In this document: positions 1 through 64,000 of the stretch, in pieces
How positions within the stretch are numbered: the stretch's first letter is position 1
Layout of the letters: each line of letters begins with the position of its first letter
IMG/VR virus record: IMGVR_UViG_3300047369_000650
Coordinates: 113,536-177,535 of that record
Length of the DNA stretch: 64,000 bases
Source: a virus
Strand: one strand, 5' to 3'
Program-made: the position numbers and the translations under genes
The notes under the pieces: model-generated
What the model was told of the DNA's origin: nothing
The model's input: only the letters and a program-made list of their open reading frames with translations
The model's database searches: none

Positions 1-1
1 G

Positions 2-100
2 TTTTCTGAAGAAGATATGAAAAATATGGAACAAGATGTAGAAGACGAAAATAAAGAAAAAGCGGATGAGATAGATAATATTGAATCTGATAACGAATAG
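2..100 (+). CDS. 3' end of an upstream gene, acidic C-terminus, possibly portal protein gp20
   Basis: Open frame FSEEDMKNMEQDVEDENKEKADEIDNIESDNE* ends at TAG 98-100. The acidic tail and position upstream of the prohead genes fit gp20, but only 32 aa are visible. Confidence 0.35.
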   Translation, partial: FSEEDMKNMEQDVEDENKEKADEIDNIESDNE

Positions 101-115
101 CTCGAAGTTTAAATA

Positions 116-3100
116 ATGTATGATTTAGTTTCCTATATCACGAACAAAGGGCAAAGAGGGACAATAGATCCCTCTAGTTCCCCTGGCGTAATTGCTAGAA
201 CGATTGATTATGATACCGTTTGGGTTGAGTTTTCGGTCGACTTAGAAACTCCACCTAATCCAGATTATATTCGTGGTTGGTTTTTTACCGATGAAACATT
301 ACCTGGTTATAGTTTTTTTCCTAATTCTTCAGCCATACAAACTGGAACTAATCCACCAGATAAAAAGTTATATACGTCTAATGTTCCAGTTAGACTATAT
401 CTTGATGAAGACACAATAATTGATCCTCAAGGAAATAGAGTATTAGATTTTAGATTAAGTACTGCAGTTGCTCAATCTGAAAGTTCTTTAAAAAATGGGC
501 AGTGGATAGAAAGCACAGCCGCCGATATTATATTTACAATATATGCAAATGGTAATCCTGCGCAAGTATTTTTAGATGTGTTGCCAGTGGACGAATTTGA
601 ATCTGATTTTGGTTCACCAACAAATAGTCTTACTATAGATTCCGCATATATTAATGGAATGAGAGTTGACTCAGCTCATATTAGACATTTAGCATATGTG
701 AATCTTATTGAAGGTGATTCTGCTCAATTTGAACATATTGCCACAAATACTTTGGCAGCTAACACTCTTATCACAGATTTAGAAATTAATGGTCAGAAAA
801 TATATGGTGTTGGATCAGCACTTAGCGGTAATACATTAGATTTAGATTACGACGAGCCAACTGATAGAGACAATAGTGTAGCAATTACTTCGTTACAATC
901 TATACATAATTTTTTAGATGTCAATAATAGCGAAACCGGAAATTATTGGGCACTATATAACAATTTAAATGCATATACTGATACTATTAATAAAAATAAT
1001 GCCATTTTTAGTATTGATGAAACTGGTGCTGTTGTAGCAAAATCTCTTGAAGTCAACCAGTATATTTTAGATAGTGGCGGATTAAAATGGTCTAAAGATA
1101 GTAATGTAAAAATATACTATGATAGCGATGTTCAAGCTTGGAGAATAGAACCAGATTTATTTGGTTATGCAGACTCTGTAACACCAGGCGCTGATTCAGA
1201 CTTATCTTTATCTTCAGATAATTTACTTTTAAATCTTTCTGGAAAAGATGGACAATTCTTATCTTATGGAGAAGCATCTGAAGCATATTATTTAGATTAT
1301 GCACTTAAAACTGGTAGATTTATATTTGACGATGATCAGTTAAATGAAGAAAAAGAGTTTATTCCAGACACTCAACTTGAGTCTATGGATTCTCAGGGTA
1401 AGTACAAATACTACGATCAGTTCAGTAATTTTTCTCACTATAATATAAGAGAATTTGATAGTGATCCCGTTGAAAATTTTACCTTTCCTTTTAATGATTC
1501 AGACGCTCAAGTATTAAGATATGACGAAATCACTAATAGCATTTATAGTGATTTTGCACCAAGAACATTTGCTGGTTTTATATCACCTAAAAGATATAAC
1601 TCATATAATATAAAAGCAACATTTAGTTCTACTACAGCTACAGATTTTCCAATATTTCTAGTAGTAGCACAGCTAAAAATAAGAGGTAGAGAATATACTA
1701 TTAGTGCTTTTAGGAGACCAAAAGGCATTCTTCAAGAGCATAGTGATTATTTAGAGCTTGACCATATTGCTGTAAACCCACCTTCATGGGGCTTAGTTTA
1801 CAACTACGGACAATCAGATGAATATTACTTTGATTTTGATTGGGTGACAAGAGGAATGGCACCAGCACCAGTTACACCAACATTTGATGGGCAATCTACT
1901 AGCGATTGGGTTTCTGCTGGTCAGACAACTGTATGGGGATATAAAGATAATAATATATTATTTGTTGCAACAAATCAATTTGGTTCTACAGATATAGAAA
2001 ATCCAGAATTAAAAACTGTAATTTTATTAAATATAGAAGAAGAAATAGCAGCGGGCAGTACATTTTTAGAGCCGTTTTTAAATGCAGAAACATCTTATGG
2101 ATTTGGTACACAAAACCAGACTAATGCTGTTATAACAAACATTTTATTTACAACCGAAGATAACGATAAAAATATATTTGATTTAAAAAATGATTTAATT
2201 TATACCTTTGTTTCAGATAGAGAAAAAGATGAATTTGGGGTTAATTCTTCTGGATATTATATTTTAGATAGTAGTGTCGGTGTTGATCAAGTAATGAATA
2301 CTGGTAGACTATTTTATAATGATAGATCAAAAATACTATACTGGAAAGATCCAGATAATTCGTATCAGCTTATAAAAGAAGTTGATTTAAGTGGCTTACC
2401 TCAAAGTTCTGCATATGTAGAAATGAGGGGAACCGGATTAAATAATAATTCTCCAGCATATCTTTACATCGATAACGAAACAGAATATTTTGAGTTTAAT
2501 CAAAATCCTATTTTATTAAAAGGTTATCATGGGCATGGTAGAGGATTAAATCTTACTACATTTGATACTGTCGGCACAAAACTTTCTTCGACTACATTTG
2601 ATACACACGGATCAGACTCAAATTCCACTTTACTTTCTGATGCAATTAATAATATGACTAATGGTCATATTGGTGCAATAACATCATATGATGCTTGGAT
2701 AGCAAATGTAAATGATACTCTCAGAACTACTGCCTTCGACCAAGGATTAATGAAACTCTATAATGCACCAACAAGTCCTATTAGAAATCCGTATGCTGCA
2801 GTATTTCAGAAAACCGGTATTAATGGGACCGTAAAAGCACATGAAATAAGTAGTGATGATTCTTCAGCTTCTCTATATGCAGATTTAACATTTAGTATTA
2901 CAAGAGGCACATTTCACACATATGGTCCAGAGCAGCCAAACTCTTTATCGTCTTGGAACGGTAAAAGAGAGGCTTGGATAGATGAAAATCATAATACTAA
3001 AATTAATAATACTCTTATGCTTACCGAAGGTAGATATAAAGGTATGGCATTTGAAGGAACATCTTTTACTGCTAGTGGTATTAATGAAGATAGTGCTAGA

Positions 3101-6100
3101 ATTTATCTTACATCAGAAGAAGATTCTCAGAGAACAATGGTTCTTAAAGTTGGAGATAATCTTAGTGATAAGATAGCATTTGAAGTTCCTGATAATGATG
3201 GCGTATTACAAAACGGGTTTATAAATTTTCATAGAGGTAATTTACATATTGTATTTGATCAAACACCACAACTAGGTGGCGATTTAGATGTACAACAGTT
3301 TAGAATGTATAGAGAAAATTTAAATAATGAAATGATTGATCTTGGTTATACTTTAGGTTACGGTAGTAATAGTATAGCAATTTCGGCACGGCAAAGTATA
3401 TTTAATTTCTTAGACAATAATAATAACGAAGAAGATAATTTCTTTGGTATATTTTCCAATAAAAATGCTAATTTAGAAGCCACAACTGTAGATGATGCTG
3501 TTTTTGCTGTTATGGAAGACGGGTCTATAAAATTTAATTTCGAAGATTCTTCGACTACCATAACAGAAATAGGGACTAGTACCGGAAGACAAGAGGGTTT
3601 AACAACCGATGACGTTCCGGAAGGACCATCAGGATTAAATCTATATTTTGATTCTGCTAGAATGTTTATAGCACTAAAGCACGAAAATACTAATAATAAC
3701 TCTGTATATGATGCTGCCGGTGGCGGTATAGGTAATATTAATGTTAATCAAGCAACTAAAACAATTGAATTTGAAGGTATTACTAATACAGATGGATTAC
3801 CAGAAGGTGCTAATAATTTATACTTTACAGACGAAAGAGCACAAGATGCTGTTGGTAATATTATGTCTGGTGATGATGATATATTAGTTACTTATACTGA
3901 TAATGGCGGCGCAGCGGGCACTATAGAAATAACATCGACACTTACGCAAGGATCGGTATTTGGATTACAAACTAAGTATGAATTACAGGGCGATGGAACA
4001 GCATCTAATAATGGACAAATAAAATTAAATATTGATTCTAATGGGGTCTCAAGAACTGAAACTATTACAGTTACTGGTCTTAATGGAATCAATATTGATG
4101 GTTCTGGTACAAACTCATTAGTAGTTGATGCAGGTTCTTTAGTTAAAACTTATTCAGTATCAAGCGGTGATGTAACGGGCGGATCTAAACTAATTCTCAC
4201 TGAAACTGATGTTGATAATAATACGGTAGATGATCAGGTTAGCTTTTTAGGTGCCGATGGTATTTCAGTATCTCAAGCCTCTGATGCAATAACAATATCT
4301 GGAATTGATCTTCAAGCTGTAAGTACGATTACAGCAAATCAGACTGGTGGTAATAGTTTTATAACTTTAAATGATTCTAGCCCTGTTGCTGGAATTACTA
4401 CAACTAATTTAGGTGTTACTGGAGCAAACGGTATTGAAATTAGTGTTGATAGTAATGGTGCAGGTAATGCTACTTTGGGTATCAGTGCAGCCGCTCTTCA
4501 AATTACTTCTACGCTACAAGCTAATGCATCTGCTGCCGGTGTTGATACTAGAATTACTTTTACCGAAACAGATGCTGCATCAAATTCTACAGCACAATTT
4601 ATAGAATTTACTGGTACTGGCGGTATAACAGTTTCGTCTATAGCACCAGCCGGTGTTCATGACGGAATAATAACAATTGGTGCGGATAGTATGCACCACC
4701 CAAATACTACATATATTGCCAAGTTTGCTGATCCGCCTGGTGTTACAGAGAATGAAGTTGATTTTAAATTAATACACCAAGGTCCAGATAGTGGCGAAGA
4801 TACAACACTAAAGATTAAATCTGTCGATGGTATTTTAACAAGAGAATCTGATGGAGAACTTGTTATTGGTGCAATAGTTCAGATTGAACAGATTAATAAC
4901 GAGACAATTACATTTTCAACTGATGCAACTGATGCTGCAATTTCTCTTGGCACTACAACCGAGTTTACAACAAATAGTTCTACATCAGAAACAATTACAA
5001 TTAATCATGGTGCTACAGGATCTGGCGCTGCCCAAACTTCTGCAAATAGTGGTCAAACTGTTATACAGAATATTTCACTGGATAAATTTGGCCATGTACA
5101 ATCAATTACTAATGGTACAGTTGTTGGTCAATATCTTATGGCTGCAACTGGTGTTAATGAAGCCAATCTAAGATTTGATACTCAGGCTAATGGACAAAGT
5201 GGTTCTGCACAAGATGTAACCCTTAAGGGTGGTGGGGCTGTTGTAGTAAGGTACGTAAACTCAACAGAAATAGAAATTGATGTAGATAGTTCACAGTTTG
5301 CGCTTGGTTCTATAGGTGGTCATACCGACGTAGATATTACTACGAACGCACCAACTAATGGTCAAGCTTTAAAATGGAATGGAACAAATTTTGTTCCTGG
5401 CGATGTTGCTGTTTCTCTTGCAATGGATGATCTTTCAGATGTTAGTACAGCGGGTATAACTAATGGTCAAGCTATAATTTATAATGGAACATCTTTTGTT
5501 GCAGGTGATGCAGGAGAGACATATACCGCAGGAACTGGACTTTCTCTTGATGTAAATAATGAATTTACTAATACCGCCCCTGATCAAACAGTATCTTTAA
5601 CAGGTAGTGGAGCAACATCTGTCAGTGGAACATATCCTAGCTTTACTATTAGTAGCACAGATACGAACACTGACACAACATATTCAGCTGGTAACGGCAT
5701 TAGTTTAAGCGGTACCACATTTAGTGTTGGTGCTGGTAGTGGATTAACTCAAACTACGGGCGGCTTAGGAATGTCTGGGTCTTACACTGGTAATTTCCTT
5801 CTTACTGGCGCCTTTACAGCAACTGGAGATATTACTGCATTCGGAACATCTGATAAAAGATTAAAGACTAATATTTCTGTAATTGATAATGCTTTAGATA
5901 AGATAAATAAAATTTCTGGATATACATTTAACTGGAATGAATTAGCGGAAGATAAAGATCAAACTCTTAGAGAGGCTGGAGTTTTAGCCCAAGAAGTTGA
6001 AGAAGTATTACCAGAAGTTACTACAACAAGAGAAGATGGGTATAAAGCTGTTAGATATGAAAAACTGGTTCCATTATTAATTGAAGCAATTAAAGAACTT

Positions 6101-6136
6101 TCCGAAAAAGTTGAAAGACTTGAAAGGGAAAAATAA
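116..6136 (+). CDS. Long tail fibre protein with C-terminal intramolecular chaperone (peptidase S74-like)
   Basis: 2006 aa, T/G/S/N-rich. Fibre repeats (TDDVPEG..NLYF, TDGLPEGANNLYFTDER, TNGQALKWNG). C-terminal SDKRLKTNI...GVLAQEVEEVLPE...VRYEKLVPLLIEAIKEL is typical of S74 chaperone domains. Confidence 0.85.
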   Translation: MYDLVSYITNKGQRGTIDPSSSPGVIARTIDYDTVWVEFSVDLETPPNPDYIRGWFFTDETLPGYSFFPNSSAIQTGTNPPDKKLYTSNVPVRLYLDEDTIIDPQGNRVLDFRLSTAVAQSESSLKNGQWIESTAADIIFTIYANGNPAQVFLDVLPVDEFESDFGSPTNSLTIDSAYINGMRVDSAHIRHLAYVNLIEGDSAQFEHIATNTLAANTLITDLEINGQKIYGVGSALSGNTLDLDYDEPTDRDNSVAITSLQSIHNFLDVNNSETGNYWALYNNLNAYTDTINKNNAIFSIDETGAVVAKSLEVNQYILDSGGLKWSKDSNVKIYYDSDVQAWRIEPDLFGYADSVTPGADSDLSLSSDNLLLNLSGKDGQFLSYGEASEAYYLDYALKTGRFIFDDDQLNEEKEFIPDTQLESMDSQGKYKYYDQFSNFSHYNIREFDSDPVENFTFPFNDSDAQVLRYDEITNSIYSDFAPRTFAGFISPKRYNSYNIKATFSSTTATDFPIFLVVAQLKIRGREYTISAFRRPKGILQEHSDYLELDHIAVNPPSWGLVYNYGQSDEYYFDFDWVTRGMAPAPVTPTFDGQSTSDWVSAGQTTVWGYKDNNILFVATNQFGSTDIENPELKTVILLNIEEEIAAGSTFLEPFLNAETSYGFGTQNQTNAVITNILFTTEDNDKNIFDLKNDLIYTFVSDREKDEFGVNSSGYYILDSSVGVDQVMNTGRLFYNDRSKILYWKDPDNSYQLIKEVDLSGLPQSSAYVEMRGTGLNNNSPAYLYIDNETEYFEFNQNPILLKGYHGHGRGLNLTTFDTVGTKLSSTTFDTHGSDSNSTLLSDAINNMTNGHIGAITSYDAWIANVNDTLRTTAFDQGLMKLYNAPTSPIRNPYAAVFQKTGINGTVKAHEISSDDSSASLYADLTFSITRGTFHTYGPEQPNSLSSWNGKREAWIDENHNTKINNTLMLTEGRYKGMAFEGTSFTASGINEDSARIYLTSEEDSQRTMVLKVGDNLSDKIAFEVPDNDGVLQNGFINFHRGNLHIVFDQTPQLGGDLDVQQFRMYRENLNNEMIDLGYTLGYGSNSIAISARQSIFNFLDNNNNEEDNFFGIFSNKNANLEATTVDDAVFAVMEDGSIKFNFEDSSTTITEIGTSTGRQEGLTTDDVPEGPSGLNLYFDSARMFIALKHENTNNNSVYDAAGGGIGNINVNQATKTIEFEGITNTDGLPEGANNLYFTDERAQDAVGNIMSGDDDILVTYTDNGGAAGTIEITSTLTQGSVFGLQTKYELQGDGTASNNGQIKLNIDSNGVSRTETITVTGLNGINIDGSGTNSLVVDAGSLVKTYSVSSGDVTGGSKLILTETDVDNNTVDDQVSFLGADGISVSQASDAITISGIDLQAVSTITANQTGGNSFITLNDSSPVAGITTTNLGVTGANGIEISVDSNGAGNATLGISAAALQITSTLQANASAAGVDTRITFTETDAASNSTAQFIEFTGTGGITVSSIAPAGVHDGIITIGADSMHHPNTTYIAKFADPPGVTENEVDFKLIHQGPDSGEDTTLKIKSVDGILTRESDGELVIGAIVQIEQINNETITFSTDATDAAISLGTTTEFTTNSSTSETITINHGATGSGAAQTSANSGQTVIQNISLDKFGHVQSITNGTVVGQYLMAATGVNEANLRFDTQANGQSGSAQDVTLKGGGAVVVRYVNSTEIEIDVDSSQFALGSIGGHTDVDITTNAPTNGQALKWNGTNFVPGDVAVSLAMDDLSDVSTAGITNGQAIIYNGTSFVAGDAGETYTAGTGLSLDVNNEFTNTAPDQTVSLTGSGATSVSGTYPSFTISSTDTNTDTTYSAGNGISLSGTTFSVGAGSGLTQTTGGLGMSGSYTGNFLLTGAFTATGDITAFGTSDKRLKTNISVIDNALDKINKISGYTFNWNELAEDKDQTLREAGVLAQEVEEVLPEVTTTREDGYKAVRYEKLVPLLIEAIKELSEKVERLEREK

Positions 6137-7359
6137 TGCCATTTATACCAAACACCGGAGCTATATCATTTAATAATAACATAGAAGATGTATTTGAAGA
6201 TCAGTCAACTCCTGCAATGAGTTTATCAGAGTTTTATAGAAATGGAACTAATGTTCAAACAGCTATATCCGCAACTAATGTTATAACTAATTCTGTAGTT
6301 ACATCTGGAATCCCTACAAGCGGTCAAATTAGTTTTAGCGATTTTAGAAATCAAGGATTTAATACTATACCGGTATCGGCAATATTTGATAGAAGTAATG
6401 TTACACTTGGTTCAAATGTTACTTTTACTGTACCAGCCAACGTCACCCAAATATCTGCTGTTTGTGTAGGCGCTGGAGGCGGCGGAGGAGGTAATTCATC
6501 TACTTCATTTACTGGAGCATCTGCAGGCGGTGGGGGCGGTACAGTCTATGGTAATATTTCAGTATCTCCAGGTGATACTTTTACTGTAGTGGTCGGCGCG
6601 GGTGGTGCTGGCGGAACAAGTTCCGGAGCAGATGGGTCTGATGGTGGTGATACTTATATTCTTGACTCGAGTGGTTCTACAAGACTAATTGCATATGGCG
6701 GTGAGGGCGGACTAACTGATGTAAACAATAACACTGCAGGTGGTGCCGGTGGTATGAGTGGCGGCTCTGATAAAACGGGCGGAGGTACTGGTGGCCGCGG
6801 CGGTTCTAGTTCAACAGCTATCCCACATAAATCTCCAGGTGGTGGTGGTGCAGGTGGTTATCAGAGTTCTGGTGGTCGTGGTTGGCATGCGGATGGATCC
6901 CCGTCGGCTGGTACTGGCTTTGCAGGTGGTGGTGGGGGTGGCTCAAGAACACAGTCAAGTTCTTCAAATAATGGGTTTCCAGAAGATTTTCAAGCTGGTG
7001 GCGCTACTGGAATATACGGTATGGGTGATGGTGGGCAAGCATTCATCAACTCACCGCTTGGTGTACATGTGCAATACTCAAGACACGGAAGCAATTGGAA
7101 ATCAGCAGCTTTCTTTGCTGGTCCGTTAGGACCATCAAGCGGTGCAGGTTCGATAACTCCACCAACTTCTGGTTCAGCTAATCATCCATCATTTAGCGGT
7201 CAAGCTGCTTCACCTGGCGGTGGTGGTGCTGGTATTATTCAAAGTACTATTGGTCATGGACAAAAAGGCGGTGATGGGGCTGTAAGAATTGTTTGGGGCA
7301 ATCAAAGTAATGGAGCAACAAGGCAATATCCCGATTATGATGATGTATTGGGAGATTAA
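6136..7359 (+). CDS. Glycine-rich tail fibre adhesin (gp38-like)
   Basis: Coupled to the fibre gene (TAATG). N-terminal GAISF...SLSEFY...IPTSGQISFSDF segment followed by many GxGGGGG motifs. Confidence 0.6.
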   Translation: MPFIPNTGAISFNNNIEDVFEDQSTPAMSLSEFYRNGTNVQTAISATNVITNSVVTSGIPTSGQISFSDFRNQGFNTIPVSAIFDRSNVTLGSNVTFTVPANVTQISAVCVGAGGGGGGNSSTSFTGASAGGGGGTVYGNISVSPGDTFTVVVGAGGAGGTSSGADGSDGGDTYILDSSGSTRLIAYGGEGGLTDVNNNTAGGAGGMSGGSDKTGGGTGGRGGSSSTAIPHKSPGGGGAGGYQSSGGRGWHADGSPSAGTGFAGGGGGGSRTQSSSSNNGFPEDFQAGGATGIYGMGDGGQAFINSPLGVHVQYSRHGSNWKSAAFFAGPLGPSSGAGSITPPTSGSANHPSFSGQAASPGGGGAGIIQSTIGHGQKGGDGAVRIVWGNQSNGATRQYPDYDDVLGD

Positions 7360-7378
7360 AAGTCAAAAACTTAATTTA

Positions 7379-7386
7379 TATAAATA
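7379..7386 (+). promoter_or_regulatory. T4-type late promoter
   Basis: TATAAATA 22 nt upstream of the prohead gene cluster; gp55 is encoded in the window. Confidence 0.8.
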
Positions 7387-7408
7387 ATCTAAAATATGGA
7401 GAATAATT

Positions 7409-7738
7409 ATGGATGATGAATTAAATAATGTTACAGATGTTTCAGACGAAAACATCGAAAGTCTTGAAGATATTGATACAGTAGATACATCTGCTGAAGA
7501 AGATACAAGTGATGAACCAGAAGTAGAACTAGATCCAATCGAAGCGATGATATCGTCTATTGAGGATAAAGATTTTGTAAATTCTTCAAATATTTTTAAT
7601 AATTTGGTTTCTGATAAATTAGCAGATGCAATTGATAATAAAAGAATTGAATTAGCTAATAGATTATATAATAACGCACCTGAAGAAGTAGATGCAGAAG
7701 TAGATATGGAAGTAGAAGTAGAAGATGAAATCGTTTAA
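7409..7738 (+). CDS. Acidic prohead core-like protein (gp67 position)
   Basis: Very acidic 109 aa upstream of gp21; assignment by synteny. Confidence 0.5.
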   Translation: MDDELNNVTDVSDENIESLEDIDTVDTSAEEDTSDEPEVELDPIEAMISSIEDKDFVNSSNIFNNLVSDKLADAIDNKRIELANRLYNNAPEEVDAEVDMEVEVEDEIV

Positions 7739-7919
7739 AACTTTAAAAGCCAGCTTAGATGAATCTAAGAAGATGAAAGTTAAAGGCATTGCAATTGAGA
7801 TTGTAAAGGTCAAAAATAAGTTTCAGGCTAAAGTTGATGGTGACGTTTTAGATACTTATGCTTCGGAAAAAGAAGCTGAGAAAATGGCGAAAGAATTCGT
7901 CAAACAGTATAAAGGATAA
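7725..7919 (+). CDS. Small basic hypothetical protein (gp68 position)
   Basis: 64 aa, overlaps the previous gene, directly upstream of gp21. Confidence 0.45.
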   Translation: MKSFKTLKASLDESKKMKVKGIAIEIVKVKNKFQAKVDGDVLDTYASEKEAEKMAKEFVKQYKG

Positions 7920-7923
7920 AACT

Positions 7924-8577
7924 ATGAAGCTTATTGCGGAATACAATGATCAAGAACTATCTTATGTTACCGAAGAGGTAGATGAGAGTGGTAAGAAAAA
8001 CTATGTGATCGAAGGTATCTTCGCACAAGCTGAAAGTAAGAATAGAAACGGCAGAATCTACCCTAGAGGTATTATGGAGTCTGCAGTTCATAAATTTGCG
8101 ACTGAACAAGTTGCAACTAAGAGAGCGGTTGGAGAGTTAAATCATCCAGAAGGACCAACTGTTAACTTAGATAAGGTTTCGCATCGCATTACCGAGATGA
8201 CTTGGGAAGGTAATAATGTGATGGGGAAAGCGCTTATATTAGATACTCCAATGGGAAACATTGTAAAAGGTCTCCTCGATGGTGGTGTTCAACTAGGCGT
8301 TTCAACTCGTGGTATGGGAAGTCTTGAGAATCGTAATGGGACAATGTATGTAAAGGAAGACTTTATGTTAAACACTGTCGACATTGTACAAGATCCATCT
8401 GCTCCAGAAGCTTTCGTTAATGGGATTATGGAAGGTGTAGAGTGGGTTTGGAACAATGGTGTTATTCAACCTCAAGATATTGAAGAAATTGAGACTGAAA
8501 TTAAAAAAGCTCCGCGTGCTGATATGCATTTAGTGCAGGAACGTGAGTTTAAGAATTTCCTCTCGTTGCTCAAATAA
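7924..8577 (+). CDS. gp21: Prohead protease gp21
   Basis: MKLIAE start at 7924 after AAGGA; motifs IEGIFAQAE..NRNGRIYP, GELNHP, GVSTRGMGSL, DIVQDPSAPEAFV. Confidence 0.95.
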   Translation: MKLIAEYNDQELSYVTEEVDESGKKNYVIEGIFAQAESKNRNGRIYPRGIMESAVHKFATEQVATKRAVGELNHPEGPTVNLDKVSHRITEMTWEGNNVMGKALILDTPMGNIVKGLLDGGVQLGVSTRGMGSLENRNGTMYVKEDFMLNTVDIVQDPSAPEAFVNGIMEGVEWVWNNGVIQPQDIEEIETEIKKAPRADMHLVQEREFKNFLSLLK

Positions 8578-8591
8578 AAGAGGAGTCAAAC

Positions 8592-9644
8592 ATGACTGAT
8601 CAAATACAAGACCAGGAAGTTGAGCTCGATGAAGCAGCGGAAGTTGTGGACGAAGCTCATGATCCTAAAAATGCAGAAGCTCAATCAGTCGACAGTGTCG
8701 ATAAAGCAGCTAAAGCAGTAACAAAACAGGCGCCAATTCCGAAAACAAAAGCGGGAATGGTTAATGCTATGTACGGTAAGCTACAAGCAATGAAAAAAGC
8801 GGATCTTCAAGCGTCATATAAAACTATGATGGGCGAAGAAGTTGAAATCGAAGATGAGATTGTTGTCTCAGAACATAAAGAAGACCTTCAAGCACTTATT
8901 GCTAACGAAGAGGGTCTTGCGGAAGGTTTCAAAGAAAAAGCCGCTACAATTTTTGAAGCAGCTGTTAATTCAAAAGTGAATGAAGCAGTAGCTAAGAAAG
9001 AAGCTGAACTCGAAGCAACTATTGCTGAAAGAGTAACAGCCCTTGAAGAGCATTATGCAACAGAAATTGAAGAAGGTCTCAACGAAACACGTGGAGAGCT
9101 TGTTGAGAAAATCGACAGCTATCTAAACTATGTAGTTGAAACTTGGATGGAAGAAAACAAATTGGCTGTAGAAGCTGGTTTGAGAACAGAGATTGCAGAA
9201 ACATTCATGAACAATTTGAAAGACTTGTTTACTGAATCTTATATCGAAGTTCCAGAATCCAAAATTGATCTTGTGGACGATTTGGTAGAGCAAGTTGAAG
9301 AGCTTGAAAGCCAATTGAATTCACAAACAGAGAAAAACATGGAAATGTCAGAATCTGTAAAATCAATGAAAAAAGAAGTTTGCATTCGTGAAGCTTCTAA
9401 AGACCTAGCAGAAACACAAGTTGAAAAACTTAGAAGTCTTGCTGAAAGTGTTGACTTTACAACCGAAGAAGATTTTGCTTCAAAAATCTCTACACTTAAA
9501 GAATCATATTTTGCTCAGAAACCTGTAGAAACTACAGAAGCACCAGTAGAAATGGTTAATGAAAGTGTTGTAGAAGAAGAAGCTGATGAAACAGAAATTT
9601 CAAGCAACATGGATAAATATCTCTCAGCATTGAGAACATCTTAA
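8592..9644 (+). CDS. gp22: Prohead core scaffold protein gp22
   Basis: Acidic coiled coil with EEFKEKAATIFEAAV-like and IDSYLNYVVE.WMEEN motifs; between gp21 and gp23. Confidence 0.92.
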   Translation: MTDQIQDQEVELDEAAEVVDEAHDPKNAEAQSVDSVDKAAKAVTKQAPIPKTKAGMVNAMYGKLQAMKKADLQASYKTMMGEEVEIEDEIVVSEHKEDLQALIANEEGLAEGFKEKAATIFEAAVNSKVNEAVAKKEAELEATIAERVTALEEHYATEIEEGLNETRGELVEKIDSYLNYVVETWMEENKLAVEAGLRTEIAETFMNNLKDLFTESYIEVPESKIDLVDDLVEQVEELESQLNSQTEKNMEMSESVKSMKKEVCIREASKDLAETQVEKLRSLAESVDFTTEEDFASKISTLKESYFAQKPVETTEAPVEMVNESVVEEEADETEISSNMDKYLSALRTS

Positions 9645-9663
9645 TTTAAGGGGACAAAAGAAA

Positions 9664-10995
9664 ATGTCTAATACATATAAAAATCTCACAGAGAAATGGG
9701 CACCAGTGCTCAACGAAGAATCAGCAGGTAAAATCGATGATTCTTACAGAAAATCAGTAACAGCTGTAGTTCTTGAGAATCAAGAAAAAGCTCTTGCTGA
9801 GCAGCGTCAAGCAGAGCAAGGTTTCTTGTCAGAAAACGCTCCATCAAATAACACCGGTTCAGTAGGTAACTGGGATCCAATCCTTATCTCACTTGTACGT
9901 CGTGCAATGCCAAACATGATGGCTTATGATGTATGTGGTGTGCAGCCAATGACTGGACCAACAGGCTTGATCTTCGCAATGAAGTCACGCTATGGTGCAG
10001 GTGCAACAACCTCAACTGAAGCTCTATATAACGAAGCAAATACTGCTTGGGGCGGAGATTCAACAGGTGCTAACGGTTCAGCAGGTCCATCAGGTCTTTC
10101 TGGTGTAACTGATGCTGCAGCAGATGGTTCACTCGATAATGACCGTGTAGCTAACGGCTTTGCTGGTGGTATGCCATTAACAGATGGTGAAGCACTTGGT
10201 AATACATCATCTACTTTCAACGAAATGGGTTTCACCATTGAAAAAGCAACTGTGTCTGCAAAAACACGTGCGTTGAAAGCAGAGTATAGCCTAGAGCTAG
10301 CACAAGACTTGAAAGCAATTCATGGTCTTGATGCAGAATCAGAATTGGCAAATATCTTGTCAACAGAGATTCTTGCGGAAATCAACCGTGAAGTAATCCG
10401 TACAATTAACTCACAAGCTAAGACTGGTGCTGCTACAGCTCAAACCGCTCTTAATGGTGTGTTTGATCTTGCAAACGATGCTGATGGCCGTTGGTCAGTA
10501 GAGAAGTTTAAAGGTCTTATGGTACAAATCGAGCGTGAAGCAAATACAATTGCTAAAGAAACTCGTAGAGGCCGCGGTAACTTCATCATCACATCATCAG
10601 ACGTAGCATCATGCTTGTCTGCAACAGGTATGCTTGATTATGCTCCGGCATTAGCAACTAACCTAAATGTAGATGATACAGGTAATACTTTTGCTGGTGT
10701 TCTTAACGGACGCACAAAAGTATATATCGATCCATATGCAACAACCGATTATGTAACCGTAGGTTATAAAGGTACTAATGCATATGACGCCGGTGTATTC
10801 TATTGCCCATATGTACCACTAACTATGGTACGTGCCGTAGGTGAGAATGACTTCCAGCCAAAAATCGGGTTTAAAACTCGTTACGGCATGGTATCAAACC
10901 CATTCGTAGGTGCAAACCCAGCGAGCGGTCTTGCTGCAGCAAAAACCAATCAGTACTACAGAATCTTCCGTGTGGATAACATCCTTAACGCATAA
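9664..10995 (+). CDS. gp23: Major capsid protein gp23
   Basis: KWAPVL, DPILISLVRRAMPN, GVQPMTGPTGLIFAM, RALKAEYSLELAQDLKAIHGLDAE, FQPKIGFKTRYG. Confidence 0.98.
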   Translation: MSNTYKNLTEKWAPVLNEESAGKIDDSYRKSVTAVVLENQEKALAEQRQAEQGFLSENAPSNNTGSVGNWDPILISLVRRAMPNMMAYDVCGVQPMTGPTGLIFAMKSRYGAGATTSTEALYNEANTAWGGDSTGANGSAGPSGLSGVTDAAADGSLDNDRVANGFAGGMPLTDGEALGNTSSTFNEMGFTIEKATVSAKTRALKAEYSLELAQDLKAIHGLDAESELANILSTEILAEINREVIRTINSQAKTGAATAQTALNGVFDLANDADGRWSVEKFKGLMVQIEREANTIAKETRRGRGNFIITSSDVASCLSATGMLDYAPALATNLNVDDTGNTFAGVLNGRTKVYIDPYATTDYVTVGYKGTNAYDAGVFYCPYVPLTMVRAVGENDFQPKIGFKTRYGMVSNPFVGANPASGLAAAKTNQYYRIFRVDNILNA

Positions 10996-11004
10996 GATTT
11001 AAAT

Positions 11005-11062
11005 ATAAAAAAAGGGAGGGGTTCAACCCTCCCAACTAAGCTCCATTCGTGGGGCTTTTTTT
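11005..11062. terminator. Back-to-back intrinsic terminators
   Basis: A-tract plus GGGAGGG-GTTCAA-CCCTCCC (serves the minus strand), then AAGCTCCA-TTCG-TGGGGCTT plus T-tract (plus strand), between convergent gp23 and ORF 11412. Confidence 0.85.
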
Positions 11063-11412
11063 TATGCCATCTTATTAGACATTTTCTTTAACCATTGAAA
11101 CATGATTTTATCTGCCCACTCAGGATTTTTATTTTTTAAGATTTCAAGAGGAGCACCCTCAGGGCCTTCTTTTTTGCGGGCTTCTACATATTCTTCAATA
11201 GTAAAGCTTTTAATTAATTCTTTTAGAAATTTAGCCTTGGTGAAAGGACCGTTATACTTAAACCGAGCTATGAATAATTCCATTGGCATACCTACACGTG
11301 ATGGGTGACAGTTAGGAGCAACTTGATCCCAAGTGGGTTGACCTTCATAAGTACCAGTGTACTCAAGATAACCACCGTGAAAAGTAAATTTAGATTTATC
11401 AAACTTAGTCAT
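11062..11412 (-). CDS. Hypothetical early protein
   Basis: 116 aa with GGAG RBS, preceded by an early-promoter cassette copy. Confidence 0.8.
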   Translation of the reverse strand: MTKFDKSKFTFHGGYLEYTGTYEGQPTWDQVAPNCHPSRVGMPMELFIARFKYNGPFTKAKFLKELIKSFTIEEYVEARKKEGPEGAPLEILKNKNPEWADKIMFQWLKKMSNKMA

Positions 11413-11490
11413 ATCTTTCTCCGATTCTATTTACTCTTACAACATATACTAAAAAACATCACTTGTAAACCCCTAAAATGCACTTTTTTT
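11413..11490 (-). promoter_or_regulatory. Early promoter cassette copy A
   Basis: Reverse complement reads GTGCATTTTAGGGGTTTACA-N17-TATGTT-GTAAGAGTAAATAGAATCGGAGA. Confidence 0.85.
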
Positions 11491-11493
11491 CAA

Positions 11494-11501
11494 TATAAAT
11501 A
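11494..11501 (+). promoter_or_regulatory. T4-type late promoter
   Basis: TATAAATA upstream of gp3. Confidence 0.8.
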
Positions 11502-11525
11502 GATATAACTTCAACGGAGAGGCAT

Positions 11526-12023
11526 ATGGCAGACCTTACTGAAAATTTTAACTTTTTACAGGCTAGCAACTTTAAGGTTGTTATAGATAGAAAAAAGTAT
11601 GGTAATTTAGAATTTTTTGCTCAAAGAGTTATCCACCCTGGAGTAACAGTTACTGCACCTATAGTACCATTTAAACGTATTCAAAGTATTGCTGTTCCAG
11701 GAGATACAATCGGTGTTGATGATTTAGCATTTGATGTATTAGTAGATGAGAATATGACAAGCTATACTGAGGTTTATAATTGGTTAGAAAGTCTTGTAGT
11801 CACTCCGTCAAATAATAAAAATAAAATAATAGCAGATGACGAAAACGTTGTTGATATAACATTGTCTATACTAAGTAGTCATAATAATGTTGTTAAAAAA
11901 ATTAGATATATAGACTGTGTAGTAACAAACATAGGAACACTATTATTAGAAGCATCTGGTACCGAAACTCCAGTTATTACCTTTCCGGTAAACTTTAAAA
12001 TATCATACTTTGAATTAGTATAG
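11526..12023 (+). CDS. gp3: Tail tube terminator / tail completion protein gp3
   Basis: NFLQASNFK, FFAQRVIHPG, PGD.I..DDL.FDVLVDENM.SY.EVYNWL; position upstream of uvsY. Confidence 0.85.
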   Translation: MADLTENFNFLQASNFKVVIDRKKYGNLEFFAQRVIHPGVTVTAPIVPFKRIQSIAVPGDTIGVDDLAFDVLVDENMTSYTEVYNWLESLVVTPSNNKNKIIADDENVVDITLSILSSHNNVVKKIRYIDCVVTNIGTLLLEASGTETPVITFPVNFKISYFELV

Positions 12024-12051
12024 ATACTATTAATATTGAAATTTATTTATT

Positions 12052-12513
12052 ATGGAGATGCACTTGTTGAATCTTGAAGATATACTTAATGATTGGAAAA
12101 AAGACTGTATAATTGATGAAAGCCATTTGGATAAATCATCAATTGATATAGCAAAACTTCACGCAAAATATTTACAACTTCTTTCTATTTCTAAACTACA
12201 GCTAAAAAAGACTGAGTTAAAGCAGAAAATTTTACTCAAAGATAAGTGGTTATATTATAATGATAAAATGACCCAAGAGCAAATTGAAGAGAAAGGTTGG
12301 GAATACGATCCTTTTAACGGAATGAAAGTCATGAAAGGTGATATGAATCACTACTATGATTCCGATATAGATATTCAAAAGAGTGAAGAAAGAGTAACTT
12401 ATTATAAAACCTTAGTTGAAACACTACAAGAAATTGTAACCAATATTAATTGGAAACATCAGACTATAGGTAATATCATAAAATGGAAACAATTTGAAGC
12501 TGGTGGTTTTTAG
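12052..12513 (+). CDS. uvsY: Recombination mediator UvsY
   Basis: WKKDC.ID, LHAKYL, KWLYY, NINWKHQTIGNIIKW; adjacent to uvsW. Confidence 0.88.
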   Translation: MEMHLLNLEDILNDWKKDCIIDESHLDKSSIDIAKLHAKYLQLLSISKLQLKKTELKQKILLKDKWLYYNDKMTQEQIEEKGWEYDPFNGMKVMKGDMNHYYDSDIDIQKSEERVTYYKTLVETLQEIVTNINWKHQTIGNIIKWKQFEAGGF

Positions 12514-14021
12514 TGGATATAGTTAAAGTACAGAAGAAAGATCATGCTAATATGATTATTGGGTGCGATTGGGGTATTGCTCAAGAGCTATCTGATTATT
12601 TTTCTTTTTTTGTTCCTGGTTATAAATTTATGCCTCTATATAAAAATAAGGTATGGGATGGCAAGATAAGATTATTTAATGTGAATAACTGCGAGTTATC
12701 ATGTGGGCTTATATCTTATGTAAAAGATTTCTGTGAAAAAAGAAATTATCCGTTAGAATATGAAAAAAGTAAATACGGTTTACCCGAATCATATAATAAA
12801 ATAGATCCTAATAAGATTATGGAATTTATAAAAAGTCTTGATCTAAAAAGTAAAGGCGAACCTATATCCATAAGAGATTACCAATTTAATGCTATCTGTG
12901 AAGGTCTACAAAGAAAAAGATCCATACTATTATCGCCTACGGGTTCGGGTAAATCTTTAATTCTATATTGTTTGGCTAAGTATTGGCTTCAGATGCTTAC
13001 AGATGGATTTAATTATCCTAGAGCAGGTAAGGTTTTAATCATTGTTCCTACAACATCTTTAGTTGAACAAATGTATGGAGACTTTGCAGATTATGGACAA
13101 AATCCTACTGGTATGCATAAAATCTATTCAGGTAAAGATAAAGAATTTGATAGTGCTATCTGTATAAGCACATGGCAATCCATTTATAAAATGCCACCCG
13201 CTTGGTTTGATCAGTTTGGTATGATTTTAGGTGATGAGTGTCACGGTTTTAAATCCAAATCACTTACTAATATTATGAATAAATGTAAACTAGCAGAATA
13301 TCGCTATGGTACTACTGGCACACTTGATGGAACACAAACGCACCAATTGGTATTAGAGGGTCTTTTTGGAAAGGTAATGAAAGTTACTACGACTAGAACT
13401 TTACAAGATAATCAAACTCTTGCTGATTTAGAAATTCTTATGATTCAACTACAATATAGTGAAGAGATAAAAAAGCAAATGGTCGGTCTACAATATCAGG
13501 ATGAAATAGACTACATTGTAAAATATGAACAAAGAAATAAATTTATAAGAAATCTTGCTCTGGATCAAAAAGGTAATACTTTAGTTTTATTTCAGTTTGT
13601 GGAGAAGCACGGAAAGCCTCTTTTTGAGCTGATAAATAGTAAGGCTAAAGAAGGAAGAAAAGTATTTTTTGTAAGTGGTGCTACAGAAACATCTGATAGG
13701 GAAGCTATTAGAAAAATAACAGAGGGTCAGAAAGATGCTATCATCGTCGCTAGTCTTGGTACTTTTAGTACTGGTATTAACATACGGAACTTGCATAATA
13801 TCATATTTGCTTCTCCGTCAAAATCCCAGATCAAAGTTCTCCAGTCTATTGGGAGGGGATTACGGAAATCAGAGGATGGAACGACTACTAAACTCTATGA
13901 TATATCAGATGATTTCCAACACAAATCAAGAAAAAACTATGCACTCCTTCACAGCGAAGAAAGATTAAAGATTTATAAAAAAGAAAAGTTTAAATTTAAA
14001 TTTTACAAGGTTTCAATATGA
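12513..14021 (+). CDS. uvsW: DNA helicase UvsW (SF2)
   Basis: GTG start; PTGSGKS, GDECH, TTGT, FSTGINI and QSIGRGLR motifs. Confidence 0.96.
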   Translation: MDIVKVQKKDHANMIIGCDWGIAQELSDYFSFFVPGYKFMPLYKNKVWDGKIRLFNVNNCELSCGLISYVKDFCEKRNYPLEYEKSKYGLPESYNKIDPNKIMEFIKSLDLKSKGEPISIRDYQFNAICEGLQRKRSILLSPTGSGKSLILYCLAKYWLQMLTDGFNYPRAGKVLIIVPTTSLVEQMYGDFADYGQNPTGMHKIYSGKDKEFDSAICISTWQSIYKMPPAWFDQFGMILGDECHGFKSKSLTNIMNKCKLAEYRYGTTGTLDGTQTHQLVLEGLFGKVMKVTTTRTLQDNQTLADLEILMIQLQYSEEIKKQMVGLQYQDEIDYIVKYEQRNKFIRNLALDQKGNTLVLFQFVEKHGKPLFELINSKAKEGRKVFFVSGATETSDREAIRKITEGQKDAIIVASLGTFSTGINIRNLHNIIFASPSKSQIKVLQSIGRGLRKSEDGTTTKLYDISDDFQHKSRKNYALLHSEERLKIYKKEKFKFKFYKVSI

Positions 14022-14440
14022 TCGATATAAACAATGTTAAACAATTAAAAATAGCAGACGGTTCTGAAATTATTTGTGAAATAATGGAAGAGCTTGAAGA
14101 AGATATCGTTGTAAGAGGTGCTTTTAGAATAGCCAGAGTAGATTTGGATAACGAAAGAAGTTATTATATGTTTAAGCCATGGATGACTTATGTTGAAGAA
14201 TCAGATCATTTTATAACAATTAATCTATATCATCTAATAGCAGCTACTGTACCATCTAAAGATATTTTGGATCAGTATGAGAATGCTATAGAAAAAATCA
14301 GTGAAGCGGTATCAGAAAGAAATGATAGTCTTGATGAAATACCAGAAGAAGAAATAAAAGAAAAATTAAGTTTAACAAATGATTCAGAAGTTGATAATGT
14401 GCTTAAGTTTAATTTTATTGATAAAACTAAGCTTCATTAG
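14018..14440 (+). CDS. Hypothetical protein
   Basis: 140 aa coupled to uvsW; N-terminal LKIADGSEIICE beta-rich segment. Confidence 0.7.
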   Translation: MIDINNVKQLKIADGSEIICEIMEELEEDIVVRGAFRIARVDLDNERSYYMFKPWMTYVEESDHFITINLYHLIAATVPSKDILDQYENAIEKISEAVSERNDSLDEIPEEEIKEKLSLTNDSEVDNVLKFNFIDKTKLH

Positions 14441-14533
14441 TATTCCCTATCCTCAACTAACTACTCTTTTATTATATACTAGATTCGTGCAACTGTAAAC
14501 CAAAAAGTGATGCGATAACAATAAAAATAGTTG

Positions 14534-14562
14534 TTTACATCTATTGTTAATTAGTTTATAAT
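14534..14562 (+). promoter_or_regulatory. Sigma70-type promoter for gp55-gp47-gp46
   Basis: TTTACA-N17-TATAAT. Confidence 0.8.
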
Positions 14563-14585
14563 ATATATGTAAAAGGTTTATATTT

Positions 14586-15188
14586 ATGGCAAAAGCAAAA
14601 AAAACAAAAAACATACACTACATTAATAATTCAGAATTTTCATTGGCTATCGTGGAATATGTAAAAGAAGTTACAATAGCTAAAGAAACCGAAGAAAAAC
14701 TTCCAGTAGTACCTGACTATATTGCTCGTAGTTTTCTTCAGATAGCAGAAAATTTATCTCACAAGTCTAATTTTATTCGGTATACATATCGAGAAGAAAT
14801 GGTTATGGACGCGGTAGAAAATTGTCTGAAAGCTATAGAAAATTATAATATTAATGCTACAACTAGAACAGGTAAGCCAAATGCCTTCGCTTATTTTACT
14901 CAGATTATTTGGTACGCTTTCTTGCGTAGAATTACTAAAGAAAAGAAACAGCAAGAGATTAAAGAAAAATATTTAGCACAATCTGGGATTGATGCTTTTC
15001 TTGTTACAGAACTTGGTACTGATGATGCATCATCTCAAGTAGCTAACCACTTTATTGATACACTTAAAGATAGAATTGATAAAGTAAAAGCTTATGATAC
15101 AGAAATTAAAACTTTTTCAAAAGAAACAAAAAATAGAAAGAAAAGAGCCGTTAACGTAGATTCAGATCTATCTGACTTTTTGGAATAA
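14586..15188 (+). CDS. gp55: Late transcription sigma factor gp55
   Basis: HYINN.EF, IAENLSHKSNF..YTYREEMVMDAVENC, NAFAYFTQII.YAFLRRI.KEKKQ. Confidence 0.96.
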   Translation: MAKAKKTKNIHYINNSEFSLAIVEYVKEVTIAKETEEKLPVVPDYIARSFLQIAENLSHKSNFIRYTYREEMVMDAVENCLKAIENYNINATTRTGKPNAFAYFTQIIWYAFLRRITKEKKQQEIKEKYLAQSGIDAFLVTELGTDDASSQVANHFIDTLKDRIDKVKAYDTEIKTFSKETKNRKKRAVNVDSDLSDFLE

Positions 15189-15194
15189 TATATA

Positions 15195-16256
15195 ATGAAA
15201 ATAGCAGTATTGAATGATACTCACTGTGGTATCAGAAACAGCTCTGATGTGTTTTTAAATAACGCAGCAGATTTTTATGAAAACATCTTTTTCCCGTATT
15301 GTAAAGAACATGATATTAAGCAAATTATTCATCTTGGTGATTATTATGATAATCGTAAGTTTATTAATTTCAGAGCTTTAAATCACAACCGTAAACATTT
15401 TCTGTCACACCTTCGTGACTATGGGATGTCTATGGACATTATACCTGGTAACCATGATACCTACTATAAGAATACAAATGATTTAAATAGTCTAAAAGAA
15501 CTCTTAGGTCATTTTATGAACGAAATTAATATTATTATGGAACCTCGTGTTCTGGAATATGATTCTCTTAAGATAGCAATGTTACCTTGGATCACTCAAG
15601 AAAATCACGATAAGTCTATGGAGTTTATTAAGAACTGTAAAGCAGACTGGTTAGGTGGTCATCTTGAATTAAGTGGATTTGAGATGATGAGAGGCATAGA
15701 AAATAAACATGGTATGGATCATAAACTTTTCTCACGTTTTGAGAAAGTTTTATCTGGACATTTTCACACTAAATCAGTAAAAGATAATATTACATATCTA
15801 GGCACGCAGATGGAATTCTTTTGGTCTGATGCTCATGATAATAAACATTTCCACGTAATAGATACAGAGACTCGTGAAATGGAAGCGATTAGAAATCCAT
15901 ACACACTATATGAAAAGATTGTGTATGATGATTCCAGACAAAGTTATTCAGACTTTAATGTGGACCATTTAGATCATAAATTTGTAAAAATAGTTGTAAT
16001 TAATAAGTCTGACCTCTTTACATTTGATCGTTTAGTTGATAGAATACAGAATAGAAAGATTCATGAACTAAAGATTGCAGAAAACTTTAATGAGTTTATT
16101 GGAGAGAATGTCGAAGATGAAAGTATATCAATGGAAGATACTGAAATTCTATTAGATAGTTATGTTGATGCAGTTGACACGGATCTGGATAAAGATAAAA
16201 TAAAAGTAAATATGAGGAAACTTCTTACAGAAGCACAATCAATGGAAATAGTTTAG
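15195..16256 (+). CDS. gp47: Recombination endonuclease gp47 (Mre11/SbcD-like)
   Basis: DTHCG, HLGDYYD, GNHD, GHLEL and SGHFH metallophosphoesterase motifs. Confidence 0.95.
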   Translation: MKIAVLNDTHCGIRNSSDVFLNNAADFYENIFFPYCKEHDIKQIIHLGDYYDNRKFINFRALNHNRKHFLSHLRDYGMSMDIIPGNHDTYYKNTNDLNSLKELLGHFMNEINIIMEPRVLEYDSLKIAMLPWITQENHDKSMEFIKNCKADWLGGHLELSGFEMMRGIENKHGMDHKLFSRFEKVLSGHFHTKSVKDNITYLGTQMEFFWSDAHDNKHFHVIDTETREMEAIRNPYTLYEKIVYDDSRQSYSDFNVDHLDHKFVKIVVINKSDLFTFDRLVDRIQNRKIHELKIAENFNEFIGENVEDESISMEDTEILLDSYVDAVDTDLDKDKIKVNMRKLLTEAQSMEIV

Positions 16257-16372
16257 TGCCCAAACAAGAAAGAATACACTGCCTATCTAAGAAATGGGAA
16301 AAAGCTTATAAGAAAGCAGCCAAGAAAAAAGATAGACAGAAATCTAAGAAACAAATAAGGCAAAAAGAATGA
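16256..16372 (+). CDS. Small lysine-rich peptide (38 aa)
   Basis: GTG overlaps the gp47 stop (TAGTG) and TGA overlaps the gp46 ATG (ATGA); MPKQERIHCLSKKWEKAYKKAAKKKDRQKSKKQIRQKE. Confidence 0.55.
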   Translation: MPKQERIHCLSKKWEKAYKKAAKKKDRQKSKKQIRQKE

Positions 16373-18087
16373 TTATTTTTAAATCTATTCGATATAAAAA
16401 CTTTTTATCGACTGGTAATAATTGGACAACTATTAGTCTTAACAGAACAAAATCAACTCTTATAGTAGGTCAAAACGGTGCAGGAAAGTCAACTATTCTT
16501 GATGCACTTTCTTTTGCGCTATTTGGTAAGCCGCATCGTAATATTAATAAACCTCAGTTAGTTAATACTATTAATAATAAAGATAGTATTGTAGAGGTTG
16601 AATTTATTATAGGTAAAGCACTCTTCAAGGTTGTTCGTGGTATAAAGCCACAAATATTTGAAATATGGAAAAACGGCGTGATGATTAATCAATCTTCTCA
16701 TGCCAAAGAGTACCAGAAGGTCCTTGAGCAAAATATTATTAAGCTAAATCATAAAAGCTTTCATCAAATTGTTGTGCTAGGTTCTTCATCTTTTATTCCT
16801 TTTATGCAACTACCAGCACAGCATAGAAGAGATGTTATCGAGGATCTTCTGGACATTAATGTGTTTTCAAAGATGAATACTTTGATAAAAGAAAAGAATA
16901 GCACACTAAAAGAAAAGCTGAAAGATAATGCATATCAGCTTGACATTCTAAAGAATAAACTAGAGTCTCAAAGAAAATATATTAGAGATATTACACAGAT
17001 TAATGAGGATGAGATTAGTGATAAAAAGAAAAAAATCTCAGAGGTCGAAAGTGAAATCAAGCAATTACATAATAGTAATGCCGAATGTAGCGCTTTTAAT
17101 GAAGCAAATGCCGAAGAGGTATCAAAGCAACTCAAAGAAGCAAATAATAAAAAACAAATCATTTTACAAGATAAGGCCAGTGCCACATCAGAAATTAAAA
17201 CAATCGTTGGCGATTCTAAATTTTATGAACAGAATGACACCTGTCCGACCTGTTCACAAGAAATCGAACCAGATTTTAAAAAGAGGAAAATACACGAATG
17301 TAAGCAAAAAGCACTACAAACTAAAGAAACCCTTGAAAGAATACAATCGGAAGCTAATGATGTAGCAACTTTAATAGATGTGTGGAACAACAAAGCTGAA
17401 GAAGTTAAAGATAATAATAATTTAATTAATACCAATAATAAACTTATAAGCTCGCATCAAAAACATATCGATGGTTTAAATTTAGATATACAGAGACTTA
17501 GCTCCAGAGAAGGTGATATAGGAGAAGCTAACGAAGAACTTCATACTATGAATGAAGAAAGAAACGAGTTAATGGAGCACAAATTAACTCTTAATGAAGA
17601 ATATTCATATAATACTGTTATGGCTGAAATGTTAAAAGATACGGGTATTAAAACAAAAGTTATTAAACAATACATTCCCGTAATTAATAAATTAGTAAAT
17701 CAATATCTTCAAGTTCTTGATTTCTTTGTGCACTTTAATTTAGATGAAAGCTTTCAAGAAACTATTAGATCACGTCATAGAGATGCCTTCTCATATGATT
17801 CTTTCTCAGAAGGAGAGAAGCAAAGAATTGATCTGGCTCTATTGTTTACTTGGCGCATGATTGCTAAGATGAAAAATTCTGTAGCCACTAATTTACTCAT
17901 ATTAGATGAAACCTTTGATTCATCTTTGGATCATGACGGTGTTGATAATCTAATGAAAATTTTACATACTCTTGATGATAATACAAATGTGTTCGTAATC
18001 TCTCATAAAGGAGAAATACTTGATGGAAAATTTGAAGAAAAGCTGGAGTTTAAGAAAGAAAAAAACTTTAGTAAGATGGTGGCATAA
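16369..18087 (+). CDS. gp46: Recombination ATPase gp46 (Rad50/SbcC-like)
   Basis: GQNGAGKS Walker A, CPTC zinc hook, FSEGEKQRIDLA signature, LILDE Walker B. Confidence 0.96.
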   Translation: MIIFKSIRYKNFLSTGNNWTTISLNRTKSTLIVGQNGAGKSTILDALSFALFGKPHRNINKPQLVNTINNKDSIVEVEFIIGKALFKVVRGIKPQIFEIWKNGVMINQSSHAKEYQKVLEQNIIKLNHKSFHQIVVLGSSSFIPFMQLPAQHRRDVIEDLLDINVFSKMNTLIKEKNSTLKEKLKDNAYQLDILKNKLESQRKYIRDITQINEDEISDKKKKISEVESEIKQLHNSNAECSAFNEANAEEVSKQLKEANNKKQIILQDKASATSEIKTIVGDSKFYEQNDTCPTCSQEIEPDFKKRKIHECKQKALQTKETLERIQSEANDVATLIDVWNNKAEEVKDNNNLINTNNKLISSHQKHIDGLNLDIQRLSSREGDIGEANEELHTMNEERNELMEHKLTLNEEYSYNTVMAEMLKDTGIKTKVIKQYIPVINKLVNQYLQVLDFFVHFNLDESFQETIRSRHRDAFSYDSFSEGEKQRIDLALLFTWRMIAKMKNSVATNLLILDETFDSSLDHDGVDNLMKILHTLDDNTNVFVISHKGEILDGKFEEKLEFKKEKNFSKMVA

Positions 18088-19280
18088 TGCCTAATATCAA
18101 AATAACAACAGAACCTACAGGTAGAAGCCCAGAAAATAAATATTTCTTTGGCTCTAAAACAAAATATCTTGATCTTGATCGACCCAAGTATAATAAAATA
18201 GGTAATGAAGAAGATTATAAAGTAATGCATATGCGTATGGATCTAATGGATTATTCGCATAATCTTGTTTTTTATGCTGCTGGAATGTGCTTTCGTGTAG
18301 AGACTAATGATGATAGACACGCACAGTTTGTTCGTAATATGTTTCCAGTAGTAGATAATCCTTTACAATATACTGCTGATTGGACAATTATTCATAATAC
18401 TGAAATGGTGGTAGATAACCCATATATTTATGTCCATTTAGATGAATGTGTTATGTTAATTGGTGGTACTACATTTCTTGGTGAAATTAAAAAAGGCGTG
18501 TTTAGTATTATAAGTTTTGAATTACCAGTAAACGGTACTTTACCTATGCATTGTAGTGCTTTTACTTATGATAATACAACTAATCTAATGTTTGGATTAA
18601 GCGGTACAGGTAAGACCACATTAAGTAGTGATCCCGACTATAAATTAATTAGTGATGATGAAGTTTATTGGGCTCAAGATGGTATTCGCATGGTAGAAAC
18701 GGGTTGCTATGCTAAGAGTGAAGGCCTTAGCCCAGAGACACATCCTACAATCTTTTATGCAGTTGAAGATGCTAGAAATAAAGACTGTCTGGTAGTAGAA
18801 AATCCAGGTGTTCCAAATGCCAGATTAAGTTATCCAATCACTTCGGTTGAGAATGCATATCATGGAAATAAAAATTTTACTCATCCAGATAATATATTTT
18901 TCTTAACTATGGATGTAACTGGAAAGTTTCCAGCGGTAAGTAAAATTACAAACGGTACTATTAGGAGATTCTTTGAGACTGGTTATACAAGCCAGATGCC
19001 AGGAACTGAAGCCGGTACTAATGAAATTAAGAAAATATTTAGCCCCTGTTATGGTTCGCCGTTCATGCCTAGAAAGGTAAGTGAATATAGTGATCTTCTA
19101 ATGCAGAAGATACACGCAAATAACTGTAATGTATATTTAATAAACACTGGAATGGATAAATCTGGCAATAGACACGGTCTTGATTTTACTCGGCAGTGTG
19201 TAAAATCTGCTATAAAAACCGGAACTATAGCGGACGATAGTAAAGTTTGTTTAGAAATATTAGAAGAATTAATAAACTAA
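18087..19280 (+). CDS. pckA: Phosphoenolpyruvate carboxykinase (ATP), compact form
   Basis: TGRSP, GGT..LGEIKK, MHCSA, FGLSGTGKTTLS, SDDE, ETGCYAK, RLSYPI, FSPCYGSPF, YLINTG. Confidence 0.88.
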   Translation: MPNIKITTEPTGRSPENKYFFGSKTKYLDLDRPKYNKIGNEEDYKVMHMRMDLMDYSHNLVFYAAGMCFRVETNDDRHAQFVRNMFPVVDNPLQYTADWTIIHNTEMVVDNPYIYVHLDECVMLIGGTTFLGEIKKGVFSIISFELPVNGTLPMHCSAFTYDNTTNLMFGLSGTGKTTLSSDPDYKLISDDEVYWAQDGIRMVETGCYAKSEGLSPETHPTIFYAVEDARNKDCLVVENPGVPNARLSYPITSVENAYHGNKNFTHPDNIFFLTMDVTGKFPAVSKITNGTIRRFFETGYTSQMPGTEAGTNEIKKIFSPCYGSPFMPRKVSEYSDLLMQKIHANNCNVYLINTGMDKSGNRHGLDFTRQCVKSAIKTGTIADDSKVCLEILEELIN

Positions 19281-19284
19281 TATG

Positions 19285-19313
19285 TTTACAACATTAACAA
19301 TATATGATATAAT
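19285..19313 (+). promoter_or_regulatory. Sigma70-type promoter for gp45
   Basis: TTTACA-N17-TATAAT. Confidence 0.8.
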
Positions 19314-19347
19314 TAACTATATTTTATGAAACGGAGAAATAGATATA

Positions 19348-20022
19348 ATGGAACTTAGTGACTCTACACTTTCAATTTTAAAGAATTATGCTTCGGTAAA
19401 TTCTAATCTAGTTATTAATGAAGGTAGTACGCTTCAGACTATTTCTGAAGCAAAGAATATTCTTTCAAAAGCAGAGATTAAGGAAAGTTTTCCAAAAACA
19501 TTTGGAGTTTATGATCTAAATGAATTTCTAGGTGTTTTAGGTTTAGTTGACTCGCCTCGTCTTAACTTTGAAGAAAATTATGTTATCATTGGTGATTCTA
19601 CTGGTAGATCAAAAGTAAAGTATTTTTATTCTGATACCGAAATGCTTACAACACCATCTAAAGAAGTGAAGATGCCGGATACTGATGTAAGATTTACTCT
19701 TGATGGAGATACTCTTGGTAAAGTTAAGCGAGCAGCTTCAGCTCTTGGACACAGTGAACTTCATGTCTCACCTAGCGGATCTGCAGTAAGTTTAACTGTT
19801 ACATCTTCCGAAAATTCTACAGCAAATAGTTTCTCTATTGATGTGGAAGGTAGTTCATCCAGTGATAAATACAACTTTGTCTTTAATATTTCTAATTTAA
19901 AGATTGACCAAGGAGATTATGAAGTAGAGATTTCTTCAAAATTAATTTCAAAATTTACCAAATCAGGAAGTGATCTTATGTATTGGATCGCTCTTGAAAA
20001 GACATCAACATACGGAGAATAA
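19348..20022 (+). CDS. gp45: Sliding clamp gp45
   Basis: LSDSTLSILKNYASVNSN, FGVYDLNEFL, YWIALE. Confidence 0.93.
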   Translation: MELSDSTLSILKNYASVNSNLVINEGSTLQTISEAKNILSKAEIKESFPKTFGVYDLNEFLGVLGLVDSPRLNFEENYVIIGDSTGRSKVKYFYSDTEMLTTPSKEVKMPDTDVRFTLDGDTLGKVKRAASALGHSELHVSPSGSAVSLTVTSSENSTANSFSIDVEGSSSSDKYNFVFNISNLKIDQGDYEVEISSKLISKFTKSGSDLMYWIALEKTSTYGE

Positions 20023-20025
20023 TAA

Positions 20026-20226
20026 ATGTCTGATAATGAAGATACAAAACGTGCAATGGAATTACTAAACCAAGTTTCTCGTAGCTCTATTGCTATTATT
20101 GATACTATTACTCAGAGAGGTGGTTTTCGAGGTGAAGAACTTTCCACTATCGGAAACTTACGTGATCAATGCACACAAGGTGTTCAAATCGTAGAAAGCT
20201 GGAAGCAAGAACAAGCTGAAGATTAA
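20026..20226 (+). CDS. Hypothetical protein
   Basis: 66 aa with GGAG RBS between gp45 and gp44. Confidence 0.7.
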   Translation: MSDNEDTKRAMELLNQVSRSSIAIIDTITQRGGFRGEELSTIGNLRDQCTQGVQIVESWKQEQAED

Positions 20227-20248
20227 TTCTTAAGGATAAAACTATATT

Positions 20249-21187
20249 ATGAATAATGATTTTTTATGGGTGGAAAAATACCGCCCAGCGACTATTGAAG
20301 ATACTATCCTAACACCTAATCTAAAAACAATTTTTAAGAATATTATCAAGACCGGAGAGCTGCCAAATATGCTCTTTTCTGGTACTGCCGGTCTTGGTAA
20401 GACAACCGTAGCCAAAGCGTTATGTAACGAATTGGATCTTGATTATATTTTGGTTAACGGTTCAGAAGAAGGTAATATTGATACTCTTAGAACTAAGATT
20501 AAACAATTTGCATCTTCTGTCTCCCTGCAAGGTGGGTATAAAGTAGTTATTCTTGATGAGGCTGATTACTTAAATCCCCAGAGCACCCAACCCGCCTTGC
20601 GGGGTTTTATAGAAGAATTTTCTAATAACTGTAGATTTATTCTTACCTGTAATTTTAAAAATAGAATTATTGAACCACTTCATTCACGGTGTTCTGTGTA
20701 TGAATTCAATACTTCTAAAAAAGATATGGCACCACTAGCTGCTCAAATGATGGCTAGACTTCAGAATATTCTTAAATCTGAGAATGTAGAATTTGAGAAT
20801 AAAGTTCTTGCTGAACTTATTATGAAATATGGCCCAGACTGGCGGCGTATTTTAAATGAAGCGCAAAGATATTCTATTGGTGGTAAGATTGACTCTGGTA
20901 TTCTTGTTAATATTGGAGACCAATCTTTTAAGAGTCTTATGGATTTTCTAAAAGCAAAAGATTTTAAGAAAATGCGTTCATGGGTTGTAAATAATATTGA
21001 TACCGATGCATCTTCTATCTTTAGAGGAATCTATGATAGAATGTCTGATTCTGTAAAACCACAATCTATTCCTCAAGTCGTTCTCATTCTAGCCGACTAT
21101 CAGTATAAGAATGCATTTGTAGCAGATCACGAACTTAATGTTGTGGCTTGTATGACAGAACTTATGGCAAATGTGGAGTTTCAATGA
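20249..21187 (+). CDS. gp44: Clamp loader large subunit gp44
   Basis: LWVEKYRP, GTAGLGKTT, ILDEAD, CRFILTCN, PLHSRC. Confidence 0.96.
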   Translation: MNNDFLWVEKYRPATIEDTILTPNLKTIFKNIIKTGELPNMLFSGTAGLGKTTVAKALCNELDLDYILVNGSEEGNIDTLRTKIKQFASSVSLQGGYKVVILDEADYLNPQSTQPALRGFIEEFSNNCRFILTCNFKNRIIEPLHSRCSVYEFNTSKKDMAPLAAQMMARLQNILKSENVEFENKVLAELIMKYGPDWRRILNEAQRYSIGGKIDSGILVNIGDQSFKSLMDFLKAKDFKKMRSWVVNNIDTDASSIFRGIYDRMSDSVKPQSIPQVVLILADYQYKNAFVADHELNVVACMTELMANVEFQ

Positions 21188-21297
21188 ATATAGAAATTAT
21201 AGTTTATAATATTATTTTTTGGTTTTCATATTATTGGATATGTTCTTTACCGGAACGTGTAATTCAAAAACAGATAGATGGGGCTAAAGATGTCTAA
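21184..21297 (+). CDS. Small hydrophobic peptide (37 aa)
   Basis: ATGA overlap with the gp44 stop; MNIEIIVYNIIFWFSYYWICSLPERVIQKQIDGAKDV. Confidence 0.4.
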   Translation: MNIEIIVYNIIFWFSYYWICSLPERVIQKQIDGAKDV

Positions 21298-21883
21298 TTC
21301 AATTATTTTTGACTTTGAAACATTATCTACAAATAGATATAATTGTGTTGTAGTTTCGTTGGCTGCTCTTAAGTTTTCAGAAGATAATTTTACTTCTGGA
21401 AATGGGTATTCATTTAATGAACTAGTAGAATCTGCAAAGCTTATTAAATTTGATGTTCAAGATCAAGTAAAAAATCATAATCGGGTTATTGATAAGAAAA
21501 CATTAGAATGGTGGAACGAGCAAGGTTCCGAAGCAAAGAAACAGTTAATTCCCTCCGATCGAGATCAATCTATTACAGAACTTTATGATTTCTTTATTTC
21601 TACAATTGCTGATATGACCTTTAAAAGTAAAGTATATACAAGAGGTAATAATTTTGATCCTATTATATTTGAAAATATTATGGATCAACTTCATAAACCT
21701 CATCCATATTCTTTTTGGCAACTACGAGATACTAGATCAATAATAGAAGGTCTGTCTTGGGGTAGCGGATTAAAAAATAGTTTTATGCCCGAAGGCTGCG
21801 ATAACTTTATTCATCATGATCCAATTCACGATATAGCAGTAGACGTTATGAGAATGCAAACATTAGTAAGGGCTATATCATGA
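21290..21883 (+). CDS. 3'-5' exonuclease (DEDDh, DexA-like)
   Basis: IIFDFETL, RGNNFD, RDTRS and HDPIHDIAVD motifs. Confidence 0.8.
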   Translation: MSNSIIFDFETLSTNRYNCVVVSLAALKFSEDNFTSGNGYSFNELVESAKLIKFDVQDQVKNHNRVIDKKTLEWWNEQGSEAKKQLIPSDRDQSITELYDFFISTIADMTFKSKVYTRGNNFDPIIFENIMDQLHKPHPYSFWQLRDTRSIIEGLSWGSGLKNSFMPEGCDNFIHHDPIHDIAVDVMRMQTLVRAIS

Positions 21884-22260
21884 ATCATTTTGATTATTTA
21901 AATAGTATTAACTATTCTAAAGAAAATATTATGCACGATAATCTTGATGAGAAAGCATATAATTCTTTTATGGTTAATCGTGGTTTATCTTATTTCAATG
22001 ATACAGTTATCTATGCAAATGAGATGAATAGATATGCTCATATAGATTCTAAGTTACAATATGATTTTCTCAGAACTCTAATTAGAAAACGTAAAAGATT
22101 TTCAAAGTGGACAAAGGAAGATAAAAATTCAGATATTGACTTAATAAAAGAATATTATGGCTATTCTAAAGAAAAAGCATTTCAAGTTTTGCCATTATTA
22201 TCTAAAGAACAACTTACGTTTATTAGTAAAAAGTTAAGTAAGGGTGGTAGAAAACCCTAA
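21880..22260 (+). CDS. gp62: Clamp loader small subunit gp62
   Basis: FDYLNSIN, YNSFMVNRGLSYF.DT..YANEMN, RKRKRFSKW, IKEYYGYS.EKA. Confidence 0.93.
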   Translation: MNHFDYLNSINYSKENIMHDNLDEKAYNSFMVNRGLSYFNDTVIYANEMNRYAHIDSKLQYDFLRTLIRKRKRFSKWTKEDKNSDIDLIKEYYGYSKEKAFQVLPLLSKEQLTFISKKLSKGGRKP

Positions 22261-22341
22261 AAGTTATATATTATAAATAGTTTTATCATGAAAAGAATCA
22301 TGTATTATAACTATAATAATAAATTTACGTGAGTTGAAGAT

Positions 22342-22758
22342 ATGAATGAAGTCAATAATGAGTTAGTGAAATGGACCCCAGAAACTATGTTAGAAGTTTC
22401 TCTTAATGAACCTGATGATTTTTTAAAGGTTAGAGAAACACTTACACGCATCGGCGTTGCATCTCGAAAAGAAAAGAAATTATTTCAGTCTTGCCATATA
22501 TTACATAAGCAAGGCAGATATTTTATAGTTCATTTTAAAGAACTGTTTTTATTAGATGGTAAAAAATCTAATTTAGAAGAAGGCGATGTTGCTCGTAGAA
22601 ATACAATCGCCACTCTTATGTCTGATTGGGGCTTGGTTACAATCCAAGATGAAAGTAAAGCGCAGCCTTTATCACCCTTAAGACAAATTAAAATCATTCC
22701 GTTTAAAGATAAACAGGAATGGGAACTATGTCCAAAATATAATATTGGACGTAAATAG
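22342..22758 (+). CDS. regA: Translational repressor RegA
   Basis: EPDDFLKVRETLTRIGVASRKEKKLFQSCHILHKQGRYFIVHFKELF. Confidence 0.97.
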   Translation: MNEVNNELVKWTPETMLEVSLNEPDDFLKVRETLTRIGVASRKEKKLFQSCHILHKQGRYFIVHFKELFLLDGKKSNLEEGDVARRNTIATLMSDWGLVTIQDESKAQPLSPLRQIKIIPFKDKQEWELCPKYNIGRK

Positions 22759-22793
22759 AATAGCAGCTATTCACTAGAGTAATAGCTCATCAT

Positions 22794-22861
22794 TATAAAT
22801 AATAGTGGATGCAGTTTTACTGGTCCACTATTAATTCTTGCTTGACAAAAAGGAGAAAACA
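22794..22861 (+). promoter_or_regulatory. Late promoter plus structured hsp20 leader (ROSE-like)
   Basis: TATAAATA at 22794; hairpin AGTGGA...TCCACT at 22804-22829; CTTGCT at 22837-22842 can pair with the SD AGGAG at 22851-22855. Confidence 0.6.
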
Positions 22862-23332
22862 ATGACAGGCATACAAACACTTTTTCCACGTTCATCTTTT
22901 GTTGGCTTTGACCATCTGTTTAACGAGTTAGAATATACAGCTAAACATTCAAAAGATCATTATCCTCCACATAATATTATTAAAACTGATGAGAATGATT
23001 ATCTTATTGAACTTGCTGTTGCGGGATTTTCTAAAGATGAACTATCTGTTGAGGTTAAAGATAGAACTTTAACGGTAGTGGGAGAACACGTCTCAAGGGG
23101 TCGTGAGTTTATTCACCGTGGAATTTCCACAAAGAAATTTAAACGCACATTCCGGCTGTCTGAGCACGTACAAGTGCACGGAGCAGATATTCAAGACGGC
23201 ATACTTGCAATCGAACTGAAGTATGTTGTCCCAGAAAATCAGCGTCCTCGTAAAATCAATATTGGTAAAAACGAGGAAAACAATGACACAAGCAATACTA
23301 ACAGCCCACAGTTACTCAACGAGGGCAATTGA
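22862..23332 (+). CDS. Small heat-shock protein Hsp20 (IbpA-like)
   Basis: FVGFDHLF, YPPHNII, IELAVAGF, HRGISTKKFKRTFRL, DGILAIEL; ATG at 22862 after AGGAG. Confidence 0.93.
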   Translation: MTGIQTLFPRSSFVGFDHLFNELEYTAKHSKDHYPPHNIIKTDENDYLIELAVAGFSKDELSVEVKDRTLTVVGEHVSRGREFIHRGISTKKFKRTFRLSEHVQVHGADIQDGILAIELKYVVPENQRPRKINIGKNEENNDTSNTNSPQLLNEGN

Positions 23333-23537
23333 ATCCATTATAGAAGCGTTTAGAACTTTTAAACATCATCGTTCAGAACGTAAAGTTATTAAAGCAACAG
23401 AAAGAGAATTAGGCAAATTATCGGATTATGATTTAGCAGATATTGGTCTTACACGTGGTGACATTTATACTGTTGCCCGCCGTAAATCAACTATCGAAAA
23501 CGCTAGAACTAATAACAATCTAAGAGGTTGGGTCTAA
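23283..23537 (+). CDS. DUF1127 family small protein
   Basis: RKVIKATERELGKLSDYDLADIGLTRGDI matches the DUF1127 core; GAGG RBS before ATG 23283. Confidence 0.8.
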   Translation: MTQAILTAHSYSTRAIESIIEAFRTFKHHRSERKVIKATERELGKLSDYDLADIGLTRGDIYTVARRKSTIENARTNNNLRGWV

Positions 23538-23713
23538 TGACAGCTTTAGTAGCAAACTATGTCTTCTCACCCTTGTCGGGTTTGTGGTCTTCATTCGATC
23601 GGTTTACGCAGACGATTGGATACTCCAGAGCGGCAGCGGAGCTCGCAAGAATGGGGCTTCACGAGGAGTCTCGGAAGTGCATGATGGAAATACAAAAATT
23701 ACATGATAATTAG
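23537..23713 (+). CDS. Small protein, possibly DUF1127-related
   Basis: 58 aa, GYSRAAAELARMG motif, coupled to the previous gene (TAATG). Confidence 0.6.
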   Translation: MTALVANYVFSPLSGLWSSFDRFTQTIGYSRAAAELARMGLHEESRKCMMEIQKLHDN

Positions 23714-23720
23714 TAATCCA

Positions 23721-23789
23721 TATAAATAAGCACAGAGGGCGGGAGATCGCCCTCTTAGTCACACACAACACACAAAATAGGAGATGTAA
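23721..23789 (+). promoter_or_regulatory. Late promoter, 5' hairpin and CA-rich leader
   Basis: TATAAATA, then AGAGGGCG-GGAGAT-CGCCCTCT, then CACACACAACACACAAAATAGGAGA. Confidence 0.6.
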
Positions 23790-23990
23790 ATGATTTTTAC
23801 ATACAAACAATTTATGGACCATAATAAAACTTTCTATGAAGAAATGGTCGACTTAAAAGTAGCCGGATGGGATACTTTTAGCAAAGCAGCAAATGCTTAC
23901 ACTTTTAACTTTTATAAAGATCAACTTAAAGCTATGGACGAAGCTGTTCATAAGCTTGCAACAGATATGAAGGGTTACGTCAATGACTAA
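23790..23990 (+). CDS. Hypothetical helical protein
   Basis: 66 aa with strong AGGAG RBS. Confidence 0.7.
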   Translation: MIFTYKQFMDHNKTFYEEMVDLKVAGWDTFSKAANAYTFNFYKDQLKAMDEAVHKLATDMKGYVND

Positions 23991-24204
23991 TAAGAACCCA
24001 TTTGAAATTAGAGCAGACATGCTCAAACTAGCAAAAGATTACATGGATCAGCAGTATAGTATGAATGTACAGCTGATGAATGATATGTACGAACAAGGCA
24101 AGAAAAACTACGAAGAAGTACAAGAAGCATATAAAATGTATTCTATGGATGATTTAATGAATAAAGCAAAAGAAATGTATTCTTTTGTATCAGATAAAAA
24201 ATAG
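23983..24204 (+). CDS. Hypothetical protein
   Basis: 73 aa, KNPFEIRADMLKLAKDY motif, overlaps the previous gene. Confidence 0.7.
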   Translation: MTNKNPFEIRADMLKLAKDYMDQQYSMNVQLMNDMYEQGKKNYEEVQEAYKMYSMDDLMNKAKEMYSFVSDKK

Positions 24205-24212
24205 GGAAAAAT

Positions 24213-25268
24213 ATGAAAAAATTTTTAGTTTTTATTACTGCAGCCATGATGGCTACTACTGTCTTTGCGGCAGATAAAGTAAAAGTCGGATTTATTTATG
24301 TTGGACCAACCGGGGATCATGGTTGGACATATAGACATGATATCGGTCGTCAACAGGTAGAAAACGAATTTGGTGACCGTGTTGAAACCACATTTGTTGA
24401 AAGTGTTCCAGAAGGAGCTGATGCTGAACGTGTATTAACACAAATGGCAATGCAAGGAGCTGACATTATCTTTGCTACATCTTTCGGTTATATGGATCCA
24501 GTAATGAACGTGGCTGAAAAATTTCCAGATGTAAAATTTGAACACGCAACTGGTTATAAAATGTCCGATAATGTTGCTAACTACGGATTACGTTTATATC
24601 AAGCTAGGCATGTTCAAGGCGTTATTGCAGGTATGATGACAAAAACCAATAAGATTTGTTATGTCGCCTCGTTCCCAATTCCAGAAGTTATGCGTGAAAT
24701 TAATACATATTATTTAGGTGCAAAGAAGTATAATCCTGATGTAGAGATTGCTATTACATGGGTATACACGTGGTATGATCCAGGTAAAGAAAAAGATGCT
24801 GCAGTAGCTATGATTCAACAGGGTTGTGATGTATTAGCACAGCATACGGATTCCCCCGCGCCTTTACAGGCAGCACAAGAAGCCGGTATTGTAGGATTTG
24901 GCCAAGCATCAGATCAAGCTAAGTTTGCGCCAAAAGCACAGTTGACGGCATCTATTGATAACTGGGGCCCATATTATATCGCTAAAGTAGGTCAAGTACT
25001 TGATGGTACATGGACATCAGGTGATTATTTTGGTACTATGGACGAAGGTGCAGTTCAAATGGCACCGTTTGCAAATATGCCACCTATGATAGCTGAAGAA
25101 GCTCAACGTATTAAGAATGCTATTTCTAGCGGAGAACTTCATGGTTTCACTGGTCCGATTAATAAGCAAGATGGAACACCATTCTTAGCAGAAGGTGAAG
25201 TTGCAACTCGTGCTCAACTAGATACAATGATGTTCTATGTTGAAGGTATTGACGCAAAGATGCCTTAA
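24213..25268 (+). CDS. BMP-family ABC transporter substrate-binding protein
   Basis: Signal peptide, then KVGFIYVGPTGDHGWTYRHDIGR, IIFATSFGY, KFEHATG, WYDPGKE, QHTDSPAP. Confidence 0.93.
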   Translation: MKKFLVFITAAMMATTVFAADKVKVGFIYVGPTGDHGWTYRHDIGRQQVENEFGDRVETTFVESVPEGADAERVLTQMAMQGADIIFATSFGYMDPVMNVAEKFPDVKFEHATGYKMSDNVANYGLRLYQARHVQGVIAGMMTKTNKICYVASFPIPEVMREINTYYLGAKKYNPDVEIAITWVYTWYDPGKEKDAAVAMIQQGCDVLAQHTDSPAPLQAAQEAGIVGFGQASDQAKFAPKAQLTASIDNWGPYYIAKVGQVLDGTWTSGDYFGTMDEGAVQMAPFANMPPMIAEEAQRIKNAISSGELHGFTGPINKQDGTPFLAEGEVATRAQLDTMMFYVEGIDAKMP

Positions 25269-25347
25269 TCGGTGCCCGATTGGATAATACTAGCAGGGCT
25301 ATCTCTAACTTTGACGGCCCTGTTTCTCATTTTTGATAGGAAAAACG

Positions 25348-25638
25348 ATGATTAGTTTTATTTACAGTAGTTGGAATGTGGTGATGGATCACAATCTCAA
25401 TCCATTAAGTAATATTCCGGATTTAAATACACGACATATGATTATGCAAGTATTAGCATGGATGTGGTGTATTGTATTTGGTATTCTTGTAGGAAGTATG
25501 TGGGCAGGTCTTTATAGTATGATAGCACATTCATTGTTGTTAGGTGCTATTGCTATTACTGTGGCTACATTTGAAATGGCCAAACGTAAGCCATACGGTT
25601 TTTACAGCGGCAGGGGTCCTGGTGGCGAGCACGAATAA
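25348..25638 (+). CDS. Hypothetical membrane protein
   Basis: Two hydrophobic segments; NPLSNIPDLNTRHMIMQVLAWMWCIVF. Confidence 0.7.
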   Translation: MISFIYSSWNVVMDHNLNPLSNIPDLNTRHMIMQVLAWMWCIVFGILVGSMWAGLYSMIAHSLLLGAIAITVATFEMAKRKPYGFYSGRGPGGEHE

Positions 25639-25646
25639 TAACTCAT

Positions 25647-25826
25647 ATGCATATAATAAGAAATAAAGAAGGCGATATTATTGCACTATCTTCAAAAAAG
25701 GAAGATGCTATTAATATTGCCGATAAAAAAATGGATAAAGCTGATTATATTTTGGAAGAAATATTAGACAGCATACAACTTAGAGAAATTTACAGAGTTT
25801 ATTACGGAAAAATAAATAATGACTGA
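25647..25826 (+). CDS. Hypothetical protein (59 aa)
   Basis: MHIIRNKEGDIIALSSKKEDAINIAD...; fills the gap and overlaps the next start. Confidence 0.55.
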   Translation: MHIIRNKEGDIIALSSKKEDAINIADKKMDKADYILEEILDSIQLREIYRVYYGKINND

Positions 25827-26025
25827 TGAAGAAGTAAGAGCTGCAGCTCAGAAAGAAGCGGAAAAAACATTTGCTGATTTTATGCTTTGGAGTAAAAGAA
25901 CCACATATGCTGCAATTGCAATGCTTTTAATTGTAGCATCATGTAACTTTGGGGTAGAGGACGACACCTATCCTGCCTATAACGGCGAACAATATAATCC
26001 GTCCAATCTTAATGTAAAGAAATAA
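25819..26025 (+). CDS. aa3-type cytochrome c oxidase subunit IV-like membrane peptide
   Basis: AEKTFADFMLWSKRTTYAAIAMLLIVASCN resembles the Q.KTF.GF...TM pattern of Rhodobacteraceae subunit IV. Confidence 0.5.
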   Translation: MTDEEVRAAAQKEAEKTFADFMLWSKRTTYAAIAMLLIVASCNFGVEDDTYPAYNGEQYNPSNLNVKK

Positions 26026-26039
26026 AGATAGGAAAATCT

Positions 26040-26456
26040 ATGAAGAATCTAATTATAGCAAGTATTATGGCACTTCTCACTACTTCAGTATTTGCTGAAG
26101 ATATAACAATTGAAATGTTAAATAAACGTGAAGATGGCGCTAAGATGGTATATTCTCAAGACATTGCACGTATTGATGTAGGAGATACAATTACTTGGGT
26201 ACCGACACAAAAAGGACATAATGTAGAATTTATTGCAGGTCCTGATGGATGGAAAGCGCCAAAAAAATCAAAACTTAGCAAAGAAGTTTCTATTACTTTT
26301 GACACACCAGGAGTGTATCTATATCAATGTTCACCACATAAAACAATGGGTATGATTGCTATTGTGGTAGTAGGCGATGGAGACAATGATATCTCAAAGG
26401 CTAAAGTAAAAGGTAAGTCAAAAAAAGTATTTAAGGCTTTATTGGCTGAACTATAA
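26040..26456 (+). CDS. Pseudoazurin (type-1 blue copper protein)
   Basis: Signal peptide; IEMLNK, GDTITW, GHNVEF, YLYQCSPHKTMGM supply the His/Cys/His/Met ligands. Confidence 0.92.
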   Translation: MKNLIIASIMALLTTSVFAEDITIEMLNKREDGAKMVYSQDIARIDVGDTITWVPTQKGHNVEFIAGPDGWKAPKKSKLSKEVSITFDTPGVYLYQCSPHKTMGMIAIVVVGDGDNDISKAKVKGKSKKVFKALLAEL

Positions 26457-26863
26457 TGATTAAAAAACTAGTTAACAAAATCCCAGAGTTTTGTATGACT
26501 CATTGGTTACTTAGAATACCTCTTATTGTTGTATTTTTGCAGCAAGGGCTTTCTAAGTGGCCTATTGATGTAAATGATTCTCCAGTAGAATTAACACTAT
26601 TAGTTTGGACATTCGTTGTACTAGGCGAGCTAGGTGGTGCCATCGGTCTTATTGTTGGTGGTATATTAGATTATATTAAAAAACTAAAAGAGTTTGGTGA
26701 TATTATTACACGTTTCTCCGGTATTACTATGGCAAGTATTATGACTGGAGTTATTTGGACTGGAGAACCCGAAAGCTTTACTGATGTGTTATTATATGAT
26801 AATCTTCATGTATTACTATGGGTAGGCTGTATGTACTTTGCCCTTAGAGGTAATCGTTCGTGA
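26456..26863 (+). CDS. DoxX-family membrane protein
   Basis: LLRIPLIVVFLQQGLSKW and GELGGAIGLIVG; four hydrophobic segments. Confidence 0.75.
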   Translation: MIKKLVNKIPEFCMTHWLLRIPLIVVFLQQGLSKWPIDVNDSPVELTLLVWTFVVLGELGGAIGLIVGGILDYIKKLKEFGDIITRFSGITMASIMTGVIWTGEPESFTDVLLYDNLHVLLWVGCMYFALRGNRS

Positions 26864-27125
26864 ATCCACAAAAGCGTACTGTTTACATTATGCTATGGAC
26901 TTGTGTTATATTTCACTTTGTGATTATACCTATCTGGATGTGGAGTCTAGGGTTATAGTAAGATATAAAAGATTTATTAAATGGTACCGTGTTCTTAGAA
27001 AAGACGGTAATACCATGGGCGTATGTAATGTAGGTCCATGGTATAGTCGTTATAGTAAGCTCAATTGTATATGCTGGGCTTGGGCTAATTCTGGTACGCA
27101 CACTATAGATGGTAAAAATTTATAG

Positions 27126-27154
27126 TTTACAAACATCTCATAATATGTTATAAT
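27126..27154 (+). promoter_or_regulatory. Sigma70-type promoter for gp43
   Basis: TTTACA-N17-TATAAT. Confidence 0.8.
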
Positions 27155-27177
27155 AATTCCAACTGGAGGTTATTAAT

Positions 27178-29760
27178 TTGAATTCATTCTACACTTCTGT
27201 GAACCGTTATGGTAATTCTATTCTTTATCGTGGATATTCCCCTAATGGTTCGCCAATTAATCAACGTTATAAATTTAAACCAAAATTCTGGGTAGCATCT
27301 AAGGATCCAACAGAGATAAAATCCTTTGATGGTGGCAACATAAGCCCTATAGAATTTGAAAATATGCGTGAAGCTAAAGAGTTTCTTGAACAATATTCAG
27401 AAATGGATGGCGTAAAGATATATGGCACACGTAATTATATACATCAGTTTATTACAGATAAGTTTCCTGATGATATTAAATTTAATCCGAGTAGTATAAA
27501 TGTAGTAAACTTTGATATAGAGGTTGCCTCAGATGATGGGTTTCCAACTCCAGATGCTGCAGCATATCCAATTATATCTATTGCTCTTAAATCCAGTAAA
27601 TCTTCGATATATCAAGTGTGGGGTTTAGATGACTATGATCCATCTAAAACAGAAATCAATTTAGATGGTGGTCAGATACAGTATCATCAGTTTGACTCTG
27701 AACCAGCAATGATGGCTTCGTTTCTAACTTACTGGACTAAAAATTATCCTGATATTATTACTGGCTGGAATACTAGATTCTTTGATGTTCCTTATCTTGT
27801 TAATCGTATTAAAATTATTGGTACGGAAGAAGCCGCTAACAAGTTATCTCCATGGAAACTTGTTAATGAAAGAAATACTACAATCATGGGTCGACCTCAG
27901 GTTAACCATGAGATTGTTGGTATTCAACAAGCAGATTATCTTGAACTATTTAAAAAGTTTGGATATTCATATGGAACACAAGAATCATATAAACTAGATC
28001 ATGTGGCCCATACTGTTCTTGGAGAAAAGAAACTTTCCTATGAAGAACATGGTAATCTCTATACATTATACAAACAAGATCATCAGAAGTTTATTGACTA
28101 TAATATCAGAGATGTTCAGCTAATTGATAAGATGGATGCTAAGATGGGTCTTATTAACTTAGCAATGACTATGGCATATAGAGCAGGTACTAATCTTTCC
28201 GAGACATTTGGTACAACATCTATCTGGGAATCAATTCTCTATCGTAGATTACTCTCAAAGAATATTGTGTCACCAGTAGAGCAGATTCAGAGAGTTGCTT
28301 ATGAAAATAATTCTAATCCAAATATTATCGAGGGTGGCTATGTAAAAGATCCTCAAGTTGGTGCACACGACTGGGTAGTATCATTTGATTTAAATTCTCT
28401 GTATCCAAATATTATTGTTCAGTCTAACATATCTCCAGAGACTATTATTCGTAACAAAACATGGAGAACATTTCAGCAAGGTGTTGATCACTATTTAAAC
28501 GGAACAGATAAAGCTGATAGTGAATATTCTATCTGCGCAAGTGGAGTGCCTTTCTCGAGAGAAAAGCAAGGGGTAATTCCAGAACTCATTGTTGATTACT
28601 ATTCAGAAAGAAGTGTTATCAAGAAAAAGATGTTGGATGCTAAGTCACAATATGAAAAGACAAAATCATCATATCTTGAAGCAGAAATCAATCAGCTAGA
28701 AAATAACCAGATGTCAATTAAGATTTTACTTAATTCTCTTTATGGTGCTCTTGCAAATAAACATTTTAAATACTTTGATAATGCCCTAGCCGAGAGTGTA
28801 ACACTTACTGGTCAGCTTTCTATTAAATGGGCAGAGCGTGCTATTAATCAAGAGATGAATAAAATTCTTAAGACTGATGATTTTGATTATGTTATTGCTA
28901 TTGATACAGATTCAGTTTATATTAATTTCGGTCCTCTTGTAACCAAATTAAAACCAAAAGATCCTGTAAAGGCTATTGACAAACTATGTCAAGATCATTT
29001 TGAAAAGATTATTGCTAAAGCATATGATGGTTTATATCATAGGCTTAATGGCTATACTCCACGCATGGAAATGGGTAGAGAAGTTATTGCTGATCGTGGT
29101 ATATGGACTGCAAAAAAACGCTATATACTTAACGTACACAATAACGAAGGTGTTCAATATGCAGAACCTAAACTAAAAATGATGGGTATCGAGGCTATTA
29201 AATCATCAACTCCTGAAGTAGTCCGAGATAAGTTTAAAGAAATATTTAAGGTTATTATTACTAGTACTGAAGCAGAAACTCGTAGATATATTAATGACTT
29301 TAAAGCAAAATTTAAATCTCTACCACCTGAAGCTGTTGCATTTCCACGTGGAGTTTCTGATATTAGTAAGTTTTCACATAAGAAGAATATCTATTGTAAT
29401 TCTAATAATTCTAAACAATGGTCATCGGGTAGTCAGACAGCAACAATAAAAACAACGCCTATTCATGTTCGTGGTGCTCTTTTGTATAATCATCATGTTA
29501 AAGATAAGGCGCTAGATAAGAAGTACATTATGATACAAAACGGAGAAAAGATTAAATTTACATATATGAAGCTTCCGAATCCTATTCGTGAAAATGTAAT
29601 TTCTTTTCCGGATTACTTACCCGAAGAATTAAATCTGCATAAATATGTAGACTATGAGATGCAATTTGAAAAAACTTTTATTGAACCGCTTAATCCTATT
29701 CTTGAAGCCGTTGGTTGGTCTGTCAAGGATGTGCAAACACTGGAGGACTTTTTTGGATGA
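27178..29760 (+). CDS. gp43: DNA polymerase gp43 (family B)
   Basis: TTG start after GGAGG; FDIEV, GWNTRFFD, SFDLNSLYP, KILLNSLYGA, DTDS, KKRY; uninterrupted 860 aa. Confidence 0.97.
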   Translation: MNSFYTSVNRYGNSILYRGYSPNGSPINQRYKFKPKFWVASKDPTEIKSFDGGNISPIEFENMREAKEFLEQYSEMDGVKIYGTRNYIHQFITDKFPDDIKFNPSSINVVNFDIEVASDDGFPTPDAAAYPIISIALKSSKSSIYQVWGLDDYDPSKTEINLDGGQIQYHQFDSEPAMMASFLTYWTKNYPDIITGWNTRFFDVPYLVNRIKIIGTEEAANKLSPWKLVNERNTTIMGRPQVNHEIVGIQQADYLELFKKFGYSYGTQESYKLDHVAHTVLGEKKLSYEEHGNLYTLYKQDHQKFIDYNIRDVQLIDKMDAKMGLINLAMTMAYRAGTNLSETFGTTSIWESILYRRLLSKNIVSPVEQIQRVAYENNSNPNIIEGGYVKDPQVGAHDWVVSFDLNSLYPNIIVQSNISPETIIRNKTWRTFQQGVDHYLNGTDKADSEYSICASGVPFSREKQGVIPELIVDYYSERSVIKKKMLDAKSQYEKTKSSYLEAEINQLENNQMSIKILLNSLYGALANKHFKYFDNALAESVTLTGQLSIKWAERAINQEMNKILKTDDFDYVIAIDTDSVYINFGPLVTKLKPKDPVKAIDKLCQDHFEKIIAKAYDGLYHRLNGYTPRMEMGREVIADRGIWTAKKRYILNVHNNEGVQYAEPKLKMMGIEAIKSSTPEVVRDKFKEIFKVIITSTEAETRRYINDFKAKFKSLPPEAVAFPRGVSDISKFSHKKNIYCNSNNSKQWSSGSQTATIKTTPIHVRGALLYNHHVKDKALDKKYIMIQNGEKIKFTYMKLPNPIRENVISFPDYLPEELNLHKYVDYEMQFEKTFIEPLNPILEAVGWSVKDVQTLEDFFG

Positions 29761-30467
29761 ATTATATATTTGACGTAGACGGTACTTTAACACCAAGCCG
29801 TATGCGGATAGATAAAGAATTTAAGGAATTCTTTTTAGAATTTATAAAGAAAAATAATGTTTATCTTGCTACAGGATCAGATTATATAAAAACAGTAGAA
29901 CAACTTGGAACAGAAATCTGTGAGAGTGTTACTAAGTGTTATAACTGTTGTGGTAACAGCGTTTGGCAAAACGGAGAAGAAATATTTAGATCCGATTGGA
30001 CGCTGTCGCACGAATTAGATAAATGGTTAAAAAAAGAACTAAAGAAAAGTAAATTTGATATAAGAACTGGTAATCATATTGAGCAAAGACCCGGCTTGGT
30101 AAATTTTAGCATTGTCGGTAGAAATGCCTCCTTTGAAGAAAGATTTATCTACACTCAATGGGATGAACAGGTAGAAGAAAGAAAAACAATTGCTAGAGAA
30201 TTTAATCAACAGTTTGCATATTACAAAGCTCAAGTAGCAGGTGAGACAGGTCTTGATATTATGCCTATAGGATATGATAAAAGACAAATTGCCGATGATA
30301 TTGAAGGTCCAATAATATTCTTTGGTGATAAAATGGCTCATGGTGGTAACGATTATCCATTAGCTGAAGTAATACAGTATAGAGAAAATTCTTGGAATTA
30401 TGAAGTAAAGTCTTGGAAAGACACCCATAAAATATTAATTAGTTTATCATATAATGGTTTACAATAA
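29757..30467 (+). CDS. HAD-IIB phosphomannomutase-like enzyme
   Basis: FDVDGTLT, ATGSD, IEQRPGLVNFSIVGRNAS.EER, FFGDKMAHGGNDYP. Confidence 0.8.
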   Translation: MNYIFDVDGTLTPSRMRIDKEFKEFFLEFIKKNNVYLATGSDYIKTVEQLGTEICESVTKCYNCCGNSVWQNGEEIFRSDWTLSHELDKWLKKELKKSKFDIRTGNHIEQRPGLVNFSIVGRNASFEERFIYTQWDEQVEERKTIAREFNQQFAYYKAQVAGETGLDIMPIGYDKRQIADDIEGPIIFFGDKMAHGGNDYPLAEVIQYRENSWNYEVKSWKDTHKILISLSYNGLQ

Positions 30468-30486
30468 GTAAAATATAGTGTATAAT
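30458..30486 (+). promoter_or_regulatory. Sigma70-type promoter
   Basis: TTTACA-N17-TATAAT. Confidence 0.75.
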
Positions 30487-30507
30487 AATACTATAGAGGA
30501 GAAAAAA

Positions 30508-30867
30508 ATGAAAGCTGGTAAAGTATGGGGAACAACTGAACTGATTGAAGCTAATGGCGCTTTAGAATTTCATCGTATTGAAATGGAAGAAGGTGGTGTA
30601 TGCTCTAAGCACTTACATCGCTATAAGTGGAATGGTTTTTATGTAGAATCTGGAAAGATGCTTATTCGTACATGGCAACGTGATTACGATTTAGTTGATG
30701 TTACTATTCTTGATGAAGGCGATTATCATAAAGTTAAACCTGGTCTTTATCATCAATTTGAGTGTCTTCAAGAAGGTGTGGCTTACGAGCTATATTGGGC
30801 AGAGTTTAATCATAATGATATTGAACGTGAAAGTGTAGGATATCATATGGATGATGTAGATGACTGA
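30508..30867 (+). CDS. Cupin-domain protein (sugar isomerase-like)
   Basis: KVWGTTE, CSKHLH..KWNGFYVESG, VKPGLYHQF; ATG after GAGGAG. Confidence 0.75.
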   Translation: MKAGKVWGTTELIEANGALEFHRIEMEEGGVCSKHLHRYKWNGFYVESGKMLIRTWQRDYDLVDVTILDEGDYHKVKPGLYHQFECLQEGVAYELYWAEFNHNDIERESVGYHMDDVDD

Positions 30868-31024
30868 TTCTTTTTCTGATGTAACAAGAGTAGAAGTTAT
30901 TGATAATAATGGTCGATCATATACTAAAAATTGGGTAGATAGTGTAGAAATACAACTTCAAGATGACGGAAAAACTCTTAAATTATTTGTACACTATGAT
31001 GATGAGGAGATATCAGATGACTGA
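30860..31024 (+). CDS. Hypothetical protein (54 aa)
   Basis: MTDSFSDVTRVEVIDNNGRSYTKNWVDSVEIQLQDDGKTLKLFV...; overlaps both neighbours. Confidence 0.6.
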   Translation: MTDSFSDVTRVEVIDNNGRSYTKNWVDSVEIQLQDDGKTLKLFVHYDDEEISDD

Positions 31025-31304
31025 GTATGTAGTATTAACAGCAATTCAACAATTTAGAACACGTTATGTGGTTCCAGTAGAAGATATGGAAGACTGTGAT
31101 CCTGAAACATTTATTAAAGATTCTGTTACTTTTGGCGAAGTAAAAGAGTTTAGCCAATTAGATTTAAAAGAAAATATAATCGATGTTCAAATATATGATG
31201 AGAATAATCTTTTAGATTTATTCGACAAAGATAATGATTATCTTTCTGGATGGACTAAAGAACAAAAAATAAAATGGATTAGAAATTGGGAAGAAGGTCT
31301 ATGA
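31017..31304 (+). CDS. Hypothetical protein
   Basis: GAGGAG RBS before ATG 31017; acidic 95 aa. Confidence 0.65.
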   Translation: MTEYVVLTAIQQFRTRYVVPVEDMEDCDPETFIKDSVTFGEVKEFSQLDLKENIIDVQIYDENNLLDLFDKDNDYLSGWTKEQKIKWIRNWEEGL

Positions 31305-31714
31305 GAGTAGGATTAACTGCTAGCACATTTGATTTATTGCATGCAGGTCACATAATGATGTTAAGAGAAGCTAAGTCACAATGTGATTGGCTTATTGCTG
31401 CTTTACAAGTAGATCCTAGCTATGATCGAAAAGAAAAAAATTCTCCTATTCAAACTATTGTTGAGAGACAAGCACAGCTTGAAGCAGTAAAATATGTTGA
31501 TGAAGTTATTATATATTGTACAGAGGCAGATCTACTTGATATAATTAATATGTATCCAATTAATGTTAGAATACTAGGTGAAGAATATAGAACACAAAAT
31601 TTTACAGGTAAAGATGAATGCCGTAATAGAGGCATTGACTTGTATTTTAATAAGCGTGATCATAGATTTAGTTCAAGTGGATTAAGAAATCGTGTTTGTG
31701 ACAATCATAAATAA
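31301..31714 (+). CDS. Cytidylyltransferase (TagD/RfaE-like)
   Basis: TASTFDLLHAGH (HxGH), ER..QLEAVKYVDEV, LGEEY, FSSSGLR. Confidence 0.88.
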   Translation: MRVGLTASTFDLLHAGHIMMLREAKSQCDWLIAALQVDPSYDRKEKNSPIQTIVERQAQLEAVKYVDEVIIYCTEADLLDIINMYPINVRILGEEYRTQNFTGKDECRNRGIDLYFNKRDHRFSSSGLRNRVCDNHK

Positions 31715-31717
31715 TAC

Positions 31718-31746
31718 TTTACAAATTGATCAAAATAGGATATAAT
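31718..31746 (+). promoter_or_regulatory. Sigma70-type promoter
   Basis: TTTACA-N17-TATAAT. Confidence 0.75.
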
Positions 31747-31752
31747 ATAAAA

Positions 31753-32046
31753 ATGATTTATGAAGAAAAAATTATTCAGTGGCACTATGATAGAAATCTT
31801 ATTGAAGGTTCTACAGATAAAGATCAGTATATGAAACTTATTCAAGAAATGGGTGAACTATCAGATAATATCTGTAAGGGTAAAGATATTAGAGATGACT
31901 GCGGAGATATTATGGTTGTTCTTATTAATATCATGGAAAGAAATAATATCAGTCTTGAAGAATGTCTTGAAGTAGCCTATAACGATATTAAGGACCGTAA
32001 AGGTAAGATGGTAGATGGTGTCTTCGTAAAAGAAGGTGATAGTTAA
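31753..32046 (+). CDS. MazG-like NTP pyrophosphohydrolase
   Basis: KLIQEMGEL...IRDDCGDIMVVL...AYNDIKDRKG all-alpha NTP-PPase pattern. Confidence 0.82.
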   Translation: MIYEEKIIQWHYDRNLIEGSTDKDQYMKLIQEMGELSDNICKGKDIRDDCGDIMVVLINIMERNNISLEECLEVAYNDIKDRKGKMVDGVFVKEGDS

Positions 32047-32981
32047 TGCAACCAAAATATCCAATTTATATTATCTCTAAGGGTAGAGCCGACTCACGGC
32101 TTACCTCTAAAACTCTTGATGAGATTAGAGTACCATATAAAATTGTTATTGAAGAAAGTGAGTTTGATGATTATAATAAAGGCATTTCAGCCGATAAGAT
32201 TCTAACTCTACCGCCCGGATTTAGAGAAAATCCAAAGTATGCAATTCCAGATAATAAAGGTAGAATCGGCGGTTCTATTCCAGCACGCAACTTTGTCTGG
32301 GATCATTCTATTAAAGAAGGTCATGAGCGTCATTGGATTATGGATGATAATATCAAACATTTCTATAGACTGCATAAAAACCAAAAGACTAAAGTGACAT
32401 CTGGTACAGTAATTAGATTGTGTGAAGACTTTACAGATCGCTATAAAAATGTTAAAATGTCTGGTATGAACTATCAGTATTTTGCTCCAGCTTCTCAGAA
32501 GAAAAGACCATACACACTTAATACTAGAATTTATTCCTGTATTTTATTATCTAATGATATTAAACATAGATGGCGTGGTAAATATAATGAAGATACCGAT
32601 CTGAGTTTAAATATTCTAAAAGATGATTGGTGTACAATTCTATTTAATGCCTTCTTGTGTGGTAAGATTACAACTCTTGTTATGGGTGGTGGTAATACAG
32701 ATAATGTGTATGTGGATGGAGATAATCGTTTACAATTTGCACAAGCACTTGTAGAACAACATCCAGACTTGGTTAAAGTTGTTCAAAGATATAATAGATG
32801 GCATCACCACGTTGATTATAGCCCATTTAAAAAGAATAAACTTATTTATCGTGATGACTATGTAATTAAAAGTGGTACTAATGAGTATGGTATGAAATTA
32901 CATGCATTAACTATGGATCAATATAAAAAAGCAACAACAGAATTTGGAAATGCGGAGAACCCTTATTATGAGCAAACCTAA
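32046..32981 (+). CDS. GT-A glycosyltransferase (GREB1/TAGT-like)
   Basis: IYIISKGRA, RNFVWDHS, HWIMDDNI, YSCILL, NEDTDLSL, GGNT. Confidence 0.7.
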   Translation: MQPKYPIYIISKGRADSRLTSKTLDEIRVPYKIVIEESEFDDYNKGISADKILTLPPGFRENPKYAIPDNKGRIGGSIPARNFVWDHSIKEGHERHWIMDDNIKHFYRLHKNQKTKVTSGTVIRLCEDFTDRYKNVKMSGMNYQYFAPASQKKRPYTLNTRIYSCILLSNDIKHRWRGKYNEDTDLSLNILKDDWCTILFNAFLCGKITTLVMGGGNTDNVYVDGDNRLQFAQALVEQHPDLVKVVQRYNRWHHHVDYSPFKKNKLIYRDDYVIKSGTNEYGMKLHALTMDQYKKATTEFGNAENPYYEQT

Positions 32982-33249
32982 AGGCGCTAACTTATTTGTA
33001 TTAGATGGACAAGAAGATGATCTTGACCCTATGGGCTGGGATGACATGCCAGAATTTGAACAAGAAAATCGTGAAGATTATGCTGCTATTGTGATGCGAT
33101 TTAGAACAGAAGAAGATTTAAAAGAATTTGCACAAAAGATTGGTCAACCAAATCTTACTAGAAAATCACGTGGTACATTCTACCCTGCTGTTGATTTTAA
33201 TGAAGCTAATCTTCTACGTTGGATGGATGAAGATCAAATACAGAGTTAA
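32968..33249 (+). CDS. Small acidic protein coupled to the glycosyltransferase
   Basis: WDDMPEFEQE...IVMRFRTEEDLKEFAQKIGQ; overlaps the GT stop. Confidence 0.65.
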   Translation: MSKPKGANLFVLDGQEDDLDPMGWDDMPEFEQENREDYAAIVMRFRTEEDLKEFAQKIGQPNLTRKSRGTFYPAVDFNEANLLRWMDEDQIQS

Positions 33250-33251
33250 TT

Positions 33252-34190
33252 ATGGAAGTTTCTGCAACATTCTTTAAATCTATATATGATAATAAAACTC
33301 ATAAGAACATGAGTTTTTCTGGCTTTCCTCAGTTTGAGGAATTTCTATATAAACTATCTGAAAGAAAATTAGAAGATAAAAAAGCTGCTCAGCTCATATC
33401 ACCAGCAACTTATATTAAAGATACTACAAGAGCAAATAAAAATGTAGTTGACTGGGCTGGATGGGCAGCTATGGATGTAGATGACCATGAGTTTAAAGGA
33501 GATTTAAAAGATGATCTTATTCGTATCTATGGTAAGTACTATTTTGTTTGCTATAGTACTGCTAGCAGCAGAGAAAGTTTACCAAAGTTTCGTTTGGTCT
33601 TCCCACTTACAGAAAGAGTTAGAGGAGATAATATCAGACATTTTTGGTACGCACTCAACACAGAACTCCAAGCAATCGGCGATGCGCAAACTAAGGATCT
33701 ATCACGAATGTATTATATCCCTGGTTCGTACTCTGGCGCTTTCAACTTTATTTTTACTAATACTGGCGGTAGTTATATAAACCCTCGAGAGTTAATGGCG
33801 AGTCATTCATATCAAGAAAAAAAGACCGGTACGTTCTTAGATAGATTACCAACAGAGATGCAAAAATCTATCATAGAATATCGTAAGAATAAAATGGAGA
33901 ATACTGGTGTTAGTTGGTCTAACTATGAAGATTGTCCATTCGTAAATAAAAATCTTATCAGAGATTTTAAGAATATAGCATATGTTGATAATACTGGAAG
34001 ATATGCTATGGTTTATAAGATTATGGTTTCAATAGCAAGTAGTGCAATTAAAAAAGAATATCCTATAAACACATTTGAGATTGTAGAACTAATTAAGCAA
34101 CTAGATGCCGATACAGCTAAGAGATATGAGAATAGACCTCTTAATGTAGAAGCGGATCGTGCTATAGAATATGCATACAGAAATATTTAA
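33252..34190 (+). CDS. AEP-superfamily primase/primase-polymerase-like protein
   Basis: AMDVDD, YSTASS...PKFRLVFPL and D.QTKDLSRMYY motifs; helical C-terminal domain. Confidence 0.7.
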   Translation: MEVSATFFKSIYDNKTHKNMSFSGFPQFEEFLYKLSERKLEDKKAAQLISPATYIKDTTRANKNVVDWAGWAAMDVDDHEFKGDLKDDLIRIYGKYYFVCYSTASSRESLPKFRLVFPLTERVRGDNIRHFWYALNTELQAIGDAQTKDLSRMYYIPGSYSGAFNFIFTNTGGSYINPRELMASHSYQEKKTGTFLDRLPTEMQKSIIEYRKNKMENTGVSWSNYEDCPFVNKNLIRDFKNIAYVDNTGRYAMVYKIMVSIASSAIKKEYPINTFEIVELIKQLDADTAKRYENRPLNVEADRAIEYAYRNI

Positions 34191-34266
34191 AAAAAATCAT
34201 TTTAGGGGTTTACAAGTGATATGTTTTATGTTATGTTGTAAGAGTAAATAGAATCGGAGACTTCTT
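34191..34266 (+). promoter_or_regulatory. Early promoter cassette copy B
   Basis: CATTTTAGGGGTTTACA-N17-TATGTT-GTAAGAGTAAATAGAATCGGAGA. Confidence 0.85.
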
Positions 34267-34548
34267 ATGGCTTACTATACTTACACAAAAGATCCTATCG
34301 GTTGTTTTGTTGAGAAAGATACCGGCAATTACTTTGAGTATTCACTTAACGATGAACCTATTTCAGGTTTTTCCGAAGACTTTCCCCATAAAGTTTGGGT
34401 AGGTGGCGGCGGTGTATGCGGCATGACGGGTTATAGATTTGCTCATGTTAAAAAGACTGTTGCTGTGATCGTTGTAGACGAAGACGAGTTTGGTCTTCCC
34501 GTTACTGAAAAGTGGTATGTTAAAAATCATAACCAATATGCACTTTAG
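34267..34548 (+). CDS. Hypothetical early protein
   Basis: 93 aa directly behind cassette B. Confidence 0.75.
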   Translation: MAYYTYTKDPIGCFVEKDTGNYFEYSLNDEPISGFSEDFPHKVWVGGGGVCGMTGYRFAHVKKTVAVIVVDEDEFGLPVTEKWYVKNHNQYAL

Positions 34549-34612
34549 GGATTTACAAACTCCTAAAAATATGGTATGTTGATTATATAAAGAGAATCCG
34601 AAAGGAACTAAA
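34538..34612 (+). promoter_or_regulatory. Early promoter cassette copy C (divergent)
   Basis: ATGCACTTTAGGGATTTACA-N17-TATGTT...AGAGAATCCGAAAGGA. Confidence 0.75.
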
Positions 34613-35122
34613 ATGTTTAACGTTGCTACAAATCTTACAAAAGTTGGAACTTACCTCGGATATTTTACAATTCAAGAGCATACAACAAACGTAAATAATA
34701 ATAAGCCTTCTCGTACTTATGAAAAGCTTGTATTTACAAAAGCCGATGGTATGGAGACTCGTGATTTTAAAGCTATGGGTGATATTGTATACGGTATGTA
34801 TGTTAACGGCAATCTTGTTAAGATTGGCAAAGCGGGTTCAACAAACGGTTGGGCTGGACGTATCGGTACCTACGGTGTTGATCCAAAAGGCGAAGCAACT
34901 AATCGTAAAATTATTACACATCTAAAAGAAGATTTTACATATGAAACACGTGTAGAAGTATATGGGATTTCAGTTCCTCGTATTCACTCAGAATATTTCT
35001 GCCCAGTAACGCGTGAAACAGTTTCTATTGAACTTCCACAGAACCATCAAGTAGAAACTCATTTAACTATTGAAGCAGAAGCAGAAGGCGAAGATCTGAT
35101 ATTCTGCACACAGAAAGTTTAA
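34613..35122 (+). CDS. GIY-YIG nuclease, T4 endonuclease II (DenA)-like
   Basis: DIVYGMYVNGNLVKIGKA...GRIGTY...TNRKI...VEVYG...VE parallels T4 DenA VIYAIAINDELVYIGKT..RINYY...VEFYA..EE. Confidence 0.6.
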   Translation: MFNVATNLTKVGTYLGYFTIQEHTTNVNNNKPSRTYEKLVFTKADGMETRDFKAMGDIVYGMYVNGNLVKIGKAGSTNGWAGRIGTYGVDPKGEATNRKIITHLKEDFTYETRVEVYGISVPRIHSEYFCPVTRETVSIELPQNHQVETHLTIEAEAEGEDLIFCTQKV

Positions 35123-35124
35123 TT

Positions 35125-35490
35125 ATGGCTAAAGTAGTATATGGTACAGATATATATGGAGATGATGTAAAGCTTTATGATTATAAAGATACACCTTCAT
35201 GCGAAATCTGTAATAATAAATTCAGAGGTGGCACCATTGATAAAAAAGGTAGTAGAAAAACCGATTTGCTTACCGATGTTGAAAAGGCTATTAGAAATAA
35301 ACAAAGACACAGCTATGGTCATTTGCGTAAAATTACAGTCGATAAAATCTTAATGGGTCACATGAAACAACCAAGACCATCTGGATTAAAACCTAATCAA
35401 GTCTTTGCGTGTGAATGTTGTTATAATGTACATATAAGTACGATAAGAATGTTAAAAGAAAAAGAATTAAATACATTACCGGGTCTTTAA
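35125..35490 (+). CDS. Hypothetical protein with two Cys pairs (possible Zn binding)
   Basis: CEIC and CECC motifs in 121 aa. Confidence 0.6.
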   Translation: MAKVVYGTDIYGDDVKLYDYKDTPSCEICNNKFRGGTIDKKGSRKTDLLTDVEKAIRNKQRHSYGHLRKITVDKILMGHMKQPRPSGLKPNQVFACECCYNVHISTIRMLKEKELNTLPGL

Positions 35491-35514
35491 TTCCTAAAAC
35501 AAATAAATGGTTAG

Positions 35515-36354
35515 GTGATGAGTAAAGAAAAATTTTATAATTTTTTTAATGATTTCTATAAAGAAGAAATTATTAACGTTGTAAAGTATCCAATATATAT
35601 TCCTTCTAAGGGAAGGCCTACCTGTGTCACAGCTAAAGTTTTAGAAGAAAGTGGGCTCAACTATTTAATTGTAGTTGAGCCTCAAGACTATGAACAATAC
35701 TCTATTTATCATAAACATGATAAGATGATCTGCTTAGAAAAAGACAATCAAGGAATACCATATGTAAGAAACTTTTGTAAAGAACATTCTGATGCAAAAT
35801 ATCATTGGCAGTTTGATGATAATATAAGATCGTTTAAAGTAAGAAAAGATGATAAGAACATAAAAGAGGATCCATCTAAACTAATATCCATAATAGAAAC
35901 TTTTACGAATCATTTTGAAAATATCGGCATATCTGGATTTTCTCATGATATTTTTGCTTGGACTAAAAAGTATCCTATAGATATAAACAAACAATGCTAT
36001 AGTGGTGTTCTTGTTAATAATAATATTAATATAAAATGGAGAGATAATGTCGTAGAGGATACAGATTATTCTTTACAAGTATTATCAAAAGAATATTGTA
36101 CATTGCTATTTAATACGCTGTTAATAGTTAAAGAAGCCACAAAAAAAGGTAACGGTGGTAATGATAATTCCGACAGTTGGCGACTAAATAGATCGTTAGG
36201 ATTACAAAATTATTGGCCAGAAGCAAACTTTAAAATAACTCGAGAGTACGGTAGGGTTAAGATAAAACCTTCTCAAATATGGAAAAAGTTTACTCATATG
36301 CCTAAAGGTTCTAATATAGATTTTAATGATAATGATTTATCCGAATTTTTTTAG
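35515..36354 (+). CDS. Second GT-A glycosyltransferase (GREB1/TAGT-like)
   Basis: IYIPSKGRP, GIPYVRNF, HWQFDDNI, EDTDYSL, GNGGN. Confidence 0.7.
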   Translation: MMSKEKFYNFFNDFYKEEIINVVKYPIYIPSKGRPTCVTAKVLEESGLNYLIVVEPQDYEQYSIYHKHDKMICLEKDNQGIPYVRNFCKEHSDAKYHWQFDDNIRSFKVRKDDKNIKEDPSKLISIIETFTNHFENIGISGFSHDIFAWTKKYPIDINKQCYSGVLVNNNINIKWRDNVVEDTDYSLQVLSKEYCTLLFNTLLIVKEATKKGNGGNDNSDSWRLNRSLGLQNYWPEANFKITREYGRVKIKPSQIWKKFTHMPKGSNIDFNDNDLSEFF

Positions 36355-36383
36355 TTTACAATACCTCTATAATAGTGTATAAT
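36355..36383 (+). promoter_or_regulatory. Sigma70-type promoter
   Basis: TTTACA-N17-TATAAT. Confidence 0.75.
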
Positions 36384-36406
36384 AGAGATATAAAGGAGAA
36401 TAAAAT

Positions 36407-37363
36407 ATGTCACATATAACAGTAACTGGCGGCGCCGGTTTTATTGCTTACCATCTTATACAAAAGCTAGTTGACGAAGGTCATACTGTAACAGCATTTG
36501 ATAACTTTAATGATTACTATGATGTTGATCTAAAAGAAGATAGAGCAAACAATTTAAAGAATCTTGGTGTTGAAGTGCACCGTCTTGATCTAAAATCAAA
36601 AGAACCTTTACGTTTTTTTCTTGCTGCTCATAAACCTGATGCCGTTATTCATTTAGCTGCATATGCAGGTGTACGACACTCGTTAGAAGAACCACAAACA
36701 TATATTGATAATAATGTTACTGGTACTCAAAATCTAATCGAAGCTTGTGTGGATGCTAATGTTGAAAACGTAATATATGCATCAACATCATGTACTATGG
36801 CTGGTAATGAATTACCCTGGAAAGAAGATGAGAAATGTGGTTATCAATTAAATCCATATGGCTATACTAAATTTACTAATGAAGCACAGTTTATGTCTAG
36901 TTCAATTATCAGGACAGTTGGGCTCCGTTTCTTTACTGTTTACGGTCCTTGGGGTCGCCCTGATATGGCACTCTTTGATTTTACTAAAAATATTGTTGCT
37001 GGTAAGGAAATTGAACTATTTAACTATGGCGATATGATTCGTGACTTTACATATGTTGATGATATTGTAAACGGTATTGTTATTGTTTTAAATCAATCTT
37101 TATCTCAAACTGAAGAATTTAATGAAATATATAACATTGGTTGTGGAGAACAAGTAAAGCTAGTTGATTTCGTTGATCACATTGAAAATAATCTTGACCG
37201 TAAAGCTAAACGTAAACTTGTGCCAATACACCCAGCTGATACTCAAGCTACTTGGTCTGATACAACTAAACTACAAAAACTTGGTTATAAACCTACAGTT
37301 TCAATTGCCGAAGGTGTGGAAAAATTTATTTCTTGGTATAAACTATATTATGGAGTAAACTAA
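36407..37363 (+). CDS. NAD-dependent epimerase (UDP-glucuronate 4-epimerase-like)
   Basis: TGGAGFIA, HLAAYAGVRHS, YGYTK, RFFTVYGPWGRPDMA, RDFTYVDDIV. Confidence 0.9.
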   Translation: MSHITVTGGAGFIAYHLIQKLVDEGHTVTAFDNFNDYYDVDLKEDRANNLKNLGVEVHRLDLKSKEPLRFFLAAHKPDAVIHLAAYAGVRHSLEEPQTYIDNNVTGTQNLIEACVDANVENVIYASTSCTMAGNELPWKEDEKCGYQLNPYGYTKFTNEAQFMSSSIIRTVGLRFFTVYGPWGRPDMALFDFTKNIVAGKEIELFNYGDMIRDFTYVDDIVNGIVIVLNQSLSQTEEFNEIYNIGCGEQVKLVDFVDHIENNLDRKAKRKLVPIHPADTQATWSDTTKLQKLGYKPTVSIAEGVEKFISWYKLYYGVN

Positions 37364-37366
37364 TGC

Positions 37367-37395
37367 TTTACAAAACCGTTGCATTATATTATAAT
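37367..37395 (+). promoter_or_regulatory. Sigma70-type promoter
   Basis: TTTACA-N17-TATAAT. Confidence 0.7.
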
Positions 37396-37477
37396 ATATC
37401 AGTAGAAGAATTAATTAATAGGCTTGTAAATAATGGCGAGCCTCTTATATGCAAATATTACAAGGAAGTTTATCCCG

Positions 37478-38317
37478 ATGGGTTCTAAATTAAAGATTGC
37501 AATTGTTGGACATGGTTTTGTCGGTAAAGCTATTGATCACGGTTTTAATGATTATAACTGTACCAAAATCATCATTGATCCTAAATATGGAAATAGTGTC
37601 GATAGTATTAAATCACTAGATGTAGATGTTTCTTTTGTGGCTGTTCCAACCCCTATGGGTAAAGATGGTGAGATTGATTCATCTATTGTGGTAGAAACTG
37701 TAAAAAAACTTAAACAACGGCGTAGTGGCATTATAGTAATTAAATCCACAGTAACACCTGATATTATTAAATCTCTTACTAGAGGAGGTGGCACAAGTTC
37801 AAGAGTTGTCTATAACCCAGAATTCCTAACAGAAGTTAATGCTAATTCTGATTTTATAAATCCTGATATGCATGTGTTTGGTGGACATAAAGAAACTACA
37901 CTACGATTAGAAGAAATCTATAAAGAATATAGTTTATGCAAACCATGTCCAGCCTTTCATATGTCTGCTACAGAAGCCAGCTTTGTTAAGTATGGTCTTA
38001 ACTGTTTTCTTGCTACCAAAGTTTTATGGTTTAATCAATTCTATGATGTGGTAGAAAAGTTTGGTGGAAATTTCGGTCATATAGTAAATGCTATTGGTAC
38101 AGATCCACGTATTGGTACATCACATACTAGAGCGCCAGGCTTTGATGGTAAACGCGGCTATGGTGGTGCTTGTTTCCCAAAAGATACATCCGCATTTAAT
38201 ACTTTTTCAAACCAAGAGTTTAGCGTTTTAAACGAGGTTATTCGTGTAAATAATGAATATAGAAAAGAGTATGAAAAAGATTCTCGTGAGCTAGAGCAAA
38301 ACGTAAGCTATGCTTGA
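37478..38317 (+). CDS. UDP-glucose/GDP-mannose 6-dehydrogenase family (short form)
   Basis: IVGHGFVG, VAVPTP, IKSTV.P, NPEFL, GYGGACFPKD; ends before the usual C-terminal UDP-binding domain. Confidence 0.88.
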   Translation: MGSKLKIAIVGHGFVGKAIDHGFNDYNCTKIIIDPKYGNSVDSIKSLDVDVSFVAVPTPMGKDGEIDSSIVVETVKKLKQRRSGIIVIKSTVTPDIIKSLTRGGGTSSRVVYNPEFLTEVNANSDFINPDMHVFGGHKETTLRLEEIYKEYSLCKPCPAFHMSATEASFVKYGLNCFLATKVLWFNQFYDVVEKFGGNFGHIVNAIGTDPRIGTSHTRAPGFDGKRGYGGACFPKDTSAFNTFSNQEFSVLNEVIRVNNEYRKEYEKDSRELEQNVSYA

Positions 38318-38459
38318 ATTATTAATATATGCTATTTGTATATATCTGATAATAATATTACTACAGATTTTATTTAAACCACTAATTGCAATATTAGTAA
38401 TTTTTATTACACTATTTTTATTAGAAAAATATGATATTTTTTATATACATCTATTGTAA
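38310..38459 (+). CDS. Small hydrophobic membrane peptide (49 aa)
   Basis: MLELLIYAICIYLIIILLQILFKPLIAILVIFITLFLLEK...; overlaps the previous stop. Confidence 0.4.
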   Translation: MLELLIYAICIYLIIILLQILFKPLIAILVIFITLFLLEKYDIFYIHLL

Positions 38460-38472
38460 TTTGGTTTATAAT
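38444..38472 (+). promoter_or_regulatory. Sigma70-type promoter for uvsX
   Basis: TATACA-N17-TATAAT, nearly identical to the gp55 promoter. Confidence 0.7.
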
Positions 38473-38504
38473 ATATAAATTAATACTATACAGAGGAGTA
38501 TTGT

Positions 38505-39551
38505 ATGTCAATTATGGACAAACTCAAGAAGAATTCAAAACTATCCCACACATCGATTCTTTCTGAGTCTAAATTTTTTACTGAAAAAGATATGGTTCCA
38601 ACAGATGTCCCTATGATTAATGTTGCACTATCTGGTTCGGTAGATGGTGGGTTAGCCCCAGGTCTTACAGTTCTTGCGGGACCTTCTAAACACTTTAAAA
38701 CTTCCTTTGCCTTACTTATGGCAGCTGCCTATTTAAAGGCATATCCAGATGCAGTAATGCTATTCTATGATTCAGAGTTTGGATCACCTCAGAGTTATTT
38801 TGAACAATTCGGTGTTGATACATCTCGTGTTCTTCATACACCAATTACTAATGTTGAAGAATTAAAATTTGACTTAATTGGTCAACTAGAAGAATTAGAT
38901 AGAAACGATAAAGTTGTAGTTGTTATTGATTCTATTGGTAACTTAGCATCAAAGAAAGAATTAGAAGACGCTAAGAATGAAAAGTCTGTAGCAGATATGT
39001 CTCGTGCAAAAGCACTTAAAGGCTTATTCCGTATGAGTACACCATATCTTGCTATGAAGAATATTCCACTTATTGCAGTAAATCATACATATCAAGAGAT
39101 TGGTTTATTTCCTAAAGCTATTGTATCTGGCGGAACTGGTATATACTATAGTGCAGATAATATTTGGATTATTGGTCGCCAACAAGATAAGAAAGGTACC
39201 GAGATTCAAGGTTATCACTTTGTGATTAATGTGGAGAAATCACGATATGTTAAAGAAAAGTCAAAGATTCCTATTACTGTGTCTTGGGAAGGTGGTGTCA
39301 AGTCTTATTCTGGCTTGCTCGATTGTGCTCTTGCTGGTGGTTATGCTGTTAAGCCTTCCAATGGCTGGTATGCTACTGTTGATCAATCTTCTGGAGAAGT
39401 TGGACCTAAAGTTCGGTACGATGGAACTCTTGATAAGTCCTTCTGGGATCCGATCTTTGCTGAAACGGATTTTAAAGATTTCCTAAAGAAGCAATATAGC
39501 ATCGGTCATCAGTCTCTTGTTGAAATGGATGAAATTGTGGTTGAAGAGTAA
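38505..39551 (+). CDS. uvsX: RecA-like recombinase UvsX
   Basis: AGPSKHFKT, FYDSEFG, IDSIGNLASKKE, SGGTGIYYSADNI, VEKSRYVKEK. Confidence 0.96.
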   Translation: MSIMDKLKKNSKLSHTSILSESKFFTEKDMVPTDVPMINVALSGSVDGGLAPGLTVLAGPSKHFKTSFALLMAAAYLKAYPDAVMLFYDSEFGSPQSYFEQFGVDTSRVLHTPITNVEELKFDLIGQLEELDRNDKVVVVIDSIGNLASKKELEDAKNEKSVADMSRAKALKGLFRMSTPYLAMKNIPLIAVNHTYQEIGLFPKAIVSGGTGIYYSADNIWIIGRQQDKKGTEIQGYHFVINVEKSRYVKEKSKIPITVSWEGGVKSYSGLLDCALAGGYAVKPSNGWYATVDQSSGEVGPKVRYDGTLDKSFWDPIFAETDFKDFLKKQYSIGHQSLVEMDEIVVEE

Positions 39552-39865
39552 TGGGCAAGTATGTAGAAAATAAAGATTACGAACTAATATCAGATGAAAA
39601 TATTAATGAAGTATGGAATGTTAGAATACTTGAAGGAGAGTTTAACGAGGTTGTAATTCGTTACGGTTCTATTCGTGTTGATGGTAAGACTCCAGAAAAT
39701 GACGAAGAACTGGATTTACATTTTGACTTTGAAGTTATCTCAGCACCAGATGAAGACCTTACGGCAGAAGATATTGGTTTACAATTAGCTGCGGGTGATT
39801 TATTATATAGTATATTAGAATCTTCCATAGAAAACAAAGAAGAAATCCATTTAAAAGAGGTGTAA
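39551..39865 (+). CDS. Hypothetical acidic protein (gp40 position)
   Basis: Between uvsX and gp41; assignment by synteny only. Confidence 0.55.
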   Translation: MGKYVENKDYELISDENINEVWNVRILEGEFNEVVIRYGSIRVDGKTPENDEELDLHFDFEVISAPDEDLTAEDIGLQLAAGDLLYSILESSIENKEEIHLKEV

Positions 39866-39867
39866 AT

Positions 39868-41244
39868 TTGAACACTAATATAGAACAAGTTGTTCTTAAA
39901 AATATTCTTACTAATGAAAAATATATGCGAAAGGTTCTTCCTTTCGTAAAACCCGATTACTTTGAAGGTGTCTATAAGATGCTATTTAAACAAGCAGGAA
40001 TGTTTGTTGCAAAGTATAATAAACTTCCAACAGCGGAAGCATTTAAGATTGAAATTGATCAGGCTGATAACTATAATGACGAACAGTATAGACATGCTGT
40101 TGAAATTATTCCTAGTTTATTTGAAGAAGAAGCGTCTGATGAAACTTGGTTAAATGATACTACAGAAAAATGGTGTCAAGACCGTGCTTTATATAATGCT
40201 GTTATGGAATCAATCTCCATCATTGATGGCAAACATCAGAGTTTAACAAAAAATGCTTTACCGGATATTCTCACGAAAGCGCTCGGCGTCTCGTTCGACC
40301 CCAACATCGGTCACGACTATATTGAAAACTTTGAAGAGCGATTTGAATTCTACCACCGTGACGAAGAAAGATTACCTTTCGATCTTGACTACTTTAACAA
40401 GATTACAAAGGGAGGTATTCCAAACAAAAGTCTTAATGTCTGTCTTGCTGGTACTGGTGTTGGTAAATCTTTATTTATGTGTCACTGTGCTGCTGCTAAT
40501 CTAAATCAAGGTAAGAATGTTTTATATCTTACTATGGAGATGGCAGAAGAAAGAATAGCAGAACGAATTGATGCTAACTTACTTGATATACCAATTGATC
40601 AGCTAGAACATCTTAGTAAAGAGATGTTTGCAGAACGAGTCAGGGGTCTTTCATCTAAAACAAATGGTAAACTTATTATTAAAGAATATCCGACTGGATC
40701 AGCTCACGCTGGTCACTTTCGTGCTTTATTAAATGAGTTAAAATTAAAGAAATCATTTGAACCTGATATCATTTATATTGATTATTTGAATATCTGTTCT
40801 TCAAGTAGAATGAAAGGAATGGGTGGTGCAATTAACTCATACAACTACATTAAAGCAATTGCTGAAGAACTACGAGGTCTTGCGGTGGAGTTTGACTTAC
40901 CGATCGTTACTGCAACGCAGACGACTAGGTCTGGTTATAGTAACTCGGATATTGGGCTTGAAGATACGTCCGAGTCTTTTGGATTACCCGCTACCGCAGA
41001 CCTCATGTTCGCCCTTATCTCTACAGAAGAACTTGAGGGAATGGGACAACTCGCAGTCAAACAATTAAAGAATAGATATAATGATCCTACATATAAGAAG
41101 CGGTTTGTGATTGGTATAGATAGATCAAAGATGAGATTATTTGATGCTCATGAAGGCGAGCAAACATTAATAGATGATACTCCAGTATTTGATAAAACAA
41201 ATAATGGTATAAATGCAAAGAAATTTGAAGGTTTTAAATTATAA
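39868..41244 (+). CDS. gp41: Replicative helicase gp41 (DnaB-like)
   Basis: TTG start; AGTGVGKS, TMEMAEERIAERIDAN, IKEYPT, IDYLNI, TATQTTRSG, QLKNRY. Confidence 0.96.
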   Translation: MNTNIEQVVLKNILTNEKYMRKVLPFVKPDYFEGVYKMLFKQAGMFVAKYNKLPTAEAFKIEIDQADNYNDEQYRHAVEIIPSLFEEEASDETWLNDTTEKWCQDRALYNAVMESISIIDGKHQSLTKNALPDILTKALGVSFDPNIGHDYIENFEERFEFYHRDEERLPFDLDYFNKITKGGIPNKSLNVCLAGTGVGKSLFMCHCAAANLNQGKNVLYLTMEMAEERIAERIDANLLDIPIDQLEHLSKEMFAERVRGLSSKTNGKLIIKEYPTGSAHAGHFRALLNELKLKKSFEPDIIYIDYLNICSSSRMKGMGGAINSYNYIKAIAEELRGLAVEFDLPIVTATQTTRSGYSNSDIGLEDTSESFGLPATADLMFALISTEELEGMGQLAVKQLKNRYNDPTYKKRFVIGIDRSKMRLFDAHEGEQTLIDDTPVFDKTNNGINAKKFEGFKL

Positions 41245-41255
41245 GGAATTAAATC

Positions 41256-41540
41256 ATGGCTAAAAGTAAAGGCGGAAAATCAAGTGGGAATGTTTCTCAG
41301 GGCATTCATTCAAATGTAAGTAAAACTATTCGTAAAGAAATGCGAAGAGATTACCTTAATTCACAGATGCGAGTATTAAATCAACAAAAGGCTTTACGTC
41401 AAGGTAAAGACATTGTTATGACAATTGAAAATCCAAATAAAGCAGAAACAAATAAACCTTTTATTCGTCAGAGAATTTCTGGTAAATCATACATTGATTA
41501 TATGAAAAATAAAACCTATGTTATGAAAGAAGTACAATGA
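41256..41540 (+). CDS. Hypothetical basic protein
   Basis: 94 aa with AAGGA RBS; IENPNK.ETNKPFIR motif. Confidence 0.7.
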   Translation: MAKSKGGKSSGNVSQGIHSNVSKTIRKEMRRDYLNSQMRVLNQQKALRQGKDIVMTIENPNKAETNKPFIRQRISGKSYIDYMKNKTYVMKEVQ

Positions 41541-41710
41541 GCGAGAATACATACTATTGTACAATGAAGGGGTTACTACCGGCATTTTTAGTTATAGTTT
41601 TTATTATTATCGGCATACCAATTCTTGCACTTATGGCTATGGTCGGGCTTGAAGAGTATGCTCGCTATTGTAATGTGAGCTGGTTGCCTTGTTTTGGTAT
41701 TAGCCGATGA
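41537..41710 (+). CDS. Small membrane protein (57 aa)
   Basis: ATGA overlaps at both ends; central hydrophobic segment. Confidence 0.5.
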   Translation: MSENTYYCTMKGLLPAFLVIVFIIIGIPILALMAMVGLEEYARYCNVSWLPCFGISR

Positions 41711-41943
41711 CTGATTATAATAATGATGAATTTAAAGCCTGCTACAATAAAGTTATAAATGCGGTAAATAGTATGGTAGAAAATAATAATGAACCTTTAA
41801 TGATTGCAGCCGTTCTTACAACAACAGGATTAAGTTTATATCGGTCTTTATTACCCGAAGAGGATTATGATAAAATGCTAGAAGTTATGGTTGAATTTAA
41901 AGATGATATTAATTCATATCAACATAGAGGATATTTAAATTGA
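41707..41943 (+). CDS. Hypothetical protein
   Basis: 78 aa, coupled to its neighbours. Confidence 0.6.
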   Translation: MTDYNNDEFKACYNKVINAVNSMVENNNEPLMIAAVLTTTGLSLYRSLLPEEDYDKMLEVMVEFKDDINSYQHRGYLN

Positions 41944-42629
41944 AAGTTAGATTATTGGCATATAGCCAACCGATGAAACATGTGCACTCTGGAGAGCCAG
42001 GGATTATGGGTTTAGATAATATTCAAGATCTGATTGCATATTGCGCTAGAGTGTCAAATCCCGGCAACCAAGCCAATACTAAAACAACACCAAAGCTTTT
42101 ATCATATTTAATTAAACATAAGCATTGGTCTCCATTTGAAATGGCTTCAGCCACAATGGAGATTGAGACTACAAGAGACATTGCTCGTCAGTTTCTTCGG
42201 CATAGATCATTTTCTTTCCAAGAATTTTCACAGAGATATGCAGATCCAAATGATATGGGAGAAGCATTTGTTATTCGTGAAGCCAGACTTCAAGACGAAA
42301 AGAATCGGCAAAATAGTATAAAGAATGATGATACTGCTCTTGAAGCTTGGTGGCATGCACAACAGCAGTTTATGATTGATCATACTAAAAGAATTTACAA
42401 AGAAGCAAGAGAAAGGGGTATTGCAAAAGAACAAGCAAGAGCCATTTTACCAGAAGGTAATACGGTTTCTCGTTTATATGCGAATGGTACTATTAGATCA
42501 TGGATTCATTATATTGAGCTACGTTCAGCAAACGGAACTCAACAAGAACATATGGATCTAGCAATAGAAACTGCAAAAGCAATTGCTCAGATTTATCCTT
42601 CAGTAGAAAATTTTATTCAAGAGGAGTAG
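41940..42629 (+). CDS. thyX: Flavin-dependent thymidylate synthase ThyX
   Basis: ARVSNP, HWSPFE, RHRSFSFQEFSQRYA, KEQARAILP, HYIELR. Confidence 0.95.
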   Translation: MKVRLLAYSQPMKHVHSGEPGIMGLDNIQDLIAYCARVSNPGNQANTKTTPKLLSYLIKHKHWSPFEMASATMEIETTRDIARQFLRHRSFSFQEFSQRYADPNDMGEAFVIREARLQDEKNRQNSIKNDDTALEAWWHAQQQFMIDHTKRIYKEARERGIAKEQARAILPEGNTVSRLYANGTIRSWIHYIELRSANGTQQEHMDLAIETAKAIAQIYPSVENFIQEE

Positions 42630-42633
42630 ACCA

Positions 42634-42852
42634 ATGGGAAGAAAACTTTCAACTTATTATTCGGATCACGGAAAGGGTTACTGTGAAATCCATTTTGATT
42701 TTAAAGAAGAATATGGTTATATAAAATACTTTGATAATAATGAAAAGTTATTTTTTACTGAAGATTATAGAAATAAATCAATGCAATATATAGAAGATGC
42801 CGCCGAAAATTGGGCTCTCGGTATTAAACTTCTTGAATCAGAATATCATTGA
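42634..42852 (+). CDS. Hypothetical protein
   Basis: 72 aa with GAGGAG RBS. Confidence 0.7.
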   Translation: MGRKLSTYYSDHGKGYCEIHFDFKEEYGYIKYFDNNEKLFFTEDYRNKSMQYIEDAAENWALGIKLLESEYH

Positions 42853-42857
42853 CACTT

Positions 42858-43025
42858 ATGGCATTTCAATCTAGTAAAGAAATTATTTGGCATATAACTT
42901 GTTCTAGCTGCAAATTTTACTTTACTCTTCCTACTATGGAAGAAAAATATATGATTGATAGAGGTCAGTTACACTGTCCTGGATGTGGAAAAAAGCAAGG
43001 CGTAAAGATAATAAAAAGCGATTAA
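42858..43025 (+). CDS. Small zinc-ribbon protein (55 aa)
   Basis: MAFQSSKEIIWHITCSSCKF...LHCPGCGKK: two CxxC motifs. Confidence 0.6.
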   Translation: MAFQSSKEIIWHITCSSCKFYFTLPTMEEKYMIDRGQLHCPGCGKKQGVKIIKSD

Positions 43026-43026
43026 T

Positions 43027-43698
43027 ATGCATAACACACATGGTTTTGAAGAAGAAGAAAATGAACACGATGTCGTAGACAAAGTGTATAGTGATATAAA
43101 ACCAAGAAAGCAACCCAGTAAATGGGTTGCTAATCTTAAAAATATGTCTGGTGAAAAATATAAAATATCTGGTATGTTAGATAGTATAGAATATCAAGCT
43201 GCTGAATATATAGAATATCTTGAAAGTTTAGTGAATAAATATCATCTAGCAAATGATGCTTTTACAGGAGGTTTACCAGTGGCATATAGAACTAGCGCAA
43301 ACTTATTTGAATCCGGAGAATTTATAAGTCATGCGGGTTTAAAACTTAATTGGAAGCTTGAGTGCGATGCCATTAAACCTGAAGAGTGGCACGTACTTGC
43401 TAAGATGATAAAAGAATATGAACACCAGCCTTGGCAAAAAGCAGTAGGTATTCCAACTGGTGGTTGGGCCTTAGGTAATGCACTTGACAAATATTCTACT
43501 GGAAATCCTAATGATCCAATTCTTATTGCAGATGATGTATATACAACAGGAACAAGCTTTAAAGAATTTGTACAAGCTTCATATTCAGATGTTGCAACTA
43601 TACAATGGTGTGTATTTGCAAGACAGCCCACAATAGGCAAAGTAAAGGCTCTATTTACTATGCCAGATAAAGGTAGACACGGATCTATTTGGGAATAG
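43027..43698 (+). CDS. Type I phosphoribosyltransferase (orotate PRT-like) with N-terminal extension
   Basis: GEFISHAGLKLNWKLECDA, GIPTGG, ILIADDVYTTGTS PRPP-binding motif. Confidence 0.78.
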   Translation: MHNTHGFEEEENEHDVVDKVYSDIKPRKQPSKWVANLKNMSGEKYKISGMLDSIEYQAAEYIEYLESLVNKYHLANDAFTGGLPVAYRTSANLFESGEFISHAGLKLNWKLECDAIKPEEWHVLAKMIKEYEHQPWQKAVGIPTGGWALGNALDKYSTGNPNDPILIADDVYTTGTSFKEFVQASYSDVATIQWCVFARQPTIGKVKALFTMPDKGRHGSIWE

Positions 43699-43708
43699 GA
43701 GATATATT

Positions 43709-44266
43709 ATGAAATATTATAGATTAGAACCATCAGTTAAAAAATCTGTTATTGAATGGCATTCATTTAAGAGAAAAGATGCCGACGGTAATACAATTTT
43801 TCTCCGTAAAGAATTAGGCTGGAGATACGGAGCATGGTTAATTAGTGTACCAGAGACAGATGAAGAAATTAAAGAATATCTTTCTGATAAAGGAGATTAT
43901 GAATCATTTCAGGAATATCTTGTAGACTATTATGGCGAAGATGATATGATTACAGAAGAAACCAAATTAGAAGATTATCTGCTTCCTAAAATAGATGAAG
44001 ACTTTGTTGACATTAGTGAAGATTATGAAGATGCAGAAATGTTAGAAACCTGGGATGGATGTTGGGAAGACTGGTCACTTATTGGAACCGAACTTGATGA
44101 AATATCAGAAGAACAGCAAGAACAATGGATAGAAGATGCTACAGCAGCGTATGATGAAGATTATGAAGATGGAGTAGAAGGATTAGGTTGGGAATTTATA
44201 GACTGCTTCTATGAAATGCATTGTCATCCAGAAATTACACCATGTGATAAAAATGGCAATACTTAA
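43709..44266 (+). CDS. Hypothetical acidic protein
   Basis: 185 aa, AGGAG RBS, D/E-rich. Confidence 0.7.
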   Translation: MKYYRLEPSVKKSVIEWHSFKRKDADGNTIFLRKELGWRYGAWLISVPETDEEIKEYLSDKGDYESFQEYLVDYYGEDDMITEETKLEDYLLPKIDEDFVDISEDYEDAEMLETWDGCWEDWSLIGTELDEISEEQQEQWIEDATAAYDEDYEDGVEGLGWEFIDCFYEMHCHPEITPCDKNGNT

Positions 44267-44759
44267 TGTTTTAAAGACTATAGGTCGTAATGAAGAAAGT
44301 GACGAATGTTATACTCCAATTAATCAAGTTAAACCTTTATTACAATATCTTGATAATAGTAAAACATATTATGAGCCAACATCTGGAATATCATCTAATA
44401 TAGTAAAAGCTTTTACCGAAAATGGATATGATATGAAGTCCAGTAACGGTAAAGACTTTTTTGAGTGTACTGCAGATGATGTATATGATGGTATAGTAAC
44501 TAACCCACCGTATAGTAAAAAAGATAAATTTATAAAACACTGCTATAATCTTAAAAAACCATTTGCTTTACTACTTCCCGTATCATCATTTCAAGGTGTA
44601 AGAAGGGGTAAACAGTTCATAGAGCACGGTATGTCCGCAATAGTTTATAATCACAGAGTTGATTTTACTGGTGGTGATAATCCGCATTTTGGCGTTGCAT
44701 GGTTTGTGCATGGTTTTTTACCACCCAATCAAATATTTTGGGTCGATAATAAATTTTAA
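44253..44759 (+). CDS. Putative N6-adenine (amino) DNA methyltransferase
   Basis: DECYTP, KDFF, IVTNPPYS (NPPY motif IV), FALLLP. Confidence 0.7.
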   Translation: MAILNVLKTIGRNEESDECYTPINQVKPLLQYLDNSKTYYEPTSGISSNIVKAFTENGYDMKSSNGKDFFECTADDVYDGIVTNPPYSKKDKFIKHCYNLKKPFALLLPVSSFQGVRRGKQFIEHGMSAIVYNHRVDFTGGDNPHFGVAWFVHGFLPPNQIFWVDNKF

Positions 44760-44840
44760 AAAAATGCATTTTAGGGGTTTACATTCTATCTGAAATATAC
44801 TATATTAGTAGTATAAAGAGAATCGGATAGGAGATATATT
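44758..44840 (+). promoter_or_regulatory. Early promoter cassette copy D
   Basis: AAAATGCATTTTAGGGGTTTACA-N17-TATATT...AGAGAATCGGATAGGAG. Confidence 0.85.
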
Positions 44841-45224
44841 ATGGGTACTGCATCAATGATCGGAATTTACAATGACGACGGTTCAGTTACTGCGACATAC
44901 TGCCACTATGATGGCTACCTTTCTTATAATGGCCAGCTTTTAGTTAAGTCATACAACACTCCTGAAGCTGCAAAAGCAGTTGCAAATGCTGGCTATATTT
45001 CAGGCTTAACATCTGACCTTGATCACGATTTAAGAGCAGCGGTTCATAACGACGAACCAAAAGTTTATAACTCAGTAAAAACTTTTCTGGAGTGTGGCGA
45101 TAAGCACGCAGGAGCTGATTATCTTTACTTGTTTGATGGAGAAGCGTGGTTTTATACCGACACATATACTCCTCGCAACAAGCGGAGCTTTGAAGAAGTT
45201 GAAATGAATTTGGAAACTGTATAA
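44841..45224 (+). CDS. Hypothetical early protein
   Basis: MGTASMIG...YCHYDGYLSYNG...EYLYLF-like; behind cassette D. Confidence 0.75.
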   Translation: MGTASMIGIYNDDGSVTATYCHYDGYLSYNGQLLVKSYNTPEAAKAVANAGYISGLTSDLDHDLRAAVHNDEPKVYNSVKTFLECGDKHAGADYLYLFDGEAWFYTDTYTPRNKRSFEEVEMNLETV

Positions 45225-45781
45225 TGAAACTTCGTAATTTTATATCAGGTGTTCTTAATGGTATTACTGCAACGGCTCTTATTGCCGTTGCGGCTACTCA
45301 ACTATATGCTACCGAAAATAGCTGGAGTCGTAAAGAAATTGTTAGAATTACGCATAATGATGTTTATTGTCTTCAACAAAATATTTTCTTTGAAGCAAGA
45401 AACCAAACCGTTGAGGGCCAAGTTGCAGTAGCTTGGGTTACACTTAATCGTCTTGATAATGATATCTACCCTGATACAATTTGTGGTGTTGTAAAGCAAG
45501 CTAAACGTGATTCTTCTGGTAAAGTTATTCGTAATATGTGCCATTTTAGCTGGTACTGTGATGGAAAGTCTGATCGTATACCTACTAATAAAATATCACA
45601 AGCAGCCTGGAAACAAGCTGGTATTGTTGCTCAAGTTGTATTAATGGATAGAATGGCTGGATATATATTTAAAGACCCTACATATGGTTCTATAATGTAT
45701 CACTCAATTAAAGTATCTCCTTATTGGAGAACTGCATATGATCTTGTAACTAAGGTTGATGACCATATTTTTTATAAATGA
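45224..45781 (+). CDS. Cell wall hydrolase (SleB/Hydrolase_2)
   Basis: N-terminal TM segment; CLQQNIFFEARNQ..GQVAVAWVTLNR, CHFSWYCDGK, DPTYGS.MYH, DHIFY. Confidence 0.9.
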   Translation: MKLRNFISGVLNGITATALIAVAATQLYATENSWSRKEIVRITHNDVYCLQQNIFFEARNQTVEGQVAVAWVTLNRLDNDIYPDTICGVVKQAKRDSSGKVIRNMCHFSWYCDGKSDRIPTNKISQAAWKQAGIVAQVVLMDRMAGYIFKDPTYGSIMYHSIKVSPYWRTAYDLVTKVDDHIFYK

Positions 45782-45788
45782 GGAAAGA

Positions 45789-46073
45789 ATGAAAAATAAA
45801 ATTGACTATCGTTTTGACGAAGAAAAATATATTACGGAATTTAAAGAGTATGTAGATGCTACCTATAATCAGCACTATTCTCAAAATAAATTCCAATCAA
45901 CTGAAGTAATTATGGATCGTGGTCATGGTACTGGTTTCTGTATGGGGAATGTAGATAAATATTCCAATAGATATGGTAAGAAAGGTACTGCAGCAGATGC
46001 TCGTAAGGACCTTATGAAAGTATTACACTATGCTCTATTACAACTATATGTGCATGACAATGAACTTGGATAA
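45789..46073 (+). CDS. DUF3310-like protein
   Basis: HYS, GFCMGNVDKY..RYGKKG, DLMKVLHY. Confidence 0.7.
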   Translation: MKNKIDYRFDEEKYITEFKEYVDATYNQHYSQNKFQSTEVIMDRGHGTGFCMGNVDKYSNRYGKKGTAADARKDLMKVLHYALLQLYVHDNELG

Positions 46074-46389
46074 TTACGCAGCTCAGATCTTTGATGATAA
46101 TAAAAACATGATGGTACCTTGGTATCTCATGGCATCATATGCTTACTATAAAGAAGATGATCCTATATTAAGTGATGCACTATTTGATGATATGGGTAAA
46201 AAACTCCTAGAAAACTGGGATAACATTACGCATTTGCATAAAGAATATATCACCAAAGATGAGCTAGTTGCTGGTAGCTTTTTAGGTAAATATCCTAGTA
46301 GAATACCCGACTCTTTAAGAGAATTAAGAAAAGTTGATCCTAATACTAAAATTGAAAAAAAAGAAGTGACATTGGAAGATTTTTTCTAA
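46054..46389 (+). CDS. Stand-alone protein resembling NAD-ligase domain Ia
   Basis: ASYAYYKEDDPILSDALFDDM matches the YY...D.P..SD..YD motif; no adenylation domain. Confidence 0.55.
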   Translation: MTMNLDNYAAQIFDDNKNMMVPWYLMASYAYYKEDDPILSDALFDDMGKKLLENWDNITHLHKEYITKDELVAGSFLGKYPSRIPDSLRELRKVDPNTKIEKKEVTLEDFF

Positions 46390-46390
46390 T

Positions 46391-46567
46391 ATGAAACAAG
46401 AAATTTTTAAACATAATAGTACAAATTTTCTTCGTAATAAAAGAAGAAATGAACTTATTAGAAAGAAACGGAAAGAAGAATATCAGAGAAAATCTGGAAC
46501 ATTCTTACTTAAAACTGAAGAAACATCTTTACAGTTTAATATTGATTCTGACCATATTAAACTGTAA
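46391..46567 (+). CDS. Small basic hypothetical protein (58 aa)
   Basis: ATG follows the previous stop; R/K-rich. Confidence 0.4.
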   Translation: MKQEIFKHNSTNFLRNKRRNELIRKKRKEEYQRKSGTFLLKTEETSLQFNIDSDHIKL

Positions 46568-46603
46568 CATATTTACTACATTGTATTAATGATTAATAAA
46601 TGG

Positions 46604-46632
46604 TTTACTTATTACTCATTATATGATACTAT
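46604..46632 (+). promoter_or_regulatory. Sigma70-type promoter of the tmRNA gene
   Basis: TTTACT-N17-TACTAT with a TGn extension, about 10 nt upstream of the acceptor piece. Confidence 0.7.
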
Positions 46633-46642
46633 ATAATCTGTA

Positions 46643-47056
46643 AACGTTGAAGCGACGTAGACACATACTGGACTTGGGGGCAGTACCCAACGCTTCCACC
46701 ATAAGCGCATTGAGGAATTTATGAAGTATAAAATGGTTGTTAAAACGGGTGATAAAATCTTTGTTAAGGCAAGAAGTAAAAATAAAGAACACTTGGAAAA
46801 TAGAGCAATTGCTTTAACTAAAAAGAAACCATATATGACTGTATATGTAGTATCAGAAGATACAAGAATATAGTGTGCTTATGCTGGGAGCGAACTAGGA
46901 TCGACAGGTGTGAAAGTGAAGTGGAGTTTATCGTGGTGACCTACGTTATTCGGTCAAAAACTACAAATGCAAACGATAATTTTGCACCATCTGGTTACGC
47001 ACTAGCTGCCTAACACAGGGGGTTGGCCACTTACCTAGCAACAGAAAATGTGGCAT
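46643..47056 (+). ncRNA. ssrA: Circularly permuted (two-piece) tmRNA, alphaproteobacterial type
   Basis: Acceptor piece ends GGACTTGGGGGCAGTACCCAACGCTTCCACCA (46701). Coding piece starts GGGAGCGAACTAGGATCGAC (46886). GGGAGCG/CGCTTCC forms a 7-bp stem with G3:U. Tag frame 46969-47013 reads ANDNFAPSGYALAA*. Inter-piece pairing GACGTAG/CTACGTT. Outer ends are approximate. Confidence 0.93.
46721..46873 (+). CDS. 50-aa basic protein nested in the tmRNA intervening segment
   Basis: GAGGA SD at 46712-46716, ATG 46721, TAG 46871-46873; MKYKMVVKTGDKIFVKARSKNKEHLENRAIALTKKKPYMTVYVVSEDTRI. Confidence 0.65.
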   Translation: MKYKMVVKTGDKIFVKARSKNKEHLENRAIALTKKKPYMTVYVVSEDTRI

Positions 47057-47090
47057 ATAAATTAATACTAAAAATAGGGAAATAAAAAAA

Positions 47091-47870
47091 ATGAAGAATT
47101 TTCTTCTTACTTCTTGTGCAGTGTTTGCTTTAGCAGGTAGTGCATATGCTGCGGATGTTTCTGGTTCTGTAAAACTAGAAGCAACGCAAAACGCATCTGA
47201 CGATTGGGTCGGAAAAAATACAGTAGCATTAAGTTTCGGCGCCAATGAGCCTGATGTTGGTGCATTTGGATCAGTCGGTCTTGAAATGGTAGATGGTGGA
47301 ACAGTTGCGCTTGATGCATGGTCTCTAGGTACTGCAGTAAACGGTATTTCAGTTTCTCTTGGTGATCAAGGAGATTTGTTTCCAGGTGCCGGTCTTGAAG
47401 TTGTAGGTGATGATACACTTGCAGATCCAGCATCATCTGAAAGTATTATCGTGTCAATCGGTAACGCTTCTTTCATGGCAGCAGTAACAGATTATAAAAC
47501 AGACTTAACAGAGCTAGAGAATGTTCAGCTTGGATATTCTGCTGAAGTAAGTGCTATTGATGTTGGTGTAGCAATTGATTATAATATGGATACTGAAGAA
47601 ATGGCTTATGGTGCCGATGTAGGCGCTGAAATTCAAGGTGCTGGAATTGGTGCAGTAGTAACTTATGCAGCCGAAGAGTTTGCTTATGAGGCATCTGCTT
47701 CTTACTCTGGGGTTACTGCATTTGTTAATGGCGATGACGAAGAAATGGCTCAAAATGTAGGCGGACAAGTTGCTGCTGAATTTGGCGGTCTAAATCTTTT
47801 TGCTGAAACATCATATAATCTTGATAATGAAGAATGGACTCCAGCCGTAGGTGCTAGCTTTAACTTCTAA
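47091..47870 (+). CDS. Outer-membrane porin (alphaproteobacterial-like)
   Basis: Signal peptide (SAYA), alternating amphipathic beta-strands, acidic loops, C-terminal GASFNF with terminal Phe. Confidence 0.82.
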   Translation: MKNFLLTSCAVFALAGSAYAADVSGSVKLEATQNASDDWVGKNTVALSFGANEPDVGAFGSVGLEMVDGGTVALDAWSLGTAVNGISVSLGDQGDLFPGAGLEVVGDDTLADPASSESIIVSIGNASFMAAVTDYKTDLTELENVQLGYSAEVSAIDVGVAIDYNMDTEEMAYGADVGAEIQGAGIGAVVTYAAEEFAYEASASYSGVTAFVNGDDEEMAQNVGGQVAAEFGGLNLFAETSYNLDNEEWTPAVGASFNF

Positions 47871-47922
47871 GCTAAATACTATTGTCTATGACAACAAAAG
47901 GTTCACTGCTTAATAGGTGCGT

Positions 47923-47948
47923 GGGGGGTCATGGTTAGCCCCCCTTTT
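47923..47948 (+). terminator. Intrinsic terminator
   Basis: GGGGGG-TCATGGTTAG-CCCCCC-TTTT. Confidence 0.7.
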
Positions 47949-47968
47949 CTATTAAGAAAGGATATACT

Positions 47969-48322
47969 ATGAAAAATTTAATTGTAAGCATTTTATTATG
48001 CTTTGCAACACCACTTTTTTCTCAAGAAAGCAGTGCTAAAATTTTAACAATGGGTGTACCTTGCGATAAAACACAAAATGTGTTTAATATATTGGAAGAA
48101 GCAAAAGAAGGATTACTTTTTTCTGGTGGCGGTCTAATAGCCGAAGCAACCACAAGGCAAGTTTATCCAACAGCAACTATGGTTTTTGTAAATCAAGAAA
48201 CCGGAAATTGGTCTGTTATAGCATCCTTTGGTGATGGTACTAGTTGTCTAATTATGCCTGGAAAAAACTTTACACCATATAGTGGTAAACAGCCTTGGGA
48301 TGAAGAGAAAGATGGATTGTAA
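47969..48322 (+). CDS. Secreted hypothetical protein
   Basis: Signal peptide; two Cys (VPC...TSCL). Confidence 0.7.
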   Translation: MKNLIVSILLCFATPLFSQESSAKILTMGVPCDKTQNVFNILEEAKEGLLFSGGGLIAEATTRQVYPTATMVFVNQETGNWSVIASFGDGTSCLIMPGKNFTPYSGKQPWDEEKDGL

Positions 48323-48501
48323 TGTGGACATTAGTTTTTATATATTTGTATAATACAGAACCTTTTGTTGTAAAGTATGATACTTATGAATCTATGTATG
48401 ATTGTTTTGGTCAACGTGAAGTTCTTGCTTTTGAAGTAGGCGGAAAAGATGGGTATTTCCCATCTGGTCAACAAGCTTTATGTATTTACACAGATAAATA
48501 G
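48322..48501 (+). CDS. Small hypothetical protein (59 aa)
   Basis: TAATG coupling; MWTLVFIYF...YDCFGQRE...QALCI. Confidence 0.55.
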   Translation: MWTLVFIYLYNTEPFVVKYDTYESMYDCFGQREVLAFEVGGKDGYFPSGQQALCIYTDK

Positions 48502-48532
48502 AAAAGTATTTAATGATTTGGAGTGTAACATT

Positions 48533-49075
48533 GTGAAACATTATGTAATATTATTTATTTTATTAATAATGGGATCTACTGCTTTTGCAGAACCTATTGT
48601 AACGGAATCTACAAGTAACAGTACAGTTGACTCAAATATAGATTCTACGACAACCGTATATTCTCCACCACCAACTGCAGTATCACCATCTATTAGCGCA
48701 ACTAATTCTGATTTATGTACTGTAGGTGTTGCTGGTGCCGTACAAACGCAGATACTTGGTATTTCAGCTGGTAGTACAGTAAGAGATATGAATTGTGAAA
48801 AATTAAAGAATGCAAAAACTTTATATGATATGGGAATGAAAGTTGCTGCAGTATCTGTAATGTGCCAAGATAAACGTGTCTTTGATGCTATGATGCAAGC
48901 CGGCACACCATGTCCATTTGATGGAATGATAGGTGAATCAGCAAAGGCTGCTTGGCAAGAAAATAAAGATATGCAGCCAGGAAGTAATTTTAAGAAAGAA
49001 ATGGATGATGCAGATAAGAAGACTCTTTGGGGCATTGGTGGTTTGGGTGGTCTCCTGCTCCTCCTCTTACTCTAA
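48533..49075 (+). CDS. Secreted Cys-rich protein with C-terminal membrane anchor
   Basis: GTG start after GGAG; signal peptide; SPPPTAVSP; four Cys; C-terminal WGIGGLGGLLLLLLL. Confidence 0.75.
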   Translation: MKHYVILFILLIMGSTAFAEPIVTESTSNSTVDSNIDSTTTVYSPPPTAVSPSISATNSDLCTVGVAGAVQTQILGISAGSTVRDMNCEKLKNAKTLYDMGMKVAAVSVMCQDKRVFDAMMQAGTPCPFDGMIGESAKAAWQENKDMQPGSNFKKEMDDADKKTLWGIGGLGGLLLLLLL

Positions 49076-49874
49076 TGGTATAGTATCCGGTACTACAAAT
49101 AATGCTGCAGCCAGTGGTTTAAATTGGAGTATGAGTGGCATATTGCCAAGTGAAACGGGTCTTATTGTAAACGGAATGATCTATAGATATACCGCAGAAA
49201 AAATAACAGAAGATGATATGAAAGTGCATATTCGTAATGAAGATACTTTATCTGATGGATATATTTTTTCTAATACCGATAATTGGAGTGGCGGCCCGGG
49301 AGGAACAATAAATAAAGTTGTACCTATAGATAGAATTTCTGGAACACGATTTGGTGATGGAGAAATATCAATTGAGGGTAGTGGTAATATAAAAGACCCT
49401 ACTGTGGTATATAGTTATCAATTTGATCCATGTGCTGTAGTCTTAAGTGATCCAAGTTGCCCTGGGTATGCAGAAGCTTTAGCCGCATTATTAGCAGAGC
49501 AGGCGCTTTTAAATCCTATTGAAACGGAAATAGAAAATCCCTATGATAATAAAGAAGTTCAAAATATATTAGACAGTGAAGTAGAAATTAAAGAAGAATT
49601 TAAAACAACCGAAAATGCCGAAAGTGAAGAAGAAAACAGTTTAGACACTAATAGTGAAATGCTTGATAAATATGCCGGACAGTTAGATTTGATGGAAGCA
49701 TATAGTGTACAAGAGCAGGGTTTAAATCAATATTACATTGTGAATATACCAGGTGGAATATATGAAGAAACGATAAAATTAGAACCTAACCAATTAGCTG
49801 ATAATAATCGTGCACTAAGAAATTTTTCATCGGATACACTACATCGTAGAATAGTTAGATCACAATATGAATAA
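49005..49874 (+). CDS. Secreted acidic protein
   Basis: Signal-like MMQIRRLFGALVVWVVSCSSSYS; beta-rich N-domain, DPCAVVLSDPSCPGY, acidic C-terminal half. Confidence 0.7.
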   Translation: MMQIRRLFGALVVWVVSCSSSYSNGIVSGTTNNAAASGLNWSMSGILPSETGLIVNGMIYRYTAEKITEDDMKVHIRNEDTLSDGYIFSNTDNWSGGPGGTINKVVPIDRISGTRFGDGEISIEGSGNIKDPTVVYSYQFDPCAVVLSDPSCPGYAEALAALLAEQALLNPIETEIENPYDNKEVQNILDSEVEIKEEFKTTENAESEEENSLDTNSEMLDKYAGQLDLMEAYSVQEQGLNQYYIVNIPGGIYEETIKLEPNQLADNNRALRNFSSDTLHRRIVRSQYE

Positions 49875-49909
49875 ATAGTAATAGAAAATAATAAATAGGA
49901 ACAAAAAAA

Positions 49910-50410
49910 ATGTTCAGAATAATTTTAACTTTAAGTGCTGTTTTAGGTATGACAAGTATAGTCTTTGCTGAGAATGTCCCGATTACGGGTACTGTAGAAT
50001 CCAAGTGTTCGGTATCAACTGAAGTTGATGGTGTGTATGGTACACCCCAGCCATATAAACTAAGTACAGCAACTTCTGATGGCGGTGTTCTACCTAAGAT
50101 CAGATTTGATACTTCACAAGCCGGTTATTATCTAGCAAGAATTACCGTGCCATCAAGCTTTTCTTCAAGTCCGAGTTTAAGTGATACTGTTGAATGGACT
50201 GGCTCAACTTCAGTAGAGTCTATGAGCGATACTGGTATGTCTGGCTATGAAGCAGCAAAAGTAACTTATGGCAATACAACTGACTATGATTTAACGGTAG
50301 CTGGTTCTGTTTGGATTAATGTATCCTCAACTGCAACATACGGTGTTGACACATCTATGCCACAAGGCGAATATACTGCAATCGTAGTTGCAGAGTGCAT
50401 AGCTCAATAA
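49910..50410 (+). CDS. Secreted pilin/fimbrial-subunit-like protein
   Basis: Signal peptide; N-terminal ITGTVESKC and C-terminal PQGEYTAIVVAEC resemble the ends of chaperone-usher pilins. Confidence 0.5.
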   Translation: MFRIILTLSAVLGMTSIVFAENVPITGTVESKCSVSTEVDGVYGTPQPYKLSTATSDGGVLPKIRFDTSQAGYYLARITVPSSFSSSPSLSDTVEWTGSTSVESMSDTGMSGYEAAKVTYGNTTDYDLTVAGSVWINVSSTATYGVDTSMPQGEYTAIVVAECIAQ

Positions 50411-50429
50411 TTGATTAGAAAAGTTTGTT

Positions 50430-50807
50430 ATGAAATATATTATATTATTTCTTGCATTATTTGTAAGCCCAGTTTACTCACATGAGATGACTCCAACATA
50501 TCCGGTTTTTGATCAATCATATGTTTCTGGGCTATCTAAAACTAGTGTTAAATTATTTAATCGGCGTGATGATGTTAGATTTTATAAAATAGATGTTTAT
50601 GATAGAGAATGGAATAAAGTACAATTTGCAACTGAGAATCAATTAGTTATCGTAAATTATCTTGAAACTAAAACTATAGATATTTATGTGAGAAATAGAG
50701 ATAGAATAAAAATCGAGTTTATTTGTACTGAATCTAAACTCGTGAAAGGTGAAGTGAAATCTACTGGAGTGTCTTCTAGGATATGTTCCAGAATAAAGAG
50801 AGATTAA
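50430..50807 (+). CDS. Secreted Ig-fold / pilus chaperone-like protein
   Basis: Signal peptide; HEMTPTYP...SVKLFNRRDDVRFYKIDV beta-rich; Cys pair in ICTES/ICSRI. Confidence 0.4.
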   Translation: MKYIILFLALFVSPVYSHEMTPTYPVFDQSYVSGLSKTSVKLFNRRDDVRFYKIDVYDREWNKVQFATENQLVIVNYLETKTIDIYVRNRDRIKIEFICTESKLVKGEVKSTGVSSRICSRIKRD

Positions 50808-50809
50808 AT

Positions 50810-51211
50810 GTGAGATTATTTTTTATTATATTATTATTTTTAAGTGGAGTTGCCTATGCTGATTCCTCTTCTTTGAATCTAGCCATACCTAATGCATCTC
50901 AAGGTTACGGTAATGATAGAATTAAAGCTGGCGACTTGGATTGTACTAATTCAATAGGATCGGCATCTTCTTTTGAATTTGGTGTTACGGGCATTATACA
51001 AAGAGAAGATGATCCTTTTAGTCAAGACTATGGTACGGGTAGAGCTGGAGATGTTGGAGTATATGGTAGAATAGTTATACCGATTGGTGGACCCAAAGAA
51101 AGAATAAATTGTAATGATCTTTATGAACTTGAGTTAAGAAAAAAGAAATTAGAAGTTATGAAACTTGAAAGAGAATTGCAACAGTTAAGAGAATTGCAGT
51201 TTGAGAATTAG
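50810..51211 (+). CDS. Secreted protein with Cys-bounded beta-hairpin and coiled coil
   Basis: GTG start; signal peptide; DC...FEFGVTG...DVGVYGRIVIPIG...NC; heptad C-terminus. Confidence 0.7.
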   Translation: MRLFFIILLFLSGVAYADSSSLNLAIPNASQGYGNDRIKAGDLDCTNSIGSASSFEFGVTGIIQREDDPFSQDYGTGRAGDVGVYGRIVIPIGGPKERINCNDLYELELRKKKLEVMKLERELQQLRELQFEN

Positions 51212-51220
51212 GAGATAAAA

Positions 51221-51406
51221 ATGGTGGACGAACCCGAAGGTAAGTTTGAAATGGCAATAAGAGTTTTAGGAAACGAATTAGTTGCTATTAAGATGGTAGT
51301 AGATGATTTTAAAATGAAATGGGTAGTTATAGGATTATTTGCAATGCTTGCAATTCTATGGGCTGGATCTGAATTTGGTCCAGCATTAATGCAAACATTT
51401 AACTAG
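51221..51406 (+). CDS. Small membrane protein
   Basis: 61 aa, AGGAG RBS, one TM segment. Confidence 0.65.
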   Translation: MVDEPEGKFEMAIRVLGNELVAIKMVVDDFKMKWVVIGLFAMLAILWAGSEFGPALMQTFN

Positions 51407-51414
51407 GTGTTTAG

Positions 51415-52230
51415 ATGGCAGAAATCGAGTTTGGTGGATTAAAATTTTCTGGTGGTAAAATGGTTGCTGTTCTTACAGCACTATCCACTCTTGGTGGAGC
51501 TGCCTGGGGAGGGTTTGAAATCTATAAAGATTATATGGATATGAAAGAAATTATCCAAAATATTGATATAGATGAAATCCAATCAGCAAATGCTCTACAA
51601 TTACAAAAACTTGAAGATGCAATAAGCTATACACAAGATATCAAAGTTGATATTAAAGCCGATATTAATAGACTTGAAGTTTTAATTACCGCAATTGAAA
51701 CTAAAACAAATAATGTTAAAATACGTGTAGATGATCAGATGACAACTATGGATGCTACAGTAAGAAATCTAAAGAATGACGTATATACAAAACTTGATAC
51801 TTTTGAAGAAAGATTAAGAACGACATTAAAAGATAATCAAACAACAATGTCTAATATTCGTAGTGATATAGCAACTCAACTAGATACATCGCAAGAAAGA
51901 CAACGCATTGCTTTAGCCGAAAATCAGAATACAATGGCAGATATGCGTGATAATATTAATACACAATTAGAATTATCTGAAAATAGAATTAAAGATACAC
52001 AATCAAGTATAGATGATGTGCTTGAAGGTATTAGAAACGAAATGAATCAGCTGCAAAAAGATGTTACCAAGAGCATACGTGAAGTTGAATCAACTATAAG
52101 AGAATCCGAAAAAGATGTTCGTGATACTATGAGACAAACTGAGTCAAGAATAGACGAAGATATGCGAATATTGGATAAAGATATTAGAGAAACTTTGCAA
52201 GAAGCATTAGATAACCCGTTAGCAGAATGA
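51415..52230 (+). CDS. Membrane-anchored long coiled-coil protein
   Basis: N-terminal hydrophobic helix followed by about 230 aa of heptad-like sequence. Confidence 0.75.
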   Translation: MAEIEFGGLKFSGGKMVAVLTALSTLGGAAWGGFEIYKDYMDMKEIIQNIDIDEIQSANALQLQKLEDAISYTQDIKVDIKADINRLEVLITAIETKTNNVKIRVDDQMTTMDATVRNLKNDVYTKLDTFEERLRTTLKDNQTTMSNIRSDIATQLDTSQERQRIALAENQNTMADMRDNINTQLELSENRIKDTQSSIDDVLEGIRNEMNQLQKDVTKSIREVESTIRESEKDVRDTMRQTESRIDEDMRILDKDIRETLQEALDNPLAE

Positions 52231-52277
52231 TACACGATATTCGCCCAGACTGGCATAATCATATAATGGAGAGTAAA

Positions 52278-52505
52278 ATGAGTATGAGACCAATTTTAAT
52301 TAAAGCTTTTAGATCGCACGCCCAAGGTCATATTGACAAGCATGTAGCTAATGTTGAAGTATATCTTCACAATCCTGTAGGCGTAGGAGAACACCCTGAT
52401 ATTATGGAAGCCATTGAAACCGAAATGGAAGAAGTAGCAAAATATCACGATATGTTAGAAATGTTGGATAAGTATTTCGATGATCCAAGTAACGGAAACC
52501 GCTAA
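52278..52505 (+). CDS. Hypothetical protein
   Basis: HAQGHIDKHVANVEVYLHNPVGVGEHPDIMEAIE; GGAG RBS. Confidence 0.7.
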   Translation: MSMRPILIKAFRSHAQGHIDKHVANVEVYLHNPVGVGEHPDIMEAIETEMEEVAKYHDMLEMLDKYFDDPSNGNR

Positions 52506-52761
52506 AGAATATCTTAAAAGAATAGGTAAACCCAACGTATCTTTGACCGTAAAAGGTGGAGGATGCGCTGGGTTTCAGTACGAATGGGGTATCACAGATA
52601 AAGAACCCACTATAGAAAATTTGTGGTTAGATCCATTAGCCGAGATGTTTGTTTTCGGCTGTACTGTAGATTATGTAGAAGAACTTGGCGGTTCTTACTT
52701 AAAAGTTGTAAATCCTAATGCTACAGCTTCTTGTGGTTGTGGAGAAAGTTTTGGGGTTTAA
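52480..52761 (+). CDS. A-type Fe-S carrier (IscA/ErpA/HesB family)
   Basis: VKGGGCAGFQY and NPNATASCGCGESF with all three conserved Cys. Confidence 0.92.
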   Translation: MIQVTETAKEYLKRIGKPNVSLTVKGGGCAGFQYEWGITDKEPTIENLWLDPLAEMFVFGCTVDYVEELGGSYLKVVNPNATASCGCGESFGV

Positions 52762-52773
52762 AGTGTTTTTCTA

Positions 52774-52781
52774 TATAAATA
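52774..52781 (+). promoter_or_regulatory. T4-type late promoter
   Basis: TATAAATA upstream of the structural-like genes. Confidence 0.75.
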
Positions 52782-52811
52782 TAGAAAAGAATTAATTATT
52801 AAGGATTAGAA

Positions 52812-53366
52812 ATGGCAACTTATTCGTCAATTAGATCAGCTATTGATTTAACTGCTGTTGATCAGAATATTATTCCAAATGTTGACAGTTCATATAATCT
52901 CGGAAGCCCGACTCATAAATGGAAAGACATGTATCTTTCTGGTGGTACTTTACATATAGGCGGCGTTGTGATTAAGGAAGATGCTGCTAATCCTGGAAAA
53001 ATTAAATTTGAAGATTCGGCAGGCGCTAGTGCATTTGCTGCTGGTGGTGGAATTGAAAAAGATTACAGATATAATGGAATTTTATATCCTCAAAACGGAT
53101 CTTCAAAATTATATATGACATCAACTACAACATTGAATGAAGTAATTGCTAATCTTGAGATAGCACCTTCTGGCGGAGATGTCGATCTTAGATTAAATAA
53201 AAATGGTTCTTCAGCGGCAACTCTTACAATAGCTGATAGTTCTACAACGACAACAATAACACCAAATATATCCTTTGTTTCGGGCGACTATATTACTGTA
53301 GATATAACTTCAGTAGGTACATTGACTGCTGGAACTAATTTGTATATGGCACTAAAATTTAGTTAG
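52812..53366 (+). CDS. Putative virion fibre/structural protein
   Basis: IIPN.DSSYNLGSPTHKWKDMYLS fibre motif; beta-rich C-domain; late promoter. Confidence 0.65.
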   Translation: MATYSSIRSAIDLTAVDQNIIPNVDSSYNLGSPTHKWKDMYLSGGTLHIGGVVIKEDAANPGKIKFEDSAGASAFAAGGGIEKDYRYNGILYPQNGSSKLYMTSTTTLNEVIANLEIAPSGGDVDLRLNKNGSSAATLTIADSSTTTTITPNISFVSGDYITVDITSVGTLTAGTNLYMALKFS

Positions 53367-53377
53367 GGAAAAATAAA

Positions 53378-54619
53378 ATGTACATAAGATATACACCAGA
53401 TCCACAATCTACTACAAGAACCGGTGGTGTAATAAGAGACATTGCACGTGCAATTAGTAGTAGCAGTATTTCGAGTCATGAGTTTAGTGATGGAATTTCT
53501 GATAATAATACTATTGAGGGAACTTTGTCTCACGGTTGGGCTTTAGATTCAAGAGATACTATTTCTACCGATGCAACCCCTGCACAAAATGATATGAAAT
53601 ATAGATTATATAATAATACAGCCGTAACCGGAGTTAAAAAAGCTTTTGCCCTTAGACCCAATGGTACTATTACACACTCAACTATTTATAATGGAACACA
53701 CTATAATGCTAATGGTAGCGGTCCTGCTATTTTTCCTCTTATGGCATATGAAGCTACTGAAGAATACGAAAGTTGGGGATATAACGGCAACAACGGCGGC
53801 TATTCTGCGTATAATGTATTTAAAGCTAATAACAATGCTGCAAGTAAAACTTATCATATTTTTGCCAATCAAAAATATATAATAATGGCTGGTTTCGGTT
53901 GGGGATCCGGGCCTATGATACAAGGATATATTGAAGTAGATAAAACTCCGATGCATCATAGATGGGAAGCTATTACTGGTAGAACATCACCCTCAGCCAT
54001 ATATTTTATGATGAGCGGATACAATAATAGAGTGCAAGCTAAAGCTATGGTTCATTATGGCCATGCAAACCCAGCCTCTTCCTTTGATTCAAATATGGTA
54101 CAATTTCCGGAAATGTGTGTAAATGGAGTAACAGGTGCTGCATATAAATGTGCAGCGTTCGGAGTTGTTGATGGTATAGCAAATGGATATGCTAAGTTTG
54201 ATGATGGATCAAATACCGGTACAGCAACAGGATTAGCTACTAATGGTAGAGATTATCCTATTACGAATTACCATTCATATCGTACAGCATTCTATAATCA
54301 AGCACAATGGAACGATACATATCTATTAGATGATAATGCAGAAAATGAAACCTCAAATATAAACAAGCCCACAAACTATTATCAGGATGCATCAGGCACA
54401 AAACATATACCATTATATCCTTTATTAGCAGACGCTAGTATGTGGATGTCGGGTTCCTTATTTAATTTATCTAAATATTGTCCAATATATAGTACTCTAG
54501 GTATGCAAGGTAGTTTTGGAGATACCATGACTGTAGGGTCTGATAAATATATTTACTTAGGCGCAGCTCCTGGGGATTCTTACTCAATGAAATACGGATT
54601 TTTTATGAAAGTAGAATAG
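53378..54619 (+). CDS. Putative virion structural protein
   Basis: 413 aa G/N/T/Y-rich in the late operon. Confidence 0.6.
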   Translation: MYIRYTPDPQSTTRTGGVIRDIARAISSSSISSHEFSDGISDNNTIEGTLSHGWALDSRDTISTDATPAQNDMKYRLYNNTAVTGVKKAFALRPNGTITHSTIYNGTHYNANGSGPAIFPLMAYEATEEYESWGYNGNNGGYSAYNVFKANNNAASKTYHIFANQKYIIMAGFGWGSGPMIQGYIEVDKTPMHHRWEAITGRTSPSAIYFMMSGYNNRVQAKAMVHYGHANPASSFDSNMVQFPEMCVNGVTGAAYKCAAFGVVDGIANGYAKFDDGSNTGTATGLATNGRDYPITNYHSYRTAFYNQAQWNDTYLLDDNAENETSNINKPTNYYQDASGTKHIPLYPLLADASMWMSGSLFNLSKYCPIYSTLGMQGSFGDTMTVGSDKYIYLGAAPGDSYSMKYGFFMKVE

Positions 54620-54831
54620 TGGCAGAATTAAATGATAGCGCCGGATCTCCCTTTGCAAATATTTATTTTGCAACTGCGGATTCTTCAAGCCAAAATGAGT
54701 TAATACCGGCTTCAGATACCATACCTGATAATATAAATTTATTTGATGAAGTACCAGCTTCATTTGGACAAATAGGTGGTTTTGGAGAGTATGTGATAAA
54801 AGGTACTTGGGGTAGAACATGGCAGAACTAA
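54619..54831 (+). CDS. Small protein, paralogue 1 of a tandem pair
   Basis: GTG start overlapping the previous stop; MAELNDSAGSPFANIYF... Confidence 0.6.
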   Translation: MAELNDSAGSPFANIYFATADSSSQNELIPASDTIPDNINLFDEVPASFGQIGGFGEYVIKGTWGRTWQN

Positions 54832-54925
54832 ATGATAGTGCTGGATCTCCCTTTGCAAATATTTATTTTGCATTGGCAGATTCTTCAAGCCAAAATGACT
54901 TAATACAAGCTTCAGATACCATACC
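54619..54925 (+). repeat. Direct repeat of about 107 bp (54619-54725 and 54819-54925)
   Basis: Shared blocks GGATCTCCCTTTGCAAATATTTATTTTGCA, GATTCTTCAAGCCAAAATGA and GCTTCAGATACCATACC; period 200 bp. Confidence 0.92.
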
Positions 54926-55019
54926 GCAACAAATAATCATTGAAGTTGCTCCAAGCCCAGTTGGAAATGGATGGATTGGAGAATATAAAGACGGATTTAA
55001 AAAAGGAGAGAGTTGGTAA
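54819..55019 (+). CDS. Small protein, paralogue 2 of a tandem pair
   Basis: First 36 aa are 33/36 identical to paralogue 1. Confidence 0.6.
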   Translation: MAELNDSAGSPFANIYFALADSSSQNDLIQASDTIPQQIIIEVAPSPVGNGWIGEYKDGFKKGESW

Positions 55020-55020
55020 T

Positions 55021-55356
55021 ATGTCTATTAATATTCAGAAAAGTGTTGTGAAATATAGAAAGCAACTTGAGTATAGTACAGGTACTGAAACTCTTTTAAA
55101 TACTATAACCCATGCTTGGGTTCTATTTAGTGTTAGAAATGAGGAGAATGAAGAAGTTGTTAATTTTACAAGAGTTTATGCTTTGCCATCAGGCAGTTCT
55201 CCAGAATATATAGAAGAATCTAATGTTACTCAAGAGATGATTTTAAACTGGTTAGATAATTTAATTGATATAAATTCTATGCATCCATATGCAAACGATT
55301 TAATAGCAGCTAATGAAGTAGTAGAAAATCATGAAGCTATTGTAAATATGAGTTAA
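55021..55356 (+). CDS. Hypothetical protein, possibly tail-fibre associated
   Basis: ATG after GGAG; EYIEESNVTQEMILNWL motif. Confidence 0.6.
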   Translation: MSINIQKSVVKYRKQLEYSTGTETLLNTITHAWVLFSVRNEENEEVVNFTRVYALPSGSSPEYIEESNVTQEMILNWLDNLIDINSMHPYANDLIAANEVVENHEAIVNMS

Positions 55357-55526
55357 TCTCTAATTATTCCTATAGGACAATCTTGCCAATCCCATATCCA
55401 ATGCCTTTCTTTCATCCAAGATTTTTCTGGATGTTGATAAATGCATACTCGCACTAAAGTTGACGGTGGTTGATTATCAATATAGATCATTGTAAGTGTA
55501 GTAAAAACCAGTGGCCAGATTACCAC
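55353..55526 (-). CDS. Small hypothetical protein (57 aa)
   Basis: GTG overlaps the upstream stop; MVIWPLVFTTLTMIY...VCIYQH...WQDCPIGIIRD. Confidence 0.5.
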   Translation of the reverse strand: MVIWPLVFTTLTMIYIDNQPPSTLVRVCIYQHPEKSWMKERHWIWDWQDCPIGIIRD

Positions 55527-56002
55527 CAACCAGCGCCAAGACCAGTTAAGAATGTTCCACCACCAACAATTCCAAATCCTAATGTTATTAAGAATATGAG
55601 AAGTAAACCTTCAAAAAATGCCGCTCTTTTTTCTTGTTGTTTATAAATGGTTTCTTCACGTTCTTTTTTAATTGAACGTCTCAGCTCAACCATTTCTCTC
55701 CAGGTTCCAAAACCAAAACGAACATTTAATAGGTCTTGAAGTTGCTTTTCTTGCTCTTCAAGTTTCTTTTTGTGTATGAGTATTTCAAGAGCCTCTTGCT
55801 CAACCGAACCACCACTAAATAATTTAGTAAAGATAGGCGGATTCTTTCTTTGAGACTCTGCTCTGCTTAAATCTGCTGCGGCGCCATACCACTTTCCTAA
55901 TTGACCAACTACATCCTCTATTTCTCGTCCTGCTGCGACAAGTTTTTTCACTCCATTGAAAGCAGCCGTTGCAGCACTAATTGCTGTAATCGGATCAATC
56001 AT
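55520..56002 (-). CDS. Hypothetical membrane protein
   Basis: MIDPITAISAATAAFNGVKKLV..., coiled coil, C-terminal TM segment. Confidence 0.75.
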   Translation of the reverse strand: MIDPITAISAATAAFNGVKKLVAAGREIEDVVGQLGKWYGAAADLSRAESQRKNPPIFTKLFSGGSVEQEALEILIHKKKLEEQEKQLQDLLNVRFGFGTWREMVELRRSIKKEREETIYKQQEKRAAFFEGLLLIFLITLGFGIVGGGTFLTGLGAGWW

Positions 56003-56029
56003 TTTTTAAAAATCTAACCTCTCTAATTA

Positions 56030-58477
56030 TTAACCTTCTAATGGTGCTGATGGAATGTTGCTGGTTTCATCGGCTGCAGTGTAGCGAGCTAGACCTTTAG
56101 TGATACGGAAGTCTTGAAGATAACCAGTAAAATATTCAGTTGAGTTTCTCCATTCGCCAATTCTAAATGTAATATCATTATCCACATCAACATCTCTTGT
56201 AGTGGAGATAATACGACTCCCATCGGCATAAACATTTACAAGACCACTGACTCTCGTAATAGCAAGATGACCCCAAGTATTTAAGGTAAATGGATTAGTC
56301 GCAGACATCCATGTTCCATCAGCCGTTCCACTATTCACGCCAATTAAAATTGTTGCAGACGCTATATAAACACTTATTGAGGGAGGAGATGACGAACTAG
56401 TTGAAGTAGTTTTTCGGAACAATGCTTTATTCCAACTGCTAGACCTTAACCACGTTTCAATAGTAAAATCATCAGTTCCAAATTTTCCCACATCAGCGGC
56501 CGCAGTAATGTAATCTCCAGTTCCATCAAAATACATTGACTTAGTATCAGCAAACTTAACCTGAGTTGTTGAACCAGTAGTATTGCCAAACATCTTTAAA
56601 TTAGAACTTTGAGACTTATCTATAATAGAGGCATCTGTGCCTTTGATATGTAATAAAGAGTTAGTAGATGATATTGGCTCAGTGGGTGGTGTGAAGTTAG
56701 ATGTATAAAGTGCCGTTCCCTTGGTAATTTTTATATCAGATAAAAATGCTGTAAGAAGTTCTGAACTTCCATTATTATTACCTATACTCATAGGTCCATA
56801 GGTAAGATTGTTAGAACTGGTTCCTGAAACTTGTTGGATTCCGTCTACAAATTGACGAAGTGTGCTTCCGCTTCTTGTAAAAGCAATGTGATGCCACTGA
56901 TTTAACTTTATAACTCCTGCTGCTGTACTTGCAACATGCCCCCCTGTATAGAAATACATATATCCAGAATTATGTATGCCCCAAACAAACTCATTTACAC
57001 TAGTTGATGCCGCGTTTCTTTGAGCAACTATGCTTTGCCATGTGGCACCCGTTGCTGGTCTATAAATCCAACCCTCCAGTGTAAAATCTCCAGTACCAAA
57101 CGTATCTGTATTATTAGAGGCCACCAAATAATCACCAGTACCATCAAAATACACAGATCCACCGTGATCGGCTGCTGAGTATCTTAAGTTGTCGTAGGGC
57201 GAGAATGGTTTTGTGGTGGGGTCGCCGCTGACTGCGATAGAGTGATTGTTAGTCGATCCGTCAGCAATGTATGGCAGGTGACATGTAAGAAGTGAAGTAT
57301 TAGTAACCGCTTCTAAAGGATCCGTAGGCCCACCAGAAGCCGGCGTGATTGCAGTACCAACTACTGCCCTTACATCCCTTATATAACCGCCAAATTGAGA
57401 GGTTACTGTATATGTACGGGAAACACCGATACCTAAATTTGTATCAGTAAAGTTTGCTGAAGAACTGTAAGTACCCCCAGAAGTACCGTCTAAGTAGATG
57501 GTTATAACGCCAGAGCTTCTAACGAGAGAAATATGATGCCATCTTTTAGTTGTACAGATTTGCGTGGAAGTGATTTGAAACCCATAATTGGTAAATAGAT
57601 AGGGCGCTCCTGTTGCCGTTACACCTAAAGCAAAACCTGTTGCAGAAGCTGTTGTCGCCCGATTATCATAAATTGCGTTATAGTCTTTTAAACTATCTAA
57701 CCAGACCCAAGCTTCTACAGTAAAATTGCCATTGCCCAAAGCTGTGCCTGTTAGTGCAAGCCAATCCCCAGACCCATCAAAGTAAGTGCTATATCCACCA
57801 TGCCGGTACGGGCTGAACGTACCGGCATGAGTATCGCCGTTTACAGTAATCGTATGATTGTTGGTTGATGAATCAGTTATGTTATTATTATCAGATGTAT
57901 CAGTTACTTTCGCTAGTAAAGTCGTATATCTACTATTTTCTATAACACTAATAAAATTAAGAGTAAAGCTTGATACTTGAGGTAGAATATTAACACCATC
58001 TGTTGCTCTAAAGGTAATAGAACCAGTCAATTCAACCCCTTCTCCAACTTCAGAAACTGTCTTTGGAGTAATCGTAAATACACTGGAATCTTGGCTAATA
58101 GTTGCCATAGAATCCATAGATCCACTAGTCACGTAATTATAAGAAATAGATAATCCATCCGGATCACTAGCTGCAAGCGTAATAACTGTCGCATCTTGCG
58201 GGCTATCTGCATCTAACTCATATGAAGCTGCTGGCTGTCCGCCAGAGTCCCATGTAGGACTTGCATTAATAAGGGCTATTCTATACCAGCCTGATCCGTT
58301 CCAAATATAAAGATTATTATTAATGACTCTCTGATCCCCAACAGTATTGCCTACTGCAGTTAAATCTTCCGTTGTAGCTACTTGTTCGATTGTGGATATA
58401 TCATCGGAAAGTCGGTCGGCTTTAATCTGACCGCTACCTGCTATTAACTGGCTAAAAAGTCTGGACTTACTTGGCAT
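56030..58477 (-). CDS. Virion protein with cadherin-like domain and three LamG/ConA-like domains
   Basis: ITLAASDPDG cadherin-like motif; three S.YFDG.GD(Y/W)...G..DFT.E.W...W.H.A..R units; late promoter upstream. Confidence 0.82.
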   Translation of the reverse strand: MPSKSRLFSQLIAGSGQIKADRLSDDISTIEQVATTEDLTAVGNTVGDQRVINNNLYIWNGSGWYRIALINASPTWDSGGQPAASYELDADSPQDATVITLAASDPDGLSISYNYVTSGSMDSMATISQDSSVFTITPKTVSEVGEGVELTGSITFRATDGVNILPQVSSFTLNFISVIENSRYTTLLAKVTDTSDNNNITDSSTNNHTITVNGDTHAGTFSPYRHGGYSTYFDGSGDWLALTGTALGNGNFTVEAWVWLDSLKDYNAIYDNRATTASATGFALGVTATGAPYLFTNYGFQITSTQICTTKRWHHISLVRSSGVITIYLDGTSGGTYSSSANFTDTNLGIGVSRTYTVTSQFGGYIRDVRAVVGTAITPASGGPTDPLEAVTNTSLLTCHLPYIADGSTNNHSIAVSGDPTTKPFSPYDNLRYSAADHGGSVYFDGTGDYLVASNNTDTFGTGDFTLEGWIYRPATGATWQSIVAQRNAASTSVNEFVWGIHNSGYMYFYTGGHVASTAAGVIKLNQWHHIAFTRSGSTLRQFVDGIQQVSGTSSNNLTYGPMSIGNNNGSSELLTAFLSDIKITKGTALYTSNFTPPTEPISSTNSLLHIKGTDASIIDKSQSSNLKMFGNTTGSTTQVKFADTKSMYFDGTGDYITAAADVGKFGTDDFTIETWLRSSSWNKALFRKTTSTSSSSPPSISVYIASATILIGVNSGTADGTWMSATNPFTLNTWGHLAITRVSGLVNVYADGSRIISTTRDVDVDNDITFRIGEWRNSTEYFTGYLQDFRITKGLARYTAADETSNIPSAPLEG

Positions 58478-58509
58478 AAGGATTCTCTCATTTACATCAT
58501 AGTTGATAC

Positions 58510-58517
58510 TATTTATA
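58510..58517 (-). promoter_or_regulatory. T4-type late promoter (minus strand)
   Basis: TATTTATA on the plus strand equals TATAAATA on the minus strand, 33 nt upstream of the LamG gene. Confidence 0.75.
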
Positions 58518-58530
58518 AAAAAAAATTAAT

Positions 58531-58612
58531 AAAATGCATTTTAGGGGTTTACAAGGTATAATTAATAATATATAATGTTTACATATTAAATGAGAAAGAA
58601 TCGGAGATAACT
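58531..58612 (+). promoter_or_regulatory. Early promoter cassette copy E
   Basis: AAAATGCATTTTAGGGGTTTACA-N17-TATAAT...AGAATCGGAGA. Confidence 0.85.
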
Positions 58613-58750
58613 ATGATGACTCACAAAGTAAAAGAAATGATTGAATTCCTAGGCGAGAACGGTATTCGTGTCTCACCAACATTTAGCCGCTATTCTGAAG
58701 AAGTGCAGCTTAAAGTATTAAATAAAATGATTCGTGAATTAGTGGCATAA
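58613..58750 (+). CDS. Small early protein (45 aa)
   Basis: MMTHKVKEMIEFLGENGIRVSPTFSRYSEEVQLKVLNKMIRELVA behind cassette E. Confidence 0.65.
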   Translation: MMTHKVKEMIEFLGENGIRVSPTFSRYSEEVQLKVLNKMIRELVA

Positions 58751-58761
58751 GGAGATATATA

Positions 58762-59721
58762 ATGGCACATGAAGTAGAAACAATGGCATACGCTGGAGCA
58801 CTACCTTGGCACGGTCTTGGAGTACCAGTAAGTAATGATTTAACACCAGCACAGATGCAGCAAAAGGCTGGTCTTGACTGGGAAGTTGAAAAAGTTGATG
58901 CTTACATAAATGTTGGTGGAGAACAAGTACCTACAGGACAACAAGCTCTTATTCGTACTAGTGATAACACTATTCTTACAAATGTCGGAGAAAATTGGAA
59001 TCCAGTACAAAACTCTGAAGCGTTTAATTTCTTTTCAGATTATGTAATGGCTGGAGATATGGAAATGCATACAGCTGGTTCATTAAAGAATGGACAGATT
59101 GTATGGGCTTTGGCTAAAGTAAAAGAATCATTTGATGTATTCGGTAAGGAAGATCAAGTTGATTCATACATGCTTTTCTCAAATCCACACCAGTATGGAA
59201 AAGCAATCGATGTTCGGTTTACACCAATTCGTGTTGTTTGCAATAATACTCTTACATTAAGCCTTAGTCAGAAAGCTGATAAGTCTGTAAAAGTTGGCCA
59301 CCGGTCGGTCTTCAACCCAGAAATGGTAAAAGAACAACTCGGTATTGCACATGAGAAATTTGAGAAGTATAAAGAAATGGCTCAGTTCTTAGGCTCTAAG
59401 CGTTTTAAAGTTGAAGACCTTCTTAACTTCTATAATGATATCGCTCCACATAGTACTACTGAAGGGAAAGAAAAAGTTATTACTTCATATGAAGACCTTT
59501 CCCGTGGTGCTAAAATGTGTTTTGATGCACTAGAATCGCAGCCTGGTGCAGAACTTGGTGCTGGTACTTGGTGGCAAGCATTTAACTCAGTAACATATTA
59601 CACTGATCACCAGCAAGGACGGAATGCAGAAAATCGTCTTTATAATCAGTGGTTTGGATATAACCAAACACGTAAAGTAAAAGCTGCAGAATCAGCCGTA
59701 CAATATGCTAGTGCCTCCTAA
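58762..59721 (+). CDS. DUF932 (phage/plasmid LGT_TIGR03299-like) protein
   Basis: MAHEVETMAY...PWHGLG, AGLDWEV, YMLFSNPH.YG, TPIRVVCNNTL, WWQAFNSVTYYTDH. Confidence 0.85.
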   Translation: MAHEVETMAYAGALPWHGLGVPVSNDLTPAQMQQKAGLDWEVEKVDAYINVGGEQVPTGQQALIRTSDNTILTNVGENWNPVQNSEAFNFFSDYVMAGDMEMHTAGSLKNGQIVWALAKVKESFDVFGKEDQVDSYMLFSNPHQYGKAIDVRFTPIRVVCNNTLTLSLSQKADKSVKVGHRSVFNPEMVKEQLGIAHEKFEKYKEMAQFLGSKRFKVEDLLNFYNDIAPHSTTEGKEKVITSYEDLSRGAKMCFDALESQPGAELGAGTWWQAFNSVTYYTDHQQGRNAENRLYNQWFGYNQTRKVKAAESAVQYASAS

Positions 59722-59733
59722 GGCACTAGTTAC

Positions 59734-59741
59734 TATAAATA
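59734..59741 (+). promoter_or_regulatory. T4-type late promoter
   Basis: TATAAATA after a 9-bp hairpin (59708-59729). Confidence 0.6.
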
Positions 59742-59772
59742 AAGCTTATCGGGAACTATACGGGAGGCTTGA

Positions 59773-59955
59773 ATGTACGAAGTCGTAAAGGACATATCAA
59801 GTCATTTAAAACTTAGAGATTTTGCACATATGTTACAAGAAAACAATTTAACGTGTAAGATTTTGGAAGTAAAGGATACTAAAATAACGGTATCCTTTAC
59901 TGCTAGAAATAAAGAATCTTATGAAAAATTAAAAGAAATGATGGAAACCAACTAA
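59773..59955 (+). CDS. Hypothetical protein
   Basis: 60 aa with GGAGG RBS. Confidence 0.65.
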   Translation: MYEVVKDISSHLKLRDFAHMLQENNLTCKILEVKDTKITVSFTARNKESYEKLKEMMETN

Positions 59956-59977
59956 GTTTTACATAGCTGTTACACAA
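59956..59977 (+). promoter_or_regulatory. Possible Pho-box-like 11-bp tandem repeat
   Basis: GTTTTAC-ATAG-CTGTTAC-ACAA upstream of the PiT-like gene; the second half-site matches CTGT(C/A)A(C/T) at 6/7. Confidence 0.35.
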
Positions 59978-60078
59978 ACTTTTTAAATCCTTAATAAATA
60001 ATTTTGAGGCAATGGGTAAAGCATTGCCTTTTTTACTGTGAGCGATGGTGTAAAGCCATCAAGCAAAGGAGAAATTAA

Positions 60079-61032
60079 ATGGAACTGCTTACAATGTGGA
60101 GTCTTATAGGCTTCCTGCTTGCTGCCTATGCAGTTATAGCAAACGATTCAGTACAAACTCTCGGTACATGGATGGCATCAAATAATGAGAGATTTAACTA
60201 TAAAACATTATGGATTGCAGCATCTGCTGTTCTATTGGCTACACTATGGTATGGTTGGTCAGTTAATGGTGGAGATATATCATATGGTCGCCTAAATAAA
60301 ATTCCATGGCAAGAAGTGCAATGGTATCATGCATTAGCACCCGCAATTCTTGTGGCATTAACAAGAGTTGGTGTGCCAGTCTCAACTTCATTTTTAGTCT
60401 TGTCTGTATTTGCATCAACATTTGTATTAGAAAAAATGTTGATGAAATCTATTATGGGGTATGGTGTTGCAGCTTTATTTGCCTACGGCATCTGGTGGTT
60501 AATCAGCACGTGGTTTGATGAAACAAAACCTGTAAATGAAGGCAATAAAGATTATTGGAGAATTGCTCAGTGGTTTGCTACTGGTGGGTTATGGTGGACT
60601 TGGCTTTCACACGATATGGCAAATATTGCGGTATTCTTACCACGCCAGGTTCCTATGGATTTAATGATATTAATATCTATAGTATTTGTTGCTGGGCTAT
60701 TCTTTATGTTTAGAGAACGTGGTGGAAAAATACAGCAGATTGTTTTAGAAAAACATAACACACGCTATGTGCGCTCGGCAACACTAATTGATTTATTCTA
60801 TTGGTTGTGTTTATATTTCTTTAAAGAACTAAATGATATTCCTATGAGTACAACCTGGGTCTTTGTCGGATTACTTGCTGGACGAGAATTAGCTATGGCA
60901 CAGTTTACAGGTAAAAAGAAAACCAAATCAGTTTTTCCATTGGTCGCAAAAGATTTTGGTAAGATGATGGTAGGGCTTGGTGCATCAGTTGCTCTTGTTT
61001 TACTAATTCACTATGTAATTAATCCACAATAA
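60079..61032 (+). CDS. PiT/PHO4-related inorganic anion (phosphate/sulfate) transporter
   Basis: About 10 hydrophobic segments; IANDSVQTLGT, GVPVSTS, SHDMANIA and IPMSTT resemble the duplicated PiT signatures. Confidence 0.65.
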   Translation: MELLTMWSLIGFLLAAYAVIANDSVQTLGTWMASNNERFNYKTLWIAASAVLLATLWYGWSVNGGDISYGRLNKIPWQEVQWYHALAPAILVALTRVGVPVSTSFLVLSVFASTFVLEKMLMKSIMGYGVAALFAYGIWWLISTWFDETKPVNEGNKDYWRIAQWFATGGLWWTWLSHDMANIAVFLPRQVPMDLMILISIVFVAGLFFMFRERGGKIQQIVLEKHNTRYVRSATLIDLFYWLCLYFFKELNDIPMSTTWVFVGLLAGRELAMAQFTGKKKTKSVFPLVAKDFGKMMVGLGASVALVLLIHYVINPQ

Positions 61033-61051
61033 ATCAGTTTACATAAACGCT

Positions 61052-61078
61052 AAGGGGGGCATAAAGCCCCCCTTTTTT
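61052..61078. terminator. Intrinsic terminator between convergent genes
   Basis: AAGGGGGGC-ATAAA-GCCCCCCTT-TTTT. Confidence 0.85.
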
Positions 61079-61102
61079 ATTTCCCGTATTTTCACTGGCT
61101 AA

Positions 61103-61336
61103 TTATTTTTTATTCCAAATATGCCACAAAATGGCTAAAGCAACTAAACCTACCAGACCCTGTTCACTAAAGTTACCTAGCAATCCGAGAATGTTTGCTG
61201 TAACGTTGACGTCTGGCCAAAATGGAATATTCATCCCGTCGAAAAGGATTTCAAGGACGATGCCTAGTCCGATTAGGCTTACACCTGCTTCAGCTAAAGC
61301 TCCAGCCCATGATTTTACTTTATTAAGGATTTCCAT
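61103..61336 (-). CDS. Small two-TM membrane protein
   Basis: 77 aa, AGGAG RBS, two hydrophobic helices, basic C-terminus. Confidence 0.75.
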   Translation of the reverse strand: MEILNKVKSWAGALAEAGVSLIGLGIVLEILFDGMNIPFWPDVNVTANILGLLGNFSEQGLVGLVALAILWHIWNKK

Positions 61337-61469
61337 CTAATATCTCCTATATTGTTTTTGGAAAAGTATGACGGTATATACTTGTATACTCGGTCATGAT
61401 TTTATTTAGCAATGTAATAATTTATATTTTGCTTACTTTTTAATCACTGTAACATAAAAGATACATAGA

Positions 61470-61558
61470 AAAAAAGTGCATAAAAATGCATTTTAGGGGT
61501 TTACAAACTATGCATAATAGTATATGTTGTAAGAGTAAATAGAATCGGAGATAAGAAA
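61470..61558 (+). promoter_or_regulatory. Early promoter cassette copy F
   Basis: GTGCATAAAAATGCATTTTAGGGGTTTACA-N17-TATGTT-GTAAGAGTAAATAGAATCGGAGA. Confidence 0.85.
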
Positions 61559-61906
61559 ATGAAATACACAGTTTACCAAATCCGCTACACAGAAGATGAA
61601 ATCGCTGGAATCAATGCTGGTACTAAAAGCATGAAGCGTGAAATTCGTGATAATATGGCTATGGACTTCCGTGGAGAGAAAATGGTGGATCTTGTTGAAA
61701 AAGCTCTGTATGAAAATTTTTACACTGCGGTTTCTTTTATTGAAGCTACTTGTTTAGATGAAGTTTTTCAAGTTGGTAACATTGGTCCTGAAACTCAGAT
61801 TACTCGTTTGGGTCGGATGGCTTCTATCTCAGTTGGTGATCTTATCGAAGATGAAGATGGTAACCGTCACGTTGTAGCAAACTTTGGCTTTAAAGAAGTT
61901 GCATAA
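61559..61906 (+). CDS. Hypothetical early protein
   Basis: 115 aa; LDEVFQVGN...RMASISVGDLI motif. Confidence 0.75.
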   Translation: MKYTVYQIRYTEDEIAGINAGTKSMKREIRDNMAMDFRGEKMVDLVEKALYENFYTAVSFIEATCLDEVFQVGNIGPETQITRLGRMASISVGDLIEDEDGNRHVVANFGFKEVA

Positions 61907-61983
61907 AAATGCATTTTAGGGGTTTACAAGATCCCTAAAATATACTATATTAGTTATGTAAAGAGAATCGGAAGGATATAAAA
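61901..61983 (+). promoter_or_regulatory. Early promoter cassette copy G
   Basis: GCATAAAAATGCATTTTAGGGGTTTACA-N17-TATATT...AGAGAATCGGAAGGA. Confidence 0.85.
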
Positions 61984-62385
61984 ATGGAATTTACTTACTC
62001 AGATGATTGTTTCTCAGACCTTCATAAAGATGTTTATGGATTTCGTCCTCGTGGTGTTCTAATGGATGAGTGGAATGATCGTACTCCTCGCCAAAAACAA
62101 GAGCTATGGAACGCTCTTTGTGATCAGCTTGAGGAGAATACTGCTCGTGAAAAAAAGATTGAAGAAATAAAAGTTGATGAATTTAAAGAGCGTATTCATC
62201 AAGCCCAGACCTGGGGTGCTCACGATTACTGGGATGCTTTACGTTGGATTACAGGTTGTGAAACTTTTTATCACATCCAAGATGTAGAACATTTTGTTTG
62301 GGAGCAAGGCATATTGTTTACTAAGTATGGTAAACAGCTTGTCGAAGACCTTACTAAAGTAGTAGAATATAAGGAGTATGCATAA
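61984..62385 (+). CDS. Hypothetical early protein
   Basis: 133 aa; FSDLHKDVYGFRPRG motif. Confidence 0.75.
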   Translation: MEFTYSDDCFSDLHKDVYGFRPRGVLMDEWNDRTPRQKQELWNALCDQLEENTAREKKIEEIKVDEFKERIHQAQTWGAHDYWDALRWITGCETFYHIQDVEHFVWEQGILFTKYGKQLVEDLTKVVEYKEYA

Positions 62386-62461
62386 TGGGTACTGCAGTTG
62401 GTTGTGCAATTTTCTTTATTTTATTAATTTTATTTACAGCTATTATAGAAGGAGTTAAATA

Positions 62462-62605
62462 ATGTGGTATGTAGAAGGAATTTGGAATTGGAATACCGGT
62501 GAAAAAGAGCGGTATGAAGGATTAACAGAAGAACAGTCTCGTGCTGTTCACCAAACAATGTTTGCTTCTGGGTTTTCAATGATTCGTTCAGGAAAGATGA
62601 GCTAA
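62462..62605 (+). CDS. Small hypothetical protein (47 aa)
   Basis: AAGGAG RBS; MWYVEGIWNWNTGEKERYEGLTEEQSRAVH... Confidence 0.55.
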   Translation: MWYVEGIWNWNTGEKERYEGLTEEQSRAVHQTMFASGFSMIRSGKMS

Positions 62606-62865
62606 TGGGTATTGCAGTTAATTCTTCTAGGACAGATTCTTATATCGGAACATTTTCTAAAGAAAATAAAGATGATATGGAACAGTTAGATACTGTAAGA
62701 AAAATTGTATCCAACTTAAATAAAGATTTAAGAATTGCAGGTAAAGATTATCAGTTCTATGTTAAATGTCAAGGTCGTGGATCCAGACTAGGTAATCCTA
62801 AATATAATATGTGTCTTCCTCTTAGTGTCGCAGATAAAATGGATGCATACATCTATCGAAGATAA
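62605..62865 (+). CDS. Hypothetical protein
   Basis: 86 aa, TAATG coupling. Confidence 0.7.
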   Translation: MGIAVNSSRTDSYIGTFSKENKDDMEQLDTVRKIVSNLNKDLRIAGKDYQFYVKCQGRGSRLGNPKYNMCLPLSVADKMDAYIYRR

Positions 62866-62896
62866 AATTTCCTTTTGTTTTTTTGGCATAACTTAT

Positions 62897-62925
62897 ATGG
62901 AGGTGTATTTCACCTCCATTTTTTT
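62897..62925 (+). terminator. Intrinsic terminator
   Basis: ATGGAGGTG-TATTT-CACCTCCAT-TTTTT. Confidence 0.85.
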
Positions 62926-62926
62926 A

Positions 62927-62934
62927 TATAAATA
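62927..62934 (+). promoter_or_regulatory. T4-type late promoter
   Basis: TATAAATA immediately after the terminator. Confidence 0.75.
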
Positions 62935-62965
62935 GTATGGTAAAATATAATTGGTTGGAAATCTA

Positions 62966-63853
62966 ATGTCAAATGAACCCTCATTAAGCGATTTTTTTAA
63001 AGAGCTGGCTCTTGAAAAAGAAAAAGCTGAAGCAGAGAAAATAAGAATAGCTGAAGAAAAGGCTAATGAGCCTACATTTTCCGATTTCTTTAAACTTATT
63101 TCTGAAGAAAAAAATCAGAATATTAACTATGATGAAAAAAGATTAGAAGATGATTTAAAAGGTAAAGCTTTAGAAGTAGAGTTAACCGAGAAAGTTGAAA
63201 ATATAAATGAAAACGCATTAAATGAGGATCTACTTTCTAATTTTAAAAAGTTAAGTGAAGCTCAATCTCATAAAAGAAGCGTAAGTGAAGCTCAGCTTGG
63301 TCTATTTGGTGGCGATACAGAAGAAAATAACGACGATCCACTAACACCACTTAATCAAGAATTTGTTACACATGAAGATTTAGCAAAGCATTATAAAACA
63401 TTTATTCAAAGAGTGCAGCACCAAATGTCTACAATCGGCGGAGGTGGTGAAACTAAGCTAAGAAAATTAGATGATGTAGACCGTTCTTCAATAGCGGATA
63501 ATAAATATTTAAAATATGATGCAGCCTCTGGTAAATTTGTTTTTAGTTCAGTAACATCTTCTGCTCAAATAGCAACACATACTTATAATACAACTCTTGT
63601 TACAACTTCGACATACATAGCAACAGATGAAGATCACTATATTGGAGTAAACTATTCTGGATCTTGTACTATTACACTTCCTGTAGGAATAAGCAATGGA
63701 GAGATGCTGGTTATAAAAGATGAATCCGGATCTGCTAGTACAAATCCGATTGTTGTCTCTGGTAATGTAGACAATGATGCTGGCGGATTTACGCTTCAAA
63801 TAAATAACGGATCAATTTCACTCATTTATAGAAACGGATGGAGAATCATATGA
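62966..63853 (+). CDS. Putative virion structural/fibre protein
   Basis: Repeated (S/T)(L/F)SDFFK; STIGGGGETKLRKLDDVD; C-terminal YIGVNY...TITLP...GEMLVIKDESG fibre-tip-like domain. Confidence 0.65.
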   Translation: MSNEPSLSDFFKELALEKEKAEAEKIRIAEEKANEPTFSDFFKLISEEKNQNINYDEKRLEDDLKGKALEVELTEKVENINENALNEDLLSNFKKLSEAQSHKRSVSEAQLGLFGGDTEENNDDPLTPLNQEFVTHEDLAKHYKTFIQRVQHQMSTIGGGGETKLRKLDDVDRSSIADNKYLKYDAASGKFVFSSVTSSAQIATHTYNTTLVTTSTYIATDEDHYIGVNYSGSCTITLPVGISNGEMLVIKDESGSASTNPIVVSGNVDNDAGGFTLQINNGSISLIYRNGWRII

Positions 63854-64000
63854 GTTATCTTTTTATCAATAATCAAGAAATTAAAAATGATTCTGGTAAT
63901 CCTATTCCAATCACCGGTACTGTAACTAATACCGGAGGTGATATTGCAGTTTCAAACTTCCCAGTAACTCAAACAGTAGATGGTACGGTCGCATTAGATG
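63850..64000 (+). CDS. Partial ORF, probable structural protein
   Basis: ATGA coupling; MSYLFINNQEIKNDSGNPIPITGTVTN... runs off the window. Confidence 0.55.
   Translation, partial: MSYLFINNQEIKNDSGNPIPITGTVTNTGGDIAVSNFPVTQTVDGTVALD

Follow-up and report, generated by a model that had tools for sequence, protein, structure and literature searches.

A putative DNA glycosylation cassette between gp43 and uvsX of a marine T4-like phage

In T4 the region between the DNA polymerase gene and uvsX contains gene 42 and beta-gt, in the order 43-imm-42-bgt-segA-uvsX. In the marine T4-like phage of IMG/VR record IMGVR_UViG_3300047369_000650 (177.5 kb in total) the same region holds glycosyltransferase and sugar-nucleotide genes, and the question is whether the sugars they handle end up on phage DNA. 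The window, the whole stretch of 64,000 nucleotides that was analysed, had previously been read from sequence alone; the parallel with T4 drawn in that reading is borne out, as is part of its proposal of DNA glycosylation. On balance we lean towards reading the block as a cassette for DNA glycosylation, expressed early and placed where phages of the T4 superfamily have their DNA-modification slot.

Gene content of the slot

All the genes that the sequence-only reading had listed from gp43 to uvsX are present on the plus strand, spanning 29757-38317 (Table 1), together with some it had missed, an AEP-type primase, an EndoII-like GIY-YIG nuclease and the small ORFs o54, o95, o93 and o121. Early-type promoters precede gp43 (at 27126), the cupin (30458), the MazG-like gene (31718), the SDR (36355) and the dehydrogenase (37367). 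The small acidic ORFs at 30860..31304 are kept only in the closest strains.

Table 1. Features of the gp43-uvsX interval (window positions).
Feature	Position	Strand	Evidence or remark
gp43 DNA polymerase	27178..29760	+	left slot border; PF00136/PF03104
PMM-like HAD, eukaryotic-type, sugar-6-P to sugar-1-P mutase	29757..30467	+	PF03332 E=2e-26
Small metal-binding cupin	30508..30867	+	Cupin_2 26.4 bits (cut-off 27.2); phrog_7851 E=1e-15
o54, small acidic ORF	30860-31024	+	no Pfam match; phrog_10600 (unknown-function family)
o95/o113, small acidic ORF	31017-31304	+	no Pfam match; no match for o113 among PHROG families
Cytidylyltransferase-fold nucleotidyltransferase	31301..31714	+	PF01467 E=2e-11; phrog_7878 E=1e-31
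Small MazG-like all-alpha NTP pyrophosphatase	31753..32046	+	phrog_715 E=1.6e-35; phrog_1992 E=8e-39; Pfam score below cut-off
TAGT1, GT-A glycosyltransferase	32046..32981	+	PF20691 E=6e-43, 147.6 bits (cut-off 27.5 bits); phrog_842
o101, acidic 93-aa partner	32968..33249	+	pI 4.4; overlaps TAGT1 end
AEP-type primase-like protein	33252..34190	+	phrog_9765 'DNA primase' E=7e-52
o93, small protein	34267..34548	+	phrog_23785 (unknown function)
GIY-YIG nuclease, T4 EndoII (DenA)/Hpy188I type	34613..35122	+	profile and predicted structure
o121, basic zinc-ribbon-like protein	35125..35490	+	no family match; inside replaced segment
TAGT2, second TAGT paralog	35515..36354	+	PF20691 E=2e-28, 100.1 bits
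SDR, UDP-glucuronate 4-epimerase type	36407..37363	+	PF01370
Short UDP-glucose-dehydrogenase-like protein	37433..38317	+	PF03721 and PF00984 only
uvsX recombinase	38505..39551	+	right slot border; PF21134/PF00154

The slot is filled differently in relatives of this phage. Phage C48C1 has a DNA methyltransferase directly after gp43, and the relatives L050, L062 and L063 have a thymidylate synthase (TS)-like gene with pool NTPases, accompanied in L050 and L062 by a dCMP deaminase. The primase-like gene is kept in all relatives including C48C1, which has no TAGT; its Atlas neighbours are PriCT_1 and BT4734-like_N, no Toprim primase was found in the record, and by comparison of these loci it is a backbone replication gene outside the sugar system.

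The nuclease has T4 EndoII (2wsh) as its top solved match in a profile search (E=0.015), and its predicted structure (pLDDT 93.7) retrieves Hpy188I (1.4e-4) and T4 EndoII (1.2e-3) as the top Foldseek matches, both with probability 1.0. The fold and GIY-YIG core are the same as in these enzymes, although identity is only 13-17% and the protein has 169 residues against 136. Its identity is 83-95% over most lineages, falling to 79% in a single sister strain, and it adjoins the TS-like cassettes of relatives as well as accompanying the TAGT module; none was found at the C48C1 locus. Many T4 relatives whose DNA is unmodified also have DenA homologs (PMC2993671), so the presence of the nuclease does not by itself mark the DNA as modified.

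Two TAGT-family transferases and their partners

TAGT1 and TAGT2 belong to the family of TET-associated glycosyltransferases that includes the T6 beta-glucosyl-HMC-alpha-glucosyltransferase, and are 36% identical to each other (E=2e-35). All invariant residues of the family are retained in both, the R..DDN..EDT residues of TAGT1 among them, and by inspection neither carries a signal peptide or any membrane segment; going by their sequences, both are genuine GT-A enzymes of the TAGT family, and they lie in the slot that T4 uses for DNA modification. TAGT1 is the conserved one of the two. Its identity to TAGTs from phages of Aeromonas, Vibrio and Tenacibaculum is 45-49%, and it is nearer to these 'solitary' TAGTs than to that of T6, with T6-type records not reaching E=1e-5.

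The MazG-like gene, a second copy in addition to the usual phage mazG, always lies immediately 5' of TAGT1, and its product is 79-83% identical in lineages where gp43 identity falls to 57-63%; across such lineages TAGT1, o101, the MazG-like gene and the nuclease are all intact, at 62-95% identity. The MazG-TAGT1-o101 module is missing from lineages that have the TS-like cassette and from C48C1, where the methyltransferase is found instead. The o101 protein consists of a free-standing version of a widespread domain that has no name (W-x-x-M-P-E ... F-A ... Y-P); at E<=1e-3 it matches 2,871 representative clusters. Among 30 longer members the domain is fused to a TAGT in four, to another GT-A enzyme in one and to ParB_N in two; the TAGTs of Aeh1 and Kuja have it fused at their N-terminus, a domain encoded by a separate gene here, and in L025 a ParB_N-like protein encoded upstream of the TAGT has a C-terminus homologous to o101 (E=3e-8). 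In other phages the TAGT adjoins terminase genes.

TAGT2 lies in a segment (35122-36377) that is swapped for a GT-B gene in sister strains, with flanks ~98% identical; in one of these, L055, the GT-B gene is broken into two ORFs. The swap follows the same pattern as in the T-even phages, where there are likewise two transferases with the second strain-variable, T4 having beta-GT where T6 has a TAGT (PMC13390438). TAGT2 ends in DLSEFF, a clamp-binding-type tail, and gp43 itself ends in TLEDFFG, matching the clamp-binding tail of T4 gp43 (SLDFLF; that of T4 gp55 is SLDFLY). When L-x-x-F-[FLMIY] was scored within the final eight residues of 191 ORFs, it was present in four against 0.6 expected, namely gp43, gp55, a LigA-Ia-like ORF and TAGT2; the reading of these tails as clamp-binding is post hoc and based on short motifs. 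The GT-B replacement ends in HLENFMI, the C48C1 methyltransferase in TLDAFFG, resembling the tail of C48C1 gp43, and proteins of 335/347 residues at the same position in ALEDFMV (L062) and QLDSFMV (L050).

Taken together, the clamp-type tail, the fusion of the partner domain to TAGT and ParB_N, and the methyltransferase or TS-like cassette in the slot of relatives are comparisons that suggest DNA as the TAGT substrate. The characterised member of the family, from T2/T6, glucosylates glucosyl-hmC DNA (PMC13216743, PMC13390438), and GT-A enzymes of the TAGT kind put Hex, HexNAc and HexA on 5hmC (bioRxiv 10.1101/2023.12.21.572611).

Sugar donors and the DNA acceptor

The source of the sugar may lie within the block. 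The PMM-like HAD, carried by some lineages only, has phosphomannomutases as all its best solved relatives (E=3e-30). The cupin, with a weak match to the WbuC-family model and no significant match among solved structures, may be a sugar-phosphate isomerase or an NDP-sugar epimerase. The nucleotidyltransferase, HldE domain II/TagD/ECT-like, scores below the cut-off of the HldE domain II and TagD models (TIGR02199, TIGR01518), among solved structures it is closest to ECT and TagD, and it is a putative maker of an NDP-sugar or CDP-alcohol.

The SDR has 5u4q (E=1e-80), the Bacillus UDP-glucuronate 4-epimerase 6zl6 (E=7e-43) and MoeE5 as solved relatives. The gene previously called a UDP-glucose dehydrogenase is present, 187 bases only from uvsX, and its product retains the NAD and central domains and the catalytic Cys motif, with the C-terminal UDP-binding domain missing altogether (it covers positions 76-300 of 413 of TIGR03026), a short form (271-319 aa) that is kept in relatives. 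The SDR and the short dehydrogenase occur at the same place in C48C1 and, on this comparison, are conserved backbone genes. The suggestion that the pair indicates a uronic-acid DNA modification is therefore not supported in that form, as both genes occur where there is no TAGT, the dehydrogenase is without its UDP-binding domain and a separate glycosyltransferase island could take the sugars; a uronic-acid donor is just one option, kept a possible one by a GT-A enzyme and epimerase that make hexuronyl-5hmC (bioRxiv 10.1101/2023.12.21.572611).

It is possible, if doubtful, that the functions are split, with the TAGTs acting on DNA with host UDP-glucose or another host donor, and the PMM, cupin, nucleotidyltransferase, epimerase and dehydrogenase being auxiliary genes that supply a glycosyltransferase island, located behind the tail-fibre genes and concerned with glycans of the virion or host envelope. 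A weak GT8-like gene follows the fibre cluster in this phage and in C48C1, the L020 lineage has TAGT1 without the PMM and cupin, and in pelagimyophages rfaE and UDP-glucose dehydrogenase have been read as LPS-related (PMC7029224). The backbone position of the SDR and dehydrogenase, which occur without a TAGT in C48C1, fits such a split too and weighs against the favoured reading. However, relatives interleave and translationally couple sugar genes with DNA-modification genes (the nucleotidyltransferase of L062 overlaps the TS-like gene, and the PMM, nucleotidyltransferase and dehydrogenase of L051 are coupled), the nucleotidyltransferase occurs in all TAGT1 lineages with a locus that extends that far, and none was found at the C48C1 locus, the sugar genes are under early promoters like the replication genes, and the hexuronyl-5hmC pairs give a precedent for joint function.

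The absence of a hydroxymethylase or TET/JBP from the window, reported earlier, extends to the whole record, in which searches for PF00303, PF12851, PF00145, PF01702, PF13640, PF13759, PF05118 and PF13532, covering the thymidylate-synthase family, TET/JBP, C5-methylase, TGT and four 2OG-oxygenase families, gave no match; tblastn with the TS-like, deaminase and SHMT proteins of relatives found nothing, and the ~10 kb by which sister contigs continue past the end of the record had no match to PF00303 or PF12851. As no known enzyme making a hydroxymethyl- or hydroxy-pyrimidine is encoded, the TAGT acceptor on DNA is unexplained, and it is here, along with the uronic-acid step, that the proposal of DNA glycosylation is weakened.

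This lack also counts towards the unlikely alternative that DNA is no target at all, the genes being an auxiliary glycosylation set acting on the lipopolysaccharide or capsule of the host, or on proteins of phage or host, with the TAGTs as protein or glycan transferases. GREB1, of the same family, is a protein O-GlcNAc transferase (PMC7968844), pelagimyophage glycosyltransferases have been read as O-chain modifiers (PMC7029224), and ~65% of 25,000 phage glycosyltransferase contigs are not near a base-modifying gene (bioRxiv 10.1101/2023.12.21.572611). Against this stand the occupants of the slot in relatives and T4, a clamp-type tail in common with gp43, gp55 and a DNA methyltransferase, the ParB_N fusions and terminase neighbours, the want of a signal peptide or membrane segment, and early expression, which is ill-suited to virion glycosylation. 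That the transferases are idle remnants of a TS-like or TET-dependent system that has lost its base-making step is very improbable, for while the TS-like cassettes of relatives with gp43 55-61% identical are accompanied by the nuclease, primase, SDR and dehydrogenase seen here, and the L055 GT-B gene is broken, the module is intact and well conserved, the invariant residues are all present, and the orphan layout recurs in unrelated phages and in the cultured Aeromonas phages Aeh1 and 65, which carry the fused o101-TAGT and are both without gene 42 (PMC2993671).

The proposed DNA glycosylation cassette compared with known systems

The two transferases share their Pfam family and GT-A fold with the TAGT that T2/T6 combine with gene 42, but unlike the T-evens this phage has no dCMP hydroxymethylase, dCTPase (gp56) or alpha/beta-GT. 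In the 'subclass II' clusters of metaviromes, too, a nucleotide-sugar epimerase accompanies a JGT/TAGT-like GT-A enzyme, one pair giving hexuronic-acid-modified cytosine, and have ParB-like, clamp, polymerase and terminase neighbours (bioRxiv 10.1101/2023.12.21.572611); they adjoin a C5-methyltransferase and TET-like 5mYOX making 5hmC, neither of which was found here, and the epimerase here is a backbone gene that also occurs without any TAGT.

In the proposed cassette, TAGT1 and the separately encoded o101 would form a two-part DNA glycosyltransferase that adds the first sugar to phage DNA. Phage T-dioxygenases activated by ParB-like proteins (PMC13229309) are DNA-modifying enzymes that similarly need a small or ParB-like partner, whereas o101 has no ParB domain and the enzyme here is a glycosyltransferase. 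The activated sugars may come from the PMM/cupin/nucleotidyltransferase route and from the dehydrogenase/epimerase pair, with either as the TAGT donor. The second transferase, TAGT2 here and GT-B in sister strains, would be held at the replication fork by its gp45-clamp-binding tail, adding or extending sugars during DNA synthesis. A DNA sugar transferase at the replisome via the clamp is known from T4, where alpha-GT binds gp45 (PMC13216743), but that enzyme is a GT-B without the gp43/gp55-type tail, whereas the C-terminal L-x-x-F-F peptide proposed here is on the GT-A enzyme and its GT-B replacement. The MazG-like pyrophosphatase and the EndoII-like nuclease, which travel with TAGT1, would probably serve to condition the pool of nucleotides and to cleave DNA that lacks protection.

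The phage and its sugar-nucleotide genes

The 177,535-bp IMG/VR virus record, of which the window is the final 64 kb, has an estimated completeness of 86% (CheckV) and comes from a T4-like marine myovirus with a G+C content of ~33%. Its nearest named relative is Phage C48C1 (gp43 53.6% identical), with cyanomyoviruses next at ~45%, and it is taken as a pelagimyophage-type phage because the features given for that group (PMC7029224) fit. When the whole block was searched at the nucleotide level, no named phage matched it. Every gene that the sequence-only reading had listed between gp43 and uvsX is present. The neighbours of the block are gp43, uvsX and gp41, with ThyX downstream of gp41, and five strong, identical sigma-70-type promoters (TTTACA, 17 bases, TATAAT) lie immediately upstream of gp43 and of the cupin, MazG-like, SDR and dehydrogenase genes, which fits early expression alongside the replication genes.

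Further genes of the window (see table) include a full-length ATP-dependent phosphoenolpyruvate carboxykinase (PF01293, E=1e-87) between gp46 and gp45, an unusual auxiliary metabolic gene in phages. Directly upstream of gp43, a copper protein of the plastocyanin/azurin type (PF00127, E=3e-16) is accompanied by a small cytochrome oxidase subunit IV-like protein and by a membrane protein with weak similarity to DoxX. A possible adenine methyltransferase remnant consists of two ORFs that overlap, one of 185 aa and a second of 182 aa that weakly matches an Eco57I-type methylase domain (E=0.0012). One 317-aa protein that matches no family is unusually conserved: it and its homolog in the related viral locus L051 are 91.6% identical, against 34-86% for the other proteins common to L051.

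Coordinates of features in the window and in related viral loci
Feature	Locus	Position
Phosphoenolpyruvate carboxykinase	window	18087-19280
Copper protein, cytochrome oxidase subunit IV-like and DoxX-like proteins	window	25819-26863
TAGT1 (PF20691 GT-A paralog)	window	32046-32981
o101 (acidic partner ORF)	window	32968-33249
AEP-type primase-like gene	window	33252-34190
Segment swapped in sister strains	window	35122-36377
o121	window	35125-35490
TAGT2 (PF20691 GT-A paralog)	window	35515-36354
Overlapping ORF pair, methylase-like	window	43709-44759
119-aa ligase-domain-like ORF	window	46030-46389
317-aa protein	window	60079-61032
DNA methyltransferase	L032 (C48C1)	14501-15385
gp45 and interrupted uvsX	L029	15481-18460
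Split GT-B gene	L055 (sister population)	8880-10066
TS-like cassette beside ThyX, with EndoII-like nuclease	L062	5443-17048
TS-like cassette beside ThyX, with EndoII-like nuclease	L050	7971-17133
TS-like cassette beside ThyX, with EndoII-like nuclease	L051	8069-15605
TS-like cassette beside ThyX, with EndoII-like nuclease	L063	4147-7517

The PMM-like protein scores 93.5 bits against PF03332 (cut-off 22.4) and contains the HAD nucleophile motif DVDGT (DxDxT), and its 15 best solved matches are all PMMs. The nucleotidyltransferase reaches the general fold family alone (TIGR00125/PF01467) and neither the HldE domain II nor the TagD equivalog level, the scores being under the cut-offs for the ADP-heptose and CDP-glycerol enzymes (69 bits vs 181.5 for TIGR02199 and 62 bits vs 165 for TIGR01518). 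The PMM together with a cytidylyltransferase-fold enzyme suggests a route from sugar-6-phosphate to sugar-1-phosphate to NDP-sugar, and in L051 the two genes overlap. The MazG-like protein is below the Pfam cut-off (19.4 bits vs 22) and matches phrog_715 (E=1.6e-35) and phrog_1992 (E=8e-39).

The SDR is convincingly predicted to be of the UDP-glucuronate 4-epimerase type, having the Rossmann motif GGAGFIA (GxxGxxG), the motif YGYTK (YxxxK) and the solved relatives 5u4q (E=1e-80), 6zl6 (E=7e-43) and MoeE5 (E=1e-33), the first of which is titled a dTDP-glucose dehydratase and is, we presume, actually a Klebsiella uronate epimerase. The dehydrogenase-like protein still has an NAD-binding motif and, as its catalytic motif, GGACFPKD (GGxCxxKD), and it matches PF03721 (in part) and PF00984 only, with the model match stopping at position 300 of 413; the entire C-terminal UDP-binding domain, and with it the three-domain layout, is missing, and the 187 bases to uvsX are too short for a third domain. 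This is not a local truncation, as a form of 271-319 aa is conserved in relatives.

A modification slot between polymerase and recombinase

Across 29 related viral loci mapped by tblastn, the MazG-like, TAGT1, o101, primase and nuclease genes keep their order together in lineages with gp43 just 57-63% identical. The SDR, short dehydrogenase and primase are backbone genes across relatives, the PMM and cupin are variably present among lineages, and the nucleotidyltransferase is in every lineage whose locus extends far enough, although its position shifts. The complete genome of C48C1 has the order gp43, DNA methyltransferase, primase, SDR, dehydrogenase, uvsX, with a TAGT found nowhere in the searched record. 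In another relative, L029, gp45 lies between the dehydrogenase and uvsX, and an HNH/NUMOD3 endonuclease ORF, likely a mobile intron or homing element, splits uvsX.

The AEP-type primase-like gene (phrog_9765, E=7e-52; neighbours PriCT_1 and BT4734-like_N) is conserved in the gp43-uvsX interval throughout the lineage. A Toprim (DnaG/gp61-type) primase is not detectable in the 177.5-kb record, and the T4 core primase gp61 may have been replaced. This 312-aa gene lies between the TAGTs and was rejected as a third TAGT paralog, being unrelated to them.

More distant relatives, retrieved via the nuclease, carry a thymidylate-synthase-family (TS) gene of 227-248 aa with PRA-PH or MazZ-like pyrophosphatases, additionally a dCMP deaminase in L050, L051 and L062, and in some cases also SHMT, a radical-SAM protein and a PLP-type enzyme. 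These TS-like cassettes, for which thymidine or cytidine hypermodification is probable, sit in the gp43-uvsX slot, that of L051 just downstream, past gp41 and ThyX; ThyX too is found in all four TS-cassette loci extending far enough, and in L062 the PMM, cupin, nucleotidyltransferase, SDR and dehydrogenase are interleaved with the cassette. The order in T4 is 43, imm, 42, beta-gt, segA, uvsX. As C48C1, the TS-cassette relatives and T4 all hold such genes there, the polymerase-recombinase interval is a long-standing DNA-modification slot, in which a methylase, a TS-like cassette or a TAGT module is exchanged between lineages.

The variable enzymes of the slot may also be linked by their C-termini. 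Of the record's 191 ORFs, 4 have the tail motif L-x-x-F-[FLMIY] within their eight C-terminal residues vs 0.6 expected from its internal frequency, in a count of a short motif made after the motif had been noticed. The tailed proteins are gp43 (TLEDFFG), gp55 (DLSDFLE; phrog_234), TAGT2 (DLSEFF) and a 119-aa ORF resembling NAD-dependent DNA ligase domain Ia (TLEDFF; phrog_19233, weak ligase PHROG matches). The tails of T4 gp43 (SLDFLFG) and gp55 (SLDFLYEAND) bind gp45. In the C48C1 locus just two annotated proteins have the tail, gp43 (TLEDFFG) and the adjacent DNA methyltransferase, whose TLDAFFG is nearly equal to it and suggests a clamp-tethered enzyme. In L062 and L050 it is found, besides gp43, only in unnamed proteins of 335 and 347 aa at the TAGT2 position, the 335-aa protein having zero PHROG matches.

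In sister strains, o121 and TAGT2 are swapped for a 393-aa GT-B gene, with exact breakpoints and flanks ~98% identical. The replacement matches Glycos_transf_1 and Glyco_transf_4 weakly and ends in HLENFMI in every variant seen. One sister population has this gene split into ORFs of 214 and 160 aa, by either decay or sequencing error. Enzymes from no fewer than three unrelated families (GT-A, GT-B and methyltransferase), a bona fide DNA enzyme included, thus have the tail in common within a single slot. The tail is the strongest sequence-level evidence for action of the variable transferase on DNA at the fork, with clamp binding predicted. The T4 alpha-GT co-purifies with gp45 (PMC13216743).

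The TAGT enzymes, the o101 domain and the nuclease

Against a PF20691 cut-off of 27.5 bits TAGT1 scores 147.6 bits and TAGT2 100.1 bits. Among 10 TAGTs, both paralogs included, R81, D100, D101 and D183-T184 are invariant and N102 and E182 at least 90% conserved, the GT-A catalytic motif being R ... DD[DN] ... ED (bioRxiv 10.1101/2023.12.21.572611).

The o101 protein (93 aa, pI 4.4) overlaps the end of TAGT1, and its domain is covered by neither of the family sets searched, Pfam and PHROG. A profile built from eight copies finds the domain in 2,871 representative clusters at E<=1e-3, mostly as proteins of 85-120 aa or as proteins of ~200 aa with the domain C-terminal; the longer members are fused to a TAGT (4/30), another GT-A domain (1/30) or ParB_N (2/30). 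The sole longer fused form from a word-index search, P0066, was rejected as a frameshift artefact. Aeromonas phage Aeh1 and Vibrio phage Kuja have TAGTs with the domain at the N-terminus. In two unrelated phages, L025 and L026, the gene immediately before the TAGT encodes a ParB_N-like protein and a terminase gene lies just downstream; the ParB_N-like protein of L025 has the o101 domain as its C-terminal end. Given the fusions in Aeh1 and Kuja and the arrangement in L025, TAGT1 and o101 are probably a split version of a two-domain enzyme. ParB-like partners activate phage DNA dioxygenases (PMC13229309).

The 169-aa nuclease of the span has T4 EndoII (2wsh) as its only solved match at E<0.1 with a profile of a 31-sequence alignment, whilst a close-homolog profile against solved structures, and tblastn against named phages, found nothing. 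The fold from just 7 close sequences was unusable (pLDDT 46.7), and the 31-sequence model was used (pLDDT 93.7), whose best structural matches are Hpy188I (3oqg) and T4 EndoII, both at probability 1.0 (Foldseek). With Y60, K70-I71-G72, R83, Y87 and E148 invariant, the predicted fold and core residues place it in the T4 EndoII / Hpy188I branch of GIY-YIG nucleases, and it would be a candidate for cutting unmodified DNA while sparing the modified form. A DenA-like nuclease was rejected as proof of modified DNA, since most T4 relatives have denA, even some that lack gene 42 (PMC2993671).

Acceptor, donor and implications

The sequence-only reading had seen neither a hydroxymethylase nor a TET/JBP gene in the window, and this holds for the whole 177.5-kb record and, in sister contigs, for ~10 kb beyond its end (PF00303 and PF12851 searches). 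Sugar-decorated DNA is a major phage answer to restriction and CRISPR, and to our knowledge the starting point of all worked-out cases is a hydroxymethyl- or hydroxy-pyrimidine that a relative of thymidylate synthase or a TET-like oxygenase has produced. Profile searches of the record, a genome that is not closed and has many unnamed ORFs, recovered both TAGTs as a positive control and gave no match to Thymidylat_synt (PF00303), DNA_methylase (PF00145), TGT (PF01702), four 2OG-oxygenase families (PF13640, PF13759, PF05118, PF13532) or Tet_JBP (PF12851), a profile that a divergent TET/JBP-type dioxygenase (5mYOX) could escape. PF12851 is reported to miss 5-17% of phage 5mYOX (PMC13229309). Relatives' TS-like, deaminase and SHMT proteins found nothing in the record by tblastn, the site of L051's second cassette holds just a few small ORFs, and when another 20 ORFs were scanned against Pfam, the matches were to ribonucleotide reductase, RNase H, DenV, PhoH, PEPCK and fibre proteins, with zero acceptor-enzyme candidates. 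A TS gene is also absent from three other TAGT-bearing marine contigs, and genes 42 and 56 are reported missing from Aeh1 and 65 (PMC2993671).

ThyX is unlikely as a hydroxymethylase, since one relative has both a TS-like gene and a ThyX 74% identical to it, and the cupin is unsupported as a base oxygenase, the same cupin (76% identical) being found in a TS-bearing relative. The 5mC plus TET route was rejected with both C5-methylase and PF12851 matches absent, as was the 7-deazaguanine route with TGT/DpdA absent.

The GT family, the slot and the tail comparison support the proposal that the module acts on DNA, but its uronic-acid part is not established. The idea has precedent, in that a GT-A enzyme and an epimerase can make hexuronyl-5hmC (bioRxiv 10.1101/2023.12.21.572611), yet a uronic-acid donor is one option among several because the genes concerned are backbone genes, the UDP domain is missing and there is a separate GT island. 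DNA glycosylation, as supported by comparison, is somewhat favoured. A more specific and distinctly tentative proposal is that TAGT1, with o101 as its adaptor, and a second transferase tethered to the clamp add sugars to phage DNA on an acceptor that is made without a TS-family or TET/JBP enzyme, either a canonical base being used directly or a new base-hydroxylating enzyme being among the unnamed proteins.

The cassette belongs to a large unexplained class of 'solitary' TAGTs, which accounts for 288 of 753 TAGT-bearing phage genomes (PMC13216743) and ~65% of 25,000 GT contigs (bioRxiv 10.1101/2023.12.21.572611). The type of system is already known, 'orphan' TAGTs being on record in the literature; the window contributes the clamp tail as a marker that spans enzyme families, the equivalence of the slot, the exchange of the second transferase between strains and, for the adaptor domain, its size and the pattern of its fusions. 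A clamp-type tail on unrelated DNA-modifying enzymes of one slot would be a sequence marker for action on replicating DNA, and o101 would be a widespread adaptor domain, split from or fused to a TAGT. The cassette also calls into question the published lipopolysaccharide-gene reading in SAR11-type myophages. If the tentative proposal is true, the same applies to the 'solitary TAGT' phages, of which there are hundreds; among these, Aeromonas phages Aeh1 and 65 are in culture and have the fused form without gene 42, so that the chemistry is directly measurable in them.

What the first reader, a model, noticed from the sequence alone, without database searches (positions are those of the whole stretch)
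46700..46885. A protein-coding gene hidden inside the tmRNA intervening loop
The segment that must be excised to mature the tmRNA (46702-46885, 184 nt) is almost entirely a GAGGA SD plus a 50-codon basic ORF. It is clamped by a 10-bp stem, CATAAGCGCA (46700-46709) with TGTGCTTATG (46874-46883), containing one G:U. Intervening segments I know of are short and non-coding. tmRNA maturation would release a stem-closed mini-mRNA, or translation of the ORF could control maturation. The product could be a tmRNA/SmpB/ribosome-associated factor made in step with the RNA. Alternatively it is a small mobile gene using a neutral, self-excising site.
Basis: partly seen in the sequence, partly recalled or inferred. 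Interest (0 to 1): 0.85.

Follow-up and report, generated by a model that had tools for sequence, protein, structure and literature searches.

The report
Protein gene inside phage tmRNA loop
A marine T4-like phage carries a split (two-piece) tmRNA gene whose discarded middle segment is a real, conserved 50-amino-acid protein gene, and related phages use the same RNA loop as a swap-in slot for other small genes, which has not been described for tmRNA.

Summary
The window holds a permuted two-piece tmRNA, and its 184-nt intervening segment (46702-46885) is a stem-clamped translation unit: GAGGA, ATG, 50 codons, TAG.

The ORF is a genuine gene. It has relatives down to 48% identity and is under strong purifying selection (dN/dS 0.04-0.28; variable sites by codon position 10/12/34). 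AlphaFold2 gives a confident beta-beta-alpha-beta fold (pLDDT 94).

The same family sits in the loops of at least five diverged tmRNA lineages. It also occurs between tRNA genes and stand-alone in other phages; some stand-alone copies keep a fossil of the tmRNA 3' end (CCACCA plus stem arm). The cargo is far more similar between phages (98% nt) than the tmRNA around it (68-73%), so it moves.

In 78 phage tmRNAs of this type the loop measures 5-266 nt. Short loops are bare hairpins with the same clamp arms. AT-rich loops of 138 nt or more (16 of the 18 unique loops that long) carry a loop-filling sense ORF, from unrelated families that include Pfam DUF6356.

Best reading: the tmRNA processing loop is a cassette slot for small mobile phage genes transcribed with the pre-tmRNA. 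The protein's function is unknown, and a dedicated tmRNA/SmpB role is not supported. I found no prior description, and no RNA-level data could be obtained.

The parts
46640..46701 (+). tmRNA acceptor piece (tRNA-like 3' half: T-arm TTGGGGGCAGTACCCAA, acceptor 3' strand CGCTTCC, discriminator A, CCA at 46699-46701)
   Evidence: Rfam RF04321/RF01849 alignments; ARAGORN; sequence
46702..46885 (+). Intervening segment (184 nt) removed during maturation. It is the cargo slot
   Evidence: Bounded by CCA and by GGGAGCG, which pairs with CGCTTCC including G3:U
46700..46712 (+).
   Evidence: Fold; in-register pairing of 89% across 65 unique loops, with 4-6 pair types per position
46712..46716 (+). Shine-Dalgarno-like GAGGA, 4 nt before the ATG
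   Evidence: Sequence; conserved as TTGAGG in relatives, including stand-alone copies
46721..46873 (+). 50-codon gene (protein P0001), basic, beta-beta-alpha-beta fold
   Evidence: ORF list and translation; dN/dS 0.04-0.28; 25 clusters at 50% identity in 1.84 billion proteins; AF2 pLDDT 94.4
46871..46883 (+). 3' arm of the clamp stem; it includes the TAG stop codon
46882..46885 (+). 4-nt 5' leader (UGCU) of the coding piece, opposite ACCA; RNase P would cut after it
   Evidence: Geometry conserved: leader is UGAU in 47 of 65 loops; the RNase P site is inferred from established tmRNA biology
46886..47055 (+). tmRNA coding piece (acceptor 5' strand GGGAGCG, GAACTAGGATCGAC motif, mRNA-like domain)
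   Evidence: Rfam RF01849
46969..47013 (+). Tag reading frame, ANDNFAPSGYALAA plus TAA
   Evidence: ARAGORN

Best explanation
The intervening segment of this phage's permuted tmRNA gene is occupied by a real small protein gene. Shown: the ancestral loop is a short hairpin whose stem pairs the 3' trailer after CCA with the 5' leader before the coding piece, and in this phage a complete translation unit (SD, ATG, 50 codons, stop) sits in the apical loop of that hairpin. Inferred: the gene has no promoter of its own, so it is transcribed as part of the pre-tmRNA. It is translated either from that precursor or from the released or trailing loop RNA, while RNase P and 3'-end processing liberate the two tmRNA pieces. 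Shown: the slot is general. Related phage tmRNAs carry unrelated small genes between the same clamp arms, and cargo is exchanged between phages. Inferred: exchange probably occurs by recombination in the conserved tmRNA halves and arms. Shown: copies have also left the tmRNA for tRNA spacers and ordinary intergenic sites. The protein is a phage-restricted, basic 50-residue beta-beta-alpha-beta mini-domain of unknown function. It most likely acts as an accessory phage protein whose value does not depend on the phage tmRNA.
For: Real gene:
- dN/dS is 0.07 between tmRNA-resident copies at dS 1.36, and 0.06-0.21 among stand-alone copies. Variable sites by codon position are 10/12/34.
- Relatives go down to 48% identity with an invariant core.
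- AF2 pLDDT is 94.4.

Loop residence in diverged tmRNAs:
- Rfam/ARAGORN tmRNA hits enclose the ORF in L006-L010, L012-L018, L034, L056 and L058, with different T-arms and different tags.

Insertion into an ancestral hairpin:
- Empty 24-68-nt loops have the same arms.
- The clamp is 89% paired in register against 32-60% when slid, with covariation.

General slot:
- Loops measure 5-266 nt.
- AT-rich loops of 138 nt or more have sense ORFs covering 75-96% of the loop.
- Mean sense coverage is 0.81 against 0.50 antisense. Sense exceeds antisense in 23 of 27 loops, and 16 of 27 have p<0.05.
- Cargo includes DUF6356 above the Pfam cut-off and a second family with omega 0.16.

Mobility:
- The ORF is 98.0% identical between L008 and L034, where the tmRNA pieces are 73% and 68% identical.
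- Stand-alone copies keep TCCACCATAAAnACATTGAGG.
- L181 keeps fossils of both arms, and L182 sits between tRNAs.
- No tmRNA is present on the L011 record.

No own promoter or terminator:
- None is detected on the + strand in 46350-47150.
Against: Translation from the precursor or the excised RNA is therefore inferred. The promoter scan uses a sigma-70 consensus and may miss phage or host promoters, so an internal promoter is not rigorously excluded. The clamp stem abuts the SD and contains the stop codon, which could hinder translation. The family's recurrent placement next to tRNA or tmRNA genes might reflect a function tied to stable RNAs rather than pure hitch-hiking. Most related contigs are fragments, so absence of a tmRNA from stand-alone phages is not proven.
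Confidence: 0.78

Rival explanations
1. The 50-aa protein is a dedicated partner of the translation-rescue system or of phage stable RNAs. It would be a basic RNA-binding factor for tmRNA, SmpB, tRNA or the ribosome, made in step with the RNA, and its placement in the loop would be functional co-expression.
For: The protein is strongly basic. The phage record has no SmpB of its own. The family recurs beside stable-RNA genes: in tmRNA loops in at least five lineages, in a tRNA-tRNA spacer (L182), directly upstream of a tmRNA (L183) and upstream of a tRNA (L184/L185).
Against: The same slot holds unrelated cargo, including membrane-like peptides and DUF6356. The family also persists under purifying selection in a non-T4-like phage whose 28.5-kb record has no tmRNA or tRNA nearby. 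No structural match to any RNA-binding or SmpB-interacting fold rises above background.
Confidence: 0.13
2. Translation of the loop ORF mainly serves to regulate tmRNA maturation or its own fate. Ribosomes entering or terminating in the clamp stem would open it and change RNase P or 3'-end processing. Conversely, RNase P cleavage would turn stop-less variants into non-stop mRNAs that the tmRNA itself tags.
For: The geometry is conserved. The start codon lies 0-9 nt from the 5' arm and the stop codon lies inside or abuts the 3' arm. Several cargo ORFs and some variants of this family lack their own stop and end at a TAG inside the tmRNA coding piece, beyond the RNase P site.
Against: Strong selection acts on the amino-acid sequence, and the protein is conserved outside any tmRNA, so the product matters and not merely the act of translation. 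Tight geometry is also what compaction of an insertion in a hairpin loop would give. There are no experimental data.
Confidence: 0.07
3. The ORF is a chance open frame in a structured, AT-rich RNA spacer, conserved only because of RNA-level constraints.
For: The loop folds better than shuffles (z -4.3). There is no Pfam or PHROG family.
Against: Substitutions concentrate at third codon positions and omega is 0.04-0.28. The frame is conserved down to 48% identity, and conserved where the RNA context is lost. AF2 pLDDT is 94. The ORF has p = 0.006 against shuffles.
Confidence: 0.02

Closest known systems
23S rRNA intervening sequences carrying an ORF (Coxiella burnetii / Leptospira IVS with S23p; PMC4990558)
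   Same: Both are stem-clamped inserts in a stable-RNA precursor that are cut out during maturation. Both leave the mature RNA in two base-paired pieces, contain an ORF, were acquired horizontally, and are regarded as selfish or neutral elements.
   Different: The host RNA here is tmRNA, where the split already exists because the gene is permuted. The cargo is a different protein; there is no PF05635 hit. The ORF here is under strong purifying selection with an SD, whereas Coxiella S23p is reported as decaying and not made in vivo. The slot here takes many cargo families. Excision presumably uses tRNA-end processing (RNase P, 3' trimming) rather than RNase III; this is inferred.
Group I introns with LAGLIDADG homing endonuclease genes in tmRNA genes (PMC11915505)
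   Same: A protein-coding gene lies inside a tmRNA gene and is removed from the mature RNA.
   Different: There is no intron core here: Rfam reports only tmRNA families in the window. There is no splicing or ligation. The position is the permutation junction rather than the T-loop. The cargo is 50 aa and is not an endonuclease.
Permuted (two-piece) tmRNA of Alphaproteobacteria and of marine myophages such as Melnitz (PMC9004378)
   Same: It has the same gene architecture and tag type (ANDN...ALAA). The DNA is 76% identical to Melnitz SsrA over both pieces, and the L012 group shares Melnitz's gene neighbourhood.
   Different: Published descriptions treat the intervening sequence as non-coding. 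The Melnitz record annotates no CDS there, although it too holds an SD-led ORF of another family.
Small ORFs in tRNA gene clusters and hyperplastic regions of T4-like phages; mRNAs co-transcribed with tRNAs (e.g. tufB after tRNA genes in E. coli; own knowledge)
   Same: An mRNA shares a transcript with stable RNAs and is separated from them by RNase P and 3' processing. One family member (L182) sits in exactly such a tRNA-tRNA spacer.
   Different: Here both flanking RNAs are halves of a single functional RNA, and the ORF is enclosed by the stem that pairs their trailer and leader.

Membership tests
Permuted two-piece tmRNA (Rfam RF04321 / RF01849) | Covariance-model match above the gathering score, with the acceptor piece upstream of the coding piece | tested here: met
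   110.6 bits (cut-off 47) and 98.6 bits (cut-off 50); ARAGORN permuted call
Permuted two-piece tmRNA (Rfam RF04321 / RF01849) | Acceptor stem with G3:U (alanine identity), discriminator A and an encoded CCA | tested here: met
   GGGAGCG (46886-46892) pairs with CGCTTCC (46691-46697) with G:T at the third pair, followed by ACCA
Permuted two-piece tmRNA (Rfam RF04321 / RF01849) | Tag reading frame ending in a hydrophobic ...ALAA plus a stop codon | tested here: met
   ANDNFAPSGYALAA* at 46969-47013
Permuted two-piece tmRNA (Rfam RF04321 / RF01849) | Cleavage of the precursor into two pieces and activity with SmpB | not testable with these tools
   No RNA data. No SmpB above cut-off in the phage record (12.6 bits against 27), so host SmpB would be needed
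rRNA-type IVS ORF element (S23p, PF05635) | ORF belongs to the 23S rRNA-intervening-sequence protein family | tested here: not met
   No Pfam family at E<=10
rRNA-type IVS ORF element (S23p, PF05635) | Insert lies in an rRNA helix and is excised by RNase III | tested here: not met
   The insert lies in a tmRNA gene. The nuclease could not be tested
Group I intron with homing endonuclease | Group I catalytic core and a HEG domain | tested here: not met
   Rfam gathering scan of the window finds only tmRNA families. The protein has no Pfam domain
Dispersed palindromic insertion elements (e.g. Rickettsia palindromic elements) | Many copies per genome, inserted in genes and RNAs | tested here: not met
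   There is a single full copy in the 177.5-kb record; the other matches are 14-33 nt
Pfam DUF7204 (PF23834), suggested by ESM Atlas | HMM match above cut-off | tested here: inconclusive
   The Atlas feature score is 0.89 with 166 shared features, which the tool rates as a lead only. hmmscan gives no hit at E<=10
ClpS-like / Dmd-like / ATfaRel2-like small alpha/beta folds | Structural match clearly above background | tested here: inconclusive
   Best Z is 5.8 (a de novo miniprotein), ClpS 4.9-5.0, ATfaRel2 4.4 and Dmd 3.9. The tool's own background is Z 7-8. Foldseek has no hit at E<=1e-3

The most novel reading that the evidence does not exclude
The tmRNA loop would be more than a parking place. 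On this reading the 50-aa basic protein binds phage or host stable RNAs (tmRNA, tRNA) or the rescue machinery. Loop translation and tmRNA maturation would be mechanistically coupled, including self-tagging of stop-less loop ORFs after RNase P cleavage. That would give phages a built-in timer linking a small effector to trans-translation.
Probability: 0.15. Interest if true: 0.88.

Novelty: new variant of a known kind. Interest (0 to 1): 0.68.

Why it matters
The intervening sequence of two-piece tmRNA genes has been treated as disposable spacer. The 2025 tmRNA database paper, covering 11,946 permuted sequences, singles out only one tRNA gene and one repeat inside such segments (PMC11915505).

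This work shows that marine phages use the segment as an expressed slot for exchangeable small protein genes. At least three cargo families show coding evidence. This has four consequences:

- It adds a new class of hidden phage genes that annotation pipelines skip, because the region is already labelled tmRNA. The isolate phage Melnitz has an unannotated loop ORF.
- It gives a natural example of a bifunctional precursor that is both mRNA and tmRNA.
- It suggests a simple recombination mechanism for gene shuffling, with conserved RNA halves acting as homology arms.
- It offers a testable system, since Melnitz is cultured, for asking whether translation and stable-RNA processing interact.

Tried and rejected
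- Dispersed repeat (RPE-like): rejected. The insert is single-copy in the record.
- Known protein family: none found in Pfam or PHROGs or among PDB sequences (best E 0.016, a partial match).
- Fold assignment: Foldseek against the PDB gave nothing at E<=1e-3. The VIA wide search gave best Z 5.8, within background. The ESM Atlas lead DUF7204 (0.89) is not backed by HMM.
- Melnitz loop ORF as a degraded homologue of this family: rejected. hhalign probability is 0.13%.
- Isolate phage genomes: tblastn found no copy at E<=10.
- Bacterial and archaeal species genomes: no relative.
- Empty-site scan for the DnaB-type phage junction: 0 matches.
- tRNA inside mid-length loops: ARAGORN calls none.
- Sigma-70 promoter or intrinsic terminator on the + strand around or inside the loop: none found.
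- Keiler 2000 and Sharkady & Williams 2004: not held in the library.
- Complex prediction with SmpB: not sent. The host is unknown (DNA polymerase at most 54% identical to any isolate), and a stand-in partner would not be informative.
- P0046 (291 aa, 'tRNA dimethylallyltransferase') in the protein's cluster: a spurious member with no similarity.

Full report
**1. What is at the coordinates**

ARAGORN finds one RNA gene in the window, a permuted tmRNA at 46608-47104 (+) with tag ANDNFAPSGYALAA. Rfam confirms it with tmRNA_permuted at 110.6 bits and alpha_tmRNA at 98.6 bits. Both alignments treat 46702-46885 as a large insertion between the CCA end of the acceptor piece and the GGGAGCG start of the coding piece.

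The following can be read directly from the sequence:

- CCA lies at 46699-46701.
- The clamp arms are CATAAGCGCA (46700-46709) and TGTGCTTATG (46874-46883), with one G:U.
- GAGGA lies at 46712-46716.
- The ORF runs from ATG 46721 to TAG 46871-46873.
- The 4-nt leader UGCU precedes GGGAGCG at 46886.
- GGGAGCG pairs with CGCTTCC, with the G3:U pair typical of alanine acceptors.

The ORF has 50 codons and its product is basic. The 196-nt region folds with the clamp as a 13-bp closing helix, z = -4.3. The window is the last 64 kb of a 177.5-kb IMG/VR virus record, and the insert is single-copy there. The phage is a T4-like marine myovirus far from isolates; its DNA polymerase is at most 53.6% identical to any. 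Its tmRNA is closest to the annotated SsrA of Methylophilales phage Melnitz (76% over both pieces).

**2. Is the ORF a gene?**

A word-indexed search found 17 relatives at 80-100% identity. A full HMM search of 1.84 billion representatives found 25 clusters, all 46-98 aa. Scans of viral and metagenome contigs gave 41 loci, and exact look-ups gave more.

Pairwise Nei-Gojobori estimates:

| Comparison | Result |
|---|---|
| window vs L012 (both in tmRNA loops) | omega 0.07; dS 1.36, dN 0.097 |
| window vs L034 | 5 synonymous : 1 non-synonymous |
| window vs L008 | 6 synonymous : 1 non-synonymous |
| among stand-alone copies | omega 0.06-0.21 |
| most distant pairs | omega 0.1-0.28 |

Variable sites by codon position are 10/12/34 in the close group. 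An alignment of 31 members keeps a core, YK.VVK...FVK.RSK.K..L...A..LSKK.P....VV. AlphaFold2 folds it with pLDDT 94.4 as strand-strand-helix-strand. This is a protein-coding gene.

**3. Where the family lives**

(a) Inside tmRNA loops. The enclosing tmRNA genes are clearly different from one another:

- the window group;
- L034, with another tmRNA body;
- the L012 group, in Melnitz-like synteny (PDDEXK nuclease, tmRNA, gp33 coactivator, Thy1, gp59);
- L014/L016-L018/L057, with tag ANDNAFLMAA, best matched by the beta_tmRNA model;
- L015, L056 and L058, the last at 48% identity.

Several database proteins carry N-terminal extensions that are simply read-through of a tmRNA T-arm (P0003, P0016, P0019, P0022, P0032).

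(b) Between or beside stable-RNA genes. L182 sits between two tRNAs. L184/L185 sit upstream of a tRNA. L183 sits directly upstream of a permuted tmRNA.

(c) Stand-alone:

- A DnaB-helicase phage group (L011, L019-L025, L037-L048) keeps the fossil (T)CCACCATAAAnACATTGAGG, that is, the tmRNA 3' end, the 5' clamp arm and the SD. It has no 3' arm, and Rfam finds no tmRNA on the loci tested (L011, L020, L048) or on the 28.5-kb L011 record.
- L181 keeps fossils of both arms, between gp59 and Thy1.
- L036, L055 (with its own TTGACT-17-TATACT promoter) and L059 are further stand-alone copies.
- P0024 and P0026 lie in tight operons.

No copy occurs in 50,697 GenBank phage records or in 185,579 prokaryote species genomes.

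**4. The clamp and the geometry**

In all lineages the stem starts right after CCA and ends 4 nt before the GGG of the coding piece. The stop codon lies in or next to the 3' arm, and the ATG lies 0-9 nt from the 5' arm.

Across 65 unique loops, ten anchored positions are 89.4% paired (87-97% at positions 2-10), against 32-60% in slid registers. There are 4-6 pair types per position, and the leader is UGAU in 47 of 65. The stem is therefore a conserved feature of the precursor and not of the cargo.

**5. The slot is general**

A scan for the alpha-type T-arm/CCA motif in viral contigs hit more than 120 stretches, and 80 loci were analysed. Together with the window, L005, L015 and L034, 78 loops could be measured, ranging from 5 to 266 nt.

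Short loops are plain hairpins with the same arms. For example, L075 is TAAGCACATTGAAG...AATGTGCTTATGAT, while L008 has TAAGCACATTGAGG...[ORF]...TAATGTGCTTATGCT.

AT-rich loops of 138 nt or more carry a sense ORF covering 75-96% of the loop; these are 16 of the 18 unique loops that long, the other two being GC-rich. Over the 27 unique loops of 100 nt or more, mean sense coverage is 0.81 against 0.50 for antisense. Sense exceeds antisense in 23 of 27, and 16 of 27 are individually p<0.05 against shuffles.

The ORFs are unrelated to one another, although many sit between the same TAAACACA/TGTGTTTA arms. Most have an SD-like motif: 11 of 19 by a strict core at the longest start, and more at internal ATGs. 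Two cargos (L073, L088) match Pfam DUF6356 above its cut-off. L092/L067 form another family with omega 0.16 and a 4/7/16 codon-position pattern. The Melnitz-type ORF (L005/L113) shows omega 0.41 and an in-frame 24-nt indel. It is not related to the present family.

**6. Mobility**

The ORF is 98.0% identical at nucleotide level between L008 and L034, and 95.4% between the window and L034. The flanking acceptor and coding pieces are only 71-73% and 68% identical. For window vs L012 the figures are 84% against 66% and 61%. Functional RNA normally evolves more slowly than synonymous sites, so the cargo has moved between tmRNA genes.

The conserved tmRNA halves and clamp arms are obvious homology arms for exchange during co-infection; this is inference. 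The CCACCA fossil shows that the direction of transfer was from tmRNA to an ordinary site. Stand-alone insertions are flanked by 20-26-nt target duplications, and their mechanism is unexplained.

**7. How it most likely works**

Shown: the anatomy, coding selection, slot generality and transfer.

Inferred:

- The scan found no sigma-70-like promoter or terminator on the + strand in or around the loop, so the ORF is probably transcribed with the pre-tmRNA.
- RNase P cleavage before GGG and 3' maturation at CCA separate the tmRNA pieces from the loop. This rests on established tmRNA/tRNA processing and was not tested here.
- The ORF is translated from the precursor, from the RNase-P-cut intermediate (acceptor piece plus trailer), or from a released RNA whose ends are paired.
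- The phage record (86% complete) has no SmpB, so the tmRNA would depend on the host protein.

The function of the protein is unknown. There is no family match, no fold match above background, and only a weak Atlas lead. Because the cargo is interchangeable and the family thrives outside tmRNAs, I favour an accessory phage protein that hitch-hikes in a safe, strongly transcribed, self-removing site (about 0.78). A dedicated stable-RNA or rescue cofactor is less likely (about 0.13), and a mainly regulatory role of translation less likely still (about 0.07).

**8. Comparison with the known**

The nearest analogue is the ORF-bearing intervening sequence of 23S rRNA in Coxiella and Leptospira (PMC4990558). 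Group I introns with homing endonuclease genes are the only coding inserts reported in tmRNA genes (PMC11915505). That paper mentions only a tRNA-Ala gene and a repetitive element within permuted-tmRNA intervening sequences.

The Melnitz paper describes the phage two-piece tmRNA and a downstream glutamine riboswitch but never discusses the intervening segment. Searches of the held literature found no description of coding cargo in tmRNA intervening segments. The two founding two-piece tmRNA papers were not available, so prior mention there cannot be fully excluded.

**9. Verdict**

This is a new variant of a known kind of arrangement, an ORF in an excised segment of a stable-RNA precursor. The scan's earlier notes record only the tmRNA itself on this same stretch and nothing on other DNA.

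Noticed in passing
L011:1440-1700; L020, L038-L040; L036 (flanks of the ORF): Stand-alone copies are flanked by 20-26-nt direct repeats of the target: the end of the upstream gene (AGCGGTGCTTTCCCAGACATAAAAA) in the DnaB-type phage, and ACGGATTGTATGACTAAGCA in L036. The right boundary lies exactly at the stop codon. The insertion mechanism is unknown.
   Followed up: partly
L065, L092, L067, L084, L093, L005, L113 (loop ORFs); proteins P0002, P0005, P0015: Several loop ORFs, and some variants of this family, lack a stop of their own. They end at the conserved TAG of GAAATAGGATCGAC, 13 nt into the tmRNA coding piece, or further in. RNase P cleavage would leave a non-stop mRNA, which is a natural substrate for trans-translation.
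   Followed up: no
L072, L079, L080, L107, L122, L126, L133 (intervening segments of 77-98 nt): Mid-length loops contain T-arm-like GGTTCRANTCC motifs, as if they carried tRNA-like cargo, but ARAGORN calls no tRNA there.
   Followed up: partly
L005:1542-1718 (Melnitz MZ577097, inside the annotated SsrA): The isolate phage Melnitz has a GGAGA-led ORF filling its 142-nt tmRNA loop and running into the coding piece. It is not annotated in GenBank. A relative (L113) differs by an in-frame 24-nt indel, with omega 0.41.
   Followed up: partly
L073:8744-8932 and L088:6425-6595: Loop cargo in two other phage tmRNAs matches Pfam DUF6356 above the gathering cut-off (43.3 and 33.5 bits).
   Followed up: partly
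L182:401-751: A family member (P0023) sits in a tRNA-ORF-tRNA arrangement. Its ATG is 17 nt after the ACCA of one tRNA, and the next tRNA starts about 11 nt after its stop. Topologically this is the same as the tmRNA loop.
   Followed up: partly
window 47091-47870: A 259-aa ORF with a signal peptide (MKNFLLTSCAVFALAGSAYA...), ending in F, follows the tmRNA. No terminator-like site lies between them.
   Followed up: no
L016/L017/L018:50-1175: In the ANDNAFLMAA lineage the ORF-bearing tmRNA lies directly after a cluster of six tRNA genes (Thr, Met, Trp, Gly, Val, Ser).
   Followed up: no

Follow-up and report, generated by a model that had tools for sequence, protein, structure and literature searches.

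Do seven consecutive phage genes for secreted and membrane proteins build a pilus-like fibre on the surface of the infected cell, as originally predicted, or do they do something else at the envelope? The window analysed here is a 64,000-nt stretch of an IMG/VR record (177.5 kb, 86% complete) from a marine T4-like phage whose hosts are probably SAR11 bacteria. Seven co-oriented plus-strand ORFs in the window's ORF list fill positions 48533–52230, exactly where the secreted and membrane block had been placed:

48533–49075, + strand: ORF1, 180 aa, frame gene (see below); signal-like N-terminus, Ser/Thr-rich linker, four-Cys domain and C-terminal hydrophobic anchor
49005–49874, + strand: ORF2, 289 aa, acidic; signal with a lipobox-like VVSC, globular N-terminal domain, acidic linker and conserved C-terminus
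49910–50410, + strand: ORF3, 166 aa; predicted exported Ig-like beta-sandwich, candidate subunit
50430–50807, + strand: ORF4, 125 aa; predicted exported single PapD-like Ig domain
50783–51211, + strand: ORF5, 142 aa; predicted exported, with a Cys-clamped beta-rich region and then a C-terminal coiled coil
51221–51406, + strand: ORF6, 61 aa; one C-terminal hydrophobic helix
51415–52230, + strand: ORF7, 271 aa, frame gene; N-terminal membrane helix, long coiled coil and C-terminal ALDNPL motif

We read this block, with a probability of roughly 50%, as a phage-specific envelope cassette of two modules that acts late in infection as an usher-less chaperone–subunit device.

ORF1 to ORF5 each carry an N-terminal hydrophobic, signal-like segment and two to four Cys, while ORF6 and ORF7 lack Cys and contain a single hydrophobic helix apiece; this agrees with the predicted division into five secreted and two membrane proteins. 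Export was read from N-terminal hydrophobicity and AXA-like sites, and the N-terminal helix of ORF7, which lies below the hydrophobicity threshold used, from the sequence and family alignment. The start of ORF1 is a GTG with GGAG 9 nt upstream. The best start of ORF2 (MMQIRR) overlaps the end of ORF1, an overlap that is kept in a more distant relative (L036), and only with this start at 49005 does a signal-like segment appear. The Cys residues are invariant in the family alignments (ORF1, C62/C88/C111/C127; ORF2, a pair within the globular N-terminal domain; ORF3, C33/C163; ORF4, C99/C119; ORF5, C54/C110), and conserved Cys pairs are confined to the five proteins with signal-like N-termini. 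Because of these N-termini and Cys pairs, the cassette proteins are unlikely to be cytoplasmic or parts of the virion. An account in which they are such components, their hydrophobic N-termini not being export signals, can point to Vibrio phages, where homologs of ORF3 to ORF5 follow a fibre-like gene within the structural region. Five consecutive signal-like N-termini with AXA-type sites, Cys pairs restricted to them and a small ORF with a lipobox signal next after the three genes in both Vibrio phages examined nevertheless make it highly improbable.

We found no published description of the cassette in the literature, although it is very common in marine viral metagenomes. It is kept across hundreds of uncultured marine phage contigs; IMG/VR yields at least 576 matching stretches, and 14 seawater sequencing runs contain near-identical DNA. 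Cellular genomes lack it, six short MAG contigs aside. Its carriers are related to phages of SAR11, a bacterial group whose abundance in the ocean is among the highest. Gene order was counted in 80 related IMG/VR loci from motif positions relative to ORF3. The ORF1 motif lies about 1.1 kb upstream in 65 of the 80, the exact ORF4 motif just downstream in 46, and in about 54 the C-terminal ORF7 motif follows further along; all of them are on the plus strand. Where the exact ORF4 motif is missing, all five loci tested by profile still have ORF4 adjoining ORF3, so that the two genes are adjacent in every testable locus (46 by exact motif and 5/5 by profile). Since these positions recur across the 80 loci, the synteny of ORF1, ORF3, ORF4 and ORF7 is far beyond chance, and the co-occurrence that had been put forward as a check on the prediction is strong.

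The view of the seven genes as one system did not survive the comparison with cultured phages. The cassette is a composite of a frame (ORF1 and ORF7), which occurs without ORF3 to ORF5 in cultured Pelagibacter phages, and a trio (ORF3, ORF4 and ORF5), which occurs without ORF1, ORF2 and ORF7 in Vibrio siphophages. ORF1 has 7,985 or more relatives, all of them without a Pfam domain; homologs with 40–54% identity are found in the Pelagibacter phages HTVC115P, 023P, 202P, 033P, Baldr and Mosig, and weaker ones in Roseobacter and Ralstonia phages. ORF7 shares 45% identity with the N-terminus of HTVC115P gp49, its other matches being weak and of coiled-coil type (ZorA tail, apolipoprotein). ORF2 is 43% identical to its L036 homolog, has no match in Pfam, PDB or Atlas, and shows no detectable homology to the same-position proteins of cultured pelagiphages. 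ORF6 is absent from the L036 cassette.

Within the trio, Ig-like folds are predicted for both ORF3 and ORF4, as the original prediction anticipated. Two independent aligners match the ORF4 model to domain 1 of PapD-type chaperones, and the mature N-terminus of ORF4 aligns with that of the chaperones; the invariant C99–C119 pair bridges the last two strands. MSP/VAP domains, however, match the fold equally well. ORF4 is modelled as one domain and its listed relatives have 106–145 aa, unlike the two-domain boomerang of PapD_N and PapD_C. It has no Pfam match at E values up to 0.1, PapD_N (PF00345) included, and an hhalign comparison of its family with 11 E. coli PapD_N domains yields a probability of 0.3%; a Vibrio-phage homolog compared with the same 11 domains reaches a topologically consistent but not significant E of 0.016. 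In chaperones, the basic pair Arg8 and Lys112 anchors the C-terminus of the subunit and strand G1 is the donor strand. R8 and K112 are near-invariant in the E. coli PapD_N set; the last strand of ORF4 holds a near-invariant R117 and invariant I118 and C119, and R46 is also invariant. The Vibrio ORF4-like protein ends in AKLRLYWP, resembling the E. coli chaperone G1 motif RIKLFYRP. The predicted chaperone-like character of ORF4 holds for its modelled fold, which resembles the front half of a pilus chaperone.

ORF3 is predicted to form an Ig-like sandwich (pLDDT 89) with a disulfide from the first strand to the last. The pilin-like ends noted earlier are real and conserved in the family alignment, as an N-terminal strand motif PITGxVxSKC (P24, I25, G27, V29 and C33) and a C-terminal motif GxYTAxVxAEC (G153, Y155, A161 and C163); clustering at 90% leaves 942 relatives of ORF3. 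Residues 13–32 are unstructured in the monomer model, yet P24, I25, G27 and V29 vary little or not at all. The top Foldseek matches of the model are chaperone–usher pilins, at a weak E of about 2e-3, whereas a second aligner ranks generic beta-sandwiches first and has no pilin in its top 50 by Z. ORF3 has no Pfam match, Fimbrial (PF00419) included, and against 16 E. coli fimbrial domains hhalign gives its family a probability of 0.6%, aligning only a 16-column N-terminal motif. The Ig-like fold prediction and the pilin-like ends of ORF3 stand; its assignment to the pilins is a weak one, the model being loosely like a pilus subunit.

ORF5 has matches in 130 Vibrio phages (tblastn), where its homolog comes after ORF3-like and ORF4-like genes, so the ORF3–ORF4–ORF5 order recurs in unrelated Vibrio siphophages. 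It shows no homology to ORF1. These observations bear on an account in which ORF3 and ORF4 are independent periplasmic binders with Ig-like folds, masking for example a receptor, porin or pilus machinery (superinfection exclusion) or keeping progeny from adsorbing to debris. Both Ig and PapD-like folds often serve as scaffolds for binding, the two models match MSP domains and generic sandwiches as described, neither protein has sequence homology to chaperone–usher families, and phages are known to encode exported proteins in moron genes, lambda lom and bor and T4 sp and imm among them. We still consider independent binders improbable: ORF3 and ORF4 adjoin wherever tested, the order of the trio is kept across very distant phages, the ORF3 termini are conserved and pilin-like, and the Vibrio ORF4 homologs end in a chaperone-like G1 motif.

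If ORF3 and ORF4 do form a subunit–chaperone pair, the question becomes where its product goes. That no usher is encoded was predicted correctly: PF00577 has no match at E values up to 1 in the 177.5-kb record, and is absent from four other carrier contigs (87–155 kb) and the complete genome of Vibrio phage PS14A.1. Curli type VIII secretion modules are already known from pelagiphages, where they lie in a hypervariable region, downstream of ssrA in Melnitz, and a role in adhesion or aggregation has been proposed for them (PMC7029224, PMC9599517, PMC9004378). CsgG (PF03783) and CsgF (PF10614) have no match in this genome, and CsgG has none in five further genomes, namely four other cassette carriers and Mosig, which has the frame only. 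Because CsgG is missing from the cassette carriers and the curli-bearing HTVC008M is not among the ORF1 matches, cassette and curli module may be alternatives in pelagiphages, in a sample of six genomes.

The predicted fibre reaching the cell surface thus lacks an usher or any other recognised outer-membrane pore. A true surface fibre for adhesion or aggregation could still be built if a donor-strand polymer of ORF3 crossed the outer membrane through a small oligomeric conduit made of ORF5 or the lipoprotein-like ORF2. The fold and motif evidence for ORF3 and ORF4 applies equally to such a fibre, the Cys-clamped beta region and coiled coil of ORF5 suit oligomerisation, and the cassette may take the place of the curli modules known from the same hypervariable region. 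Against this stand the lack of a usher, secretin-like or CsgG-like pore, the size of ORF5 (about 115 mature residues, with no known pore fold), and a mutual exclusion of curli and cassette that is based on six genomes, and we regard the surface fibre as unlikely. A broader idea is possible, if doubtful: a minimal usher-independent donor-strand system of subunit, half-chaperone and small coiled-coil anchor or conduit, evolved by phages, would assemble a fibre or lattice in or on the envelope of infected Gram-negative cells, and in pelagiphages it would stand in for curli, for instance in exclusion, in a controlled failure of the envelope or in aggregation that captures siblings.

When the cassette acts is suggested by two late-promoter-like boxes, which are consensus matches in AT-rich DNA:

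48493–48500, + strand: late-promoter-like box GATAAATA, about 33 nt before the start of ORF1
49870–49877, + strand: late-promoter-like box AATAAATA, about 33 nt before the start of ORF3, with a second copy at 49890–49897

A perfect TATAAATA lies 31 nt before the gene at 52812, spaced as the box at ORF1 is. We infer that the boxes before ORF1 and ORF3 are late promoters. RNA libraries contain contigs that agree with parts of ORF1, ORF2, ORF3 and ORF6/7 to within 0–2 differences, and the cassette is probably expressed late.

Late expression would also suit a lysis function, in which the frame serves as lysis machinery, possibly together with the rest of the block, with ORF7 as an i-spanin-like inner-membrane protein, ORF1 and ORF2 as its outer partners and the trio modulating outer-membrane disruption or the timing of lysis. 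The ORF7 family (108–271 aa) has the architecture of an i-spanin and a conserved C-terminal motif, the pelagiphage literature on which we drew describes no spanin, and the lysozyme gene is one to three genes away from the ORF1 homolog in HTVC033P and in Roseobacter phage CRP-810, whereas in Baldr the homolog adjoins the terminase, like the lysis genes of T7. The same length range misfits a fixed ruler and so tells against the earlier proposal that the ORF7 coiled coil spans the periplasm. Lysis machinery seems to us rather unlikely, as no small proline-rich o-spanin lipoprotein is embedded in or adjoins ORF7, the lipobox-like signal of ORF2 is not conserved in cultured pelagiphages, Vibrio phages have the trio without the frame, and neither an endolysin nor a holin was located in this genome.

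We therefore return to the usher-less chaperone–subunit device. It is favoured because ORF4 matches chaperone domain 1 and adjoins a protein whose top Foldseek matches are pilins and whose strongly conserved N-terminal stretch is unstructured in the monomer model, because this adjacency is constant and the trio recurs in Vibrio siphophages, and because of the G1-like Vibrio C-terminus together with an usher-less precedent in Enterococcus (below). Also in its favour, Cys pairs accompany only signal-like N-termini, late-like boxes and RNA-library matches are present, and ORF1 homologs neighbour lysozyme or terminase genes. Sec export and disulfide formation would come first. The frame would consist of exported ORF1, with its four Cys and C-terminal anchor, and ORF7, with its inner-membrane helix and coiled coil, and the variable, large, acidic and putatively exported ORF2 would sit between them. 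The single PapD-like domain of ORF4 would most likely hold the Ig-like ORF3 by beta-strand complementation, in the manner of a pilin chaperone, and ORF3 may join head to tail through its conserved N-terminal strand. Because there is no usher, the product would stay periplasmic or be tethered to the envelope through the coiled-coil ORF5. The analysis itself shows the genes, how far they and their order are conserved, and which folds are predicted; export, an ORF3–ORF4 interaction, any polymerisation, late timing and a biological role are what we infer for this device, and among the roles we would rank envelope weakening or lysis timing first, a surface or aggregation fibre second and receptor masking or exclusion third. 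Usher-less donor-strand complementation between ORF3 and ORF4, if true, would extend this chemistry to viruses and to a route that dispenses with an outer-membrane platform, and would give a second example besides curli of phages providing their host with a new envelope structure. The culturable Vibrio phages PS14A.1 and pVco-14 carry the trio, which makes the question testable at the bench.

Of the known systems, we compared chaperone–usher pili (FimC–FimA, PapD–PapK/G, the FGL-type Caf1M–Caf1, SafB–SafA and DraB, and the archaic CsuC–CsuA/B) as candidate relatives. As in these pili, the gene for a predicted exported Ig-like protein, the candidate subunit ORF3, is directly followed by one for a predicted PapD fold (ORF4), the mature N-terminus of ORF4 aligns with chaperone domain 1, and the ends of ORF3 are pilin-like. 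In FGL chaperones a Cys pair joins the last two strands, as in ORF4. Unlike in these pili, ORF4 has one domain rather than two, the ORF3 disulfide joins first and last strands, profile-level similarity to subunit or chaperone is lacking, there is no usher, and the cassette is encoded by lytic-type phages, not cells. The WxL/Elr pilus of Enterococcus faecalis, a sortase-anchored Gram-positive fibre of a kind reported as confined to Bacillota, is a precedent for donor-strand assembly guided by a chaperone without an usher; its chaperone is a DUF916/DUF3324 protein with a C-terminal membrane helix (bioRxiv 10.64898/2026.10.17.759780). The cassette differs from this pilus in having no Pfam match to DUF916/DUF3324 or the WxL domain, and ORF4 has no membrane helix by hydrophobicity.

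Like the pelagiphage curli modules, the cassette is a multigene set of predicted exported proteins that both myo- and podo-type pelagiphages possess and the SAR11 host lacks; it occupies a hypervariable region close to ssrA in this window, as curli does in Melnitz, and aggregation, exclusion or lysis timing are proposed roles for both. Its folds are Ig- and PapD-like instead of an amyloid repeat and a CsgG barrel, and no outer-membrane pore was identified. With two-component spanins (lambda Rz/Rz1, T7 gp18.5/18.7, T4 PseT.3/PseT.2) it shares the membrane helix and coiled coil of ORF7, an i-spanin likeness of architecture alone, read from sequence and family alignment, and the position of the frame genes near lysozyme or terminase in podophages; the T7 lysis genes likewise adjoin terminase. 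It differs from spanins in its lack of sequence similarity and its additional large exported proteins; no small o-spanin-like lipoprotein ORF lies in or after 51415–52230, the only lipobox-like signal being that of the upstream 289-aa ORF2. Finally, the cassette resembles phage moron genes in encoding predicted exported, non-virion proteins, and the Vibrio trio, as morons do, lies inserted near tail-fibre genes. Whereas lom, bor, sp and imm are single genes with known roles in exclusion or serum resistance, the cassette is a conserved multi-gene set that includes a chaperone-like member.

Seven co-oriented open reading frames fill the whole interval 48533-52230, which bears out the gene layout of the original prediction:

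48533-49075, + strand, ORF1, protein of the frame with a signal-like N-terminus
49005-49874, + strand, ORF2, protein with a signal-like N-terminus
49910-50410, + strand, ORF3, candidate subunit, first gene of the trio
50430-50807, + strand, ORF4, predicted PapD-like half-chaperone, second gene of the trio
50783-51211, + strand, ORF5, protein with a signal-like N-terminus, third gene of the trio
51221-51406, + strand, ORF6, membrane protein
51415-52230, + strand, ORF7, membrane protein of the frame

The window makes up the right-hand 64 kb of an IMG/VR record that spans 177.5 kb and is 86% complete; its G+C content is ~33%, and nearly all genes are on the + strand. Because Pelagibacter phages are its sole DNA-level relatives among deposited phages, we treat the phage as pelagimyophage-like, with a host presumed from sequence. 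ORF1 starts at a GTG codon with GGAG upstream. The best start for ORF2 is 49005 (MMQIRR...), which overlaps the end of ORF1 and places a lipobox-like VVSC in the signal; both the overlap with ORF1 and the type of signal recur in a homolog (43% identity) from a 155 kb contig. The predicted succession of five signal-bearing, cysteine-containing proteins and two membrane proteins also held: ORF1 to ORF5 each have an N-terminal hydrophobic segment and 2–4 cysteines, all invariant in the alignment of each family, and ORF6 and ORF7 have a single membrane helix apiece and no cysteine. Cysteine conservation together with hydrophobic N-termini is the pattern expected of proteins that would be exported to, and fold in, an oxidising periplasm.

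Searches of Pfam, NCBIfam, PADLOC and PHROGs returned nothing informative for the cassette proteins, the PHROGs matches being to families of unknown function only. PDB sequences, searched with HMMs and phmmer, yielded no match for ORF1, ORF2 and ORF5 or for the profiles of ORF3 and ORF4, and the ESM Atlas linked ORF5 to unnamed viral clusters only and gave no usable match for ORF2, with a structure for neither. Matches of ORF7 to the ZorA tail, apolipoprotein and PhaR were rejected as coiled-coil composition, and a shared Cys-hairpin-Cys-helix domain of ORF1 and ORF5 was rejected at an hhalign probability of 0.3%. No published description of the cassette was found in the literature.

The block is a composite, in which ORF3-ORF4-ORF5 form a mobile three-gene unit and ORF1 and ORF7 a separate frame, because cultured pelagiphages have the frame without ORF3 or ORF4, and the two Vibrio siphophages inspected have the genes in ORF3-ORF4-ORF5 order. 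Homologs of ORF1 (40–54% identity) occur in the cultured pelagiphages HTVC115P, 023P, 202P, 033P, Baldr and Mosig, and neither ORF3 nor ORF4 was found in these phages. In the four inspected (HTVC115P, HTVC033P, Baldr and Mosig), a large exported acidic protein comes after the ORF1 homolog, and an ORF7-like protein comes next, either immediately or with a few small genes in between. Homology of ORF2 to these acidic proteins was undetectable, the likeness being one of position and general layout, and we treat them as positional analogues only. The ORF1 homolog and the lysozyme gene are one to three genes apart in HTVC033P and Roseobacter phage CRP-810, and in Baldr the large terminase adjoins the homolog. 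The OmpA annotation of CRP-810 gp53 was set aside for want of Pfam support. In HTVC115P (L001), gp46 (L001 10225-10674), the third gene downstream of the ORF7-like one and past a 685 aa hypothetical protein, is annotated as an RTX-type toxin-activating lysine-acyltransferase.

Sequences resembling ORF5 occur in ~130 Vibrio siphophages. The two inspected, PS14A.1 and pVco-14, carry ORF3-like, ORF4-like and ORF5-like genes in that order, past a fibre-like gene of 770–818 aa. Profile comparison of ORF3 with the Vibrio protein gave a full-length match (93% probability, E 3e-7); the match of ORF4 to its counterpart is weak (E 2e-3), yet full-length and with the cysteine pair aligned. Behind the trio, both phages have a small ORF whose signal contains a lipobox (LVTSC or LLSGC), immediately adjacent in pVco-14 and beyond an intervening 227 aa ORF in PS14A.1 (Vibrio phage loci L096 3757-3969 and L097 4591-4764); it may be a fourth member of the Vibrio version of the module.

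ORF4 had been predicted to be chaperone-like, and the fold agrees for one domain alone. Its model (pLDDT 86) best matches FaeE, DraB, PapD and SafB in Foldseek (E ~1e-4, TM 0.6–0.67), and since the alignment pairs residues 16/17-125 with residues 1 to ~120 of the chaperones, the mature protein corresponds to chaperone domain 1 alone. A BFVD fold search with ORF4 returned no annotated relative. The pilin-like character proposed for ORF3 is weakly supported, by conserved termini and by top Foldseek matches to CfaB, the PapG pilin domain, FimF, Caf1 and CS17; as these reach E values of only 2e-3 to 4e-2, the assignment draws mainly on context and the termini. The ORF3 model (pLDDT 89) is a beta-sandwich from residue 33 on, with residues 13-32 unstructured. 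A search of 1.84 billion representatives with the ORF3 profile recovered only 120 proteins, of which the distant full-length ones retain the end motifs; none of ten proteins scanned matched a Pfam family.

Profile-profile comparison with reference domains from E. coli K-12 gave a probability of 0.3% for the ORF4 family against 11 PapD_N domains, and of 0.6% for the ORF3 family against 16 Fimbrial domains, where the aligned part was the (V/I)x(I/F)xGxVxxxC motif only. The C-terminus of the Vibrio ORF4-like protein, AKLRLYWP, resembles the chaperone G1 consensus RIKLFYRP, which carries Lys112, at a non-significant E of 0.016. On these values, membership of the chaperone-usher families is not supported; the likeness lies in the fold, in short motifs and in the order of the genes.

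His18 of ORF4 (50481-50483) is invariant in 62 of 62 aligned window-type proteins and is the first residue past the predicted cleavage site (consensus AxA/HEMTPTYP). An N-terminal histidine can be a metal ligand. A copper site as a feature of the ORF4 family was dropped because the Vibrio-type homologs begin LTLSPM, without this histidine, and no second histidine is conserved.

At the 90% clustering level, ORF3 has 942 relatives, ORF4 222 and ORF1 at least 7,985. ORF3 relatives are encoded on at least 576 IMG/VR stretches, 80 of which were kept as a synteny sample and counted with degenerate DNA motifs. Of the 80 loci, 65 have the ORF1 motif ~1.1 kb upstream of ORF3, 46 the ORF4 motif 55–170 nt beyond it, and ~54 the C-terminal ALDNPL motif of ORF7 1.6–3.5 kb downstream; all three motifs are on the + strand throughout and in single copy per locus. 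All five long contigs without the exact ORF4 motif have an ORF4 homolog abutting ORF3 (E 1e-37 to 1e-54). Among 185,579 species genomes, a profile scan with patterns tuned to close relatives, so that distant chromosomal copies could escape, found only six copies, every one on a 3–36 kb MAG contig and from unrelated taxa; binned phage DNA is the probable explanation. The DNA recurs in near-identical form in 14 runs, of seawater or viral metagenomes, that come from many studies. RNA-library contigs match parts of ORF1, ORF2, ORF3 and ORF6/7 with 0–2 differences. As evidence of transcription this is weak, since such contigs could also stem from DNA carry-over.

Late expression of the cassette is likely from its upstream sequences. 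ORF1 and ORF3 each have a box of the type NATAAATA 33 nt ahead of the start, in each case a 7/8 match in AT-rich DNA, and the next gene cluster downstream has a perfect T4-type TATAAATA 31 nt ahead of it. A sigma-70-like site at 48325-48354 (11/12) was given little weight because it falls within a translationally coupled 59-aa ORF.

A periplasmic chaperone-subunit pair is the best-supported mechanism. Strand complementation would keep ORF3 bound to ORF4, ORF3 may self-link via its conserved N-terminal strand, and ORF5 would act as an oligomeric tether, with the trio embedded in this phage type in a membrane-anchored frame of ORF1 and ORF7. With low confidence, we rank a lysis-related envelope role above a surface or aggregation fibre, and the latter above exclusion or masking.

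Two features lie upstream of the cassette:

47091-47870, acidic 259 aa protein with a signal-like N-terminus and C-terminal ...SFNF, directly after the tmRNA gene
47923-47944, strong terminator-like hairpin, 3′ of the 47091-47870 gene

The ...SFNF ending is typical of an outer-membrane beta-barrel and suggests a candidate porin-like protein, for which a Pfam search gave no match. As the missing outer-membrane partner it was dropped, since the hairpin splits its gene from the cassette and no counterpart was seen upstream of the cassette in L036, a 155 kb relative. Directly past the L036 cassette, a 107 aa protein (L036 8887-9210) with a signal-like N-terminus, much alternating beta-type sequence and C-terminal ...RYTW resembles a small outer-membrane barrel. 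In the window, a 117 aa signal-bearing ORF (47969-48322) lies within the stretch 47961-48323. RNA-library contigs of a ~93%-identical relative have 357 unrelated letters in place of this stretch, with both flanks collinear, which suggests a slot where genes for small exported proteins are swapped. Just 3′ of the cassette, a 93 aa ORF (52480-52761) ending in ...CGCGESF appears by eye to encode an IscA/HesB-type iron-sulfur assembly protein.

In line with the predicted lack of an usher, none was found in the 86%-complete record, in four large carrier contigs or in the complete PS14A.1 genome, and neither ORF2 nor ORF5 belongs to a recognisable pore family. Curli is another fibre-secretion module known from pelagiphages, where it occupies the same hypervariable region (PMC7029224, PMC9599517, PMC9004378). 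Neither CsgF nor CsgG was found in this genome, and CsgG was not found in five further ones, so that none of six genomes with cassette or frame (this one, four other carriers and Mosig) has CsgG; the curli-bearing HTVC008M is absent among the ORF1 matches. Within this small sample of six genomes, the curli module and the cassette may be mutually exclusive. For usher-less, chaperone-guided donor-strand assembly, the WxL/Elr pilus of Enterococcus provides a precedent (bioRxiv 10.64898/2026.10.17.759780).
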